A stretch of 64,000 nt of DNA from an uncultured delta proteobacterium (GTDB taxonomy: Bacteria; Desulfobacterota; Syntrophobacteria; Syntrophobacterales; Syntrophobacteraceae): contig CAVYEB010000002.1 in NCBI GenBank assembly GCA_963767585.1, positions 2,080,865 through 2,144,864 on the forward strand, read 5' to 3'. Below, in pieces: positions 1 to 64,000 of this stretch (position 1 is its first letter; each line of letters starts with the position of its first letter). The translations under genes were made by a program, and so were the position numbers. The notes below the pieces were generated by a model. It was not told where the DNA came from and made no database searches. It was given only the letters and a program-made list of their open reading frames with translations.

Positions 1-599
<599 letters not shown>

Positions 600-805
600 C
601 TAAAGGGGAGAATAGGCGAAACAATGAACTTAAACGATTCTTCCGGGTGTTTCAACGATTTTTCTGAAGGCCCCGGGGCGCGATGAAAAGATGGAGGCCG
701 AAAGGATGGTGAAAAACGATGCGAACATGCGCGTGAAAGCGAGTCTTGACCGGTACGCTCATCTCCGGATCATTCCGGTTATGCTGCCGGCTCAAAAGAT
801 ATTGA

Positions 806-826
806 CTCCTCAGTCCTCAGTCCTGT
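806..826 (-). repeat. GGACTGA heptamer array just downstream of the arsS-like gene
   Basis: ctcctcagtcctcagtcctg. Confidence 0.9.
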
Positions 827-835
827 CTTTTACGG

Positions 836-1789
836 TCACGCCGCAACAATGCTCCCGCCTCAAGTGAAGCCCGAGCCTGCGGTGCAGGCGTAGCAATGAT
901 CGCCTGTTACGATGGGCCTACCCTCTAAGGACATTTCGCGGATTTCAGAGATGTGTCTTTTACGGCCGCCATGGTGAAGTCCGGCCGCAAGGTTGAAATC
1001 ACAGTCGTAGAGAAATCCCTGCCAATCAACCGAAAGGGTGGTCCTGCACATCAATTGATCGATGGTACAGGGATTGAAGCTGTCTTCGAGTCTTTTTAGA
1101 TAGGCGGAGAGATTTCCGGAGACTTCCAGCCAGTTGCGGAATCGCCCGAGAGGCACATTGGCGAAGGTGAACAGGTTGGTGAAACTTACACCGTGTTTGC
1201 TTTCGAGTTCACGCCTGAACATGCGTTCCGCCTGCGCCTGCGCGGGCGGAAAGAAAGCCCCGGTCGGATTGGCTACAAGATCCAAGTTCAGCCCGGCGCC
1301 TTCCATCGCGTATCCATTGGCGTTCAGCAACTTGAGTGTCGAGATGCTCTTCCCCCACACTCCGGCCCCTCGCTGCGAATCTGTCCGGGGAGCGCTGGTC
1401 GATGGCAGAGAAGCCACTATCGTTACGCGGTGGCGCTTGTAAAGGTCGATCAGATATATAAATTCGGGGCGGGAGAGGGCGACCAGATTGGTGCGCACTA
1501 TCAGCTTGGGCGAAAGGGGTGCAAGTTCGGAAACAAGCCTTGGAAGGCTGGGCAGGAACTCAGGCGCGCCGCCCGTTATATCGAAGGAGGCGAACGAAAA
1601 ACGGCGGGCGCATGCGATGACTGCTTCGAGCGTCCGATCGTCCATCATCTCAGGCCGTGAAGGCCCGGCCTCCAGATGACAGTGGCGGCAGGCCAGATTG
1701 CATCTGAACCCCACGTTTATCTGCAAAACGGCCGCATTAACCCGCCGCAATTCCAGTCCGTGATTGTCAAGCTTTTCCCTGAAAGTCAT
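836..1789 (-). CDS. arsS: radical SAM/Cys-rich domain protein (ArsS-like); predicted selenoprotein with UGA 860-862 read as Sec and true stop at 836-838
   Basis: ORF 860..1789 has the CNLACRHCH radical-SAM box. It ends HCYACTAGSGFT-TGA-GGSIVAA-TGA, and the Cys forms of this family have Cys at that C-terminal position (recalled motif CTAGxGSSCGG). Confidence 0.75.
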
Positions 1790-1792
1790 CTC

Positions 1793-2125
1793 TCACATCG
1801 AAAGCTTTTCGGCTATCTTTCGCATCTGCACGCCATGCGCCAGTGACGCGCCTCCACGTATGGCGTTCGTAACGTGGATCGCTTCGGTCATTTCATCGAG
1901 GTTCGATCCCTTCTCCAGGCACGCCACAGTGTAGGCATCGATACAATAAGGACACTGAACCGCATGCGCCACTGCCAGGGCGATGAGCGCCTTTTCCCGT
2001 TCCGTCAGCGCCCCGTCTGCGAAGACCGCTCCGTAATAGTCGAAAAACTTCTTAGCCAACTCGGGAGCGCTTTTGCCGATTTCTTCGAATTTTGCCAGGT
2101 CTTGCGGGTCGTAATAGGTTTCCAC
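1793..2125 (-). CDS. AhpD-like / carboxymuconolactone decarboxylase family protein (peroxidase-like partner of ArsS-type genes)
   Basis: CPYC motif within ALIALAVAHAVQCPYCIDAY. GTG at 2123-2125 lies 7 nt after AAGGAGGA. The stop is 3 nt from the arsS-like ATG. Confidence 0.8.
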   Translation of the reverse strand: METYYDPQDLAKFEEIGKSAPELAKKFFDYYGAVFADGALTEREKALIALAVAHAVQCPYCIDAYTVACLEKGSNLDEMTEAIHVTNAIRGGASLAHGVQMRKIAEKLSM

Positions 2126-2350
2126 TAGTCTATCCTCCTTTTGACGGCCGGGTCCCATTTTACCACAAATTCTCTGCCCGGCGACAGAGTGTTTTGTATT
2201 CTCTCTGCAGGCTCCGGGACCGGGAACAGGGGTTTACCGAACCGGATCGGCCAAGTCATCGAACCCAATAGAAAAGCCCGCGTCAAACGGCGCGGGCATT
2301 GCTAACGCTACGAGCATTTACATGAGCAAAACTCTCATGCTCAACGCATC

Positions 2351-2432
2351 ATTCATCAGAAATTATTTGCTAATCACTATTTATTAATCGCTACTTGATA
2401 TCACTATTCATTAATCACTAATTACTATTCTT
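2351..2432 (-). repeat. AT-rich TAATCACTA-type word array immediately after the dsrP stop
   Basis: ttgctaatcactatttattaatcgctacttgatatcactattcattaatcactaattactattc. Confidence 0.85.
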
Positions 2433-3590
2433 CTATGCTTTCAGTTCTTCTTTGACCGAAACGGCAATCTTGTAAAGCACGGTCAGGACGAAGAATCCGG
2501 TTGCCCAGATCCCGAGTGCTATCATGATCTCAAGCAACCTGGGCGAGTATTCGCGAACCTGGTCGAGCGGGTTTGGGATGAAGCCGGCCACGATGAGACC
2601 GACGCCTTTTTCAATATACATGGAAAAGAAGACGCAGACGGAGGCGGCGAGGAGCATCCTGTCATTTTTGCGAATGTCCGGGTGCAGGAGCAGCACTACC
2701 CCGGCTATTGCAAGTATGGCAAACAGCCACGAAAGCGGGACAAGTTTGTGATGGCCCTCAAGTCCTACAAACAGGTACTTGAGCGCGTTCATATGGTCCG
2801 GAATATTGCTGTAAAAAGCCGTAAAGAACTCCAGACCCACGAAGAAAACACTTATCAGCATGGCGTATGTCATGATCATCGACAGCTTGTCGATGGCTTC
2901 CTTACCCGGATCGAATTTGGTGTACTTTTTCACCAGGAAGGAAAGCATAATGAGCAGCGCCGGACCGGAGCAGAAAGCTGAAGCGAGAAAGCGCGCAGCC
3001 ATGATGGCGGTAAGCCAGTAATCTCTTGCCGGAAGACCGGCGTAGAGGAATGCCGTGACCGTGTGAATGCTGACCGCCCAGGGGATCGAGATGTAGATGA
3101 GCGGCTTTACCCATTTCGGGTAATGGGTCCCCTTGCGCTCGGCCTCCAGCACGTTCCAGCCAATTAGAATGTTCAGCAGAAGGTATCCGTTCAAAACGAT
3201 CATGTCCCAGAAAAGGATCGAATTGGGCGTGGGATAAATCAAGACGTTGAGCAGGCGCATCGGCTTGCCAAGGTCCACCACGATGAACATGAGACACATG
3301 GTGACGGCAGCTATGGCGAGAAATTCGCCCAAAATGGTAATTTTGCCAAATGCCTTCACGTCGTGCAGGTAATAAGGCAGCACGACCATGACCGCCGAGG
3401 CGGCCACACCGACCAGAAAGGTGAACTGGGCGATGTAGATCCCCCAGGAAACGTCCCTGCTAAGGCCGGTGATCGTAAGACCCCTGTTCCACTGGCTGAG
3501 GTAGGCGATAAAACCGAGCCCCATGAAGACGAGCAGGACCCCAAGCAGTTTTTTGTATCTTGTGCCTCCAGTAAGTGCTCTTTCAAGCAT
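2433..3590 (-). CDS. dsrP: DsrP, NrfD/PsrC-type integral membrane subunit
   Basis: 385-aa polytopic membrane ORF, last gene of the dsrM-K-J-O-P order. Confidence 0.85.
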   Translation of the reverse strand: MLERALTGGTRYKKLLGVLLVFMGLGFIAYLSQWNRGLTITGLSRDVSWGIYIAQFTFLVGVAASAVMVVLPYYLHDVKAFGKITILGEFLAIAAVTMCLMFIVVDLGKPMRLLNVLIYPTPNSILFWDMIVLNGYLLLNILIGWNVLEAERKGTHYPKWVKPLIYISIPWAVSIHTVTAFLYAGLPARDYWLTAIMAARFLASAFCSGPALLIMLSFLVKKYTKFDPGKEAIDKLSMIMTYAMLISVFFVGLEFFTAFYSNIPDHMNALKYLFVGLEGHHKLVPLSWLFAILAIAGVVLLLHPDIRKNDRMLLAASVCVFFSMYIEKGVGLIVAGFIPNPLDQVREYSPRLLEIMIALGIWATGFFVLTVLYKIAVSVKEELKA

Positions 3591-3610
3591 ATCCCTGTCT
3601 CCTTTGGAGA

Positions 3611-3693
3611 AGGCAAAAGTAAAAAGTAAAACGGCAAAATAGAAAAACTGATGATCTCTCCACTTTTACCTTTTACCTTTTGCCTTTTTACTT
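3611..3693. repeat. GGCAAAAGTAAAA word-hairpin in the dsrO / dsrP spacer
   Basis: aggcaaaagtaaaaagtaaaacggcaaaa - 23 nt - cttttaccttttaccttttgcctttttactt. Confidence 0.9.
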
Positions 3694-4474
3694 AAATGAT
3701 GTAATAGACGCCGGGCTCGGTTCCCAGCTCGGGTTTGCGCCTTATTGAAAACTGTGAAGCAAGGGCTTTTCTAACATCGGAATTCGGGTCTTCCAGGTCG
3801 CCGAATGAAAGCGCCTTGCATTTGCACGCCTCGACACACGCGGGAATCTTTCCAACCGCAAGCCTCTCTTCACAGAAGCTGCACTTCTCGACAACCCCCC
3901 GGTCCCTGGTTGGGAAGGTGGGGTTGAGCTCAGTTTTGATATATGGACGCGGGTCTCTGAAATTGAAGCTCCTGGCGCCGTAAGGGCAGGCGGCCATGCA
4001 ATACCTGCATCCGATGCAGCGGTGGAAATCCATCATCGTGATCCCGTCGGCCCTCTTGAATGTGGCCTTGGTGGGACAAACCCGCGTGCAAGGGGCATGA
4101 GTGCAGTGATTGCAAAGCAGGATGAAGGGTTTCTCTCTTATGGATTCGGGTTCCATGCCGCTTTCCTGCCCGGGGAAGACGTTCTCATACTTCGCCTCCC
4201 AGATCCACTTGATCTCTTCCTTCTCGGTGCCGATATCCGGAACGTTGTGGGTCGAATGGCAAACGAGCAAACAGTCCTGGCAACCCGCAGGTCCTTTTTC
4301 CCAGCACTTCTTCATGTCAATAGCCATCGCCCATCGCTTGGCGGTAAGGCCCTGGACATTCAATACGAACTTTGGCGCTTCGGTTTTGCCGAATGCATCG
4401 GCTGCCTTCAAAGATCCCAGTCCAAGCGCGCAAACGCCGCCGATTTTCAGAAAGGTCCTTCTACTGGTTTCCAT
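3692..4474 (-). CDS. dsrO: DsrO, periplasmic 4Fe-4S ferredoxin-like subunit with Tat signal
   Basis: Start trimmed to METSRRTFLKIGGVCALGLG (twin-arginine). Multiple CxxCxxCxxxCP clusters. The ATG overlaps the dsrJ TAA (TAATG). Confidence 0.85.
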   Translation of the reverse strand: METSRRTFLKIGGVCALGLGSLKAADAFGKTEAPKFVLNVQGLTAKRWAMAIDMKKCWEKGPAGCQDCLLVCHSTHNVPDIGTEKEEIKWIWEAKYENVFPGQESGMEPESIREKPFILLCNHCTHAPCTRVCPTKATFKRADGITMMDFHRCIGCRYCMAACPYGARSFNFRDPRPYIKTELNPTFPTRDRGVVEKCSFCEERLAVGKIPACVEACKCKALSFGDLEDPNSDVRKALASQFSIRRKPELGTEPGVYYII

Positions 4475-4977
4475 TACTTGTTCTCCTTTCCAAAAGTGGC
4501 GAAAAGCGACGAATGGGAAGCCGGAAAAGAACGGTTTTCGACCGTTGCTTTCTGCTCCGCGCTCCCTGGTTTTTCGCTCGGAGCTATATGGCAATTCCAG
4601 CAGTAAGGATCGGCTCCCTTTTCGAGGCCGGCGTAGTTATGGCACTGGTCGCAGAATTGAGACTTGTTGGAGTGACACTTCATGCACTCGTTCTGAAGAC
4701 TCATTTCATAGGTTTTGCCGTCGCCTGCCACATACATTCTCTTGCCGTTCCGGACAACCTGTGTTCTCCAGTCGTTCAGAACCTTCATATGTTCGGTGAT
4801 CATCTGGTCTTTTGGCAGCACGCACTGCTTGTTGATCATCTTGCTGATCACCGGAGTATCGATCTTGGGGTCCGGCGGCGGAGCGGCCTTGCCGTGAGTG
4901 AACCATACCGGGAAAGTTGCCAGCACGATGAAAACGATCAGGCCGACAAGGATATATTTTCCGTCATATATCTTCAT
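4474..4977 (-). CDS. dsrJ: DsrJ, membrane-anchored triheme cytochrome c
   Basis: Three CxxCH motifs (CMKCH, CDQCH, CWNCH). Start MKIYDGKY follows GGAGGA. N-terminal anchor helix. Confidence 0.85.
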   Translation of the reverse strand: MKIYDGKYILVGLIVFIVLATFPVWFTHGKAAPPPDPKIDTPVISKMINKQCVLPKDQMITEHMKVLNDWRTQVVRNGKRMYVAGDGKTYEMSLQNECMKCHSNKSQFCDQCHNYAGLEKGADPYCWNCHIAPSEKPGSAEQKATVENRSFPASHSSLFATFGKENK

Positions 4978-6583
4978 TCTCACTATCCTCCATTCCTGGC
5001 AAAGGCTCACCGCGCAGGTCGGTGGTCCTCTCGGTTTCGCCTTCCATCACCATGGCGTTGGCCACCAGTTCGTGAACTCCGTAGACGGTTACACCCGGGA
5101 CCCAGTAATCCATCGAGGCGGTAAGCACTGCACGGTCGATTGCGCAAATGGTCGCAAGCGCGTTCACGCCGTGCTGCTCACGAACGTGGCGTACTGCATT
5201 GGCCCGGGGCAATCCGCCCCGCATTCTCATTTCCATGAACTCGTCGTTGTTCAAGCCCGACCCCGAACCGCAACAGAAAGTCTGTTCCCGGATCGTGTTG
5301 GGCGGCATCTCGTGGAAGTTGTTGCAAACGTTATTGATCACGTAACGCGGTTCTTCAAGAAAGCCCATGCCGCGCGCAGTGTTGCAGGAATCATGGTAAG
5401 TCACTACCAAATTATCGTTGCGGCTCGCGTCGAGTTTTAACTTGCCGTTTTTTATCAGATCGGCCGTAAACTCCACGATGTGAATCATTTTGGTGGACGT
5501 GGCGTTGTCGAACCTGGTGCCGGTAATGGGAGATACGGGCACTTCGAGAAAATCCGCAGGTCCGTTCATCGTATCCATATACTGGTTTATTACACGCCAC
5601 ATGTGGCCGCATTCACCGCCGATGATGTATTTTACGCCCAGCCTTTTCGCTTCGGCGTACATCTTGGCGTTGAGGCGCTTCATCATCTCGTGAGAGGTAA
5701 AAAGGCCGAAATTTCCGCCCTCGGACGCATAGGTGCTCCAGGTGTAATCGAGCCCCATCTCGTGGAAAAGCATCAGGTATCCCATAAGAGTATAAGTGCC
5801 GGGATCTGCGAAAACGTCACCCGAGGGAGTGACGAACAGGATCTCGGCCCCCTTGCGGTTGAAAGTCGGCTCGCACCGTATTCCGTTGACCGCCTCGATT
5901 TCATCTACGAAAAACTCGATCATGTCCTTGAATGCGTGAGGCTGAATGCCGAGGTGGTTGCCGTTTTGATAGCAATTGGCCACCGGGCCCACGACCCAGT
6001 CGATGTTCAGGCCTAAAAGGTTCAAAAGTTCCCGGCCGATAATCGTAACCTCCGCCGTATCGATTCCGTAGGGACAGAAAAGCGAGCAACGGCGGCATTC
6101 CGTGCATTGGAAAAAGTACATGAACCATTCTTTGATCACGTCTTCGGTAAGCTCGCGGGCGCCAACCATTTGGCCCATGATCTTCCCGGCAAGAGAGAAA
6201 TTCTTGCGGTAGACCGACCTCAGAAGCTCAGCCCTGAGCACGGGCATGTTCTTCGGGTCGCCCGAACCAAGGTAGAAGTGGCACTTGTCGGAGCAGGCGC
6301 CGCATCGCACGCATATGTCCATGAAAAGTTTCAGCGAGCGGTATTTGTCCAGCCGTTCCCTCAGGCCTTCCAGAATGATTTGTTTCCAGTTGGCAGGCAG
6401 TTTCCAGTCTTCATCGAGCGGAGACCATTCCCTGGGGTTTGGAAGTCCGACGACTTCCAGGTTCTTCGCTTTTCCGGGATAGCTGAAATTTCCAGGCCGG
6501 AACACGGCCGGAGTGTCCATCCATCCGCTTTGGGGAAATGGATGTTCTATTGGTAGTTCGGTTGCTTTGGGGATCTTGGCCAT
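4964..6583 (-). CDS. dsrK: DsrK, HdrD-like iron-sulfur (CCG domain) catalytic subunit
   Basis: 539 aa with CxxCxxCxxxC clusters and C-terminal CCG-type Cys motifs, positioned between dsrM and dsrJ. Confidence 0.88.
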   Translation of the reverse strand: MAKIPKATELPIEHPFPQSGWMDTPAVFRPGNFSYPGKAKNLEVVGLPNPREWSPLDEDWKLPANWKQIILEGLRERLDKYRSLKLFMDICVRCGACSDKCHFYLGSGDPKNMPVLRAELLRSVYRKNFSLAGKIMGQMVGARELTEDVIKEWFMYFFQCTECRRCSLFCPYGIDTAEVTIIGRELLNLLGLNIDWVVGPVANCYQNGNHLGIQPHAFKDMIEFFVDEIEAVNGIRCEPTFNRKGAEILFVTPSGDVFADPGTYTLMGYLMLFHEMGLDYTWSTYASEGGNFGLFTSHEMMKRLNAKMYAEAKRLGVKYIIGGECGHMWRVINQYMDTMNGPADFLEVPVSPITGTRFDNATSTKMIHIVEFTADLIKNGKLKLDASRNDNLVVTYHDSCNTARGMGFLEEPRYVINNVCNNFHEMPPNTIREQTFCCGSGSGLNNDEFMEMRMRGGLPRANAVRHVREQHGVNALATICAIDRAVLTASMDYWVPGVTVYGVHELVANAMVMEGETERTTDLRGEPLPGMEDSENEDI

Positions 6584-6610
6584 TGTGGTTGTAACTCCTC
6601 ATTCAGGGGG

Positions 6611-6674
6611 CAGCGGTCAGTCTTCAGTGGTCAGGGTTTTTCCTGTCCACCGGCCACAGTCCACTGGCGGCTGA
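6611..6674. repeat. GGTCAG/CAGTGG word-hairpin in the dsrM / dsrK spacer
   Basis: cagcggtcagtcttcagtggtcagg gttttt cctgtccaccggccacagtccactggcggctg. Confidence 0.8.
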
Positions 6675-6676
6675 TT

Positions 6677-7696
6677 TCAATTTTTTGCTGTAGCCTGAGA
6701 TTCGTCCAATTCCTTTTCAACGGGCAGTCCGGCCTCGACCATCTTTTCCCTGAAATGGTCTTCGTACTCAGCGTATGTATGGACTTTGACCGGGTAGTTC
6801 CAAGGATTTATGTGACGCCTCATGCGGGTGTCATTTGGAAGATTGCGCGTGGGACTGAGAAAGACCCCTCCCGCGTGCATCAGCTTGCTGAAAGGAAAGT
6901 AGGCAAACAGAGCGCTCACCAGGAAAAGATGGATGAAAAAAACCACTCCGATCCCCTGCGGGACCACCGGATTGAGTGTAACGATCCCCATGGCAAGCTG
7001 CTTCACCTTGATCAGGTCGACCTTGGTAAAATAGCGGGTAAGAATCCCCGTCGTTCCGATTGCAAGGAGCAGGAAGAGGGGAAAATAATCCTGCGGGAGC
7101 GATATGTAGCGCACCTGCGGAATGATCAACCTTCTGACCAGAAGATAAGTTACCGCTGCAATAAAGATCGCGTCGGTGATGTAGATGCCTGGCAGCCCAA
7201 CCTGCAAAATGCCGTCAAGCCTTTCGATACCATGAACGAAAAAGGGCACGGGCTCGGTGAAAAAGCGCAGATGCCTGATCAGGATCACAAGGAAACAGTA
7301 ATGGAAGGCAAGCCCAGCCAGCCAGAGCCATTTTTCCCACTGGTAGTAGAATTTGGGTCCTTTTTCCATCTCGAACTTTGTGTTTCTAAAAAGCGAGCGG
7401 AATAAGAGCACCTCCAGGAGCATTCTGCCTACGACCTGCCCCTTGGTGGAAGGGTTGTCAAATTTGCTGTAGGGTATCCAGGGCAGAGACTTCTGCTGGC
7501 CGGCCGTTGTGGGGATCCCGAATGGAACAGGTGATCTTGCCCACTTGAGGACCCTGTAGACTATGCCGAAGAGGAAAAGTGAAATGGCAATGCACGGCAT
7601 GGTCACACCGAAAAAGTGCTGTTGGCCGACCTTGACTCCGAAAAAAGCAGCCAAAACGAGCGCAACGACTACAGCTAGAGAAAATCTTATGCCCAT
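6677..7696 (-). CDS. dsrM: DsrM, NarI-like dihaem cytochrome b membrane subunit
   Basis: 339-aa membrane ORF, first gene of the dsrMKJOP order. Confidence 0.85.
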   Translation of the reverse strand: MGIRFSLAVVVALVLAAFFGVKVGQQHFFGVTMPCIAISLFLFGIVYRVLKWARSPVPFGIPTTAGQQKSLPWIPYSKFDNPSTKGQVVGRMLLEVLLFRSLFRNTKFEMEKGPKFYYQWEKWLWLAGLAFHYCFLVILIRHLRFFTEPVPFFVHGIERLDGILQVGLPGIYITDAIFIAAVTYLLVRRLIIPQVRYISLPQDYFPLFLLLAIGTTGILTRYFTKVDLIKVKQLAMGIVTLNPVVPQGIGVVFFIHLFLVSALFAYFPFSKLMHAGGVFLSPTRNLPNDTRMRRHINPWNYPVKVHTYAEYEDHFREKMVEAGLPVEKELDESQATAKN

Positions 7697-7717
7697 TTAC
7701 GAAACCTCCTGTAGAGA

Positions 7718-7810
7718 CAGTGAAGGGTGATGAGTGACGGGTGAAAAGGCACATCTAAGGACATGTCATATTCTGCTCACCCCTCACGGTTAACTCCTCA
7801 CTCTTCGCCA
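7718..7810. repeat. GTGAGG/GTGAAG word-hairpin between the small helical gene and dsrM
   Basis: cagtgaagggtgatgagtgacgggtgaaaagg ... ctgctcacccctcacggttaactcctcactcttcgcc. Confidence 0.85.
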
Positions 7811-8310
7811 GCAATCATCCCGGCCCTTTTGAGAAGCCTGTTCGTCCTGTTTTTCAGCTCATTCATTCTTACTTCGAAAAGATTTTCACGACAGCGCGAA
7901 TACACGTCGAACGCAAGCAGAGCCAATCCGTCGACTTTGTGGTCGAAACCGGACAACTCTTCCCGGCTCACCGTGCCGGCCGCCGTCTCCTTTTCGAGCA
8001 GGTCCCTGGCTATTTTTTTCAGATGGAAAATGAACGCCAGGGAACTCGATGGAGAAAAATCCTGTACCGCCCTGATCCTGATCACCTTATCGAGCAGGGG
8101 CGTTAATGCCTGCAAGCTGTTTTGACCCAAAAATTCATCAAGTATTTCGTCGATCGCCACAAGGAAAGTGTGTCCAACCGGATTGGCGAATTGGTTGGTC
8201 TCTTTTTTGAGCAATCGGACCGTTTCAAGGGGATAACTTGCAGTCAGCAGATCAAACCATTGCCTGGCAAGTTGCTTTTTGTGTCCCAGAAGGTGTTGTT
8301 CTATAGCCAT
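7798..8310 (-). CDS. small cytoplasmic helical protein, RsbRD N-terminal-domain-like, upstream of dsrM
   Basis: Start trimmed to MAIEQHLLGHKK, preceded by AAGGAAAG. The domain assignment is from memory of proteins found upstream of dsrMKJOP. Confidence 0.5.
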   Translation of the reverse strand: MAIEQHLLGHKKQLARQWFDLLTASYPLETVRLLKKETNQFANPVGHTFLVAIDEILDEFLGQNSLQALTPLLDKVIRIRAVQDFSPSSSLAFIFHLKKIARDLLEKETAAGTVSREELSGFDHKVDGLALLAFDVYSRCRENLFEVRMNELKNRTNRLLKRAGMIAGEE

Positions 8311-8740
8311 GCTTTCCTTGGGCCTCCCGCATCGGCATGCAATCGGCCCATTCTCATTACGGTCCCGCAAATAGCGCGAATTGCAAGGATATCACTTCGT
8401 TCGAAGAGCGAAGGCTTAACCCCGCCACCCCGAAAGGTCAACGGGAAAGATAAATCATCTTGTTAGGATTGCCAGTGCATGCCTGAAGAGGAGCGGCGGG
8501 GGATATGGAACTTTCACTCAGCAGCGTGGAAACTAATTAACGGCCGACACCCTGACCAGCAATTACACGAGGAGGTCAAATAACACGAACCAACAGGCAT
8601 TTCAACAACTAATCGCACGGCAAGCCGCGTGAGAGTTTGGGGAAAAATGGCCGCTGAAAACCCAAAGGCGCCCACGAAACGACGCTTTCTTTTAAAGGCG
8701 GAAAGTTATGTGGCGGAAATTGTGAACTTTTATCATCCTA

Positions 8741-8768
8741 TTGCGCTCAATGTCTGTAGTGCTATAAT
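8741..8768 (+). promoter_or_regulatory. sigma70-like promoter (TTGCGC-16 nt-TATAAT)
   Basis: Read directly: ttgcgc 8741-8746 and tataat 8763-8768. Confidence 0.4.
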
Positions 8769-8854
8769 CTCTCGAAACAGGTCTTCTAGATATGCGCCTA
8801 TGAGGTCGGGCCGTTATCCGCGACTGTCAAAAAGATGATAAAGGAGTTGGGCTG

Positions 8855-8980
8855 ATGGCCCTGCATAAAGACTTTCCCGGCTCTCCCCGTGCAATTCTCG
8901 ATCCTTCCGTCCATTTGTTTCCAGCGGAGTCGCTACCAACATCAAACTTTAACCCAACGCGCCCACGAAACGACGTTTGA
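8855..8980 (+). pseudogene. 41-codon relic resembling the N-terminus of type III restriction Res / DEAD-box helicase proteins
   Basis: AAGGAG-N9-ATG, then MALHKDFPGSPRAILDPSVHLFPAES..., which resembles the recalled N-terminal pattern MALHxxFPxSPxxILDPxxRWFPA. It stops after 41 codons. Confidence 0.3.
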
Positions 8981-9026
8981 CAGGCTCAAAAATTTCAAAT
9001 TCTTAACCATCTTAGAGGACCGGCCG

Positions 9027-9626
9027 TTGATCAAACTAAAAGGAATTCACCACCTGGCCATGGCAACCAGGGACATCGAAGGCACCATTCGCTTCTGGCG
9101 CGATCTGCTGGGCATGAGGCTGGTGGGGGGACTCGGGAAAAAGGGCTACAAACTTTATTTCTTTGAAATCTGCCCTCAAAATTATGTGGTTTTTTTCGAA
9201 TGGCCCGACGTTGAGCCACTACCGGAAAAAGATCACGGCTTCCCGGTTTCAGGTCCAATGGTCTTTGACCATGTGTCATTCGCTGTAGAAGACGATGACT
9301 CTCTTTGCTCGTTGCGTGAAACTCTCGCCGCTGCCGGCTTCTGGGTCTCGGACCTGATCGACCACGGCATTATCCATTCGATTTATTCCTTTGATCCAAA
9401 CGGGATCGCAATAGAATTCAGCTCGCCGGTGGAAGGGATCGATCTGGGGGTGGTTCCTACTCTTGTCGACAGTTCGCCGGCTCCGGCCGCGCTGGAGGGT
9501 CCGGAGCCGGTGGCTGGAGTTTGGCCTGAACCATCGGGGGAGAGCGTCCCGGACGCCGACTGCCGGCTGTACCCCGGTGAAGGGGAAGACCTGGTGAGCG
9601 GCTCGAAAAAGAACTGGTTCACATGA
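9027..9626 (+). CDS. VOC (glyoxalase/bleomycin-resistance/dioxygenase) family protein
   Basis: KGIHHLAMATRDIEGTIRFWRDLLGM is the typical VOC beta-alpha start. No ATG lies upstream, so TTG at 9027 (after AGAGGA) was chosen. Confidence 0.7.
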   Translation: MIKLKGIHHLAMATRDIEGTIRFWRDLLGMRLVGGLGKKGYKLYFFEICPQNYVVFFEWPDVEPLPEKDHGFPVSGPMVFDHVSFAVEDDDSLCSLRETLAAAGFWVSDLIDHGIIHSIYSFDPNGIAIEFSSPVEGIDLGVVPTLVDSSPAPAALEGPEPVAGVWPEPSGESVPDADCRLYPGEGEDLVSGSKKNWFT

Positions 9627-9954
9627 TGGGACAGGTCGGGCAGCCGTATTCGCGCTCCCAGGCACAGCCCCACAGATCGCAGTGAAATCCGCTGACATAA
9701 GGGCCGCGCGTACAGGAATCGCAGTCGCGCACCGCGCAGGAATTGCAGCCGCCAGGTTCCGACCGGTCATATCCAGGGTCCCGGGTTTGTGCGCCATTGT
9801 ATGCGGTCGAACTATACAGCGGCCGGGCGGCCGACGAATTATAAGTCCATCCGGGTGCTGTCGTGACCGTACCGGCGAAGGTCGCCGGGGTGGGCAGAGT
9901 TGCACCGGCAAAAAGTATGATAAGGGCGATAAATATGAATTTTGTGCCGTTCAT
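9619..9954 (-). CDS. small secreted Cys-rich protein (family member P1)
   Basis: AAGGAG-N8-ATG. Signal peptide MNGTKFIFIALIILFAGATLPTPATFA. The mature part has 10 Cys, including AVRDCDSC and CDLWGC. Confidence 0.6.
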   Translation of the reverse strand: MNGTKFIFIALIILFAGATLPTPATFAGTVTTAPGWTYNSSAARPLYSSTAYNGAQTRDPGYDRSEPGGCNSCAVRDCDSCTRGPYVSGFHCDLWGCAWEREYGCPTCPIM

Positions 9955-10025
9955 GGGAAAGGCTCCTTTCCGGACTGGCGGTCGCCGGGTGTAAAAAACA
10001 CAAGGGACGTTTTGCGCAAATGGGT

Positions 10026-10319
10026 TCACCTCACCTGTGGCATCCCGCAAGTGTTCCTAAGGTCGCAGCGATAATCGCAGGTGTTGGGGTTTATTCCACA
10101 ATAATGTGTCTGCATGTCGGTATCGAAGCGAGGGTCCCAGTCTCCCATCCATCTGTAGTCTGAAGGGCTGTCGAACAACCTCGCCACAATCAGGCAGTTC
10201 TGCCAGGTACATCCGCATTTGTACTCAGCCGATGCGCTACCGGTCAGAACAACCGGCATGATGACCGCCGTCGTTATAATAAAAATCAGAGCAAAGGCGC
10301 CGAGTTTTTCGCCATTCAT
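10026..10319 (-). CDS. small secreted Cys-rich protein (family member P2)
   Basis: AAGGAG-N7-ATG. Signal peptide MNGEKLGAFALIFIITTAVIMPVVLTGSASA. The mature part has 8 Cys and ends in a CDLRNTC tail. Confidence 0.6.
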   Translation of the reverse strand: MNGEKLGAFALIFIITTAVIMPVVLTGSASAEYKCGCTWQNCLIVARLFDSPSDYRWMGDWDPRFDTDMQTHYCGINPNTCDYRCDLRNTCGMPQVR

Positions 10320-10360
10320 GAAAATACTCCTTATGGACAGGAACATCGGAAGGGTACTCC

Positions 10361-10456
10361 GGCGGACCCTTACTTCCTTTCGGGTCTCCCGCTATAAGCG
10401 TGACCTGATGCGACGCGTATAGTCCGCGCCCGATCCTTTGTGAGGGCGGACCCTCT
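10361..10456 (-). repeat. REP/MITE-like dispersed element, family A
   Basis: The reverse complement matches 61735-61830 (gatcgggcg.ggactatacgc.tcgcatcaggtcacgcttatagcgggagacccg), with gagggcggaccctc-type ends. Confidence 0.85.
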
Positions 10457-10594
10457 TTGGTAAAAAGCTAAAGATATTTTTCTTTTTGAAAAGAGGGGTT
10501 ACCGAAAATATAATGGATAATCCTTTTACGTATTTAATATCTTTCGATTTATTTTCTTAAATATTTTCCTCCTGCCCTGTGTCCTCGCGACATA

Positions 10595-10624
10595 CTCAGT
10601 CCTCAGTCCTCAGTCCTCAGTCCT
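10595..10624 (-). repeat. GGACTGA heptamer array (about 4.3 copies)
   Basis: ctcagtc x4, read directly. Confidence 0.95.
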
Positions 10625-10786
10625 GGTGCTTCGCACACTCGGGCCTTGACTTCCAATCGGGAGATTAATACAAGCGGTCTGGAAACATGAAGTTTGCGTG
10701 TGGAGAGAAGAGCAGGGGAAATATTTAAATTCCTTTGCCCGTTTTCAATGCCTGTTTTTTTTCAGTATAGATCGAAAGGATTAGTG

Positions 10787-11704
10787 ATGAAAAACTGGGC
10801 TTTCCTTTTTCCTGGGCAGGGATCGCAATACGTTGGAATGGGGCGTGAATTCCATGACAACTACAGCGAAGTGCGGGAGTTATTCCGGAACGCAAGCGAT
10901 ATCCTGAAAATGGATATTGCCAAGCTATGCTTCGAAGGCCCTGACGATGTGCTGGTGTTGACGGAAAACGTCCAGCCGGCCATTACCGTCGTGAACCTGG
11001 CGTGTCTGACCGTGCTTCGGCTCCATGAAATCTTCCCGGCCGCCGCCGCCGGGCACAGCCTGGGGGAGTACAGCGCGCTCTATGCGGCTGGGGCGACGAA
11101 CCTGGAAGATACGCTCAAGCTGGTTCGACACAGGGGGAAATTCATGCAGGAGGCGGCCATAATGGAGCCGGGAGGCATGGCCGCAATAATAGACCTGCAA
11201 GAGGAAAAAATCCGCGAGATCTGCAAGGAGTCGGGAGCCGAAGTCGCAAACATAAATTGCGTTGAGCAGATCATAATTACCGGGCCTGAAGTCGAGGTAA
11301 ACAGCGCGGCTGTGATGTGCGAAAAGGCCGGCGCCAAAATGTGCGTGAAGCTCAATGTGAGCGGACCGTGGCACAGTCGGTGTATGGAATATGCGCGCGA
11401 GAAGTTCAAACCGGTCCTTCGGGAATGTGCTTTCAAAGATCCCCAAATTCCGGTCGTAAATAACGTAGACGCACAAATCCCCGGGGGAGGCTCGGAACTC
11501 CAGGACAAACTGAGCCGCCAGATATGCAGCCCGGTCATGTGGAAGCAATCCATGGAGCATCTGATTGAGCGTGGCTTCGATCAATTTGTCGAAGTTGGGC
11601 CGAAGAAAGTATTGCGAGGGCTCATGCGCAGAATCGATCGAAAGGTAAAAGTGTTGGGCGTTGAGGACAACGCAAGCCTTGCAGCTTTTCTGCAGGCTAA
11701 CTGA
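10787..11704 (+). CDS. fabD: malonyl-CoA:ACP transacylase
   Basis: MKNWAFLFPGQGSQYVGMG and GHSLGEYSAL motifs. Confidence 0.9.
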   Translation: MKNWAFLFPGQGSQYVGMGREFHDNYSEVRELFRNASDILKMDIAKLCFEGPDDVLVLTENVQPAITVVNLACLTVLRLHEIFPAAAAGHSLGEYSALYAAGATNLEDTLKLVRHRGKFMQEAAIMEPGGMAAIIDLQEEKIREICKESGAEVANINCVEQIIITGPEVEVNSAAVMCEKAGAKMCVKLNVSGPWHSRCMEYAREKFKPVLRECAFKDPQIPVVNNVDAQIPGGGSELQDKLSRQICSPVMWKQSMEHLIERGFDQFVEVGPKKVLRGLMRRIDRKVKVLGVEDNASLAAFLQAN

Positions 11705-11706
11705 AA

Positions 11707-11748
11707 GGCAATTAGGAATGAGCAATGAGCAATTAGGAATGAAGGAAT
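11707..11748 (+). repeat. AATTAGGAATG-family word array
   Basis: ggcaattaggaatgagcaatgagcaattaggaatgaagg, directly after the fabD stop. Confidence 0.9.
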
Positions 11749-11760
11749 AAGATTGAATCC

Positions 11761-12624
11761 GTGAACTGCGCCATTGAAATACAAGGGCTCCGTAAAATCT
11801 ATAGAGATTTTTCTTTAAACGACATCTCTTTTTGTTTGCCGACTGGCCATATCATGGGATTTGTCGGCCAGAACGGCGCGGGTAAAACAACTACAATTCG
11901 CCTCATCTTAAACATGACCTCCCGGGACCGCGGGAATATAAAAATACTCGGAATGGACAATATTCTCGACGAACAAAAAGTAAAACAGAACATTGGCGCT
12001 GTTTTTGATGAATCTTTTTTCGCGGAAACCTGGAAAGTTTCCGATGTTGAAAAAGCAATTAAGAGTTTTTACACAAATTGGAATAGTACCTTGTACCTTC
12101 AGCATGTGAAATATTTTAACCTGTCCTTAAATAAAAAGGTAAAAGAGTTATCCCGTGGAATGAAAATGAAGTTGATGCTTGCCGTTGCCATGTCTTATAA
12201 CGCCAAGCTTCTAATTCTTGACGAACCTACAAGCGGAATAGATCCAGTAGCCCGTAATGAACTTCTTGAAATATTAAGTGCGTATGTTTCCGACGGACAA
12301 AAAAGTATATTTTTTTCGACTCATATAACTACAGACCTGGAAAAAATAGCGGATTACATAGCACTGATAGATAACGGCGATATCTTTTACTCAGGAACGA
12401 TAGACGACATTTTGAAGAAGTTTTACTTAATCAAAGGTGATCTGAATGAACTAACAAAGGAATTGCGTGAGAGGGTAATCGGGCTTTCTACCTACAGAAC
12501 TGAATTTCAAGGGCTGATACCAGTTGACGAGGTAAAAGGACGCTTGCCTGAAAACATCATTTTGACAACGCCTGCCATAGATGAACTTTTAGTTCACATA
12601 AGTAACCGAAATAAACATGAATAA
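11761..12624 (+). CDS. ABC transporter ATP-binding protein (AT-rich insert)
   Basis: Walker A GQNGAGKTT, signature LSRGMKMKL, Walker B LLILDEP. GTG start. Confidence 0.85.
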   Translation: MNCAIEIQGLRKIYRDFSLNDISFCLPTGHIMGFVGQNGAGKTTTIRLILNMTSRDRGNIKILGMDNILDEQKVKQNIGAVFDESFFAETWKVSDVEKAIKSFYTNWNSTLYLQHVKYFNLSLNKKVKELSRGMKMKLMLAVAMSYNAKLLILDEPTSGIDPVARNELLEILSAYVSDGQKSIFFSTHITTDLEKIADYIALIDNGDIFYSGTIDDILKKFYLIKGDLNELTKELRERVIGLSTYRTEFQGLIPVDEVKGRLPENIILTTPAIDELLVHISNRNKHE

Positions 12625-13273
12625 TATCTTAAATTCAATAAAACTGGATTATTATATTGTGAGATCGACCTCACTTAGGATTTTAGTATTCGTTATCGGT
12701 ATTGCGACACTTGCAGGGGTTATTTCATCAAATCCGCCGCTGATAATTTTTATCATATCGATGACATCGGGTTTTTTCATGGGCGGTGTTTTTGCCGTAG
12801 TCGAAAAAAATAATCTGGATAAATTATACGGGATTCTGCCTGTAGAAAAACAACAGATTGTAATAGGCCGCTATGCATTCACACTAATTATCGGCATTTT
12901 GAGTGAGGTGCTGGCAGCAGTTCTGGCATTTTTCGTCTCATTCATCTTGGGTCTTAAGTTTAGCTGCCTGACGTTCTTGGCATGGGCCTGCGGTTCGTTT
13001 TTCCTTTTTTGCCTGCTTGCTTCCATGCAATTTCCAATTTATTTTAGATATGATTTTTCAAAAGTATCCGCAATAGCAAATATGCCAATTATCATATTGT
13101 TTATAAGTTGCAGTGCTTTAATAAAACACCGTCCCGAATTGTTCGGTCAAACTGTTAATTTTTTCACTCATCGTCAATATATGATCTGGCTGATCGGGAT
13201 AGTCGGCGGCCTATTATTGCTCGGCATCTCGATGTTTCTGTCATCTATTCTCTATAAGAATCATGATTTATGA
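12617..13273 (+). CDS. ABC-2-type membrane permease partner
   Basis: 218-aa ORF with about 6 TM helices, overlapping the ATPase stop by 8 nt. Very AT-rich. Confidence 0.65.
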   Translation: MNNILNSIKLDYYIVRSTSLRILVFVIGIATLAGVISSNPPLIIFIISMTSGFFMGGVFAVVEKNNLDKLYGILPVEKQQIVIGRYAFTLIIGILSEVLAAVLAFFVSFILGLKFSCLTFLAWACGSFFLFCLLASMQFPIYFRYDFSKVSAIANMPIIILFISCSALIKHRPELFGQTVNFFTHRQYMIWLIGIVGGLLLLGISMFLSSILYKNHDL

Positions 13274-13292
13274 ATAATCCCGAGGCCGAAAC

Positions 13293-13312
13293 TCCTCAGT
13301 CCTCAGTCCTCA
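13293..13312 (-). repeat. GGACTGA heptamer array supplying the DUF169 stop codon
   Basis: tcctcagtcctcagtcctca. The minus strand reads AAA GAA TGA GGA CTG AGG ACT GAG. Confidence 0.9.
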
Positions 13313-14152
13313 TTCTTTGGGCGGCTTCCACATCAGGTACGGGCAGAGCTTGCACATATTGAATCCGGGGTAGGTCTCACCTGTTCGGGGTAAAGAGACC
13401 CCTCCGTCGCGCACAGTCCTCTGGAGCATCCATCTGATGGTGGGTTCAAGGTGATCGCCCGGCCATATCCAATTTATTTCGCCCTGCTCGGTTTTTCCTG
13501 CCGTGTAGCTGCCGCTGCACATCGTGGTTATATTCGGCTTTCCAGTCACGTGCACGGCCGTCACGCCGTGGCAGGCTGAACTGCCCATGGTCATTACCGT
13601 TTCTAAGGGATGTATATCCATCGCTGCACACCAGTCGGTTCCGAGGTGATATGCCTGGAGCACGTCGCTGATCCCGTGGATTACATCAGGGGCAAAAGGG
13701 GCTTTGTGTATCGGAGCGGTGGCGAAGGCAAGCAACCCCTTGGGAAGCCTCTTCTTGGTCTTGACAAACCGCTCGGCCTGGGCCGGGTCTTTAGTGTACT
13801 TGAGATGGCTTTTCACTTCTCCTTCATCGAACTCCTTCCACCCGAAAACATAACGGGCATTCGTGCAGCCCAGACCTGCCGGTTCGGCAAGCACGACGTC
13901 CCCGCGTTGCCGTGAGGTCGCCAGGGAGTGGCAAAAGGTGAACCCGTGCTTTGGGGCCACATAATCGCCCCGGGCTTTGAAAGCAGCAAGCTCGTCGGAA
14001 TTGAAGAAAAATTTTACCCCGACGGGATAATATTTCATGCGAAGGAGATTCCTGAGGACAAGGGTGATATCGGCCCCATCAAGCTTCTCCTTTTCCAGCA
14101 TGGCTTTTGCGAATTCCACATCGTTCAGGAAAAGGGAGGAATTAATTGCCAT
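13310..14152 (-). CDS. DUF169 family protein
   Basis: 280-aa ORF. The YPVGVKFF...FCH... pattern is recalled for DUF169. Confidence 0.6.
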   Translation of the reverse strand: MAINSSLFLNDVEFAKAMLEKEKLDGADITLVLRNLLRMKYYPVGVKFFFNSDELAAFKARGDYVAPKHGFTFCHSLATSRQRGDVVLAEPAGLGCTNARYVFGWKEFDEGEVKSHLKYTKDPAQAERFVKTKKRLPKGLLAFATAPIHKAPFAPDVIHGISDVLQAYHLGTDWCAAMDIHPLETVMTMGSSACHGVTAVHVTGKPNITTMCSGSYTAGKTEQGEINWIWPGDHLEPTIRWMLQRTVRDGGVSLPRTGETYPGFNMCKLCPYLMWKPPKE

Positions 14153-14254
14153 TTCGTACTCCTTCCGCCTATTGAGTCTGCAAAAAGTGTTTTTCTATTT
14201 TAGCTGACTGGAATTTCCGGGCAACAAATATTACTAAAACGCAGTGGAGGGGCT

Positions 14255-14974
14255 GTGAAAGAAGACCGGAAAATCTCCAGGCGCTCCTTCCTGGCCGCAG
14301 CAGGAGGCGCCATAATAAGCATCGGGCTGCCTGGAGTTTTCAGGAAGCTCTCGAACGCTGAGCAATGCGCTCTGGCTGCCGACATCAGACCGGACGGCAG
14401 GCATCGTCTCCCCCCCGGCCAGCAGGCAATCGAAAAGATCGAGGATATGGGCGGCACGCCTGGAACTGCTACTGTTGCTGACTGGAGCATGCGCGTCTAC
14501 GGTGAGGTGGAAAAACCAGCCGTTTTCTCCTATCAGGAGCTGCTCAGCTTTGACCAGGCGCATATCACCTGCGACATACACTGTGTCACCGGCTGGACTC
14601 TTCTGGATTCCGAATGGAGCGGCGTTCGTCTGGCGACAATCATGGATATGGTTAAGCCTCGCGGGAGTGGGGCGTTTGTCATTTTCGAGGCCGCCGCAGG
14701 CTTCACGAGCAATGTACCCATTGGGGACACCCTAAAGGAGAACGCAATCCTTGCCCACAGTTTTTTTGGCGCGAGACTGCCGAAAGAGCACGGCGCGCCT
14801 GTGCGTGTAGTGATCCCCGATCGGTACTTCTACAAAAGCGCCAAGTGGTTGGAAGCTGTCAGGGTCGCATCCCGCGATGAACCCGGATTCTGGGAAAGGC
14901 AAGGCTACAGCAATTCCGCCGATCCATGGAAAGAAGAACGATACCGCAGAGAGGGTCAACATCCGATCACCTGA
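14255..14974 (+). CDS. molybdopterin-dependent oxidoreductase (sulfite oxidase / YedY-like fold) with Tat signal
   Basis: SRRSFLAAAGGA twin-arginine leader. HCVTGWTLLDSEWSGVRL is typical of the Mo-cofactor-binding domain. Confidence 0.7.
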   Translation: MKEDRKISRRSFLAAAGGAIISIGLPGVFRKLSNAEQCALAADIRPDGRHRLPPGQQAIEKIEDMGGTPGTATVADWSMRVYGEVEKPAVFSYQELLSFDQAHITCDIHCVTGWTLLDSEWSGVRLATIMDMVKPRGSGAFVIFEAAAGFTSNVPIGDTLKENAILAHSFFGARLPKEHGAPVRVVIPDRYFYKSAKWLEAVRVASRDEPGFWERQGYSNSADPWKEERYRREGQHPIT

Positions 14975-15417
14975 AAAGGAATATTCGGATTATGCTGGAT
15001 TGCTGTGCAGAACTTCGAGAGCATATCAGTTAAGTCTTCAAACACTTCAGGTTTGGAGAGAAAGGAGGAAGCCCCTGCCTGCTCGCTCAATTCTATGTCT
15101 CGCTTCTCTCTGGATGTGGTGAGGATAAGTATGGGGATGTTCTTTAGTTTCGGATCGGATTTGATTTTTACCAGGGCTTTACGGCCATCTATTCGCGGCA
15201 TATTTAGATCGAGAAGGATCAGGTTGGGCATGGGATATTTTTCATGGTCCGTAAAATCGCCTTCATTGTACAGGTAGTCCAGGAGTTCCTGCCCATCCCC
15301 TACAAAGCGCAAATCATGGGCAAGACTCATCTCTTGAAACGCTGCTTCGACGAGAAGGCAATCGTCCTCGTCATCATCCGCCATAAGAACTACGAATGCA
15401 GGATCTTGCCTCTCCAT
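14956..15417 (-). CDS. single-domain response regulator
   Basis: DDDEDD...LILLDLNMP...TTS...SFLSKP receiver motifs. Confidence 0.85.
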   Translation of the reverse strand: MERQDPAFVVLMADDDEDDCLLVEAAFQEMSLAHDLRFVGDGQELLDYLYNEGDFTDHEKYPMPNLILLDLNMPRIDGRKALVKIKSDPKLKNIPILILTTSREKRDIELSEQAGASSFLSKPEVFEDLTDMLSKFCTAIQHNPNIPFQVIGC

Positions 15418-16910
15418 TAAGCGCCCTTTTCTTGCCCGGTCGGGATGGTCACAACGAAGGTTGTGCCTTGCTCCGGGATACTCCTTACGGTAATTTCACC
15501 ACCATGCCGGTTCACGATCTTTTTGCAAATGGCGAGTCCCATGCCGATTCCACTGCAAGGGGAATTTTTACCATGCAGCCGCTGAAAAGGCTTAAAAATC
15601 TGTTGGCAATAACATTCATCAAAACCTATACCGTTGTCCTCGATCATAACCTGGCAGGTTCCATCGACAATGCTCCCGTAAATTTTCACGACGGGTGGTT
15701 CCGATTCCCTCCGGTACTTCATTGAATTTCCTATGAAGTTCTGAAAGAGCTGGCGCATGAGCGTAGCGTCTGCATCCACGGTTGGCAGCTCGCAAATCTC
15801 CACACTCCCTTTGGTCTTCTTGATCAAAAATTCCAGATCGCTGGCTGCGTCTTTGGCAACTTCGGTTAGGGATATAAGCTTGTAATTTAGCTGGCTCGTG
15901 CCGGACCTGGAGTAATCGAGCAGGGAGCGCAGCAATTCCGACATGCGGTTTGCCGCTTTTATCATACGCCCCATGTGGTCTTGGGCTTCGGGATTAAGGG
16001 TTTCGTTGTGTTTTCTTACGAGGATGTTCCCGAAAGTTTGTATCTTGCGGAGTGGTTCCTGGAGATCGTGAGCGGCGATAAAAGCGAATTCTTGTAATTC
16101 ATCGTTGAGCTGTTCCAGTTTAAGCATGTTTGATCTCAGGGCTTCCTCCGCGAGCTTTTTCGCCGTAATATCCCGGTTTACTTCGAGGAATCCCGTTGGT
16201 TCGCCGTCCTTTCCCTGCCTTAAAGCCCACCGGCTCTCCACAACTAATTCTTTCCCCACGGAAGTAGTCTGCCGCAATTCTCCCTCCCACCGTCCCGATT
16301 CGAGCACCTGGTCCACGATCTGATCTATAGGCTCCGGAAACCTCGTATGCAAAAGGTCTTGAGTAACCTTGCCGAGAGCCTCTTCCCTGGTGAACCCGTA
16401 CAGTTCCACTGCACCGTCATTCCAGAATTGTACAGTGTGATCCAATCCCCGGACAAACATGGCATCATGCGCCAAATTGAGAAGCGCAGCCTGCTTCTGC
16501 AAATCCTTCTCCGTCCGCTTTCTTTCAATGGCATAGAGGATGGAACGGGACAGCAGGGGGCCATCCACCTGCCCCTTTACGAGGTAGTCCTGTGCTCCTT
16601 CTTGAACTGCTCTGGTGGCGACCGTCTCGTCATCGATTCCCGTCAGAACAATAATGGGCAAATCGGATGCTTCGGTCAGTAATCTTAAAAAGGTATCGAA
16701 ACCCTGGCTGTCGGGCAGTGAGAGATCCAACAGAATGGCGTCTACAGGCCGTTCGCTTTCTTTTAGGTACTGCAATCCGTCACGCAGTCTCGATTTATGA
16801 ATGAGATCAAACCTCGAAGCATGGCGCCCGGTTCGTATGATTTCCGCTATGAACCTGGCGTCCGCAGGGTTATCCTCTATCAACAGCACCTTGATGCTTC
16901 CATGTTCCAT
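15417..16910 (-). CDS. hybrid REC-PAS-HisKA-HATPase sensor histidine kinase
   Basis: N-terminal receiver (LLIEDNPADA...LLDLSLPD), a PAS domain, an [11 protein letters not shown]-box and an ATPase G-boxes region. Confidence 0.88.
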   Translation of the reverse strand: MEHGSIKVLLIEDNPADARFIAEIIRTGRHASRFDLIHKSRLRDGLQYLKESERPVDAILLDLSLPDSQGFDTFLRLLTEASDLPIIVLTGIDDETVATRAVQEGAQDYLVKGQVDGPLLSRSILYAIERKRTEKDLQKQAALLNLAHDAMFVRGLDHTVQFWNDGAVELYGFTREEALGKVTQDLLHTRFPEPIDQIVDQVLESGRWEGELRQTTSVGKELVVESRWALRQGKDGEPTGFLEVNRDITAKKLAEEALRSNMLKLEQLNDELQEFAFIAAHDLQEPLRKIQTFGNILVRKHNETLNPEAQDHMGRMIKAANRMSELLRSLLDYSRSGTSQLNYKLISLTEVAKDAASDLEFLIKKTKGSVEICELPTVDADATLMRQLFQNFIGNSMKYRRESEPPVVKIYGSIVDGTCQVMIEDNGIGFDECYCQQIFKPFQRLHGKNSPCSGIGMGLAICKKIVNRHGGEITVRSIPEQGTTFVVTIPTGQEKGA

Positions 16911-16940
16911 ATCTGCACTCCGGAGACATACCTGCTGAAA

Positions 16941-17396
16941 TTACCTGCTTGAATCGGGAGGTAATTTGACGATCGTGAGCCAAAAGCTCTCGATAGCCTT
17001 TACCACTATCATGAACTGCTCCAGGTTGATGGGTTTGGTGATATAGCAGTTCGCGTGCAGATTGTAGGATTTCAGAATATCTTCATCGGACTTCGATGTT
17101 GTGATGACAACCACGGGGATTACCTTTAGATTTTCATCCTGCTTTATTTCCCTGAGCACCTCCCGACCATCTTTCTTGGGCAGGTTGAGGTCGAGGAGGA
17201 TAAGGTCGGGACGGGGACAGTCGGCATATTTACCCACCTTTTTCAGGAACGCAAGGGCCTCGACGCCATCCGTCGCCACGCTAAGATGGTTGCGCACTTT
17301 AGCATCCTTTAGGGCCTCGACTGTGAGCCTGACGTCACTCGGGCTGTCCTCGACCAGGAGTATTTCAATTGGCTTGCCGGTTTCCATTATATCCAT
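16941..17396 (-). CDS. single-domain response regulator (Rcp1-like)
   Basis: Start trimmed to [35 protein letters not shown] and ITKP motifs. Confidence 0.85.
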
Positions 17397-17403
17397 GATG
17401 ATT

Positions 17404-19146
17404 CTATCCTCTGATGACGGGTATGGTGAAGTAGAAGGTCGCCCCCGTGCCTGGCGCTGAATCCACCCAGATCCTTCCACCATGTTTTTCGACTATTTTC
17501 TTACATATTGCCAGCCCAATACCTGTTCCAGAATATTCGTCTCTGCCGTGCAGACGCTGGAAGACCTGGAATATACGCTGAAAATACTGCTCCTCTATGC
17601 CTAAGCCATTGTCTCGAACTGAAAACAGCCACTCACGCTTCCTCTTCTCGACCCCGATGTGAATGATCGGGGAGCACTGGCCCCGGAATTTTATAGCATT
17701 ACTGAGCAGGTTTTGTAATAACTGCATCAATTGAAGGCGATCTGCCGATACGGTGGGCAGCGGATCGTGGCTTACCCTGGCGCCGCTGTCCTCGATGGCA
17801 AGCTGAAGGTTTAAGAGGGTCTCCTTGAAAACGGCCTCACAGTCGATTGGCTCAAAGGGGTCCTTACGGGTCCCCACACGCGAGTAAGCCAGAAGGTCTT
17901 CGATCAACCTTTGCATTCTGGATGCACCATCCTGGGCATAGAAGATGAAATCATCGGCATCCTGGTCGAGTCTGCCCTTATAACGCTGCGCCAGCAGTTG
18001 CACGTACGAGGATACCGCACGTAAAGGTTCCTGGAGATCGTGAGAGGCGACATAGGCAAACTCACGAAGCTCCGCATTTACCAGTTCCAGGCTTGCCATG
18101 TTAGATCTCAGGGCTTCCTCCGCGAGCTTTTTCGCCGTAATGTCCCGGTTTACTTCGAGGAATCCCGTTGGCTTTCCGTCCTCTCCCCGCCGCAGAGCCC
18201 ACCGGCTCCCGACAACTAATTCTTTCCCACCGGAAGTAGTTTGTCTCAACTCTCCGGCCCACTGCCCCTTATCGATAACCTCGTTCACGACTTGTTCGAG
18301 AGATTCCGGGAACTTTGTCTGAATTAATTCATAAGCAACATTTCCGATAGCTTGCTCGCTGGTGAACCCATACAGGTCTTCCGCCCCTTTGTTCCAGAAA
18401 CTAACTACGTCGGCGGAATCCACTACGAAAATAGCATCGTGAGACAAATCGAGCAGTGCGGCCTGCTTTTGTAAATCCTCGTTGGCGCTGATAAGTCGGT
18501 CTTGCGCCCTCTTGCGGTCTAATATCTCTTGGAAAACCAGGTATCCTGATAAAAGAATAAGCAGGGCAATGAGACAGCAAATAGCAATAAAACCGTACGA
18601 TAAATTATTGAATATAGCTGTGGCCTTAGTATTTCTGACAGAGAGTAATTGTCGCTCCTCCGTTTTCATATCGGAAACGAGCACCCGCATTTCATCCATT
18701 GTTGCCTTACCCGTGTTTGTCAGGATAATTCCCTTTGCCGCCTCAAAACCACTGTCTCGACGGGCTTTTATGGCTTCCTCCAATTCATTTATCTTTTGCG
18801 ATATCAAGGGTTCCAGCAAATCAAAATTTATTTGCTGCCTTTCATTATCCACCGTCATAGCACGAGATGCTCTGGTCATCGCATCTATCTTTTTTGATGC
18901 ATCATTATAAGGTTCAAGATAATCAGGTAAGCCCGTGATGAGATACCCTCGCTGCCCGGTTTCAGCATCCTTCAGTGTAGAAAGCAGTTCATCGAGATTA
19001 TTTATCACCTCGTGCGTATGTATTATCCATTTATTACTTTCTACAAATGAAGCGCCAGTATAAAACCGGAATATAACCAGGCTCATTAAGGATACTATAA
19101 TAAATATCAGCGATAATGACACTGTCCATCTCGTCCATCTCGTCAT
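17404..19146 (-). CDS. CHASE3-PAS-HisKA-HATPase sensor histidine kinase
   Basis: TM helix followed by [30 protein letters not shown] (CHASE3), PAS, and a [10 protein letters not shown]-box. ATG 19146 is preferred over the upstream TTG at 19182. Confidence 0.85.
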
Positions 19147-19642
19147 TTTGAACTCATTCCAGTTTTGAGGCTGCCAAGGCAAAAATCTGCCGATTTACGA
19201 AGGAAGTATAATTGTAAGTGTTGATCCCTTACCAGGAATGCGAATCTTGCCCGGGAAGCTTTTCGGTCAGGTGTGGCGTTCATGAAGGATTTCCTTGGAT
19301 GCGGCGTACATTCTTAAATGCTCTCGGACACCACTCTGGATCAGTCTATTACCTATTTCGACATAGAAAGAAAGGAAAAAGAGGAGGTGTAGGCCTCACC
19401 GAGACCGCGTGGAGATTTCGGTTGAGCAGCGTGGATATGGAGGCTGCGAAACCAATTTTTGCGGTCCTCGGAAGAGCACTGTCAGCTATTCAACTATCTC
19501 TCCTCGGCCTTGACTTTTGGACTGCCTAAATCTTTGCTGTTTCCGAATCTCACTTTGATACTCTTATTCAGCGGAAGATCTGGCGGGCAGCTCATCAGCT
19601 ATTTCAAATGCGGCGCTGCGGTAACAGCGTCGTTCACGACGA

Positions 19643-19684
19643 GGACTGAGGACTGAGGACTGAGGACTGAGGACTGAGGACTGA
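19643..19684 (+). repeat. GGACTGA heptamer array, 6 perfect copies
   Basis: ggactga x6, read directly. Confidence 0.97.
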
Positions 19685-19782
19685 ATATAGAGGCTTGCCA
19701 TCTGAGGATCCGCCCTCACAAAAGATCAGGCGCATGCATCAGCATGTCGGCGATTCCAAAACACGCGGTCCGGATGTCACGA

Positions 19783-19812
19783 TTGACATGGCAGCTTGGT
19801 CTTGATTAGAAT
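19783..19812 (+). promoter_or_regulatory. sigma70-like promoter (TTGACA-18 nt-TAGAAT) upstream of the zinc-ribbon gene
   Basis: ttgaca 19783-19788 and tagaat 19807-19812. Confidence 0.4.
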
Positions 19813-19899
19813 TCCATCTCAACGATCGCTTATTCTGGAGATCCATCCTCCGGGGTGGGGGATGTCTCCACATCTTTGGAGAAATCAAGGGAGAAGAAA

Positions 19900-20154
19900 T
19901 TGCCTATTTACGAATTTCGGTGTGCGGGTTGCGGCAATGTCGAGGAATTCATCCTGACGGGTAGCCGGGAAATCGAGATGAAGTGCAGCGCGTGCGGAGG
20001 GGAAGGCCTGGAGCGCGTCATCAGCCGAACAAACTATGTGATGGGTTCATCGGGTTCGTCGAAGGGAGCCGATATTTCTGCCACATCGCGCTCATGCGGA
20101 CCCGGGCAATCGTGCACGTCCATAGAACTGCCGGGACATAAAAGAGAGGACTGA
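19900..20154 (+). CDS. FmdB-family putative regulatory zinc-ribbon protein
   Basis: TTG start after AAGGGAGAAG gives (M)PIYEFRCAGCG...KCSACGG, the classic FmdB N-terminus. Confidence 0.7.
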   Translation: MPIYEFRCAGCGNVEEFILTGSREIEMKCSACGGEGLERVISRTNYVMGSSGSSKGADISATSRSCGPGQSCTSIELPGHKRED

Positions 20155-20176
20155 GGACTAAGGACTGAGGACTGAG
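20146..20176 (+). repeat. GGACTGA-type array supplying the zinc-ribbon gene stop (a copy at 20530-20560 lies inside the duplication)
   Basis: gaggactgaggactaaggactgaggactgagg. Confidence 0.95.
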
Positions 20177-20188
20177 GGGGGGACGAGT

Positions 20189-20509
20189 GTGGCCAAGGTC
20201 GACAGATTCGAAGATTTGATTGCCTGGCAGAAAGCGCGGGAGCTGATACGGGCTGTCTATGAGGTTACGCGGCTCGGGGTCTTTGCCAAGGACTATAACC
20301 TAAGCGGGCAGATTCAGCGGGCCGCCGTTTCGATCATGTCGAATATCGCCGAGGGGTTTGAGCGCGGTGGTCGTGGCGAATTTCACCAGTTCCTTTCCAC
20401 TGCCAAGGCGTCATGCGCGGAAGTGCGTTCCCAACTATACGTCGCCAGGGAGCCGATATTTCTGCCACATCGCGCTCATGCGGACCCGGGCAATCGTGCA
20501 CGTCCATAG
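20189..20509 (+). pseudogene. truncated/chimeric four-helix-bundle (23S rRNA IVS-type) gene created by the duplication
   Basis: Identical to the intact copy through ...RSQLYVA, then reads out of frame into the duplicated 3' end of the zinc-ribbon gene. Confidence 0.8.
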
Positions 20510-20572
20510 AACTGCCGGGACATAAAAGAGAGGACTGAGGACTAAGGACTGAGGACTGAGGGGGGGACGAGT

Positions 20573-20905
20573 GTGGCCAAGGTCGACAGATTCGAAGATT
20601 TGATTGCCTGGCAGAAAGCGCGGGAGCTGATACGGGCCGTCTATGAGGTTGCGCGGCTCGGGGCCTTTGCCAAGGACTATAACCTAAGCGGGCAGATTCA
20701 GCGGGCCGCCGTTTCGATCATGTCGAATATCGCCGAGGGGTTTGAGCGCGGTGGTCGTGGCGAATTTCACCAGTTCCTTTCCACTGCCAAGGCGTCATGC
20801 GCGGAAGTGCGTTCCCAACTATACGTCGCCCTGGATATAGGTTATCTGGACAAGGCGTCATTCGACGCACTCATGCAGCAAGCTGAGGAAGTGCTCGAAT
20901 TGTAG
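20573..20905 (+). CDS. four-helix-bundle protein (23S rRNA intervening-sequence protein family)
   Basis: [26 protein letters not shown]...[10 protein letters not shown]...[25 protein letters not shown] is typical of this family. Confidence 0.85.
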
Positions 20906-20980
20906 GCGGCTTGCGTGCCTCTATACACAGACAGAAAGAATACGGAGGCAAATGAACAACATTGTTCCAGTTTACTTCCA

Positions 20981-21010
20981 CTCAGTCCCCAGTCCCCAGT
21001 CCTCAGTCCT
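20981..21010 (-). repeat. GGACTGA/GGGACTG array supplying the DUF1992 stop
   Basis: ctcagtccccagtccccagtcctcagtcct. Confidence 0.9.
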
Positions 21011-21413
21011 CGCGCTTCGCGCAGTCCTTTTCCTTGCTTCCCATTTTTTCTACGATCCTGTCGTAATATACCTGGTTTGTTTCGAGATCCAGCGAGCTGC
21101 GGCGGGACATGTTGAGTTTCATGATGAGGTAATTCAGCTTCTTTATCTGCCTGTATTTTTCCTTCGTATCCTTGACTCCGTCCAGCAATTCTTCGATAGA
21201 AAAGATTTCTTTTCTAAGCTCGAGCTCAGGAGGGAGACAGTCGGCATTTTTTAAAATCTTGTACGCCAGCCGGATATCCTGGGGAATATGCCTGTCGTCC
21301 TCCAACTGGAGGGGTTTCCCCTTACCGGCAAGATTATCGAATTCGCCGTTGTCCATTGCTTCACGGATTTTTTTCTCCGCGATTTTCTCGAATGCTTCGA
21401 ATATATTACCCAT
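21003..21413 (-). CDS. DUF1992 (DnaJC28-like) domain protein
   Basis: AMDNGEFDNLAGKGKPLQLEDD...AYKILKNADCLPPELELRKEI. Confidence 0.8.
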   Translation of the reverse strand: MGNIFEAFEKIAEKKIREAMDNGEFDNLAGKGKPLQLEDDRHIPQDIRLAYKILKNADCLPPELELRKEIFSIEELLDGVKDTKEKYRQIKKLNYLIMKLNMSRRSSLDLETNQVYYDRIVEKMGSKEKDCAKRED

Positions 21414-21434
21414 GGTTTCAATATTACCACATAA

Positions 21435-22145
21435 ATGGGCAAACGAAAGATGTCATCAGAAGATTTAGCTTCAAACCCACTGCGGGATCTATTCCCGCCC
21501 CGGCGAATAAGAGTTCTCGGCGCAGGCCGGTTTGGCAGGCTTGCAGCCGAGAGGCTCAAGCGCCGTTTTCCGGACGCGTCCCTGACAATAACCGACCGTG
21601 AGAAGGCCAGGGTCGAAGAAATTGCCGCGGACTTGGGAATTAAGGGAGAGGTGGAGGAGTGCCTGCGCAGCATCAGCCGTTTGGAGCTCGACGATGACTT
21701 ATGGGTGGTTCCGGCAGTGCCGGTGCATGTGGGATTCGAGTGGGTGGTAAATGAACTGACCAGGGGCGCAGAGGTTATAAGGCTTCCGGTTCCACGGGAG
21801 GTCGACTCAATGGTGCCCAATCCGATTCGCGCTCCAAATGGGACCCTTTACTCGAGCTTTGCCACTTTCATATGTCCCGATTATTGCAGCGAACCCGAAG
21901 AGATTTGCACTCACACCGGCAAGGAGCGGCCCGGAAACCTGTACGAAGTATTCGGCGAAGTTCCTGCGCCCGGATTCGATGTCGAAGTGCTAAGAAGCTG
22001 GCAGCTTGCGCCGGGGGTCGGGGGCTACCCTGGACGGAGCCTCAAAGATCTGCTTGCCGGGATTGTTTTAAAGCCTGGCGGATATCTGATCGCGACAAGT
22101 TGCCGCTGCCACGGGGTTATGAATGCGCTGGAATGGAAAAATTAG
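21435..22145 (+). CDS. hypothetical Rossmann-like protein with C-terminal Cys motifs
   Basis: RVLGAGRFGRLAAERL dinucleotide-binding-like motif, then CPDYCSEPEEICTH and SCRCHG. Function unknown. Confidence 0.5.
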   Translation: MGKRKMSSEDLASNPLRDLFPPRRIRVLGAGRFGRLAAERLKRRFPDASLTITDREKARVEEIAADLGIKGEVEECLRSISRLELDDDLWVVPAVPVHVGFEWVVNELTRGAEVIRLPVPREVDSMVPNPIRAPNGTLYSSFATFICPDYCSEPEEICTHTGKERPGNLYEVFGEVPAPGFDVEVLRSWQLAPGVGGYPGRSLKDLLAGIVLKPGGYLIATSCRCHGVMNALEWKN

Positions 22146-23168
22146 TTAATCGATTCCGGCTTCCCGGAGTTTTTTACCGAACTCGATGATCACACCCCGG
22201 TCATACCTGCCGCTCATTTCTTCGCCAACAACCGTAAGCGCCTGCCTTACCGAGAGCGGGTCTCCATAGAAGTATCTATCTGAGGTGAGCGTGTCGAAAG
22301 CATCGGCCACGCCGATTATACGCGTGTGGAGCGGGATGCCTGATCCCTGAAGCCCTGCCGGGTACCCGCTCCCGTCCATTTTTTCATGATGGAAAAGCAG
22401 GCAATGAATAACTGTCTGCCCGATGAAGATCGGCGCACACATCCCGACGCCCCTGACCGGATGCGTCTGCATCAGGTCCCGTTCCTCCTTATTGAGCTTG
22501 CCGTGCTTATTTACGATGGCTTTGGGTATGGTCGCCTTCCCGATATCGTGCAGGAGTGCTCCCAGGGCTGTCTTGAGTTTTTCTTCCAATGATATTTTAT
22601 AGCAATCCACAATAGCTGTGCAGTAGATGAATACGTTTGCAGAGTGCGTATGGACGCCATACCCGTGGGACAGCATCGGCACCATGGATCGGAAAGCGTC
22701 GCCGGTGGAGAGAAATTCCAGGCTGGATCGAACTATGTTTTTCAGCTTGTCCAGAGAGCCGGAACTCAAGCTGTGCCTGTCTGTTTCAAAGACTTCCCCC
22801 AGGATTGAAGTCGTCAGGTGATAAAGGACGCTCGAACGGACGGCCACAGGAATGGAATCATCGGCAAGGATCGTGCCCAAGTGTCCCTCGAGGTACCGGT
22901 CGTATTCGGGTCTTTGAAATGATTGGATAAAGAGTTCGGGTACGCCTTTTTCCTCGAGGATGGCTTTGTGCTCTTTGGTGAACTTTTCCCCCTCGCGCGT
23001 AAAGAGAATGAGGTCTTTTCCCTTCCTGGTATAGACTGCAAATTCAGCGTAAGCTTCAGGGAAGATCATGAAAGGAGATATTGGGAAATAGAGAGAGAGA
23101 CCTTCATCATCGGAACCGCCTTTAGTCGCGGCAGGATGATCATCAAATATGTTCCTGTATGTCTGCAT
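22146..23168 (-). CDS. HD-GYP domain phosphodiesterase-like protein
   Basis: HDIGKATIP and HHEKMDGSGYPAGL motifs. Confidence 0.85.
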   Translation of the reverse strand: MQTYRNIFDDHPAATKGGSDDEGLSLYFPISPFMIFPEAYAEFAVYTRKGKDLILFTREGEKFTKEHKAILEEKGVPELFIQSFQRPEYDRYLEGHLGTILADDSIPVAVRSSVLYHLTTSILGEVFETDRHSLSSGSLDKLKNIVRSSLEFLSTGDAFRSMVPMLSHGYGVHTHSANVFIYCTAIVDCYKISLEEKLKTALGALLHDIGKATIPKAIVNKHGKLNKEERDLMQTHPVRGVGMCAPIFIGQTVIHCLLFHHEKMDGSGYPAGLQGSGIPLHTRIIGVADAFDTLTSDRYFYGDPLSVRQALTVVGEEMSGRYDRGVIIEFGKKLREAGID

Positions 23169-23838
23169 TCTTCATATACCTTGCCAGAGCGCGTTCCAGT
23201 TCCCAGCCCGCAAGAAGTTGTTCTCCCACCCGCTGTAGGATCATAAGGAGTGTTTCCTCTCCCAGAGAATTCTTGAGGTCAGGGCAGAAGTAGTTCAGGC
23301 AGAAATATTGCCGGGCCTGGAGCTTGCAACCTCTGTCCCCCACAAAATGACAGCTCCCTGACAAATCTGTCTTTTTAGGGAGATCAGATCCGAGCAGCAG
23401 ATTAACAAAAAGCCCCATGAATCCATAACTCTCGCCCATCTCCCCGAAACAGCAACCGCCTTTATGACTCACGGCGCATCCGGTGCACGCCGATACGACC
23501 CCCGATCGGAGCATAGCCCGGTCCGTCCTGCTAATCAGGTCGCGAAGGTCCCGGAGCAACCGGCCCAATTCAGGGTCGTTCAGGCAGACAAAACCAAAGC
23601 GCTCGTAAAGTCGGGACGCCTTTTCGATCTCTTTTCTCAACTGTCTGCTCGGCCTATCCATATATTCGTCCCGACCGTGTAAAACATTTAACTGAAACAG
23701 CCGAATTTCTTTAAAAAGTACGAATAATTCCGCAGGGTCTTTGCATTTGATCCGGCTAATGCCTAGACTAAACTGAAGTTGACCCGCAAACCCGGTAAAG
23801 CTTCGTCCCGATCTCTTGACGAGCTTACGGATGGACAT
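23143..23838 (-). CDS. hypothetical Cys-rich protein (start uncertain)
   Basis: CTGCAVSHKGGCCFGE...CHFVGDRGCKLQ...YFCLNYFCPD. No good RBS at any candidate start. Confidence 0.4.
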   Translation of the reverse strand: MSIRKLVKRSGRSFTGFAGQLQFSLGISRIKCKDPAELFVLFKEIRLFQLNVLHGRDEYMDRPSRQLRKEIEKASRLYERFGFVCLNDPELGRLLRDLRDLISRTDRAMLRSGVVSACTGCAVSHKGGCCFGEMGESYGFMGLFVNLLLGSDLPKKTDLSGSCHFVGDRGCKLQARQYFCLNYFCPDLKNSLGEETLLMILQRVGEQLLAGWELERALARYMKNADIQEHI

Positions 23839-23850
23839 TGACTGAAGTCT

Positions 23851-23872
23851 CAAAACTAAAAACTAAAAACTC
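23851..23872 (+). repeat. AAAACTA tandem words directly upstream of the ligD ATG
   Basis: caaaactaaaaactaaaaactc ATG. Confidence 0.9.
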
Positions 23873-26455
23873 ATGCCACTTGAATCATATCATGAAAAAC
23901 GCCGCTTCCAACGCACCCCTGAGCCGCAGGGGAAGGTTGAAGCGACCCCGGGAGGCAATCTCTATATAATCCAGAAACACGCAGCAAGCCACCTTCATTA
24001 CGACCTTCGACTCGAGCTTGACGGGGTCCTCAAGAGCTGGGCGGTGCCTAAAGGCCCAAGCCTTAAGCCGACCGAGAAAAGGCTTGCCGTCCATGTAGAA
24101 GACCACCCGATAGAATACGGTTCTTTTGAGGGAATGATCCCGGAGGGAGAATACGGGGCGGGAACGGTCATGCTCTGGGATCGCGGAACGTGGGAGCCTG
24201 GGGGTGACCCTCATGCGGGATACGCCAAAGGTGACTTCAAGTTCAAACTGCACGGCGAGAAGCTGAAAGGGAGCTGGGTGCTTGCAAGAATGAAAGGAAA
24301 AGCGGGGGGAGACGAGGGCAAGAACTGGCTGCTTATAAAAAAACGCGACGATGCGGCTATCTCCGGATCTGAACCGGAACCCGTCGAAGTTTTGGACCGG
24401 AGTGTGGCGAGCGGGCGCACAATGCAGGAAATTTCGTCTCAGAGTGATAAATTCTGGATCGTCCCATCCGACCTGCCCGGCGTTCGTCAGGCAGATCAGC
24501 CGGAATTTATGCAATTACAGCTCGCAACGCCGGGCGATAAACCTCCAAAGGGTGAAAACTGGCTGCATGAAATTAAATACGACGGCTACCGGATATTGTG
24601 CAGACTCCGCGAAGGACAGGCGCGGCTTTTTTCACGGAATGAAAAGGAATGGACGAACCGGTTTCCTCAGATAGCTGAAGCTGCCGCCAGGATTCCAATC
24701 GAAAGCGCATTTTTGGACGGAGAGGTGGCGGTCATTGACGAGCATGGAAAGACCGACTTTCAGGCGCTTCAGAATATCCTCCAGGGAACACATACGGGCA
24801 AGCTCGTCTACTTCGTTTTCGATATACCGTTTTGCGCCGGCTACGATCTCACGCAAACACCGCTTATTAAGCGCAAGGAGCTTCTGCTAAAGAAACTATT
24901 GTCGCTCAAACATTCGAACGGCGAATCCCAGGTCCTCTACGCAGATCACATTGTCGGGCAGGGAGAGTCCGTCTTTCAATCAGCGTGCAGGCTCGGGCTC
25001 GAGGGCATTGTTTCCAAGCGTGCCGACAGCAGCTATGAAAAGGGGAGGGGCAGGAACTGGATCAAGGTGAAATGCTCCATGAGGCAGGAGTTTGTAGTTG
25101 GGGGATTCACCGATCCGGGTGGTTCCCGGATAGGTTTTGGCGCGCTGTTGCTCGGATACTATAGCCCGCAGGGCCGGCTGGTTTATGCAGGTAGAACTGG
25201 AACTGGATTCGACGACCAGACCCTTGAAACTCTCTCAAAGCGACTGGTGCGGATGGAAACCGACACGCCGACGTTCAGCAATCCTCCTGCAGGCTATGAG
25301 GCCAAGGGGGTCCATTGGATCAGGCCGGAACTGGTGGCTGAGGTGGTATTCAGCGCCTGGACCGATGATGGAGTTCTTCGCCACCCCGCTTTCAAAGGAT
25401 TAAGGGAGGATAAGGACCCAAAAGATGTTGTCCGGGAGGACAACGGAGGACGGAAGAAAGAGGAATTAGGAGTGGCGCCTACTTCTTGGCGCAAGGCTGG
25501 AGTGAGATTGGCCGGCGCCGAACCGGAGGTTAGGGAAGAGGGCGGAGAACAGAGGACACAGGACGGAAGGCGGAAGACAGGAGGCAAAATGACGGCTCTT
25601 ACGAACCCGAATCGGGTTTTCTACCCCGAAATTGGGGTGACCAAACGCGCCCTTGCCGAATATTACACCGAAATCGCCGACTGGATTATGCCGCATCTTG
25701 CGGGGCGTCCGCTTACCCTCGTGCGCTGTCCGGAAGGACGGGAGAAGGAGTGCTTCTTTCAGAAACATCTCCGGGATGGGGCCCCTGAGATCCTCAGGTC
25801 TATCCCGGTAATGGAAAAAAACGAGAAAGTATACTACAGCGTCGCCGACAATATCGAAGGCGTCATAGCGCTGGTTCAGATGGGAGCTTTGGAAATACAT
25901 GTATGGGGGAGCCGGGAAGATAAGCTGGAGCAGCCGGACATGATGATATTCGATCTCGATCCCGCGCCTGAGGTCGACTGGGGTGAAATGGTCAAGGCCG
26001 CCAGGCTCATGCGCGAGCGGCTCTCAAACCTGGGACTGGAGAGCTTTGTGAAGACGACCGGAGGAAAAGGGCTGCACATAGTAGTCCCTCTTACTCCCAA
26101 TGCGGACTGGGAAACGGTCAAGGCGTTTTCCAAAGCGGTGGCGGACAGCATAGTCCGGGAGTACCCCGGAAAATATATCGCCACTATGTCCAAAGAAAAG
26201 CGCAAGGGTAAGATTTTTATCGATTATCTTAGAAACGGGCGTGGGGCGACAAGCGTAGCGGCTTATTCCACAAGAAGCCGGCATGGCGCTCCCATATCAA
26301 CACCCGTCGCATGGGATGAGCTTACCACCGACCTCAAACCGGACAGCTACAACATCCAAAATATCCGTGGCAGATTGTCCCACCTCCAGGGCGACCCCTG
26401 GGCAGGATATTTTTCGCTCCGGCAGGAAATAGACATAGATGCAATTAGAAATTAG
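23873..26455 (+). CDS. ligD: DNA ligase D (3'-phosphoesterase - ATP-dependent ligase - polymerase/primase domains)
   Basis: N-terminus YHEKRRFQRTPEP...HYDLRLE (PE domain); ligase KYDGYR motif; C-terminal LTNPNRVFYPE...DLDP... polymerase domain. Confidence 0.9.
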   Translation: MPLESYHEKRRFQRTPEPQGKVEATPGGNLYIIQKHAASHLHYDLRLELDGVLKSWAVPKGPSLKPTEKRLAVHVEDHPIEYGSFEGMIPEGEYGAGTVMLWDRGTWEPGGDPHAGYAKGDFKFKLHGEKLKGSWVLARMKGKAGGDEGKNWLLIKKRDDAAISGSEPEPVEVLDRSVASGRTMQEISSQSDKFWIVPSDLPGVRQADQPEFMQLQLATPGDKPPKGENWLHEIKYDGYRILCRLREGQARLFSRNEKEWTNRFPQIAEAAARIPIESAFLDGEVAVIDEHGKTDFQALQNILQGTHTGKLVYFVFDIPFCAGYDLTQTPLIKRKELLLKKLLSLKHSNGESQVLYADHIVGQGESVFQSACRLGLEGIVSKRADSSYEKGRGRNWIKVKCSMRQEFVVGGFTDPGGSRIGFGALLLGYYSPQGRLVYAGRTGTGFDDQTLETLSKRLVRMETDTPTFSNPPAGYEAKGVHWIRPELVAEVVFSAWTDDGVLRHPAFKGLREDKDPKDVVREDNGGRKKEELGVAPTSWRKAGVRLAGAEPEVREEGGEQRTQDGRRKTGGKMTALTNPNRVFYPEIGVTKRALAEYYTEIADWIMPHLAGRPLTLVRCPEGREKECFFQKHLRDGAPEILRSIPVMEKNEKVYYSVADNIEGVIALVQMGALEIHVWGSREDKLEQPDMMIFDLDPAPEVDWGEMVKAARLMRERLSNLGLESFVKTTGGKGLHIVVPLTPNADWETVKAFSKAVADSIVREYPGKYIATMSKEKRKGKIFIDYLRNGRGATSVAAYSTRSRHGAPISTPVAWDELTTDLKPDSYNIQNIRGRLSHLQGDPWAGYFSLRQEIDIDAIRN

Positions 26456-26460
26456 GAATG
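26441..26460 (+). repeat. AATTAGGAATG-family array (left arm), containing the ligD stop
   Basis: gcaattagaaattaggaatg. Confidence 0.9.
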
Positions 26461-26504
26461 ACTCTTCGAAAAGTTCTCACGCGAAGGGGCGATGAAGATG
26501 ACCC

Positions 26505-26670
26505 TTTTCATGGTTTCCGGGTGTCCCCAAAGGACGTGAAAAGCTGCTTCGAAAAGTTTATCGCGGGCAAGGCCCTGGGAGCGCAGCGCGGTCTCAGCCC
26601 TACCAAAATGTCTCGTCTTTTCGTGGTTTCAGGGTGTCCCGAAGGGACGTGCAAAACTGTTACGAAAAGG
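26505..26670 (+). repeat. two REP-like units, family B, nested between the arms of the word-hairpin
   Basis: ttttcatggtttccgggtgtccc...ctgcttcgaaaag..atcgcgggcaaggccc and a second degenerate unit. They match 59027-59150. Confidence 0.8.
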
Positions 26671-26680
26671 AACCTTCTCC

Positions 26681-26706
26681 ATAATTCCTAATTGCTTCAT
26701 TGCTTC
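26681..26706 (-). repeat. AATTAGGAATG-family array (right arm, inverted)
   Basis: ataattcctaattgcttcattgcttc. Confidence 0.85.
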
Positions 26707-26907
26707 TCCAAAATGTAACTTGATTCTGTAACGCGAACTCGCTTAGCATTCAGAACTTTGACGGTTCCCTGAATTTTTCCCGTTACGGATTGACTTTTAT
26801 TCGAGAATATCGTTAAATTCACCGCTTTGGTTGAGATTGGGAAAGCGGCATTGGCTGCAAGGAAGAAGGCAGCAGCCTCAAAGATATTAAAATCGTGGAG
26901 GATACCG

Positions 26908-27297
26908 ATGATTTTTGCTGGATTGGCGTACGCCGCCGAAGCGTTTGCGCAGGATGCCGGAGGCGGGGGTGGGGCCGGAGGATTGGGTGGACTGTTCAAT
27001 TTGGGCAATCCCATGTTTCTTATGATTGCAATGCTGGCAATCTTTTACTTTCTACTGATTCGTCCGCAGCAGAAACGCCAGAAAGAACATAAAGATATGC
27101 TGGCAAACCTTCAAAAGGGCGATACAATTTTCACTGCCGGTGGGCTCCGTGGCAGGATCACCGGTATCGACGAAAATGTCATAACTTTGGAGATCGCCGA
27201 AAGAGTTCGCGTGAAAGTCAACCGAAGCTCGGTCGGAGGGTTGGTCTCAAAGGGCGGTGAAGCGGCCCAGGAAAAAGAGCCGGCGAAAGAGTCGTGA
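26908..27297 (+). CDS. yajC: preprotein translocase subunit YajC
   Basis: GGAGGA-N6-ATG. FLMIAMLAIFYFLLIRPQQKRQKEHKDML core. Confidence 0.85.
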   Translation: MIFAGLAYAAEAFAQDAGGGGGAGGLGGLFNLGNPMFLMIAMLAIFYFLLIRPQQKRQKEHKDMLANLQKGDTIFTAGGLRGRITGIDENVITLEIAERVRVKVNRSSVGGLVSKGGEAAQEKEPAKES

Positions 27298-27388
27298 ACA
27301 GTGAGCGGTGAACCGTGAACAGAGAGTGGCCTTGAATCAGTGCGTTTTTTTTCTGTTCACCCTTCACTCTTCACGTTTCACTCTGCAC
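27294..27388. repeat. GTGAAC-word array / loop / inverted array between yajC and secD
   Basis: gtgaacagtgagcggtgaaccgtgaacag ... ctgttcacccttcactcttcacgtttcac. Confidence 0.9.
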
Positions 27389-27407
27389 GGTTTTGTTGGA
27401 GGCATAA

Positions 27408-28997
27408 TTGAAAAGCATAGGGTTTCGAGCGCTTTTAGTCGCTGTAATTCTCGTTATCGGTATCTTCTGCGTCGTACCGACTTTTGTATCCACCTCTTTG
27501 CCCGGACTGTCGAATGCAATGCCGGATAAGATCCACCTTGGGTTGGATCTCCAGGGTGGTATCTACCTGGTGCTGGAGGTCGAAGCGGACAAGGCTGTCG
27601 AATTGCGGGCGGAGAGGTTTGCCGAGGAGATAAAGGACGCTCTGCGAGCGAAGAAAATCGGGTTCACCAAGGTTGCCAAAACCGGCGCCTGGGACGTCGA
27701 AGTCGTCCTGCCGTCGACTGAACAGTTGAATGAATTCAACGAAACTTTGAAAACTGATTTCCCAAAATTAAAGCCCTCCACAACTGAAACCACGGCTGAA
27801 GGCACAAAGGTGCTTCTCACCATGGACCAGAAGGAGGTCAACGATCTTCGGACCAACGCAGTAACCCAGGGCCTGGAAACTATCCGAAACAGGATCGACC
27901 AATTTGGGGTGAGCGAGCCTGATATCAGGCCCGAGCATGGTGACCGGATAATGGTTCAACTGCCCGGAATAAAGAACCCCCAGGAAGCCATTGAGCTTAT
28001 CGGGAAAATGGCAGTCCTCGAGTTCAAGTTCGTAGCGCAAAACGTCACACCCCAGGAGATTCAAGACAACAAGCTGCCGCCCGGAGTGAAGCTCTATCCG
28101 CGAAGGCCGTCGGATCGAAACGCGCAGGAAACCAAATTGCCGCTGGAAGAAAAAACTGTGCTTACCGGACAACATATTACCGACGCCAAAGTCGAGATAG
28201 GTCAGCGCTCGTTTGGCGAGGCGCAGATCTCACTCAATTTCGATGCTGAAGGGGCAAAGATTTTCGAGCGGCTGACAAGAGACAATGTTGGACGCAATCT
28301 TGCGATTGTTCTCGACGGAATTGTTTATTCGGACCCGGTCATAAAGGAACCCATTCCTAACGGCAGGGCCATAATCAGCGGCTCGTTCAGTGATGAAGAG
28401 GCCAAGGCCGTTGCGATCGCCCTGCGCACGGGCAGGCTGCCGGCGCCGGTCAAGATTCTCGAGCAGCGCACGGTGGGGCCTGCGCTGGGCGCCGACTCCA
28501 TCAGGAGTGGAGTCCTGGCCTCAGCTATCGGCGGATTGGGCATCGTCCTGTTTATGATCGTTTACTACAAATTTTCCGGAGCGATCGCTGATTTGGCGCT
28601 GGTCATGAATATCTTGTTGATACTGGCTCTGATGGCCCTCATCAGAGCTACTCTTACCTTGCCGGGTATCGCCGGTATCGCGCTCACTATTGGGATCGCC
28701 GTTGACGCGAACGTTTTGATATACGAACGAATACGAGAGGAACTTCGGTTGGGCAAAACACCCCGTGCTGCGATCGACACCGGATACCAGCGGGCAACCA
28801 TAACGATCATGGACGCAAACGTCACAAGCGCTATCGCGGCGTTGGTTCTCTACGGGTTCGGGACCGGTCCCGTGAAAGGTTTTGCTGTTACTCTCTTTTT
28901 TGGTCTGGCTGCAAACATGTTTACTGCCATCTTTGTAACCAGGATCATTTTCGACTATCTCCTGACCGAGCGGCGGGTGAAAGAGTTGAGCATTTAG
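27408..28997 (+). CDS. secD: protein translocase subunit SecD
   Basis: 529 aa with the LGLDLQGG motif and a C-terminal 6-TM domain. TTG start. Confidence 0.9.
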   Translation: MKSIGFRALLVAVILVIGIFCVVPTFVSTSLPGLSNAMPDKIHLGLDLQGGIYLVLEVEADKAVELRAERFAEEIKDALRAKKIGFTKVAKTGAWDVEVVLPSTEQLNEFNETLKTDFPKLKPSTTETTAEGTKVLLTMDQKEVNDLRTNAVTQGLETIRNRIDQFGVSEPDIRPEHGDRIMVQLPGIKNPQEAIELIGKMAVLEFKFVAQNVTPQEIQDNKLPPGVKLYPRRPSDRNAQETKLPLEEKTVLTGQHITDAKVEIGQRSFGEAQISLNFDAEGAKIFERLTRDNVGRNLAIVLDGIVYSDPVIKEPIPNGRAIISGSFSDEEAKAVAIALRTGRLPAPVKILEQRTVGPALGADSIRSGVLASAIGGLGIVLFMIVYYKFSGAIADLALVMNILLILALMALIRATLTLPGIAGIALTIGIAVDANVLIYERIREELRLGKTPRAAIDTGYQRATITIMDANVTSAIAALVLYGFGTGPVKGFAVTLFFGLAANMFTAIFVTRIIFDYLLTERRVKELSI

Positions 28998-29017
28998 TGC
29001 AGACATAAGGAAGACGA

Positions 29018-30175
29018 ATGCAACTTATAAGACCGGATATCAATATCAACTTCGTCGGAGTGCGCTACAAAGCTTTCATGCTTTCAGGCGCGATCATACT
29101 CCTTGGATTGCTTACCCTTTTCATGCGAGGCGGGCTCAGGATGGGCGTCGATTTTGCCGGGGGGACGCTGATCCAGGCTAAATTCAGCAGACCGACCACT
29201 CCGGACGAAATCCGCAATTCACTCCAGGGGATAGTTAAAAACGCTTTCATACAGCAGGTTGGCGCCAAGGGCGACAATGAATATCTCGTCCGTACCGACG
29301 CCATTCACGAAGAACTGGGGAGCCTGTCGAATAAGATCGAGGACCAACTCGACAAAGTCTATGGCCCCGGACAACAGGTACTGCGCGTTGAGATGGTGGG
29401 TCCCAAAGTCGGCCATGACCTTCGGCAAAAGGCGCTGCACGCCATCTTTTACGCTTTTCTATTCATCGCCGTCTATATTTCCTGGCGGTTTGAATTCAAA
29501 CTTTCAGCCGGCCTCATAATGCTGTTCGTCATGGGGCTGGGAATTTATCTGCTCGACGCCTTGGGCCTAAACGCGGCGTACCTTATCGGGGCAGCCCTTG
29601 TAGTAACTTTTGTGCTTTGCTGGTATCTCAAGCTGCCGTACGCCCTCGGGGCGCTGCTATCACTGGTTCATGACATTTTGATAACGGTCGGCATTTTCGC
29701 GTTTTTCAACAAGGAATTCAGCCTGGAGGTCTTTGCCGCCCTGTTGACCCTCTCCGGTTATTCGCTGAACGATACGATCATCGTCTACGACCGGATCCGT
29801 GAAAACCGCAACAAGGACAAAAAAATCAAATTCAGCGACATGATAAACGGGGCGATTAATCAGACCCTGAGCCGAACTGTGCTGACATCAATGACGGTGT
29901 TTTTCGTGATATTGTGCCTTTTCCTTCTCGGCGGCAGCGTAATCCACGATTTTAGTTTTGCCATGTTGATAGGAGTGGTGACCGGAAGTTACTCATCGGT
30001 GTTTGTGGCGAGTCCAATCCTAATTGCCTACGAAGACCTGACGAAAAAGAAGCCAGTGGCAGCCTCAAAACGCACGGTGGTTGAGGCTGGAGGGTCTAAA
30101 CCCGCCAAGAGTCCGAAGAAGGCGAAGAAACAATCCCCCGGGCAGGCAGATGTGAGCAGGAGCGCGCGCGGGTAA
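29018..30175 (+). CDS. secF: protein translocase subunit SecF (with a basic, low-complexity C-terminal tail)
   Basis: GVDFAGGT motif, 6 TM helices, and a position directly after secD. Confidence 0.9.
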   Translation: MQLIRPDININFVGVRYKAFMLSGAIILLGLLTLFMRGGLRMGVDFAGGTLIQAKFSRPTTPDEIRNSLQGIVKNAFIQQVGAKGDNEYLVRTDAIHEELGSLSNKIEDQLDKVYGPGQQVLRVEMVGPKVGHDLRQKALHAIFYAFLFIAVYISWRFEFKLSAGLIMLFVMGLGIYLLDALGLNAAYLIGAALVVTFVLCWYLKLPYALGALLSLVHDILITVGIFAFFNKEFSLEVFAALLTLSGYSLNDTIIVYDRIRENRNKDKKIKFSDMINGAINQTLSRTVLTSMTVFFVILCLFLLGGSVIHDFSFAMLIGVVTGSYSSVFVASPILIAYEDLTKKKPVAASKRTVVEAGGSKPAKSPKKAKKQSPGQADVSRSARG

Positions 30176-30179
30176 AATT

Positions 30180-30241
30180 AAGGCAAAAGTAAAAAGGCAA
30201 AAGTAAAAATGTGGACAAGTGATTTTTGCCTTTTGCCTTTC
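30180..30241. terminator. GGCAAAAGTAAAA word-hairpin between convergent secF and usp
   Basis: aaggcaaaagtaaaaaggcaaaagtaaaaa - 13 nt - tttttgccttttgcctttc. Confidence 0.7.
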
Positions 30242-30707
30242 ATTGCGCTACCCATACGGCCACATTCTTGAAATCGACAAGGATTTTCCGGGTAACCGAG
30301 GTTTTCAGAAAACTCCATACCCCCTGCGGTTGAGAATGCCCGAGCCCTATTATTCCGATTCCATTATTGGCGCACCAGGAAAGGATTTCATGGGCGGTAT
30401 CGCCTCTATCGGGAATCAGCGTTATGCGAATGCGGCTAACATCGAAGCCATAATCTATCAGTATTTCGGATGCTTTTAAGAGGTATGATACCTCTTCTCG
30501 TCTCACAGGATTATCGGCATAATGTTGTAACTTCTTCGGCGCTTCTGAAGGCAGGCATGAAATCGGATGCGACAGTTTTTTTGCCGCGTGCAGAAGAGTA
30601 ACGCCGGAACCGGTTCTGGACAGCATGAAGCCTGCGTGGTCCGCAACCCGCAATGATGCGTCGTCGTTTACTATGCATATTGCGGGCGCTCTTCGGGTCG
30701 ATTTCAC
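30240..30707 (-). CDS. universal stress protein domain (second half of a probable tandem-USP gene)
   Basis: ICIVNDDASLRVADHAG...GIGIIGLGHS...TRKILVDFKNVAVWVAQ. Confidence 0.6.
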   Translation of the reverse strand: MKSTRRAPAICIVNDDASLRVADHAGFMLSRTGSGVTLLHAAKKLSHPISCLPSEAPKKLQHYADNPVRREEVSYLLKASEILIDYGFDVSRIRITLIPDRGDTAHEILSWCANNGIGIIGLGHSQPQGVWSFLKTSVTRKILVDFKNVAVWVAQ

Positions 30708-31179
30708 CCTCAGTGAACCAAACCGGACTTGTCAGGCATCGCTCGAGAAGGGCTGACGCTAAATCTCCCCTGATGAAGCCCTCCAAGCTGCTTGTAACCT
30801 GCTTATGGACGACAACGGCGTCGACTTTTTTAATGTCCGCAAGAAGGCACGCCTGTTTTGCGACGCTTATTTGTCTTTGCTCTATGTGTTCCTGTATCAA
30901 TTCCTCAGCGAAACCAGCCTTTAAAAGGACCTGTCTGGCATGGCTGAAGAGGCGGCGCACATCCTGTTGACGGGCCTGAAAGAATTCATCCCTTTTTTTT
31001 GACAGTTCGGGGGACTGTGCTACTGCTCCGGAGTAAGCCGGAGGAAGCGGCGGAGAGAAGTAGCAAAGGATCAGGCTGACTTCCGAAGTGGGATAGAGAC
31101 GACTGATGAACGTAACAGGCCGAAGCGACTCGTCTGTCCCGTCTATTGGAAGCAGAATGCACTTGGTAAGGATTTGCAT
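30511..31179 (-). CDS. universal stress protein domain (first half); its last ~65 codons look out of frame
   Basis: ILLPIDGTDESLRP...VDAVVVHK...CLTSPVWF is USP-like. Past residue ~160 the frame gives an Arg-rich nonsense-like tail that overlaps the next ORF by 197 nt. Confidence 0.55.
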   Translation of the reverse strand: MQILTKCILLPIDGTDESLRPVTFISRLYPTSEVSLILCYFSPPLPPAYSGAVAQSPELSKKRDEFFQARQQDVRRLFSHARQVLLKAGFAEELIQEHIEQRQISVAKQACLLADIKKVDAVVVHKQVTSSLEGFIRGDLASALLERCLTSPVWFTEGEIDPKSARNMHSKRRRIIAGCGPRRLHAVQNRFRRYSSARGKKTVASDFMPAFRSAEEVTTLCR

Positions 31180-31348
31180 CGGGATTTTTCCTCTTTGGCT
31201 TATCGCCAATTAACAGTTAATCTGCTCAGGTTACATTGACAGCATGGAGCGGATATAAAATAATACATGCTCGTTGGTTATTGCATAGATGGAAACTAAT
31301 TAGCGAGCCGCCATCCTGGCGGGACAAGGTCCGATACGAGGAGAAAAG

Positions 31349-32242
31349 ATGCTCGAGACACCTATCTTCGAAACAAATTTTCCGGGGTTGAATCTCCTGT
31401 CACGAGGTAAAGTGCGAGACATTTATGATCTTGGCGATTCTTTGCTCATAGTGGCGACAGACCGGATTTCGGCTTTCGACGTCGTAATGCCTGACCCGAT
31501 TCCCGATAAGGGCACGATATTGACCCAACTGTCTGAATTCTGGCTCCGCTACCTCAACGACGTCATTGACAACCACCTGATAAGCACCGATTGCAGCCAT
31601 TTTCCCGAAGTCTGCCGACCGTATTCCTCGCAGCTCAAGGGGCGTACAATGTTGGTGAAAAAGGCAAAAGTGCTGCCTGTTGAATGCATAGTCAGAGGAT
31701 ATCTCGCAGGTTCGGGCTGGGAAGACTACCGGAGCAGCGGCCAACTTAGTGGAATATCTCTTCCTTCGGGGCTTATCGAAGCCCAAAAATTGCCGGAGCC
31801 TTTATTTACTCCATCGACCAAGGCAAAGCAGGGCGATCATGATGAAAATATTTCTTTTCAGGCGATGGGCGAGGCCATTGGGCGAAGTCTTGCTCAGGAT
31901 GTAAAGGATGCTGCTATTGCCCTTTACTTGAAGGCCTCGAGATATGCCGGGGAGCGTGGAATTATTCTCGCCGATACGAAATTCGAATTCGGAACCGTCG
32001 GCACAAAACTGATACTTGTCGATGAAGTGCTTACTCCCGACTCGAGCCGTTTCTGGCCGGCAGACCGCTATCGCCCGGGAAGCAGCCCCGAGAGCTTTGA
32101 TAAGCAGTTTCTGCGCGACTACCTGAAATCGAGCGGGTGGAAAAAGACCGACCCTGCTCCTAAACTCCCTGAAGATGTTGTGGTGAATACGCGCGCCAGG
32201 TACCTCGAGGCGCTTAGACGGCTTTCCGGAAGGAACGTCTAA
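31349..32242 (+). CDS. purC: phosphoribosylaminoimidazole-succinocarboxamide (SAICAR) synthase
   Basis: GKVRDIYDLGDSLLIVATDRISAFD and LADTKFEFG motifs. Confidence 0.92.
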   Translation: MLETPIFETNFPGLNLLSRGKVRDIYDLGDSLLIVATDRISAFDVVMPDPIPDKGTILTQLSEFWLRYLNDVIDNHLISTDCSHFPEVCRPYSSQLKGRTMLVKKAKVLPVECIVRGYLAGSGWEDYRSSGQLSGISLPSGLIEAQKLPEPLFTPSTKAKQGDHDENISFQAMGEAIGRSLAQDVKDAAIALYLKASRYAGERGIILADTKFEFGTVGTKLILVDEVLTPDSSRFWPADRYRPGSSPESFDKQFLRDYLKSSGWKKTDPAPKLPEDVVVNTRARYLEALRRLSGRNV

Positions 32243-32300
32243 TTGAGGGAATTAGGAATGAGGAATTAGGAATGGAGGAATTCTCCTGGGGAATTAGGGA
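32240..32300 (+). repeat. AATTAGGAATG-family array filling the purC / ParB-like spacer
   Basis: taattgagggaattaggaatgaggaattaggaatggaggaattctcctggggaattagggattg ATGATG. Confidence 0.95.
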
Positions 32301-33266
32301 TTGATGGACTTACGCTTTGTAATCTTGCCCGAGATCGACCTGGATAACGGGACCTTCGAGATAAGAGAATTCGCAGGCACGACCCGTCTGCGGGAATCGC
32401 TTGCACGCTTGGGAATTCTTGACCCGCCCTGGCTCCAAAAAAAGGGCGGCGAATACATCGTCATTGATGGTTTCAAAAGACTGTGCTGGGCAAAAGAAAA
32501 TGGGGTGCGGGGGGCGGAGTGCCGGATTTTCCCTGAGCATTACGAAACCAGCGAACTTTGGAAGCGAAGGCTGGAAAAAAAAATCTTCGAACGCGAAATC
32601 AATCCTGCAGAAAAGACGCAAATAGTGTCTACGCTGCTCGAATTGTTTCAACCTTTTGAAATTCCTAGATTTTTTCTCACCGAGTTGGATATTTCAAACC
32701 GCCCCGAGGTCCTGCAGAATTGGGCCCTGCTTTCAACCTGGGGACCGGAAAGCCTCCAAATTATCGCCTCGGGGGCTGTGGCTGAGCGTGCGGCTCTTGA
32801 GATAGCGGGCTGGGACAGGGGCAGCAGAGATTCGATTTTGCGGGTGCTCCTGGTTCTGCGGTGCAGCGCGAGCATCCAGGTGGAGATAGTTGAGCGCATA
32901 AACGAAATAGCTATTCGCGAAGGAAAGGTGGGCGTCGACATTATCGACACTCCACGTGTGCGCGAAATCCTCGAGACAACGGGACTGAACCACCGGCAAA
33001 AAACACAGGCGCTGAGAGAGTTGTTGTCTGAACTGCGGTACCCCAGGCTCAGTTCGAGACAGAGACGGTTCAAGAGGCAGAGCGAAGCTGTTGGGCTCCC
33101 GACAGGAACGAGAATCATTCCCCCGGCGGCATTCGAAGGGAACAATTGGAGGATGGAACTGAGTTTTACTGACGTTCAAGAGCTTCTAAAGATGCTCGAC
33201 CTAACCATGTCTATCGTACAATCAGGTCGCCTGGATGCCATATTGGGAGTTAAGGGTGAAGGGTGA
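32301..33266 (+). CDS. ParB N-terminal (ParB/Srx nuclease-like) domain protein
   Basis: EYIVIDGFKRLCWAKENG resembles the ParB-box DGxxR region. The rest is helical with no obvious motif. Confidence 0.55.
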   Translation: MMDLRFVILPEIDLDNGTFEIREFAGTTRLRESLARLGILDPPWLQKKGGEYIVIDGFKRLCWAKENGVRGAECRIFPEHYETSELWKRRLEKKIFEREINPAEKTQIVSTLLELFQPFEIPRFFLTELDISNRPEVLQNWALLSTWGPESLQIIASGAVAERAALEIAGWDRGSRDSILRVLLVLRCSASIQVEIVERINEIAIREGKVGVDIIDTPRVREILETTGLNHRQKTQALRELLSELRYPRLSSRQRRFKRQSEAVGLPTGTRIIPPAAFEGNNWRMELSFTDVQELLKMLDLTMSIVQSGRLDAILGVKGEG

Positions 33267-33298
33267 AGACCTGACCGCAACCCCATCGCCTGGCTGAA

Positions 33299-34432
33299 GT
33301 GAGGTCGATGAAAATTCGCGCTCCCAAAAAAGTAATGGTGGAATCGGCCGTCGCGGACAGCGTCCTCGCGGATTCTCTCCGTAAAAATCTGCCCGGCGCT
33401 AATTTTGAGATCGTGGACAGAATTCCCGATGCCGGTTGTCGCGATCCTGAAATTCTCGAGGTAGTGGATTTTCGCGGCAGGTTTCTAAAATCATGTCCGG
33501 GAACGCGCCATTACCATTGCTGCGGATACAGGATTCTTCATTTTGGGACCCAGTGTTCGCTCGACTGCTCCTATTGCATCCTTCAGGCCTACCTTAACCA
33601 GCCTAATCTCAGGCTCTTTGGCAACATCGATGAAATGTTCAGCGAACTCTCGGACGTTCTGGTTCAAAATCGGCAATGTCTGCACAGGATTGGGACCGGA
33701 GAATTCACGGATTCCCTTCTGCTGGATCCGTTCACAGAGTTGTCTCGATTGCTGGTCCCTTTTTTTGGCGGGACCCCGAACGCGGTCCTGGAACTGAAAA
33801 CTAAAACCAACTTTGTCGAAAATCTTGGCGAACTCGATCACAAAGGCCGCACAATCGTAGCCTGGTCGCTGAATTCGGGAGAGGTCCGAAAGCGCGAAGA
33901 ACCTTTTGCAGCAACCATCACAGAGAGGCTGCAGGCGGCACGTTCCTGCGTCGGAAACGGTTATTTTCCGGCCTTCCATTTCGACCCGATCATAGACTAC
34001 CCTGGATGGAAATCGGGGTATGCCCGGACCCTCGATCGACTCTTCGCCGCAGTTGACCCGTCTCGAATCGTTTGGATCAGCCTTGGGGCTTTTCGGTTTA
34101 TGCCCGAACTCAAGCATATAATCAGGTTACGCCACCCATCGAGCCGGATTGCCTGCGGTGAATTTATTCGTGGACTGGACGGCAAAATGCGTTATTTCCG
34201 GGACATAAGGGTCGAATTCTATTCCTTTATGGTCGAAAGGATTCGGCAGGCTAACCCTGACCTGTGTGTTTACCTTTGCATGGAAAGCGACGACGTCTGG
34301 AAGGAATCCTTCGGATTTTCCCCTGCAGAACGACGCGGGCTGAGCTGCATGCTCGACTGCGCCGTGGAAAAGGTGATGAAAATCGGGCCGTTTGACAAGG
34401 ATAAGAGACAACTAACTCCAATTAATTGCTAA
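33299..34432 (+). CDS. radical SAM protein, spore-photoproduct-lyase (SPL/SplB-like, COG1533-type) family
   Basis: CSLDCSYCILQAY CxxxCxxC box, with size and pattern typical of SPL-family proteins. Confidence 0.65.
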   Translation: MRSMKIRAPKKVMVESAVADSVLADSLRKNLPGANFEIVDRIPDAGCRDPEILEVVDFRGRFLKSCPGTRHYHCCGYRILHFGTQCSLDCSYCILQAYLNQPNLRLFGNIDEMFSELSDVLVQNRQCLHRIGTGEFTDSLLLDPFTELSRLLVPFFGGTPNAVLELKTKTNFVENLGELDHKGRTIVAWSLNSGEVRKREEPFAATITERLQAARSCVGNGYFPAFHFDPIIDYPGWKSGYARTLDRLFAAVDPSRIVWISLGAFRFMPELKHIIRLRHPSSRIACGEFIRGLDGKMRYFRDIRVEFYSFMVERIRQANPDLCVYLCMESDDVWKESFGFSPAERRGLSCMLDCAVEKVMKIGPFDKDKRQLTPINC

Positions 34433-34466
34433 AGAACGGCTGTTTCTGTTAAAAGTAAGCCTTAAA

Positions 34467-34490
34467 GGCAATTAGGAATGAGGAATTATG
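34467..34490 (+). repeat. AATTAGGAATG-family array
   Basis: aggcaattaggaatgaggaattatg. Confidence 0.9.
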
Positions 34491-34532
34491 TGCTGGGAAT
34501 CAACGGAAATAACTTCTGAAAAGGAGCTTATC

Positions 34533-34676
34533 ATGGAACCGCCCGAAGCTTACGGTGATGATGGAGTGGACGTGACCATTATACGTTGGATGCTCTCCAC
34601 ACCCCCCTGCGAGCGAGTGCAGGTATTGCAAGATGCGGTTCGATCCATCATGAGACTGAGACTGCGCGAGAGGTAA
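34533..34676 (+). CDS. small hypothetical protein (47 aa)
   Basis: AAGGAG-N6-ATG. The stop is 4 nt before the next gene. Confidence 0.45.
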   Translation: MEPPEAYGDDGVDVTIIRWMLSTPPCERVQVLQDAVRSIMRLRLRER

Positions 34677-34680
34677 TCAA

Positions 34681-35829
34681 ATGTTTCACGGGTTGAGGCA
34701 GTACGAGACGCTGCACAGAATCTGGTGGTTCGTCTTTTTTTTATTGTGCCTGGTGTTCGCAAGGTATTCACTCAGCTTTACTACTGGTCCCCGGCAAGGT
34801 CCGGAGCTTAAGGACATTGGAAAGGCCGGTTTCTGGACCGGTCTTCAGGGCATAGGCATGACCACCACAGGCCTCGATTATTCCAGGGGAAATCAGGGCC
34901 AGTCCGACAAAGGCGCGAGGCCGCAGTCCGGGAAACCATCCAGTCCGGACAGGCTCAAACAGCCATCGGAACCTTCATCGGGACAAAGCGATCACAGGGA
35001 CAATATTGAATTGATCAGCCATATGCTCCTTTTTTTTATCCGGGCGGGGATAATTTTTCTTGAGTTGCGCCTGCTCTGGCTTCTGATTCAGTATGCCGGG
35101 AGACTCCTGCTACAGTTGTTCATGTCGGAGATCAAGCAACCGGGTGTACTCAAGCGAGAACAAGCCCGAACAGGATCAGACCCGCTTTTCCCGATACAGG
35201 TCTTGGCTGCCAGGATCAGACGCAATCCCATGAGCTTCATACTGCATCCATTTATCCGGCTGCGCCTGATGTTTTCAGGTTCTAACAACAACCTTTCATC
35301 GGAAGAATTGTTTGAGAAAGAACGCCGGGTGGTCGAGGCTGACTGGCGCATTTTGGACGGTTCATGGGGACCCTACAGGTGCCTTTTCTGGATTTTGCCT
35401 ATACTCGGGCTTGCTCAGACAGTCATGCTCCTCGTAGCTCAGTTCAGCGCCGCCTCTTCCGGTCTTGCCGGCGTTCCTCCCAGGGAAGCCCTCGAATCAG
35501 CCAAACCACTGCTCAACCTTAGCGCGCAAAAGGAAATACTCGATTCCATCAAGCCCACTTTCAATCTTTTACTTCCACTGATCCAGGCGGCAGGTATGGC
35601 TGTATTTTTTCAACTGGCTTCGAGCCTGCTGCGGAATTTTGAAGACCTTTACCTTTCCAGTCTGGATGCGTTTATGTACGACCAGGTGCTCTCCAAGCTG
35701 CCGTTGCGGAGTAACGATACTGTGCTCATTTTGGAGATGCTGCAGCAGCAGTTCCGGGAAGTCAACGCCGCGATTAAGAGGCTGGAGAGCAAGGTTTTTT
35801 CGCCATCGGAAGTTGAGAAACGGACATGA
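34681..35829 (+). CDS. hypothetical 4-TM membrane protein, weakly MotA/ExbB/TolQ-like in its C-terminal half
   Basis: LPILGLAQTVMLLVAQF followed by a second helix resembles the PxLGLLGTV channel motif. The similarity is weak. Confidence 0.4.
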   Translation: MFHGLRQYETLHRIWWFVFFLLCLVFARYSLSFTTGPRQGPELKDIGKAGFWTGLQGIGMTTTGLDYSRGNQGQSDKGARPQSGKPSSPDRLKQPSEPSSGQSDHRDNIELISHMLLFFIRAGIIFLELRLLWLLIQYAGRLLLQLFMSEIKQPGVLKREQARTGSDPLFPIQVLAARIRRNPMSFILHPFIRLRLMFSGSNNNLSSEELFEKERRVVEADWRILDGSWGPYRCLFWILPILGLAQTVMLLVAQFSAASSGLAGVPPREALESAKPLLNLSAQKEILDSIKPTFNLLLPLIQAAGMAVFFQLASSLLRNFEDLYLSSLDAFMYDQVLSKLPLRSNDTVLILEMLQQQFREVNAAIKRLESKVFSPSEVEKRT

Positions 35830-36323
35830 AACGCGCTGGATCGAACATCAAGGTGGGAAAGCTGCTGAAAGATTTCCTGGAACAGCATCCCGCTTTTACA
35901 GCCAATCCGATTGGAGACTGGCAAGAGCTGGTAGGCGAACAGGTTGCACGCTACACTGTCCCGAAATCGTTGAAGAACAAGGTGCTGGTAATCCTTCCCC
36001 ACGATTCGGTCTGGAAGCACCATCTGGAGCAGTTGAAAGAAGTCTTGACGGAGAAGATAAACTGCAGGCGCCGTGAGTGCCTGGTGGAACAGATAGTCAT
36101 CAAAGTCGCTGAAATGCCGGAATCGGTCCCGATATTGAATCCGGCTCACAAGAAGCTCGAGAAAATCAAGGGAACAAAGATCCCCGGCCGCAGAAAGTCC
36201 AAAGCCCCGCCCAGGAAGCTGACCCCGGAAGAACAGTCCCTCATAAAGAGCCTGGCCGATTCCGACCTGCAGAAAATCGGCGCAAAGCTTCTAAAGCGAA
36301 TTCCGGCCTCCGAAGCGGAATGA
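35826..36323 (+). CDS. DUF721 (DciA-like) domain protein
   Basis: IGDWQELVGEQVARYTVPKSLKNKVLVILPHDSVWKHHL pattern. Overlaps the previous gene by 4 nt. Confidence 0.6.
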   Translation: MKRAGSNIKVGKLLKDFLEQHPAFTANPIGDWQELVGEQVARYTVPKSLKNKVLVILPHDSVWKHHLEQLKEVLTEKINCRRRECLVEQIVIKVAEMPESVPILNPAHKKLEKIKGTKIPGRRKSKAPPRKLTPEEQSLIKSLADSDLQKIGAKLLKRIPASEAE

Positions 36324-36474
36324 GAGCAGGTCAACGCCTGAGAGACATCCGTAATCAGTTATTTCAAGAAGTCTTCCTGCCACAAATCCCCGCCAGACTC
36401 TCCGCGATGCGTCACTAAGCGGAAAACATCCATTGTACCTTATAATTAAGGCGCGTTGGCGTCAGGGGTGTAAA

Positions 36475-37047
36475 TCAGCCCTCCGGTCCCATCCAGGGCT
36501 GTGTCAGGTTATGTTCGATCCCGAGCTGATCCAGGATTCTGGCGACCACAAAGTCAATCATGTCTGAAATGCTGCAGGGTTTGTGATAAAAACCGGGCAT
36601 GGCAGGAAGGATTATCGCGCCTGCTTCCGCTGCCTTCAACATGTTTGTAAGGTGAATGCGATTCAGCGGAGTTTCGCGGGGGACTAGAATTAGGGGTCGG
36701 CGCTCCTTCATGCAGACGTCGGCCGCCCGGTGGATGAGATTTTGGGACAGCCCGGAGGCAATCGCCCCAAGGGTGCCCATCGTGCAGGGGACAATCACCA
36801 TGCCGGCGCAGGGAAACGAACCGCTCGCCAGCGCGGCCCCCATGTCAGTTTCAACGTGCGTATGGACCCCGGGTGGAAGGTCCTCAGCGAGCGCCACCCC
36901 TGTCTCCAGTTCGTATACGAGCCTTCCGGCCTCAGACGATACGAGGTGAAGGTCGTACTTGTCACCGGGAATGGAGCGGAGCAGTTTTTGGGCGTATGCG
37001 GAGCCGCTCGCGCCGGTGATTGCAATAGCCAGGTTTTGTTTTTCCAC
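36475..37047 (-). CDS. ubiX: UbiX-type flavin prenyltransferase (probably the futalosine-pathway paralogue)
   Basis: IAITGASGSAYAQKLL...VPCTMGTLGAIA...RPLILVPRETPL. Confidence 0.85.
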   Translation of the reverse strand: MEKQNLAIAITGASGSAYAQKLLRSIPGDKYDLHLVSSEAGRLVYELETGVALAEDLPPGVHTHVETDMGAALASGSFPCAGMVIVPCTMGTLGAIASGLSQNLIHRAADVCMKERRPLILVPRETPLNRIHLTNMLKAAEAGAIILPAMPGFYHKPCSISDMIDFVVARILDQLGIEHNLTQPWMGPEG

Positions 37048-37081
37048 TGTTCACTGCTCACTGTTCGCGGTTCACTGCACC
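37044..37081 (-). repeat. GTGAAC-word array between mqnA and ubiX, containing the ubiX GTG start
   Basis: The minus strand reads GGTGCAGTGAACCGCGAACAGTGAGCAGTGAACAGTGGAAAAA. Confidence 0.9.
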
Positions 37082-37942
37082 TTAAGCAACGAAAGCAAGG
37101 GGCGTGTAGGTTTCCAAACGGGGTACCTCTTTGAGTTCACCTGCCTGGAAAAGAGATGAGTAGAACAGCTCGAGTCCCTTGCGCTCCCGCTCATTTAAAT
37201 CAAATCTCAGGCAACTGTAATACTCCTCGAGCTCCGGGACTTCCAGCAGCCCTGTCCTGGCTGCCTGCCTGCAAATTATGCCAATATTGGCGCGGCCCCA
37301 TCTTTTCGATGAAATCAGGGCATCCATCGCATCCTGAAGCAGGCCGGATTTTTCAGTAACCGTCTCCTTGCGCACTACCCAGACGGCAAAAACGAACGGG
37401 AGCCCGGTCCATTCAAACCATGCTGTCCCAAGGTCAAGGACGTATGGGAAATGACCGCTTCGGCCGAGCCGCAAGGCTTCGTCTCCAATTGTAAGGCAAG
37501 CATCCGGAAGCACGGGTCCCGCCGCATAATTCGAGCAAACTCCGGTTTTGAACCGCAAATCCACTCCGTACCGCAATTTGCACAGGACTTTCAGAAGCCC
37601 GACCGAGGTATGCGAATTCGAACTGGCCAGAACGGTCTTTCCGGAGAGCTGCTCAATGGGCGCCCGGCTCAGTAGAAGCACACTCTTTACCTCGCCTGTG
37701 GAGCTGATGGAGAGGTCCGGCACGATGTAATAGAGGCCTGCCCGCCGAGCGTATTCGATTGATGAGACAGGGCTTATGTCCAAACTCCCGGCCGCACAAA
37801 GCTCGTTCAACTCGGAAGGCACTCCGGAAACGATTTCGAAAGGATTGGATACTATGCCCGCTTCCAACGGATAATAGATGGGAAGTACGTTCAGAAAATC
37901 GATCCTGCCGAGCCTCAGTTTTGACAATTCACCCATTTCCAT
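37082..37942 (-). CDS. mqnA: chorismate dehydratase MqnA (futalosine pathway)
   Basis: LRLGRIDFLNVLPIYYPL N-terminus and a periplasmic-binding-protein-like fold. Confidence 0.75.
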   Translation of the reverse strand: MEMGELSKLRLGRIDFLNVLPIYYPLEAGIVSNPFEIVSGVPSELNELCAAGSLDISPVSSIEYARRAGLYYIVPDLSISSTGEVKSVLLLSRAPIEQLSGKTVLASSNSHTSVGLLKVLCKLRYGVDLRFKTGVCSNYAAGPVLPDACLTIGDEALRLGRSGHFPYVLDLGTAWFEWTGLPFVFAVWVVRKETVTEKSGLLQDAMDALISSKRWGRANIGIICRQAARTGLLEVPELEEYYSCLRFDLNERERKGLELFYSSLFQAGELKEVPRLETYTPLAFVA

Positions 37943-39252
37943 GCCCCTCCTTTCCCTGATTGAATAAGAGCTTCCGCCATGTTCGATTCTTTGACATCAT
38001 GTCCGATTTCAATTGCCAGTATATGGGCTTTCCTGCCGGGTTCGATGCTGCCGTAATCGCTTTGGCGCCCGAGCGATCGGGCTGGATTGGCCGTGATCAT
38101 CTCCAGCACTCGTTTAGGGTCGATCGAGGGGTGCTCATCAAGAGTGAATCCAGCTTCGGAGAAAAGATTCAGGTCCGTATTGCTGGCAAGGCTGTCGGTT
38201 CCGAGGGCGCAACTCATGCCCAGTGAAATAGCTTTTTCGATCCATGGGCGTCCCGAACCCAAGTTCCGGTTGCTCCTGGGGCAGAAAACCACTTTGCATT
38301 GTCTTTTCGCTGCAAGCGCCCAATCCGCTTCGGTCATATGCACGGCGTGCACAAGGAGCGTGCGGAAATCAAGCGCGCCCAGGCCGTCGAGGTATTCGGC
38401 AGGGGTCTTGCCGGGAGGCTTCCAAGACCGGTCCCAGCGACCCACCCTGTGGAGTAGTTCGCGGCAAAATCCGGTCCCGCTCCTGAGAAACTCGATTTCA
38501 TCCAAATGTTCGGCCACGTGTATGGAGAAAGGCAGCCGGCGGGCCCGTGTCCATTCTTTGGACTCGGATATGATTGCGGGGGAAACCGAATAGGCCGAGT
38601 GGGGGACCGGGATGGCGGTAGGACCGTACGCCGGGTTTACCGTTGCGGTCTCATGAGTGCTCAGCCAGGGCGGCATAGCGGCCGCAATCGAGTTGAGATT
38701 GAAGCCCAGCAACTCAAGGAAGACCAGTCGTTCGGAAGCCGCAAAGCTGTCGCAGCTTTCACCAAAGCCTGCCTGGGAGGCTGATCGTAGAGCTGGATCG
38801 GCGAGATTGGCAGGCGGTCCAGGTTCCCGGGCAGCACTCCCGTTGGTTATGTCTGCACAAAGGGCCGTCCCGCAGCTTATAAGCTCCGCCATACCAATCC
38901 TGAGGCTTTCATCGATGCAGGTCGGGGGGGCTGGAGTTGGGCGTGCTGCAAGAAGAAATTCGATCCATTCGCGGAAACCTGGTTGCGGAAAGGGTATTTT
39001 GTCTCTAAGGGCGGAAAGTTCCAGATGCGTATGAGCGTTGACCAGTGCAGGAAAAAGTGCGGTTTGGCCGTGGTCCACCAACCTGGCGCCGGCTGGAGAG
39101 TTCCTCCGCATCGAGGTATAGGGTCCCACGTCGACAACCCGGCCTGCGTGGGTCAGCACAGCGCCATTGCAAAGGGGCGGGGTGGAAACCGGCACAACCC
39201 ATTCGGCCCGGTGAATCTCGGGAGGTCCAGGGACTCGCGAAAGTTCTTTCAT
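37915..39252 (-). CDS. amidohydrolase family protein, candidate aminofutalosine deaminase
   Basis: LVNAHTHLELS metal-binding motif, and a position inside the mqn operon. Confidence 0.6.
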   Translation of the reverse strand: MKELSRVPGPPEIHRAEWVVPVSTPPLCNGAVLTHAGRVVDVGPYTSMRRNSPAGARLVDHGQTALFPALVNAHTHLELSALRDKIPFPQPGFREWIEFLLAARPTPAPPTCIDESLRIGMAELISCGTALCADITNGSAAREPGPPANLADPALRSASQAGFGESCDSFAASERLVFLELLGFNLNSIAAAMPPWLSTHETATVNPAYGPTAIPVPHSAYSVSPAIISESKEWTRARRLPFSIHVAEHLDEIEFLRSGTGFCRELLHRVGRWDRSWKPPGKTPAEYLDGLGALDFRTLLVHAVHMTEADWALAAKRQCKVVFCPRSNRNLGSGRPWIEKAISLGMSCALGTDSLASNTDLNLFSEAGFTLDEHPSIDPKRVLEMITANPARSLGRQSDYGSIEPGRKAHILAIEIGHDVKESNMAEALIQSGKGGAWKWVNCQN

Positions 39253-40277
39253 ACCAACTCGTAAGCCATCGTGCGCCGTCGAGGCTCGAAACCGGCGGAT
39301 CGGATTATCCGGCAGATCTCTTCAGCCGAAAGGCAGAAATGTACCCCCGCTGCGGCGACCACGTTTTCCTCGATCATCGTGGACCCGAAGTCGTTCGCCC
39401 CGAAAAAGAGGGACAATTGAGCCACTTTCGGCCCCATCGTCACCCAGGACGACTGAACGTTGTCAAAGTTGTCCAAAACGAGCCGGGAGATTGCCAGGAG
39501 CCGCAGATAGGAGACTGCGGTTTCAGGTTCCCGAGGTATGGCGGTATTTTGAGGCTGGAAGGCCCATGGAATGAAAGCTGTAAAACCTCCTGTGCGATCT
39601 TGAAGATCGCGAAGCGCGAAAAGATGCTGAAGCCTTTCCCCCGGCGTCTCCTCATGGCCGAACATCATGGTGGCGGTAGTCCGCAGACCCTGAGCATGCG
39701 CCTCCTCCATGACGGCCAGCCATTCGGTAGCCGAACATTTGCGGGGCGACACACGCCGCCTGACCGAGTCGACCAGAATTTCCGCGCCCCCGCCGGGGAT
39801 CGAATCCAACCCCGCTGCTCTGAGCCGCGAGATCACCTCGCCTATGGCGATCCCTTCCAGTTGGCTGAAAAAGACGATTTCCGGAGGCGAGAAGGCATGC
39901 ATGTGAATCGGGTACTTTGACTTTATGAAGCTCAGCATCTCTTCGTAAAAGGAAAGCGGCAGATCGGGGTGGTACCCTCCCTGCAGTAGAATCTGCGTGC
40001 CGCCAAGTTCCAGGGTCTCCTCGATTTTCCGGGAAAGTTCCTCCCTGCTGAGGACAAAAGATTCTTCGTGGCCAGGAGGCCGGAAATAAGCGCAAAAACG
40101 GCAGCCGCACACACAAACATTGGAGTAATTGATGTTTCGGTCAACAATATAAGTAACTATAGGTTGGGTATGCTTTTCCGTGCGCACCTGGTGGGCCATT
40201 CTGCCCAGCGTGTGAAAATCCGCGTTCTGGTAAAGCCCCAGGGCCTGATCGAAATTTAGCCTGCCATTTTCAATCAT
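39249..40277 (-). CDS. mqnC: cyclic dehypoxanthinyl futalosine synthase (MqnC-type radical SAM)
   Basis: VTYIVDRNINYSNVCVCGCRFCAYFR. The C versus E assignment is from the recalled N-terminal pattern. Confidence 0.65.
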   Translation of the reverse strand: MIENGRLNFDQALGLYQNADFHTLGRMAHQVRTEKHTQPIVTYIVDRNINYSNVCVCGCRFCAYFRPPGHEESFVLSREELSRKIEETLELGGTQILLQGGYHPDLPLSFYEEMLSFIKSKYPIHMHAFSPPEIVFFSQLEGIAIGEVISRLRAAGLDSIPGGGAEILVDSVRRRVSPRKCSATEWLAVMEEAHAQGLRTTATMMFGHEETPGERLQHLFALRDLQDRTGGFTAFIPWAFQPQNTAIPREPETAVSYLRLLAISRLVLDNFDNVQSSWVTMGPKVAQLSLFFGANDFGSTMIEENVVAAAGVHFCLSAEEICRIIRSAGFEPRRRTMAYELV

Positions 40278-41397
40278 GAGTCAATTCCTTATGCCGACAT
40301 CCGGCATCCGGCTTTCGTCTAAACAGGCTGTCCCTTTCCACAGGTTCGAGGCCCGCTTCCCGGATGATCCACTCTATCTCTTCCCGGGTCATTTCCTGTT
40401 TGGACTCAGCCCCCGCCATGTGCCCTATCTTCTCTTCGACAACCGTGCCGTCAAAGTCATCGGCTCCGAAATAAAGAGCTGTCTGTGCAAGCTTAACCGT
40501 AAGCATCACCCAATAGGCTTTTATATGTGCAATGTTGTCGAGCATCAGCCGGCTGACGGCAATCGTTTTCAGATCGTCGACCCCGGTGGTAGGCGGAAGA
40601 TGGCTCAGGCCGTTGTTTGCCGGCTGGAACGTGAGGGGAATAAAACAGACGAACCCGCCTGTGTGGTCTTGAAGCTCGCGAAGCGCCGCCATGTGCTCGA
40701 CCCGTTCTCTTACGGTCTCAATATGCCCGTAGAGCATCGTAGCATTGGTCTTTATTCCCATTTCATGCGCCTGTCGCATTACATCCAGCCACCCTTTCGC
40801 GTCCAGTTTCTCAGGGCAAAGGGCCTCTCTTACGCGCGCACTGAAGACCTCGGCCCCGCCGCCTGGAAGCATTTGAAGCCCGGCCGATTTCAGGCGGGCA
40901 AGAACATGTTCGACGGATGTACCCTCGTTTTTTGCAAAATGGGCGATTTCAATGGCTGTAAACGCTTTGATAAAGGCGTTCGGTTTTATTTCACGGATTC
41001 TTCGAAGCAGGTTCTCAAAAAATGACAGAGGCAAGTCCGGATGGCAGCCCCCCACTACGTGTATCTCGGTAAGATTGTTTCCGTTAGAGCGGATTTTATC
41101 GAGGATTTCCTCCTCGGAGAGTTCAAACGACAGCGGGTCGCCTTTTTTTCTGCTGAAGGCGCAGAAACGGCAGCCGTTCACGCAAATGTTCGAATAGTTT
41201 ATATGCCGGTTTACGACATAGTAGGCGGCGTTTCCGTGGAGCTTCGTCCTGGCCTGATGGGCGAGCGAGCCGACGGCGTTCAGGTCCGGGCAGGCGAAAA
41301 GCCTCTCACCCTCTGAAATAGTGAGCCTTTCACCCGCCTTGACTTTGTGAGCAATCTCTTCCAGGCCGAGTTTCTTATAATATTCAAGTTCGAACAT
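40270..41397 (-). CDS. mqnE: aminofutalosine synthase (MqnE-type radical SAM)
   Basis: AAYYVVNRHINYSNICVNGCRFCAFSR. Start trimmed to MFELEYYKK after GAGGAA. Confidence 0.65.
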   Translation of the reverse strand: MFELEYYKKLGLEEIAHKVKAGERLTISEGERLFACPDLNAVGSLAHQARTKLHGNAAYYVVNRHINYSNICVNGCRFCAFSRKKGDPLSFELSEEEILDKIRSNGNNLTEIHVVGGCHPDLPLSFFENLLRRIREIKPNAFIKAFTAIEIAHFAKNEGTSVEHVLARLKSAGLQMLPGGGAEVFSARVREALCPEKLDAKGWLDVMRQAHEMGIKTNATMLYGHIETVRERVEHMAALRELQDHTGGFVCFIPLTFQPANNGLSHLPPTTGVDDLKTIAVSRLMLDNIAHIKAYWVMLTVKLAQTALYFGADDFDGTVVEEKIGHMAGAESKQEMTREEIEWIIREAGLEPVERDSLFRRKPDAGCRHKELTHD

Positions 41398-41414
41398 ATT
41401 TCCGTTCCTCATAT

Positions 41415-42128
41415 TCAACGCTGTGCGAGGCATTTAATGTCTCGCAGGGCCTGTTCTTTTTCCGTGTCCGGCGAACTACCGCGTGATGGGGCGCCCATCC
41501 CGATCCCGAGCAGCTTTATAAACTCATCCACCTTGCGCTCCAGTTCATCCCTTGGGACCTGATAAATGCCGGTCCCCGCATCCAGGAAGGGGACGCAGTA
41601 GGCTTGGAGGAACCGGTCCATCAACGCGTCCAGCATGAAAACCGCCATTTCGACGTCCGTATCGACCCTCAGATCGCCTCCGGCGATCCCCGCCTCTACC
41701 ACCGGACGAAGGTATTCCGCAGAAAAAAGGTGCACCTGCTGCAAAAACTCCGTTCTAAGAGGGAAGTCTTCCTGGAAAATCATCTTGAGGTAGATTCTAT
41801 AGACCCTGGGATGCCGATCGATGAAACCGATTCCCGCAAGTGTGCTCTTTCTTATTCGCTCGAAAAAGTCCGCCCCCGAAGTCTCTTTTTTCACCTGCCG
41901 CAACGATTGCCTTACGAGTTCAACGGCATAATTGAAAATAACCTTGAAAAGGCCTTCCTTGCTGCCGAAATACTGAAAAATAGATCCCTTGGCTATTCCG
42001 ATCTGCTCTACCATGCGATTGACGCTCGCCTGCCGGAACCCGTGACGCGAAAACTCATCCACCGCCGCATCCAGGATCTTGGTTTTCTTGGCTTCGTCAA
42101 GCTTGTCGAAAGTATTGCGCGGAAACAT
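41415..42128 (-). CDS. TetR/AcrR family transcriptional regulator, first gene of the mqn operon
   Basis: ILDAAVDEFSRHGFRQASVNRMVEQIGIAKGSIFQYF helix-turn-helix. Confidence 0.85.
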   Translation of the reverse strand: MFPRNTFDKLDEAKKTKILDAAVDEFSRHGFRQASVNRMVEQIGIAKGSIFQYFGSKEGLFKVIFNYAVELVRQSLRQVKKETSGADFFERIRKSTLAGIGFIDRHPRVYRIYLKMIFQEDFPLRTEFLQQVHLFSAEYLRPVVEAGIAGGDLRVDTDVEMAVFMLDALMDRFLQAYCVPFLDAGTGIYQVPRDELERKVDEFIKLLGIGMGAPSRGSSPDTEKEQALRDIKCLAQR

Positions 42129-42152
42129 AGAGCGATCCTCCAGGACAAAAAA

Positions 42153-42166
42153 TGACCACCTGGTCA
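42153..42166. promoter_or_regulatory. palindromic operator candidate TGACCA-CC-TGGTCA
   Basis: Perfect 6+6 inverted repeat, 25 nt upstream of the tetR ATG. Confidence 0.45.
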
Positions 42167-42208
42167 CATAATTATAGGTTCCGGAAATGTTTTGTCAAAC
42201 TGTTAAAG

Positions 42209-42222
42209 TGACCGTGTGGTCA
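42209..42222. promoter_or_regulatory. palindromic operator candidate TGACC-GTGT-GGTCA
   Basis: Second copy of the same half-sites, 56 bp from the first. Confidence 0.45.
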
Positions 42223-42267
42223 TTTTTGAAATGACGGATCAGTTGGGCTAAAGGCGGGATAAACTTA

Positions 42268-42477
42268 TTATTCGGATCGCTCGAAGAACACGTATTCGCG
42301 GCTGCATTCGGGGCACTTCATAGTAACCTTGTCATTGCCTTCAACGTGGATGCTGATCCTCGTTCCGCAGATATCGCATCTCCTGCACAGCAGCAATCCT
42401 CGGAACCAGGTGGGAGTTTTGCCATGCTCGTCCAGAAGCGGTGCGCCCTCGTCGTCTTTACTTTCCGGAGAACGCAT
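42268..42477 (-). CDS. small zinc-ribbon protein (start uncertain)
   Basis: CRRCDICG...KCPECS double CxxC. Confidence 0.4.
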   Translation of the reverse strand: MRSPESKDDEGAPLLDEHGKTPTWFRGLLLCRRCDICGTRISIHVEGNDKVTMKCPECSREYVFFERSE

Positions 42478-42766
42478 CTTAAAGGAAACTGCATCCCGTT
42501 TACCGGTCAAACCCTTTTGCCCCTTTACTGAAATGAAATCAGTTGCTTTATGGCCCAAAACCGGGAAGAAGTAAAGAGAAAGCTGCCGCGGATTCAGGCG
42601 GACCACGTACAGTCAATGGACCATTTAAGGTTTAAATTAAAGACGTGAGGAATTTCATTTTAGTTGACGCGGCAGCGCCGAAATCTGAGAACCAAGGCTG
42701 AGGACTGAGTGCTGAAGGTAGAAGATCAGGATTCAGCGCCGGGGTGACGAGGAGGAATGAAACCAG

Positions 42767-43342
42767 GTGCAGCTACAGTTTAAACCTACCAGGGAGCAGG
42801 TCCGGGCAGCCAGGGGCAAAACGATCCCAGACGTAATCGCGCCGGGGCTGAAGGTGCTCTTTTGCGGAATAAATCCAGGCTTGTTCACGGCAGCGGTAGG
42901 GCATCACTTTGCAAGACCCGGCAATCGTTTCTGGCCGGCGCTTCACCATGCAGGCTTCACCCCGAGGCAACTTTCCCCCTTTGAGGAAGAAGAACTTCTC
43001 AACTACGGATATGGGGTTGCGAATATCGTGAGATATGCTACCGCCCGGGCCGACGAACTCACGACCGAAGAACTGATCGAGGGTGGAAATGTCCTCACAG
43101 AGAAACTGAGAACTTTCAAGCCCTGTTTTTGCGCGATCCTGGGACTGGGGGCCTTCCGGCAGGCATTCAGGCATCCCAGGGCCATGCCGGGGCTTCATCC
43201 GGAAAAACTCGGCGGTATATGTTCCGCCTGGGTATTGCCTAACCCAAGCGGTCTCAACGCAAACTACCAGATGGACGACCTCGTGCGCATGCTGAAAGAA
43301 CTAAAGGCGGCAGTTGATGAAGAATGCAGGCATGAGAGGTGA
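42767..43342 (+). CDS. mug: G/U mismatch-specific uracil-DNA glycosylase
   Basis: KVLFCGINPGLFTAAVGHHFARPGNRFW and LPNPSGLN motifs. Confidence 0.85.
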   Translation: MQLQFKPTREQVRAARGKTIPDVIAPGLKVLFCGINPGLFTAAVGHHFARPGNRFWPALHHAGFTPRQLSPFEEEELLNYGYGVANIVRYATARADELTTEELIEGGNVLTEKLRTFKPCFCAILGLGAFRQAFRHPRAMPGLHPEKLGGICSAWVLPNPSGLNANYQMDDLVRMLKELKAAVDEECRHER

Positions 43343-43349
43343 GATCTCA

Positions 43350-44765
43350 TTAGTGAACCAATGGCTCGGGCGGCTTGTGGCCGCTCATCACGGCGCCTGC
43401 GTCAGGGGTTAATCTTCTTAATGGAAATATGGAAAGTATCGCGATGACCCCGATGATAGCAAAGGCCGGCCAGAAATCATCGGCCTTCAAAGAAGTCTGG
43501 TGATGCCAGTTGAGCGTGAGGCTGAGCAAAAGGGCCCCCGTTCCCACGCCCAGACTCAAAAACAATTGTTGCAACGTACTGAACAATGTCGTGGCGCGGC
43601 TCATCGACACGCTGGGAACGTCGGCAAACACGAGAGTGTTAAACCCCATGAACTGTAGCGAACGGAAGAAGCTGCCGACCAGCAAAACCGCCACGATCAC
43701 GATATGCGATGTGTTCGGACGAAATAGACCGCAAGCGCTTATGGAGACTGCACAAATGAATGCATTCCAGATCAGCATACGACGAAAACCCAGACTGCCG
43801 ATTATAAACCGGGCAAACATCTTGACAAGAAGGGCGCCAATGGCAAGAGAAACGGTCAAAAATCCTGACATCAGCGGGCTCAGGCCAAAGCCGATTTGAA
43901 GCATGAGCGGCAACAAAAAAGGCATGGCGCCGATTCCGATGCGAAACAAAGAGCCGGCTTCAATACAGGCGCGAAAAGTTGATAGCCGGAACAGGCTCAG
44001 GTCGACAATGGGCGAAGGCGCACGCCGCGCGTGCATGAGATAAAGTGCAAAGCAAAGAAGGCCTCCGATCAGGAGTGTAGCAATCGCTCCTTTTGTCAAC
44101 ATGCCCCGGCCTACGGTCTCAAAACTGGCTACCAGGCCGGCCAGGGCTGCGGCCATCAGAAGGAACCCGCGAACATCCAGCGGCCCGACCTTTTCCTCGC
44201 GAATATTGTCGATGAACAGGGTGACCAAAATTATGCCCAGAAGCCCGATCGGCAGATTGATGAAAAATATCCACCGCCATGAAAAATACGTAACGATCAC
44301 GCCTCCCACCGGGGGCCCCACAACCGGCCCGAGCATTGCTGGCGTCGTCAACCAGGTCATGGCGGTCACCAATTTATGTTTGGGGACCATCTTCAGCACC
44401 ACAAGCCGTCCGACAGGCATCATCATAGCGCCGCCCAGTCCCTGTACCAGACGCGCACATACAAGTTGCAAAAGGCTTTGCGACAATCCGCAAAGTGCCG
44501 ATGCCAACGTGAAAATAACGATAGCGGCTCGGAACACCGTGCGCGCGCCAAATCGATCTGCCGCCCAACCGCTGAGTGGGATGAACAGCGCAAGGCTGAA
44601 TAGATAGCCCGTAATGGCGAGATTAAGGTGAATAGGGTCCGTGTGCAATGACCGTGCGATGACCGGCAGGGCCGTCGCGATGATCGACCCGTCAAGAAGT
44701 TCCATGAAAAGAGCGCTGGCGACGATAAGGGAAACGAGCGAGGTGCGCGGCAATAGGGAAGACAT
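43350..44765 (-). CDS. MFS transporter, 14-TM DHA2/EmrB-like
   Basis: Start trimmed to MSSLLPRTSLVSL. GWAADRFGAR motif. About 14 predicted helices. Confidence 0.8.
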   Translation of the reverse strand: MSSLLPRTSLVSLIVASALFMELLDGSIIATALPVIARSLHTDPIHLNLAITGYLFSLALFIPLSGWAADRFGARTVFRAAIVIFTLASALCGLSQSLLQLVCARLVQGLGGAMMMPVGRLVVLKMVPKHKLVTAMTWLTTPAMLGPVVGPPVGGVIVTYFSWRWIFFINLPIGLLGIILVTLFIDNIREEKVGPLDVRGFLLMAAALAGLVASFETVGRGMLTKGAIATLLIGGLLCFALYLMHARRAPSPIVDLSLFRLSTFRACIEAGSLFRIGIGAMPFLLPLMLQIGFGLSPLMSGFLTVSLAIGALLVKMFARFIIGSLGFRRMLIWNAFICAVSISACGLFRPNTSHIVIVAVLLVGSFFRSLQFMGFNTLVFADVPSVSMSRATTLFSTLQQLFLSLGVGTGALLLSLTLNWHHQTSLKADDFWPAFAIIGVIAILSIFPLRRLTPDAGAVMSGHKPPEPLVH

Positions 44766-44860
44766 ATGACTGGACCCGGGTCTGGGGGTGTTCTGACGAG
44801 ATATCGACAAGTTTTTGTGCAACTGCGATCCTTTGGCCCTTGAAGATCTCAAAAACCTTC

Positions 44861-44914
44861 TGCGAAGAAAATAGAATACGCGGATTGCGAAGAAAAATCA
44901 GTCCTATTTCGCAA
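44861..44914. promoter_or_regulatory. repeated TGCGAAGAAAA boxes plus a TTGCGAA-N16-TTCGCAA inverted repeat upstream of the MFS gene
   Basis: tgcgaagaaaat at 44861 and tgcgaagaaaaat at 44886; inverted 7-mers at 44885-44891 and 44908-44914. Confidence 0.35.
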
Positions 44915-45128
44915 CGCGCCTTTTCAGATTGTGATTTTATCAGGTCAGGAAAGGAATGTGAAAGGGATGGTGTTTAGTCAAAAAGTGATGGGGGCGCAGG
45001 AATACCCCACATAACATCCCTGCTCGCATCCCTACGGCGGAGGTACGCCTCAAGGCCTGTTTCGTTCCTTGCTTTTACGCCGCAGATCAGCAGCCTGCGC
45101 CCCTTTAACCGGCGTCTTTGGCCGGGTC

Positions 45129-45875
45129 TCACCTGTTTTCCTCCTGGTAAGGGGAATCCATTTTGTCGAACCGATCGGGGACCTTCATACAGGATGTGAA
45201 GTCCATCGCTTGTGCGCCGGTGGACGTTTCGGCCAGGCATTTCAGGACCTTGATGGTATCGGCCGGTTCAGGCCTTACGGTGTAGTCTGCGTTGACGTCG
45301 GCGGAGCGAATTATCCCCGACCGATCGATTACGAAGCGTCCAGGCATAGGCAGTGTCCAGGATTCATCTCCGTTAAACTTTTCAAGGTCAACCCCGAAGC
45401 TGAGGTAGACTTTGCGCAAATCTTCCGGGAGTTGATAAACCAGGTTGAACTTGCGTGCCACCCGATTGCCGGGATCGCTCAACAACTGCAGATTCAACCC
45501 CTTTTCGTTGGCAAACCTGCGATTGAATTCTTCGAGTTGAGGCGAAACGGCTACAAGGGACGCACCAAATGATGCCATCTCGGGAAGGGCCTTTTCAAGA
45601 GCTGCCAGCTCCAGATTGCAGTATGGTCACCATCCTCCCCTGTAAAAGCTCAAGACAACCGGGCCTCGTTCCAACAGTGAGCCAAGGCTGACGAGAGAGT
45701 CTTGTGTATCCTTAAGAGAAAAATCGGGGGCCCTGTCCCCGACTTTTAGGACCTTCTCTTTAAGGCCGGACTTTTCGAGTTCTTCGGTCGCCTGGTGCAT
45801 GATCGCCCGTTTTTCCTCAGGAATCCTTGCTTCCGACCTTGCCTTCAGCGCATTTAATTCTTCTTGAAGTGTCAT
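45129..45875 (-). CDS. peroxiredoxin-like (PRX_like2 / AhpC-TSA fold) thiol-disulfide oxidoreductase; predicted selenoprotein with UGA 45627-45629 read as Sec
   Basis: Track ORFs 45627..45917 and 45129..45578 share one frame. Hand translation across the gap gives SFYRGGW-TGA-PYCNLELAALEKALPEMASFG, where Cys forms have WCPYC. Start MTLQEEL follows GAGAGGAG. Confidence 0.8.
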
Positions 45876-45910
45876 CTCAATTCTCCTCTCACTCATAATA
45901 TATACATGAA

Positions 45911-45950
45911 AAGGCAATTTGGAGTTGGGAATGAGGAATTAGGAATTGAG
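45911..45950 (+). repeat. AATTAGGAATG-family array
   Basis: aaggcaatttggagttgggaatgaggaattaggaattgag. Confidence 0.9.
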
Positions 45951-46137
45951 ACGGCATGCCGCAGAGGCCGCAGAGATTTTGAAACGATTGAACAAAGAAG
46001 AAAATGTCAAAAGGCAAATAAATTAGGTGTGCGAATTCGTGGGCGAGACCCCGCTGCACTCCCGGGGTCTTGCCCGCGATTGGCTATCTGTTTAGGATTG
46101 TCATTCGCGCGCTTGGAGCGCTCCTACACCGGATCGA

Positions 46138-47418
46138 TCAGGCGTTGCCGCCGCCGTTGGAACGCGTACCTGAAGGCTTCGAATGCCTCTTGAAGCGGTG
46201 GTTCGAGGGGCGGCCGGTTTTTTCATTACTCTGCAGTTTGTCGCCCTTGCGTGGGGCCGCTTTTGATTTTTTCGAGCTGATGAACGCTTGAGAAGGTTCC
46301 AGGCCGGGAATAACATGAACGGCAAGATTATGCCCCGTATAGCGTTGAATGCGATCCAGGTAAGGGAAGTCAGGACGCGAAGCAAGCGAGATTGCAATCC
46401 CCGACTCCGATGCACGCCCGGTTCGCCCGATGCGGTTTACGTAGTCTTCAGCCGATCGGGGCAGGTCAAAGTTTATAACGTGGCTTATGCCTGTTATATC
46501 TATTCCGCGCGCGGCTACATCGGTTGCCACCAGGACCCTGATCTTACCCCGTCGCATGTTCTCCATTGTATGATTTCTGGCGGACTGGGTCATGTCGCCA
46601 TGAAGCGCGGCGACCCCTAAGCCTTCAGTCCGGAGTTCTCCCGCCAGGTTTTCAGCGTCTCTTTTGGTTGCGGTAAACACGATGGCTTTCGTCAGTTCGC
46701 TGTCTGAACACAGATGCCGCAGTAGGCGGTTCTTGTGCTGGAGTCCGTCTGCAATATGGAGACGCTGCTCGATTTTATCGTGTGTAATCTTGACCTGCGC
46801 CAATTCAACACGGTCAGGGTCTTTCATGAATTTTCCCCCTAGTCTGCTCGCCGCCTCATCCATCGTAGCCGCGAACAGGAGGGTCTGGCAGCCCTCCGGC
46901 ATGGCATCCGTTACAAATTCCACGTCATTTATAAAGCCCATGTCCAGCATGCGGTCGGCTTCGTCGAGGACCAGCAGTTCAACATTTGACAGATTTATCC
47001 GGCCGCGCCAGATGTGGTCGATCAGCCTTCCGGGGGTTGCGATGATCATATCCGGCGATTGGGCCAGTGCTCTTATCTGGTCTCCAAAGGGCATTCCGCC
47101 GTATATTGCCACGCTGTGTACCTTGAGGTATCTTGCGTAGGTGCGCGTCGCCCTGGCGATCTGTTCAGCCAGTTCGCGGGTTGGTGTAAGAACCAGGACA
47201 CGCAATCCCTTCTTGGCTGGATTGTCAAATAATCTCTGGAGGGCGGGCAGAACGAACGCCGCCGTTTTGCCGGTACCGGTCTTGGCAGAAGCGATCAGGT
47301 CCCGGCCGGAAAGTGCCCTGGGAATAGCTTGTTGCTGGATGGGTGTTGGATTTTCATGGCCGCATCGGGCCAAAGCTTTGAGAATTGGCGGAGCAAGTTG
47401 CATTTGTTCAAACGACAT
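46138..47418 (-). CDS. DEAD-box ATP-dependent RNA helicase (RhlE-like) with basic C-terminal tail
   Basis: Q-motif PTPIQQQAIP, AKTGTGKT, DEAD, SAT and HRIGRTGR motifs. Confidence 0.9.
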   Translation of the reverse strand: MSFEQMQLAPPILKALARCGHENPTPIQQQAIPRALSGRDLIASAKTGTGKTAAFVLPALQRLFDNPAKKGLRVLVLTPTRELAEQIARATRTYARYLKVHSVAIYGGMPFGDQIRALAQSPDMIIATPGRLIDHIWRGRINLSNVELLVLDEADRMLDMGFINDVEFVTDAMPEGCQTLLFAATMDEAASRLGGKFMKDPDRVELAQVKITHDKIEQRLHIADGLQHKNRLLRHLCSDSELTKAIVFTATKRDAENLAGELRTEGLGVAALHGDMTQSARNHTMENMRRGKIRVLVATDVAARGIDITGISHVINFDLPRSAEDYVNRIGRTGRASESGIAISLASRPDFPYLDRIQRYTGHNLAVHVIPGLEPSQAFISSKKSKAAPRKGDKLQSNEKTGRPSNHRFKRHSKPSGTRSNGGGNA

Positions 47419-47987
47419 AAAGTTTTCGATCCTTGACTGTTCCTGACTCGAATATAGTTCGGCGGCAGGGCTGTAGAAGTGGCTTCCAGCCACGACAGAT
47501 TTGTATTCGTCGCGCCTGAAACCGGGGTTTTAATCGTAGAGGCCGACTAAGTTCAGGCCTCGCAGCAGCACACACATGTGGCCGACACAAAATCATCGTC
47601 GCCAACCGGTATGCTGTGCAAAGAGAAAATATGCCCGTGAGCAAGGAGGCCAGTGATCGATGGGGCTTGACGGCAGGCCGGAAAGAACTGAATTTCCAGG
47701 TCGCAGACGTCAAAAGCTAATTGGACGTATGATACACTATAAATTGCAAATAGCAAGTCACAAGTCTACAATATTCACTGCTTTACAACAGGGAATTGTA
47801 AAATAATTGAGTGTCGAGTGTTCTTTTCCGGATTACTGCGGTTATCGCAGGATGTTAATAATACGTCCATGACAATCAATATTCCACCCATTACTTGGAA
47901 GATATCCATGGAGAGAAAGGACTATTTTCCCGAGGCTCTCCCGATGGAGTATTCCGGATGAACAGGGATACAGGAGGAAAATCCATA

Positions 47988-48935
47988 ATGAAAAAAACTT
48001 TTCTCGTCGCGTTATTAGCATTTGCGACAATAGCGACAATGACACCATATGTGCATGCCGCAGCAGAAGACCTGTTCGACGCTGCTAAAGAAGGAGACAT
48101 TGCTGCAACCCGCCGGTTGCTGGAATGCGGCGCGAACGTAAATGTCAGAAATGAAAACCTGGAGACGCCTTTGCATTGGGCCGCTTATTGGGGCAAGACC
48201 GATGTCGCTGCATTTCTCATTCAGAAATGCGCAAAAGTGAATGCCAGGGATTACTACCAAAAGACGCCGTTGCATGATGCCGCTTCCCGGGGCAGGAACG
48301 ATGTTGCGGCATTGCTCACTCAGAACGGCGCAAAAATAAACGCCGGGGATTATTACCGGGAGACGCCATTGCATCATGCGGCCTATTTTGACAGGACCGA
48401 AATTGCGGCATTTCTCATCGATAAAGGTGCAAAGGTAAATGCCAGGGACGAGAATCAACAGACGCCGTTGCATTGGGCTGCAGAGGACCAGATTGAAGTG
48501 GTTGCATTGCTCATCGATAAGGGCGCAAAAGTAGATGCCAGGGACAATTACCAGGAGACGCCGTTGCACCATAACGCCTCCCGGGGCAAGACGGAGGTTG
48601 CCGCGTTCCTGATCGATAAAGGCGCAGACGTAAATGCCAGGAATGAGGACCAATGGACGCCTTTGCATAATGCTGCCTTTGCGGGCAACACCGAGGTTGC
48701 GGCATTGCTTATTGATAAAGGCGCAGACGTAAATGCCAGGGGCGTGAACCAAAAAACACCGTTGCACTGGGCTGCTTTTGCGGGCAGTACCGGTGTTGCG
48801 GCATTGCTTATTGACAAAGGCGCAGACGTAAATGCCAGAGACGTGAACCAGAAAACGCCGCTGTATTGGGCTGATCTTGTGGGCAACACCGAGGTTGTGG
48901 CACTGCTTAAAAGGCAATTAGGAACTAGGAATTAG
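47988..48935 (+). CDS. secreted ankyrin-repeat protein (about 9 repeats)
   Basis: AGGAGG-N8-ATG. Signal peptide MKKTFLVALLAFATIATMTPYVHA. Repeated TPLHWAA..G...VAALLIDKGADVNAR units. Confidence 0.85.
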   Translation: MKKTFLVALLAFATIATMTPYVHAAAEDLFDAAKEGDIAATRRLLECGANVNVRNENLETPLHWAAYWGKTDVAAFLIQKCAKVNARDYYQKTPLHDAASRGRNDVAALLTQNGAKINAGDYYRETPLHHAAYFDRTEIAAFLIDKGAKVNARDENQQTPLHWAAEDQIEVVALLIDKGAKVDARDNYQETPLHHNASRGKTEVAAFLIDKGADVNARNEDQWTPLHNAAFAGNTEVAALLIDKGADVNARGVNQKTPLHWAAFAGSTGVAALLIDKGADVNARDVNQKTPLYWADLVGNTEVVALLKRQLGTRN

Positions 48936-48936
48936 T
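48909..48936 (+). repeat. AATTAGGAA-family array encoding the last residues and stop of the ankyrin gene
   Basis: aaaggcaattaggaactaggaattag. Confidence 0.9.
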
Positions 48937-48954
48937 ACGGACGGAGGTCTTCGA

Positions 48955-50154
48955 GTGCGAATCCCCAAAAGAAATTTCTTGTCGCTGGGCCTGATTTTTC
49001 TCATTTGTTCGGTCTTTCTTTTTTCTTCATATACTTTTTCCCGGGCGGAGTCCGAGAACTATGAAAATGCGCAACCGGCCGCGGAGCTTTTAAGGCCTCA
49101 GGCGTCTTACGACCAATACGCCGCGCTTATTGCGGGCATTCGCACACCAAAGTGTGTCCTGGCGCCTTTTGAAAACATGCCCGTCTGGACTGAATATGCC
49201 AAGGCCTCCGACAACAACTGGGAGAAGTACGGGAAGATGCAGTTGGCGCCAATGAGGAAGTGGGCAGCCACGGAACTGGACAAATCAATATCTTCGGGGT
49301 CCACCGTATTCTATCCATTCAGCGGACCGGATTTTATCAGTGCTTTCACCCTTTTCCCCGGTGCACAGACCTTTATCCTGATGGCCCTGGAACCAATCGG
49401 CGATATGCCTGATTTTCAGGCAATGAGCCAAAATGACTTCGATTCATTTTTTACCGATATCCGGAAGTCGCTCCACGATATACTGGACATTAACTATTTC
49501 ATAAGCTCACACATGGACACAGCCATGGAAAGCAAGGAACTCAACGGCGTGATTCCTTTTCTTCTTTTTTTCCTGGCGAGGGAAAAGACCCGCATACTCG
49601 ACGTCGAATATTGGTTTATGGAGCCGAACGGAACCATTCGGCAAGTCCCGGCGTTGAACGGTGGCAAGCCCGGTCCGGCAGACGTCATTCCGGGAGTGCG
49701 GATTGTGTTTGAAAGCGCAGACTCGCCGGGCAACAAGCCGCAGACACTCTACTACTTTCGGCTGAACCTTTATAACCCCAGCTTCGGGCGCAACAGGCAT
49801 TTCATTACTTTTTTGCAGAATTTTGGGCCGCTCATTACCTTCATGAAATCGGCGGCCTATGTAATGTTCGATCGACAGGCGTCGCTGGCGAGGCAGTTCG
49901 TTCTCAATCAAAGCCGCTATATTCTCCAGGAAGATTCCGGAATCCCCTTGAGGTACTTCGACCCTTCAATCTGGGCTCTGCAATTTTACGGCACTTACAG
50001 CGGGCCGATATCGGCTTTCAAAGAAGACTACCAGGCACGACTTGCGAAAATATACAGAAACGGCGGGAACATCAAACCTCTGCCCTTCGGAATAGGCTAT
50101 CACTTCCAGATTGAAACGGCCAACCTTATGCTGGCAACCAGGAAGGGCAATTAG
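48955..50154 (+). CDS. hypothetical secreted/anchored protein
   Basis: GGAGG-N8-GTG, an N-terminal hydrophobic helix, and no motif I recognise. Confidence 0.5.
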   Translation: MRIPKRNFLSLGLIFLICSVFLFSSYTFSRAESENYENAQPAAELLRPQASYDQYAALIAGIRTPKCVLAPFENMPVWTEYAKASDNNWEKYGKMQLAPMRKWAATELDKSISSGSTVFYPFSGPDFISAFTLFPGAQTFILMALEPIGDMPDFQAMSQNDFDSFFTDIRKSLHDILDINYFISSHMDTAMESKELNGVIPFLLFFLAREKTRILDVEYWFMEPNGTIRQVPALNGGKPGPADVIPGVRIVFESADSPGNKPQTLYYFRLNLYNPSFGRNRHFITFLQNFGPLITFMKSAAYVMFDRQASLARQFVLNQSRYILQEDSGIPLRYFDPSIWALQFYGTYSGPISAFKEDYQARLAKIYRNGGNIKPLPFGIGYHFQIETANLMLATRKGN

Positions 50155-50182
50155 GGATGAGGAATTAGGAATTAGGAATGGG
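50146..50182 (+). repeat. AATTAGGAATG-family array containing the stop of the 399-aa ORF
   Basis: ggcaattagggatgaggaattaggaattaggaatggg. Confidence 0.95.
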
Positions 50183-50310
50183 AAGCATCTTTAGAATATG
50201 AAAGTTTACCATTATTGGCAACATCTTCCCAAAAGGCACTAATGCGTCATGGATCAACAACTTAATACGAGACTTTCGCCTGACGGTGGTATTTGATACA
50301 TGCCGCGATT

Positions 50311-50721
50311 CTAGTAAACGGGCACCCAATAGCAGCCGTAGATGTCGCAACCGTACCTGATGGGGTAATAGTCGCAGTCACGGACGGAGCTACGGTCATA
50401 GTCACGGACGGCGCTGCGGTCGTAATCACATACAGAGGTACGGTTGTAATCTATGGCGTTGCAGCGATAGCCGTTACGAGCAACCGGACGGTCATAGTCC
50501 CGGTCATCGCAAGTGACGCAGTCACGGACGTTGCAGCGCTCGCAATCACGGACAGCGGAGTTGTCGCAACTGAGCAGGTCACTGCCCGAAGAGCCGCGGT
50601 CGTAGTCACGGACATGAGCACCGCAGTCTGCCGTAGCAATAGCGGGCAAGAGCACCGGAACCAGGATTGTTGCGCCAAAAAGAAAAATCAGGGTAAAGAG
50701 CCTGAGTTTTGGGCCATTCAT
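50311..50721 (-). CDS. small secreted Cys-rich repeat protein (family member P3)
   Basis: AAGGAG-N8-ATG. Signal peptide MNGPKLRLFTLIFLFGATILVPVLLPAIATA. The mature part has 14 Cys, repeated VRD(Y/C)(D/E)R units and a CDIYGC tail. Confidence 0.6.
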   Translation of the reverse strand: MNGPKLRLFTLIFLFGATILVPVLLPAIATADCGAHVRDYDRGSSGSDLLSCDNSAVRDCERCNVRDCVTCDDRDYDRPVARNGYRCNAIDYNRTSVCDYDRSAVRDYDRSSVRDCDYYPIRYGCDIYGCYWVPVY

Positions 50722-51194
50722 CGAAAAGACTCCTTTTAGGACCGCGGAACAATTAGATCATATCGCCTCACGGAGTCTTGGTATGGACTGAAGCAGAGAG
50801 GGTTTTGCATTCCGTCACTGCGTCCGCATGTTAGAGTGTCGTGCGGTCTCTATTGACACCAAGCCTCGACTCTGCGAAACGCTCACTGTTTTATCTTTAT
50901 TTCCGTAAGATAATCACTACCTTATCGTATCCATTCGTCTGGCAATCGGGGAGCGTTGCTTTCTTGCGGAAAGTTGACCTCGGGGCAGGCCCAGGGCTCA
51001 GGCCCAGGGCTATGAAATTGAGTGCGGGGGCATCAGGGCGGGCACTATACGCGTGCTACGCGGAGGCTTTGGACGGCAATTACTTGCTGCCTTTGATAAT
51101 AAAAAAGGAGATACCCACCCCTGTCGATGAGTTCCCCTCGTACCCCTTAGATAAATTGTCACCAACCTCGTCAGCCGGCATTCTTCGAATTGAG

Positions 51195-51269
51195 TCGGGA
51201 CGAGCCGATTTGAACGGCCGACCTCTTGCACCCCAAGCAAGCGCGCTAACCAGGCTGCGCCACGTCCCG
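51195..51269 (-). tRNA. tRNA-Pro (anticodon GGG), CCA not encoded
   Basis: Hand-folded: CGGGACG TG GCGC AGCCTGGTTA GCGC G CTTGC TTGGGGT GCAAG AGGTC GGCCG TTCAAAT CGGCT CGTCCCG A. Confidence 0.9.
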
Positions 51270-51493
51270 ATAAGCCCCCAGACTAACACCGAGCCACTGG
51301 GGAGTCAAGTTGAAAGCTGACGCCGAGGGGTTGCAACAAAGGGAGGCTATCGTTACCGGCGAGCCGGTCAGTCGTCGCTTCCAAACCGGGTATAATACGA
51401 AGTCCCATTCAAACGCGTCGCGGCTGGAGGCAGTCGCGGCTGGAAGCCGCTCCTACAGGGATTGAAGCCTGCGTCGCCTCCTCCTCGCCGTGA

Positions 51494-53703
<2,210 letters not shown>

Positions 53704-53714
<11 letters not shown>

Positions 53715-53904
53715 TCTTGCGGCCCAGATAGACGAGGACGAGTCCGACCAGCATCAAAGCAGCCCCCATTATTCTGAGGGAAGGGGCGGGGACTGAAAGA
53801 AGCCAATTCAGCCATTTTCTTACCTGTTGGGGGGTCGCCAGGTAGGGAAGGCCTTCCACGAAACATATGAGGCCCAATACGGTAAGGAGGTAACCTTGCA
53901 TCAT
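53704..53904 (-). CDS. DUF2065 small membrane protein
   Basis: 66 aa. The LICFVEGLPYLATPQQVRKWL pattern is recalled for DUF2065. Confidence 0.6.
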
Positions 53905-54208
53905 TTATCTTCGCGCAATTTTTCTTTTTATCGTCCAACCCGAATTGCCCCGCAGGGAGGCGGATTCAGGGTCGCGATCGGGCAAGTATAACGTATAGGA
54001 TCACCGAGGTAAGCAAGAATTGCCGCTCCCGGTTGAAATTCTCCTGTTCAAACTTTGTAATCTGTCGATTTTGTAGACGAAAAAGGTCGTCCGCGCATCA
54101 TATGGGTGTAAGATTAATGTATGAATTTCACAGAGCAGCAGATGCTCTGAATGCTTATATTCCTGGGGGAAGTCCGCTATCGGGCGTCCCGTCGGAAGGA
54201 GTATCGAA

Positions 54209-55387
54209 ATGAGAAGATTGCTTGTGATAATTGTTGCCGCAAGCCTGATTCTCTGGCCATTTGCCACGTTGGTGAATGCTGAGAACTCACCGTCCAAGCC
54301 TCCCATTGAACAACCTCTTGTAAGTGAAGGCGAATTTGCCGTGGAGCTGGCAACCGCCCTTAAATTGACCTCCTCACACGATGAAGCGGCAGCGGAAAAT
54401 TCTCTGTCCAAAATCAACATTGCACCCAAAAACGGATGGATTTCCAACTATCCGGTGACGCCCGATATCGTTGCCGAGGTCAGGGACAGCACCGCAAGAT
54501 CGGCATCCGCGAAGACCCTGAAGATGCCGGAGGCCGAGGCGACCCGGATAGTGGACAGCGTAAGCGTAGCCATGAATCTTCCGGTTAAAGCGGGCAATGA
54601 CCAATATAGTTACGAGTCAGGTCCCGATTCAAGTTACAGTTCAGATTACAGTTCCGGATACCAGGCAAATTCCTCCCCTCCGGAAGTTTATCCATATGAG
54701 GAACCCTCTGAAGTCGAAGGATACTTTGACGACTACGGACCTCCCGTGGTGACCTATTATCCGCCCCCCTGGGACTACGGCTATCTGTATGACTGGGTCC
54801 CGTATCCGTTTTGGTGGGGAGGATGGGGGTTCGGCGGTTTCTTCGTCCTCGGAGATTTCGACAGGCACGACCATTTCCATGGCCACCACCATGAGATTAC
54901 CAACCATGTGACCACGGCGAACGGCAGTGTCACCAGGGTCGATCCGGTAACCCGTGCAGCGACTGGAACGGCAAATGCGCGTTCTTCCACTCTAGCCGGG
55001 GCAAACAGGTCGTCGCAGGTGACGCGGCTAAATTCGGCAAACGCCCAGGCAGGCGCCAGGGCGATTTTAAACCGGCAAAATGCTGTTTCAGTAACGCGCG
55101 ACCTTGACAGGGCTGCGTCCGGCAGCCGCGTGGGGGCAACGAGCCGGGGTTCTGGTCCGATGTCTTCGTCCTTTAACGGCGGGCGGTCTGTCGGCAGGGT
55201 TGCGACGGCCCCTTCTTTTAGCGGCGGCTCGCGCAGCTATGGCGGGATGAGTGGCTTCCGCGGCAGCGGCGGGTATGGCGGCGGATTTAGCGGCTTCCAT
55301 GGAGGAGGAGGCGGATTTGGCGGCTTCCATGGAGGCGGCGGCGGATTTGGCGGCGGTGGTTTCCACGGCGGCGGTGGACGCCGTTAG
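54209..55387 (+). CDS. secreted protein with aromatic/His-rich core and a Gly-Phe-His low-complexity tail
   Basis: Signal peptide MRRLLVIIVAASLILWPFATLVNA. ...WWGGWGFGGFF...HDHFHGHHHE... ends GGFSGFHGGGGGFGGFHGGGGGFGGGGFHGGGGRR. Confidence 0.6.
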   Translation: MRRLLVIIVAASLILWPFATLVNAENSPSKPPIEQPLVSEGEFAVELATALKLTSSHDEAAAENSLSKINIAPKNGWISNYPVTPDIVAEVRDSTARSASAKTLKMPEAEATRIVDSVSVAMNLPVKAGNDQYSYESGPDSSYSSDYSSGYQANSSPPEVYPYEEPSEVEGYFDDYGPPVVTYYPPPWDYGYLYDWVPYPFWWGGWGFGGFFVLGDFDRHDHFHGHHHEITNHVTTANGSVTRVDPVTRAATGTANARSSTLAGANRSSQVTRLNSANAQAGARAILNRQNAVSVTRDLDRAASGSRVGATSRGSGPMSSSFNGGRSVGRVATAPSFSGGSRSYGGMSGFRGSGGYGGGFSGFHGGGGGFGGFHGGGGGFGGGGFHGGGGRR

Positions 55388-55426
55388 CCGGCAGCATATG
55401 ACAAGCGGCGGTAGTCAATTACCCGA

Positions 55427-56140
55427 CTACCGCTTTGCCGCCAGCTCCGTATTGAATAGACCGTAAAAATTCTTGTATTCTTTCATCGCGCGGGCGAAGA
55501 GTACCTTCGCCTTGTCAAGGTCCTCGATGTTCAAGACCAGATTTACTCCCATTCTGAACGCCAGTTTCGCGTCCAAAGTAGGCTTGTCATCAGAAAGAAG
55601 GCAAAGGTAGAATTGCCTTCTCAAGTGCATTGGAAGCACTTGCACGTGGTGAAGGACCAGGTTTTCGGATTCCTTTTCGGAATTAAATTTCTCCTCCAGA
55701 ACCAGAAGGTCATAGTTGTTGTTATGCAGCTTTCCCAGGGCGAAAGCGGGGCGCAGCGCGTGAACGACCCAGAAGTCCAGTTCCTGGAGGGCTTGTGCAA
55801 TCTTTTCGGCGCGTTTAACATTAGTGTCGCAGAGCAGAGCGGTTTTGACACCCTCGTCGACCACGTCGATTGCATTTGCGTAATCCAAAAGGGCGTCTGA
55901 ACGCATTTCGGAGTCAGGGTCCTCGGACAGATAGGGGACATGTTTGTCAAATTCAGTGGGGCCGGTTCTTTCACTGATTTCCGTCGGCTCTTTGCACTTT
56001 GGACAGAAAATTTTTACTGTCTTACCTTCGGGAATTTTATCTGCCGGTACGTTGAATCCGATCCGGCATCTTTTGCATTGGACTCTCAATGTAGGTCTCC
56101 CAGGTTCAAAATCGAAATCAAGGTATCCTATTCCTGACAC
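55427..56140 (-). CDS. MJ0042-type zinc-ribbon protein with a receiver-like C-terminal domain
   Basis: VQCKRCRIGFNVP...IFCPKCKEP, then a CheY-like alternating beta/alpha pattern that lacks a clear phospho-Asp context. Confidence 0.5.
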   Translation of the reverse strand: MSGIGYLDFDFEPGRPTLRVQCKRCRIGFNVPADKIPEGKTVKIFCPKCKEPTEISERTGPTEFDKHVPYLSEDPDSEMRSDALLDYANAIDVVDEGVKTALLCDTNVKRAEKIAQALQELDFWVVHALRPAFALGKLHNNNYDLLVLEEKFNSEKESENLVLHHVQVLPMHLRRQFYLCLLSDDKPTLDAKLAFRMGVNLVLNIEDLDKAKVLFARAMKEYKNFYGLFNTELAAKR

Positions 56141-56247
56141 GGCGATTTTCAGCTATATAATCAAATCGGCAGAAAACCAAAACCAGGCCATAAAATATGC
56201 AAATTTCGGGCCTTCGGTGCTTAATTTCACGTCGAAAGGGAAACACT

Positions 56248-57048
56248 ATGGACTACTTGAAACCCGAGGCTTTTTTCGATCTGGCCTCATTCGCTCACCG
56301 CGACCTGTTTGCCGGCCGTAAATATGTCTGGGATAGCCTGAGCGAAATTAGCGGCTATCTGGAACAGCACCTCAAACCTAATGTGGCCCATCTGAAGTGT
56401 TTCAAACGTCCGCTGCCGAAGACGGTTGTAATGTGGAGGGGACAGACCCTGGATGCCGGCTTCGAGGTCCTTGGCGGAGATGTCACCAAGGGCAGGTTTC
56501 GCGTGAGAATCGGAGGTGAGGAAACCGATGAGGCGGCAGTACTGTGGGAGGGAAGTGTTCTGTGGGACGAAGCAATTTTTATCGGCCCGGGGGCAGTCGT
56601 TGAACCGGGGGCGCTGATAAAAGGTCCGTGCATAATAGGGCCGCAAGCCGAAGTGCGCCAGGGGGCGTACATGCGGGGCAAGTGTATAGTGGGCGCCAGA
56701 TGTATAGTCGGCCACACCACCGAGATGAAATCAAGCATCATGCTGGACGGCGCAAAGGCCGGGCATTTTGCCTACATCGGCGACAGCATTATTGGACATG
56801 AAGCAAACCTGGGGGCCGGCACGAAGCTCGCCAACCTGAAAATGGGGGAGCAGACCATCCGGGTGATAGCTCACGGCACGCAGATTATCACGAACCTGCG
56901 AAAGTTCGGGGCCATTCTCGGCGACCATGCGGAGACAGGCTGCAACTCTGTCACCAACCCAGGGACCGTTATAGGTAAAAGCTGCCGGGTTTTCCCTCTC
57001 ACATCCGTTCGGGCCGGCTACTATGAACCCAACTCAGTCATTAGATAA
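56248..57048 (+). CDS. left-handed beta-helix (hexapeptide repeat) protein, GlmU C-terminal-like
   Basis: Repeated [LIV]G-x4 hexapeptides: IGPGAVVEPGALIKGPCIIGPQAEVRQGAYMRGKCIVGARCIVG. Confidence 0.6.
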   Translation: MDYLKPEAFFDLASFAHRDLFAGRKYVWDSLSEISGYLEQHLKPNVAHLKCFKRPLPKTVVMWRGQTLDAGFEVLGGDVTKGRFRVRIGGEETDEAAVLWEGSVLWDEAIFIGPGAVVEPGALIKGPCIIGPQAEVRQGAYMRGKCIVGARCIVGHTTEMKSSIMLDGAKAGHFAYIGDSIIGHEANLGAGTKLANLKMGEQTIRVIAHGTQIITNLRKFGAILGDHAETGCNSVTNPGTVIGKSCRVFPLTSVRAGYYEPNSVIR

Positions 57049-57634
57049 TAGGACTGGGACAGGACTCTCAGTCCTCAGTCCTCAGTCCTCAGTCCTCAGT
57101 AAGGGGGAGGACGAGGTCATAAAGTATTTCCGAAAACTCCACGGCGCGGCGGAAGGAGGGGGAGAGGCACTTCCCTACCGATTGACCGCCTCAGGCGCCT
57201 GGGCTGCCTCGCGGCCTGGTTACCTGTTCAATTTTTTTAAAAAAATAAACCTATCATCGTTCGGCCTCTTTGTAGACCTTGGCAGCGGAGACGGAGTTGT
57301 CTGCTGCGTCGCAAGCCTGTTCACCACGGCGGTCGGAATAGAATCCGATCCTTTTCTGATATCGCGTGCTGCACAAGCCGCGCGGGAACTGAAACTCGAG
57401 GGCCGCGCGGGGTTCATTCGCGCCGATTTCCTTACTCAACGCATTCAGGCGGCAGACTGTCTGTTCATCTATCCGGACAAGCCCGTCTATCCACTGGAGA
57501 AGGTCCTGAATGGCTGGGGTGGGACCCTTTTAATCTCAGGCCCTCATTTTCCCCCAAAGCAGTTTTCGCTGAAAGAAAAGCTCCAGTGCGACACGGAGAC
57601 GCTGTCGGTGTATGTCGGAAGCCGTGAAGCATGA
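57023..57634 (+). CDS. SAM-dependent methyltransferase-like protein (start unresolved)
   Basis: VDLGSGDGVV motif I. The only in-frame ATG is at 57023, which makes the heptamer array translated ([12 protein letters not shown]). There is no ATG/GTG/TTG between the array and residue ~50 except TTG at 57182. Confidence 0.45.
   Translation: MNPTQSLDNRTGTGLSVLSPQSSVLSKGEDEVIKYFRKLHGAAEGGGEALPYRLTASGAWAASRPGYLFNFFKKINLSSFGLFVDLGSGDGVVCCVASLFTTAVGIESDPFLISRAAQAARELKLEGRAGFIRADFLTQRIQAADCLFIYPDKPVYPLEKVLNGWGGTLLISGPHFPPKQFSLKEKLQCDTETLSVYVGSREA
57051..57100. terminator. GGACTGG/GGACT words followed by an inverted CTCAGTC x5 array (hairpin) after the beta-helix gene
   Basis: ggactgggacaggact | ctcagtcctcagtcctcagtcctcagtcctcagt. 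Confidence 0.6.
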
Positions 57635-57723
57635 AGCAAAAAGCAAGAAGCAAGAAGCGTGAAGCGAGAAGCAAGGGTTTTCTGCTCCGTTTTTCCTGCT
57701 CCCTGCTCCCAGCTTCCTGCTCC
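57625..57723. terminator. GAAGCAA-word array / loop / CTGCTCC-word array between convergent genes
   Basis: gaagcatgaagcaaaaagcaagaagcaagaagcgtgaagcgagaagcaagg gtttt ctgctccgtttttcctgctccctgctcccagcttcctgctcc. Confidence 0.7.
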
Positions 57724-57728
57724 GGCAT

Positions 57729-58742
57729 TTAGAATAGTCCGGCCAGGTTTCGACGTTTCCTTTGTTTCCAGTTTCCCTGGTGATATGCGTAACTGGCGAG
57801 AATAGGTACGGCGATTGTGCCTTCGCAAAATACCATCTGGTCGTTCCCGGAATCGACCTTACCCCAGGACCTCGCTTCCTTGAGTGTGGAACTCGAGCAT
57901 GCCCCGTCTCTTGCATCGGCAACCGTGATCTGAACGGCGTATTTGTGCATAGGGACATCCCTGCCAAGCACCTCGGCACAGATGACCACGTCCTGTATGA
58001 AATTCTTCGGCACGCCGCCGCCTATAATCAAAAGGCCCGTGTCGGCCGCATTGATTTTTATTTCGGTCAACTCCCTGAAATCTTTTACACTGTCAATCGA
58101 CACATGACTTGAAGGCCTCTCCTTCTGGTGCTTCACCAAGCCAAAACCGGCGCTGGAATCTGAAAAGGCGGGGCAGAAAACAGGGACTTCATTTTCGTAG
58201 GCACACTGAACCAGGGAGTTTTTCTTTTTTGCATTCGAAACGAGATGCCTGCCCATTTCTTTTATGAACTGACGCGATGAATAAGCACCCGGAGGAAGTT
58301 GGTCCGCGATCTCTTTTACCGTGCTGTCGCATTCCTGGAGCTGATTTTCGTCTATGAACGTATCGTAGATGCGATCTACATAAGCATTCCTCAAGACGGT
58401 ATCATCTATTTCAGAACTGCCCCTGTAATGCCTGAAGCCAAGGGCCTCAAAAAAATCCATATCTACTATACTCGCCCCGGTAGCCACAACGACATCGATC
58501 ATATTATAGCGAATCATGTCGCTATAGACCGCCATACACCCGCCTGCGCTCGTGCTTCCGGCAAGGGCCAGAACAACCGTACACGATTCATCGCTTATCA
58601 TTCGGTCGAAAATCATAGACGCCGCAGCAAGTTCCCTGGCGCTAAACGACATTTTGCTCATCGATTCGACCAGTCCAATGGCGTTAAAGCCGGTTATATC
58701 GATGTGCTCTATGGGCTCAGTCAAAAGGTCTTTTTTCAGCAT
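57729..58742 (-). CDS. deoxyhypusine synthase family protein (homospermidine-synthase-like)
   Basis: VVLALAGSTSAGGCMAVY...VVATGASIVDMDFFEALG...IIGGGVPKNF. Start trimmed to MLKKDLL after GAAGGAG. Confidence 0.8.
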   Translation of the reverse strand: MLKKDLLTEPIEHIDITGFNAIGLVESMSKMSFSARELAAASMIFDRMISDESCTVVLALAGSTSAGGCMAVYSDMIRYNMIDVVVATGASIVDMDFFEALGFRHYRGSSEIDDTVLRNAYVDRIYDTFIDENQLQECDSTVKEIADQLPPGAYSSRQFIKEMGRHLVSNAKKKNSLVQCAYENEVPVFCPAFSDSSAGFGLVKHQKERPSSHVSIDSVKDFRELTEIKINAADTGLLIIGGGVPKNFIQDVVICAEVLGRDVPMHKYAVQITVADARDGACSSSTLKEARSWGKVDSGNDQMVFCEGTIAVPILASYAYHQGNWKQRKRRNLAGLF

Positions 58743-58837
58743 CGGATGTAAAATACTCCTTCTTCGTTTTGGTCTTGGGTAATCGTTGAAGTCTTCGGCC
58801 CACACGAACCTCTTGCGCTTCGCGCCCGGATAACGAG

Positions 58838-59010
58838 TGCGCCCTCACAAACGATCGGCGCCGGACTGCGCCCTCAGAAACCATCGAGCGCCGGACTAGA
58901 CGCGTTACATCACAGGCCATGCGTCAAGCGCGGGACCCAAGATCAGCGAGGGTCCGCATCACAGCACATAATGCGTATAGCGCAGACCCGTAACGCAGTG
59001 AGGGTCCGGG
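58838..59010 (+). repeat. REP/MITE-like family A, about 1.5-2 tandem copies
   Basis: gcgccctcacaaacgatcggcgccggact / gcgccctcagaaaccatcgagcgccggactagacgc ... gagggtccg ... gagggtccg. Confidence 0.8.
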
Positions 59011-59026
59011 CCACCCGGGGACTGTA

Positions 59027-59150
59027 GTTTTCATGGTTTCCGGGTGTCCCATGAGGGCATGAGCAACTGTTTCGAAAAGCTCATCGCGGGCATGGCCCGC
59101 TCCTACAGAGGTGTCGCGTGTTTTCATGGTTTCCGGGTACCCTATGGCAC
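59027..59150 (+). repeat. REP-like family B, two units
   Basis: ttttcatggtttccgggtgtccc..ctgtttcgaaaagctcatcgcgggcatggcccgctcctacag, then ttttcatggtttccgggtaccc. Confidence 0.8.
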
Positions 59151-59315
59151 ATGGAGAACAGTCTGAGTCTCTGGTTTCTCTCCGGGCAAGGATTGTCCGA
59201 ACTCCGAAAAAGGCAAAATATTACCATGTTGCAGTCAGAATAACTACTGTCTGTTTTACTCCCACTCTGCCGTCCCCATCGGTGTTTAGGCTGAGCGCAA
59301 TTCTATTTTCGCGAG

Positions 59316-60787
59316 TTAATCCCAATACTGTTCACTTAAGATAAATAATGTGGTATTCTGTCTCAACTTTTTGACAGGAGGACCACAATGGCACGTACCG
59401 TTGCAGAGCTTCCAGGTGGCACACGCATTACGGATTACATTAGTTTGGGAGTAATCACCAAAGCCTTTCCGGTAAAGACAATTGATTCGGTTCTCAAAAA
59501 TACCGGAAAGACAAGTAGACGGCAGAGGGATCTTCCGGCGCATGTGGTTGTATACTATGTCATCGCCTTGGCCTTGTACATGCATTCGTCGTATCGTGAA
59601 GTTCTGCGCTGTCTTCTTGAAGGGATAAAGTGGCTTATGGGACCGGGGGCTAGCGTCAAGGTGGCCGGTAAATCCGGTATCTCTCAGGCTCGAAGTCGGT
59701 TGGGGTGGACACCTCTTCGACAACTGCATGATGAGGTTGTAAAGCCGATTGCCGGGGAATCCACCAAAGGCGCTTGGTACAGGAAATGGCATTTGGTAAG
59801 CCTGGACGGCAGCACGCTTGATGTAGCCGATGAGACGGAAAACGAAAAAGTTTTTGGACGGCCTTCCGCCAAGACGGGAACAAGCGCCTTTCCGCAGTTG
59901 CATTTTGTGTCCCTGGTCGAAAACGGGACGCATGTTTTGTTTGGAACCCGGATGGGCGCCGTGAACATAGCAGAGATGGCTCTTGCCAAGGAAGTGGTTC
60001 CTTCTCTGTACAAGGGAATGCTCTGTCTCGCTGACCGCTATTTTTCCGGGTTCGAATTGTGGAACAACGCATGTGGAACTGGCTGTGATCTGCTTTGGAG
60101 AGTGAGAAGAAACCGCCTTCTGCCACGCGAAAAGAGGCTTGCCGACGGTTCTTATTTGAGCAGGATCTATGGTTCCCAGAAGGACCAGGAAAAGGGCGCA
60201 AACGGAGTTGATGTTCGAGTAATCGAATACAGATTGGAGGGCATTGAGGGCGCTGAGCCCATCTACCGGCTGATTACAACGATTCTGGATTATGAAGAAG
60301 CGCCTGCAGCGGAATTGGCGGCCTTGTATCATGAACGGTGGGAAATCGAAACTGCATTTGACGAACTCAAAACCCATCTGCGCGGCTCCAGGATAGTATT
60401 AAGAAGTAAAACGCCAGACTTGGTACGGCAGGAATTTTACGGCCTGCTCATGGCTCATTTTGCTATTCGCGGTTTGATGCATGAGGCTGCCTTGGCGGGA
60501 AACGAAGACCCGGATCGCTTATCATTCCTGCACGCGGTTCGCGTGATTCGTCGTAAAATTATAGCATTTGCCTCTATCCCCCCCTCAGGACAGGAAAGCC
60601 TTTCATGAGGCAGTATTGAGGGAGATTCTTGAAGAACGAGTCGTGTCGAGCCGTTCACGCCGCAATCCGCGAGGCGTGAAAAGAAAAATGAGCGGCTATA
60701 ACCTGCGCCCAAGGACACGGTCTGGCACAATACGCATCAAAGTCGAAGATTACATTGTTGTCATTAAGTGAACAGTATTGGAGTTAA
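59316..60787 (+). mobile_element. IS4-family insertion sequence (about 1.47 kb) with 24-bp imperfect terminal inverted repeats
   Basis: IRL ttaatcccaatactgttcacttaa (59316-59339). The reverse complement of IRR is ttaactccaatactgttcacttaa (60764-60787), matching at 22 of 24 positions. Confidence 0.85.
59388..60608 (+). CDS. IS4-family DDE transposase
   Basis: N-terminus ITDYISLGVITKAFP...RQRDLPAHVVVYYVIALAL is typical of the IS4 N-terminal domain. DGS...D...YHERWEIE DDE/YREK region. Confidence 0.88.
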   Translation: MARTVAELPGGTRITDYISLGVITKAFPVKTIDSVLKNTGKTSRRQRDLPAHVVVYYVIALALYMHSSYREVLRCLLEGIKWLMGPGASVKVAGKSGISQARSRLGWTPLRQLHDEVVKPIAGESTKGAWYRKWHLVSLDGSTLDVADETENEKVFGRPSAKTGTSAFPQLHFVSLVENGTHVLFGTRMGAVNIAEMALAKEVVPSLYKGMLCLADRYFSGFELWNNACGTGCDLLWRVRRNRLLPREKRLADGSYLSRIYGSQKDQEKGANGVDVRVIEYRLEGIEGAEPIYRLITTILDYEEAPAAELAALYHERWEIETAFDELKTHLRGSRIVLRSKTPDLVRQEFYGLLMAHFAIRGLMHEAALAGNEDPDRLSFLHAVRVIRRKIIAFASIPPSGQESLS

Positions 60788-60792
60788 TCCTG

Positions 60793-61698
60793 TCAAAGTC
60801 TTTGGTCTTCCTGCACCAGCAGACAGGGCGAAAGCGGGTCGTGGCGGGCGTAGTTGGCTTTTGCTCGCTCCAGGTTCGAAGTCGCATAGCAATAGCTGCA
60901 CCCGAAAACACAGGTATCATACATGCCGATGTCCCTGCTGGCGGCGCAACCGCATTCCTTTCTCTGGTACGGGTCCTTGGGGGGACTTATCCGGACCCCG
61001 AACAGCTTCGAAATCAGATCTGAATCTATGCACCTTGACGGGTATATGCCGAAATCCGATAAGTCCATTTCCGAGGCGCAGGAGAATATTTCCATACCGT
61101 TTTCGCGGGCTGTTCCCGAAATAGCATTCAAAAGCTCCCGAATCGGCGGGCTGCTGAAATCGACAGGCGCGGCGGCGCCTGGCGCCGCGGCCTCCATTCG
61201 GGCGCGCGCCTTGCGATAAGGCTTGACAAAGCTGATCACACAACGGTCGGTGGCGCCTTTGAGCTCTTCAGCTACCAGCCGGAAATTACTCTCATGAAAC
61301 GCAGTCCCGCTGAGATCGCTCAAAACTATAGGATCGTAGCGCCAAATAGTCCTTTGCCGTCCAACTCGAGCTGAAAGTTCCTGAAAAGTCCCGATAGATG
61401 CGCTCAACGGCGGCGCTCCGGGGTCAATGGCGGACGGGTAGCCAATCAGGGTGAAAAGGAAATAGTACCGACAGCCGAGGTCATCGAGTTCGTCGAGGTA
61501 TTTTATCAGCGGACGTGGATTACGGCTCCAGAAAACAAAAGCGTCGACTTCACCGGGTAAAAGAGCCACCCTCGAGACCTGGTTGGTGTTGAACGGATTG
61601 GGCACCAGGCACCAACCCCGGCGAACCCTGTTCACAAACCATTTCGAATAAAATGCCGGAATATCTGTCCGGCGGCTTGCACTTATAATCATGGCCAT
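60793..61698 (-). CDS. DUF1848 domain protein
   Basis: MIISASRRTDIPAFYSKWFVNRV...FWSRNP... and a C-terminal Cys cluster CGCAASRDIGMYDTCVFGCSYCYA. Confidence 0.7.
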   Translation of the reverse strand: MAMIISASRRTDIPAFYSKWFVNRVRRGWCLVPNPFNTNQVSRVALLPGEVDAFVFWSRNPRPLIKYLDELDDLGCRYYFLFTLIGYPSAIDPGAPPLSASIGTFQELSARVGRQRTIWRYDPIVLSDLSGTAFHESNFRLVAEELKGATDRCVISFVKPYRKARARMEAAAPGAAAPVDFSSPPIRELLNAISGTARENGMEIFSCASEMDLSDFGIYPSRCIDSDLISKLFGVRISPPKDPYQRKECGCAASRDIGMYDTCVFGCSYCYATSNLERAKANYARHDPLSPCLLVQEDQRL

Positions 61699-61734
61699 AT
61701 TGACTTAATTGCTGAAAACCTTAAATCCTTGTAT

Positions 61735-61830
61735 GCGCCCGCCCTCAGAAAAGATCGGGCGGGGACTATACGCATCGCATCAGGTCACGCTTATAGCGGG
61801 AGACCCGAAGCGGAGCGAGGGTCCGCCCCC
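61735..61830 (+). repeat. REP/MITE-like family A
   Basis: gcgcccgccctcagaaaagatcgggcggggactatacgcatcgcatcaggtcacgcttatagcgggagacccgaagcggagcgagggtccgcc. Confidence 0.85.
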
Positions 61831-61899
61831 TAAGGGGTGGATTTTTCGAGATCAAATTTATGGACCGCCGGCTTAAAGTCGGCGTCCGGGGAGATTCCA

Positions 61900-63108
61900 A
61901 TGAAAAGCGGTCTAAAGAAACCTCCTGCTATGCGAAAATCCACCAAAGCCATTCATGCCGGTAGCCTCGATCATAGCATATACGGTGAAGTCTCAGTCCC
62001 CATATTTCAAAGTTCGACTTTTGCTTTCCCCAGCGCTGCCGACGGGGCCGACCGATTTTCCGGGAAACAGTCCGGGTACATTTACAGCAGGCTCGGCAAC
62101 CCGACAGTAAAAGCCCTGGAGGATAGCATAGCAAGCCTGGAAGAGGGGTTTGCCGGGGTGGCGACAGCAACCGGAATGGCGGCAGTGAGTTCGGTTTACC
62201 TGTCATTTCTGGGCGGTGGAGATCATGTCGTTGCCACCAACTGTCTCTACGGCTCCTCGCGCGTGATTCTCGAAAGCGAACTGAGCCGCTATGGGGTGAA
62301 AACCACGTTCGTGGACAGCTCGGAGCTGTCGAACATCGCAAAGGCGGTGAACTCCGCGACCAGAATGATTTTCCTGGAATCACCCATGAATCCCAGCATG
62401 AAAATCACCGACCTGGCCGGGGCGGCGAAAATCGCCAGGGAACACGGCGCTCTTCTGGTAGTAGATAATACTTTTGCAAGCCCATACCTCCAGCGGCCTA
62501 TAGAATTTGGGGCCGATATCGTCATCCACAGCCTGACCAAATTTATCAACGGTCATACTGACGTGATTGGAGGGATGGTGATAACGAAGACCAAAGAGCT
62601 GTATAAACGTGTCAACAAGATAGTCAGCCTCTTCGGTGGAACCATGGACCCGCACCAGGCGTGGCTCATTCTGCGCGGGGTGCGCACTCTGCCCCTGAGG
62701 ATCGAGAAGGCCCAGGAAAACGCCATGAAACTTGCCAGGTTTCTGGAATCTCATCCCAAGGTGACGTGGGTAAGCTATCCAGGTCTTCCTGACCACCCGC
62801 AGCATGAATTGGCAAAACGCCAGATGGACGGATTCGGTTCGATGATTTCGTTTGGAGTGAAAAAGGGTCTCAATGGCGGAATAACCGTAATGAACAGCGT
62901 TCGGCTGATTACCCTGGCTGTATCGCTGGGAGGGGTAGAATCGCTTATAGAACACCCTGCTTCCATGACGCATGCATCCATTTCCCCGGAGGAAAGACGG
63001 GAATCGGGCATTGTGGACGAGCTTGTACGTTTTTCAGTAGGATGCGAGGATTTCGAAGACCTGCGCGAAGACCTCAACCAAGCCCTGAATACAATTAGGA
63101 ATTCCTGA
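61900..63108 (+). CDS. Cys/Met-metabolism PLP-dependent enzyme (methionine gamma-lyase / cystathionine gamma-synthase-like)
   Basis: TKAIHAG...PIFQSSTF...YSRLGNPTV...SLTKFINGH (PLP lysine). Confidence 0.8.
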   Translation: MKSGLKKPPAMRKSTKAIHAGSLDHSIYGEVSVPIFQSSTFAFPSAADGADRFSGKQSGYIYSRLGNPTVKALEDSIASLEEGFAGVATATGMAAVSSVYLSFLGGGDHVVATNCLYGSSRVILESELSRYGVKTTFVDSSELSNIAKAVNSATRMIFLESPMNPSMKITDLAGAAKIAREHGALLVVDNTFASPYLQRPIEFGADIVIHSLTKFINGHTDVIGGMVITKTKELYKRVNKIVSLFGGTMDPHQAWLILRGVRTLPLRIEKAQENAMKLARFLESHPKVTWVSYPGLPDHPQHELAKRQMDGFGSMISFGVKKGLNGGITVMNSVRLITLAVSLGGVESLIEHPASMTHASISPEERRESGIVDELVRFSVGCEDFEDLREDLNQALNTIRNS

Positions 63109-63116
63109 TTGTATTG

Positions 63117-64000
63117 TTACATGCGTTCGATTATCTCCTGTCCGAACTGTGAGCATTTGACCTCTTTTGCTCCCTTCATTTGCCGGGCGAGATCGTATGT
63201 GACAATTCTTTCCCTGATCGTCTGCTCGATGGCCTCCTTTATCATATCGGCCGCTTCGGTCCACCCCATGTACTCGAACATCATAACGCCCGAAAGGATC
63301 AGCGACCCTGGATTTACCTTGTCAAGGCCGGCGTATTTTGGGGCTGTGCCGTGCGTGGCTTCAAAGACCGCCGCGTTGTCCCCCACGTTTGCGCCCGGCG
63401 CCATTCCCAATCCGCCGACCTGCGCGGCAAGCGCATCGGAAAGGTAATCTCCGTTCAGGTTGGACGTCGCAATTACGCTGTATTCCTCAGGTCTAAGAAG
63501 AACCTGTTGGAACATCGAATCTGTAATTCGCTCTTTTATCACTATCCTGCCGCCGGGGATCGCTCCGCCGAATTTGAGCTGGACATCCGCCTCGGTGACG
63601 ATCCGGTCTGCGAATTCTTCCTGTGCCAGCTCAAAGCCCCACTTGCGGAATGCCCCTTCTGTATATTTCATGATATTGCCTTTATGAACCAGGGTAACAG
63701 ATGGAAGCCCTTTTTTGATTGCATACGAGATAGCGCGACGCACGAGCCTCTTGGTCCCAGCCGGACTGATAGGTTTTAAGCCGATCCCGGCGAGGGGGGG
63801 AAGAGAGACCTTGAAATTTTCAAAAAGGAACCGCGCAAGCTTCTCAGCCTCCTCAGATCCCGATTCCCATTCAATTCCGGCATAGACGTCCTCCGTATTT
63901 TCTCTGAATATGATCATGTCGACCCTTTCAGGATGACGGGCCGGCGATGGAAGGCCTGAAAAATATCTAACAGGACGAATGCATGCGTAGAGATCCAGAC
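63117..64000 (-). CDS. icd: NADP-dependent isocitrate dehydrogenase, C-terminal part (gene continues past window end)
   Basis: The frame is open to the edge. Hand translation gives [13 protein letters not shown]...[16 protein letters not shown]...[10 protein letters not shown]...GTAPKYAG. Confidence 0.9.

Follow-up and report, generated by a model that had tools for sequence, protein, structure and literature searches.

The locus examined here, in a stretch of 64,000 nucleotides of bacterial DNA (the window), raises the question of whether two open reading frames (ORFs) listed separately on the minus strand belong to a single gene in which an internal UGA is read as selenocysteine (Sec). Listed as 45627..45917 (96 aa, from a TTG) and 45129..45578 (149 aa), the two have a common frame and are separated by a gap of 48 nt, i.e., 16 codons (PYCNLELAALEKALPE). 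The initial annotation had deduced this shared frame from the coordinates and had translated the gap by hand; on re-reading, its arithmetic and its translation are both correct, with the TGA at 45627-45629 and a fused protein of 248 aa. Translation of 45129-45875 yields one 248-codon frame with a lone internal stop, which reads MTLQEEL...FYRGGW*PYCNLELAALEKALPEMASFG..., and the minus-strand letters around the UGA are TAC AGG GGA GGA TGG TGA CCA TAC TGC AAT CTG GAG CTG GCA GCT CTT GAA. From sequence comparison we propose, with a probability of roughly 0.88, that 45129-45875 is one gene for a 248-residue selenoprotein of the peroxiredoxin (Prx)/thioredoxin (Trx) fold, in which UGA codon 83 is recoded as Sec. 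The features of the locus are collected in Table 1.

The gene starts at ATG 45873-45875. It is preceded by a Shine-Dalgarno sequence, and MTLQ or MTLK is the N-terminus of all orthologues, in line with this ATG; the same two observations rule out the TTG at 45917 as the start. The tryptic peptide expected across the predicted Sec would be GGW-U-PYCNLELAALEK.

Table 1. Predicted features of the selenoprotein locus (positions in the window; for the SECIS, the U of the UGA is position 1).
Feature	Position	Strand	Details and basis
Complete selenoprotein CDS (predicted)	45129..45875	minus	248 codons and TGA stop 45129-45131; AhpC/TSA-fold, Prx-like oxidoreductase
In-frame UGA, predicted Sec codon (residue U83)	45627..45629	minus	sequence and translation; column holds TGA or Cys codons only
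Shine-Dalgarno AGGAG	45883..45887	minus	7 nt 5' of ATG 45873-45875; direct reading
Redox motif U83-P-Y-C86	45618..45629	minus	HMMER alignment to PrxQ/BCP/AhpE structures; AF2 model of Cys homologue
Bacterial SECIS hairpin (predicted)	45595..45615	minus	nt +15 to +35; comparative pairing, codon fixation, RNAalifold
SECIS core stem G18-C22 / G28-U32	45608-45612 paired with 45598-45602	minus	core hairpin spans +16 to +34
SECIS loop U23-G24-G25-C26-A27	45603-45607	minus	
SECIS lower pairs C16-G34, U15-A35; U17/U33 mismatch	within 45595..45615	minus	
C-terminal tail, residues 213-248	45132..45239	minus	Cys213 45237-45239, Cys229 45189-45191; alignment, translations
Weak terminator-like hairpin	44991..45008	minus	about 120 nt past the stop codon; consensus scan only

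Domain, fold and redox centre

The fused product had been placed among the thioredoxin-fold AhpC-TSA proteins in the initial annotation, and this placement is borne out by the domain search. When the stop was replaced by Cys, the translation matched PF00578 (AhpC/TSA) over residues 45-191, thus spanning the UGA, with E = 1.3e-28 and 99.9 bits (cut-off 26), and Redoxin PF08534 was also matched (E = 8e-19). ORF finders and the public record divide the locus differently, into what would be two genes, an 82-residue peptide up to the UGA and a 149-residue protein from ATG 45578, possibly the parts of a split enzyme. This is the least probable of the alternatives that we weighed: the Pfam domain crosses the junction, the 16 codons from the UGA to the ATG encode the invariant active-site segment PYCNxEL, and a split would strip the redox centre from both pieces. 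Moreover, the internal start varies by orthologue, giving products of 141, 149, 154 and 156 aa.

A Cys homologue, P0024, which is 53% identical, was modelled with AlphaFold (pLDDT 95.4). The model has the Prx/BCP/AhpE fold, with Foldseek TM-scores to Prx structures of 0.84-0.89, normalised to target, and an additional N-terminal helix pair; position 83 lies directly before, and caps, helix 84-102. The redox centre F-Y-R-G-x-W-C-P-x-C that the initial annotation had given for the family was recovered in the homologues as F-[YF]-R-G-x-W-[C/U]-P-x-C. In the HMMER alignment, FYRGGWCPYC (with U written as C) is aligned with FYPAAFTQVC of the PrxQ/BCP/AhpE structures, so that C86 falls in the peroxidatic-Cys column (2ywn, 2cx3 and 1xvw) and U83 in the column that is Thr in the TxxC motif of Prx. 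This column is equivalent to that of the N-terminal Cys in a CxxC of the thioredoxin type, as is general for CxxC-derived motifs. The canonical Prx motif PxxxTxxC is departed from at two positions, Thr being replaced by Sec/Cys and Pro by Arg (FYR vs FYP), and the residue in place of the Pro, R79, is invariant across the family. The Arg in 'PGRFVID' is offset by two positions from the Arg in AhpE 'NRGTFVVD', and is Thr in P0024 and P0120. Because the Prx Thr and Pro are replaced and the catalytic Arg seems not to keep its register, the centre would be a Trx-like UxxC with no Prx triad, and an activity of the thiol:disulfide type is somewhat more likely than classical peroxidase chemistry.

Among the NCBIfam models, sub-threshold matches alone were obtained (Bcp, SelL-related redox protein, ResA and PrxU), and no curated naming model fits the protein. 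PrxU (NF040737) scored 34 bits against a cut-off of 270 and the SelL-related redox protein (NF040769) scored 49.3 bits against a cut-off of 120; on these scores and the HMMER alignment, membership of PrxU, of the SelL-related proteins and of the canonical Prx was rejected. That no curated naming model covers the protein may be the reason why the public record of the gene holds a 149-aa fragment only (P0002, 100% identical). Assignment to CDD PRX_like2 (cd02970), the family named in the initial annotation, is uncertain, since the consensus quoted for that family in cyanobacteria, IFTExxYCPFCxPH (PMC3514251), is unlike FYRGxWCPYCNxE.

The UGA column and the hairpin downstream

The residue found at the UGA column was compared over 83 homologous loci, comprising 80 from a species-level scan (one genome each), the loci found earlier and the window. 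TGA stands in this column in 34 (32 distinct sequences), TGC in 40 and TGT in 9, i.e., Cys in 49, and nothing else, so that all 83 have Cys or Sec there, as the initial annotation had anticipated. Such a recurrence of the in-frame TGA goes far past what chance would give. The identical in-frame TGA is present in the DNA of orthologues that are 79%, 71% and 57% identical. The TGA-containing loci (Sec forms) belong to Syntrophobacteraceae, to Desulfobacterales (among them the isolate Desulfoluna limicola ASN36), to Rokubacteria/Methylomirabilota and to Thermodesulfovibrionia, and further to Gemmatimonadota, Acidobacteriota and Actinomycetota. The Cys forms come from aerobic Proteobacteria and from cyanobacteria, which are reported to be without Sec use (PMC9312934). 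In a neighbour-joining tree one clade holds most of the Sec forms, and one Sec form, L051, is placed amid the Cys forms of cyanobacteria, which looks like an independent Cys-to-Sec switch. In comparisons of the window gene with three orthologues, dN/dS is 0.14-0.20 over codons 1-82 and likewise over codons 84-212, which indicates that both halves are kept as protein in one frame.

Another alternative is read-through of the UGA with a residue other than Sec, by a reassigned code (code 4 or 25) or by a near-cognate Trp or Cys tRNA. The close database homologues are either truncated (141-156 aa) or translated by gene callers with 'WWPYC' at this site (P0003, P0009, P0013), and the UGA-C context, known from E. 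coli as a weak one for termination, may be a weak terminator here. On the other hand, TGA is the stop codon of 12 of the 24 long window ORFs taken as genes (most of them Pfam-supported), this gene included, and as an ordinary stop in the window it excludes a reassigned code. Under table 11, locus L005 has a stop at this site and does not match the W-containing database protein; the W of the 'WWPYC' entries thus reflects the choice of a TGA=Trp code by the gene callers. In addition, the sole alternative residue in the 49 homologues is Cys, with no Trp or Gly, and non-Sec read-through leaves a conserved SECIS-type hairpin unexplained. We regard it as very unlikely, and as the least improbable of the alternatives.

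This hairpin had been noticed in the initial annotation as a stem-loop, GGAGC-UGGCA-GCUCU, which could not be confirmed there by eye as a full SECIS element. It lies where it had been placed, with G18 as the 15th nucleotide past the UGA, and comparative analysis now supports it as a SECIS core conserved in the Sec forms. In the window it reads C16-U-G-G-A-G-C22 / U23-G-G-C-A27 / G28-C-U-C-U-U-G34. Sec forms of several phyla, 31 of them distinct, retain the hairpin, and it is absent from Cys forms: over 7 stem positions, the mean number paired is 6.25 in the 32 distinct Sec sequences vs 3.8 in the 49 Cys sequences. In an alignment of 31 Sec sequences (A2), 89.9% of cells pair, compared with 29-49% when the partners are slid by 1-3 columns, and covariation is seen at pairs 16:34 (GC/CG/UA) and 17:33 (CG/UG/AU/UA). 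The 5-bp core, 18-22/28-32, was recovered independently by RNAalifold.

The same structure is visible in the choice of synonymous codons. Glu +6 is GAG in 31/32 Sec forms, whereas the Cys forms have 24 GAG and 21 GAA (Fisher p = 2e-6); Leu +7 is CUG in 32/32 Sec forms vs 21/49 Cys forms (p = 9e-9); and Ala +9 is GCU in 31/32 Sec forms vs 3/45 of the Ala codons of Cys forms (p = 3e-18). For Pro +1 and Gly -3, all four codons are used within the same Sec sequences, and this saturation of synonymous sites argues against shared ancestry as the cause of the codon fixation. Since most Sec forms make up one clade, the identity of the SECIS could nevertheless be in part inherited rather than maintained. 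The encoded E-L-x-A-L peptide is a further constraint on the core GAGCUGGNNGCUC, which is therefore nearly invariant across several phyla. L051 carries a different, longer (9-bp) hairpin at the same place, which fits a need for a hairpin of some kind.

Relative to the published bacterial SECIS model, in which the loop is 3-9 nt with G within its initial two positions (typically N1-G-[G|U]-N-N2), the stem 4-16 bp, the spacing from UGA to loop 16-37 nt and the MFE <= -7.5 kcal/mol (PMC13188914), the window hairpin falls within all four limits, with loop UGGCA (3-5 nt), a stem of 5-6 bp, a spacing of 19-20 nt and an MFE of -7.8 kcal/mol (nt 13-37). It is short, and its energy lies narrowly inside the limit (-7.8 vs -7.5 kcal/mol); its pair probability in context is 0.83. 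When a wider, 81-nt segment was folded as a single sequence, its stability was no better than that of shuffles (z = -0.69), so that this SECIS is not identifiable by single-sequence energy and comparative analysis is required. No SECIS family was found in Rfam, either at gathering thresholds or in a permissive search by E-value of 45480-45720; a lncRNA match (E = 6.6) was set aside as chance.

These comparisons also bear on the possibility that the locus is a pseudogene or contains a sequencing error, with a Cys codon TGC or TGT mutated to, or misread as, TGA. A TGA is one substitution from either codon, the public annotation has the 149-aa fragment only (P0002), and no Sec machinery is seen in the window. 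The same TGA is nonetheless shared by 32 distinct sequences, which stem from several phyla and independent assemblies, purifying selection acts on either side of it, and a hairpin that is missing in Cys forms is kept through synonymous-codon fixation. We therefore consider a pseudogene or an error highly improbable, and retain Sec insertion at codon 83 as the preferred reading.

Host, genomic context and proposed mechanism

The gene stands by itself, with a DEAD-box helicase gene (46138-47493) on one side and an MFS transporter gene (43350-44852) on the other; the minus strand carries all three. The window also has DsrMKJOP-like genes and genes of the futalosine pathway to menaquinone; together with best matches to Syntrophobacteraceae MAGs, these point to a sulfate-reducing or syntrophic member of the Desulfobacterota as the host. 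No synteny is shared by the neighbours of the Sec forms, in a clustering that is noisy (spurious ORFs, high-GC DNA). By eye, a GST / old-yellow-enzyme / LysR-type neighbourhood was seen in proteobacterial Cys forms only. Neither the promoter scan nor the terminator scan of the window was significant, the latter giving 4 sites vs 2.0 expected.

ARAGORN found no tRNA-Sec in the 64-kb window or in the 32 Sec-form loci, and Pfam scans, covering 20 large ORFs, found no SelA, SelB or SelD in the 64-kb window. The one ground for supposing that the host has Sec machinery is that its closest relatives are Syntrophobacteraceae, the family of the selenoprotein-rich Syntrophobacter fumaroxidans, a cultured species with the largest prokaryotic selenoproteome reported, 31-39 genes (PMC1794560, PMC9312934). 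A codon-usage-filtered scan of the window for in-frame TGA revealed no convincing second selenoprotein gene, which would have been independent evidence of Sec decoding in this organism; the sole other in-frame TGA with coding-like flanks in a sense frame, at 1793-1795, looks like a gene boundary.

In the mechanism that we propose, UGA codon 83 would be recoded as Sec in translation, dependent on the SECIS hairpin 16-34 nt downstream, which is built into the codons of the conserved helix segment L-E-L-x-A-L. Following the paradigm of E. coli fdhF, SelB with Sec-tRNA(Sec) would bind the hairpin and insert Sec. In the folded enzyme, U83 at the N-terminus of the active-site helix would be the nucleophile. 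As suggested by the CxxC-type motif and the fold, its selenolate may attack a disulfide or a peroxide as the oxidised substrate, after which U83 and C86 would form a selenenylsulfide and a thioredoxin-type reductant would regenerate the enzyme.

A C-terminal tail is confined to the clade of closest relatives, which is Syntrophobacteraceae-like (P0004, P0006, P0007, P0032). Its Cys213 and Cys229 are invariant, and its dN/dS of 0.38-0.63 indicates weaker constraint than in the rest of the protein. The tail is unmentioned in the cited literature on the Prx-like selenoprotein family. We put forward, as a doubtful proposal, that this clade has gained in C213 and C229 an internal dithiol with a resolving or relay role towards the U83/C86 selenenylsulfide and that the Sec gene, with its embedded SECIS, spreads horizontally as a unit; that one SECIS core is common to Sec forms of at least seven phyla could mean such horizontal spread. 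If the part concerning the dithiol were true, the enzyme would be self-contained and have four redox residues, a variant undescribed in the cited literature on the family.

Significance and comparison with known systems

The main practical worth of these results is the correction of annotation. For this genome and many related MAGs, the public records hold only truncated products of 141-156 aa, or translations under code 4 that wrongly put Trp at the Sec site, and with such records the counts of selenoproteins in Desulfobacterota, Rokubacteria, Gemmatimonadota and Acidobacteriota fall short. The comparative set is also a clean case of a SECIS within a CDS, in which Sec/Cys pairs reveal the synonymous sites fixed by RNA structure, and this synonymous-site signature could be usable as a specific search pattern. 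Knowledge of Sec biology is unchanged, the family having been predicted since 2004-2008.

The hairpin resembles the E. coli fdhF SECIS and the bSECISearch consensus (PMC13188914) in being an in-CDS hairpin 3' of the UGA, with G-G/U opening a small apical loop about 20 nt away. It differs from an fdhF-type SECIS in being very short (5-7 bp) with a nearly invariant core, and is a candidate SECIS by sequence and fold.

The protein shares its fold with the canonical BCP/PrxQ and AhpE Prx (3hjp, 5epf, 1xvw, 2ywn), and C86 stands in their peroxidatic-Cys column, but it has Sec for the Thr of TxxC and Arg for the Pro of PxxxTxxC, and the NCBIfam Prx equivalogs score it far under their cut-offs. It is also related to Cys-containing proteins of Proteobacteria and cyanobacteria annotated as 'peroxiredoxin-like family protein' or AhpC-TSA, such as those from Fulvitalea (P0024), Gluconacetobacter (P0091), Methylobacterium (P0092) and a cyanobacterium (P0120), which are 48-53% identical over the full length and have the N-terminal helices, as well as the motif FYRGxW-C-PYCNxEL, in common with it. 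These homologues have Cys for Sec and free synonymous codons, and are without the SECIS hairpin and the C-terminal Cys tail.

The selenoproteins nearest in description are the Prx-like thiol:disulfide oxidoreductases, which are defined as pfam00578 proteins with UxxC or UxxU and are 'predicted with high confidence' (PMC9312934, PMC13188914); the type member of the family is WP_010940744.1. Prx-like UxxC selenoproteins are on record in the Deltaproteobacteria Syntrophus, Desulfotalea and Geobacter (PMC1794560), and 'Prx-like 1' was among the more abundant selenoproteins of the GOS metagenome, with 225 sequences (PMC2398784); the statement in the initial annotation that Prx-like selenoproteins had been reported in deltaproteobacteria is thus confirmed by both papers. 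The window protein and this family have in common the Pfam domain, the UxxC motif, many Cys homologues, a SECIS just 3' of the UGA and an occurrence in anaerobic Deltaproteobacteria/Desulfobacterota, and both are known from prediction alone. The window clade differs in its N-terminal two-helix extension of about 40 residues and, in the closest relatives, in the two-Cys C-terminal tail. Since both family-defining features, pfam00578 and UxxC, occur together with the expected SECIS, we assign the predicted protein by description, as an unannotated member of the known Prx-like family.

Sec and Cys forms among the homologues

Among the homologous loci, L051:3247-3310 is a Sec form from the Deltaproteobacteria MAG Spart_222, i.e., it carries TGA in the U83 column, and it was placed among cyanobacterial Cys forms in the tree. 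The hairpin located 3' of its UGA, GAGCUGCGG-UCU-CUGCAGCUC, is longer than, and unlike, that of the other Sec forms. L051 is probably an independent Cys-to-Sec conversion carrying its own SECIS.

In public gene calls, the Sec UGA was rendered as Trp ('WWPYC') in the protein records P0003, P0009 and P0013 and in the DNA locus L005 (L005:352-1011), apparently because, where contigs were short, the gene caller picked a code that reads TGA as Trp. At L005 the same call also runs the protein beyond the real TGA stop. Such Trp-for-Sec calls are a systematic annotation artefact for selenoproteins.

Two further protein homologues contain the domain more than once, in whole or in part: P0001 (431 aa, JGI metagenome) has two complete CxxC Prx-like domains within a single chain, and in P0005 (204 aa) the C-terminal half is present twice. 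Both are tandem fusions or duplications of the Prx-like domain of the gene under study.

Other genes of the window

A DsrMKJOP-like cluster points to the host being a sulfate/sulfite-respiring member of the Desulfobacterota, and a LigD with all three domains (phosphoesterase, ATP-dependent ligase, primase-polymerase) indicates an NHEJ repair gene in the source genome. Upstream of the DEAD-box helicase gene that neighbours the gene under study, and divergently oriented, is a gene with seven DNA repeats of 99 bp, encoding a 346-aa protein that is nearly all ankyrin repeats (Pfam Ank E = 1e-69).

Features of the window by position
Feature	Position	Strand
DsrMKJOP-like cluster	860-7696	-
NrfD/DsrP-like gene, same cluster	2433-3590	-
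Fe-S/CCG DsrK-like gene, same cluster	4964-6583	-
Nitrate-reductase-gamma/DsrM-like gene, same cluster	6677-7696	-
(GAGGACT)n repeat	10595-10624, 57067-57100	reverse complement
(GAGGACT)n repeat	19641-19684, 20146-20177, 20530-20561	+
Zinc-ribbon ORF	19855-20154	+
Tandem duplication	20063-20830	
ORFs of ~106-110 aa, one per duplication copy	20189-20509, 20573-20905	
LigD gene	23873-26455	+
Ankyrin-repeat gene	47895-48935	+

Zinc-ribbon ORF, duplication and heptamer repeats

The small ORF with the motif PIYEFRCAGCG...KCSACGG is presumably an FmdB-family CxxC_CxxC zinc-ribbon protein. Sec-containing versions of the FmdB family are listed in reviews (PMC9312934); the ORF in the window is an all-Cys form.

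The tandem duplication comprises 2.0 copies of a 384-bp unit at 99% identity, and the C-terminus of the first-copy ORF has diverged at the duplication junction. We take both ORFs to resemble the four-helix-bundle '23S rRNA intervening-sequence protein'. The heptamer GAGGACT is tandemly repeated at five sites across the 64-kb window, with 4-6 copies at each, and the sites examined, a subset of the five, are positioned between long ORFs. These arrays bring to mind the short heptamers that occur as tandem repeats in cyanobacteria.
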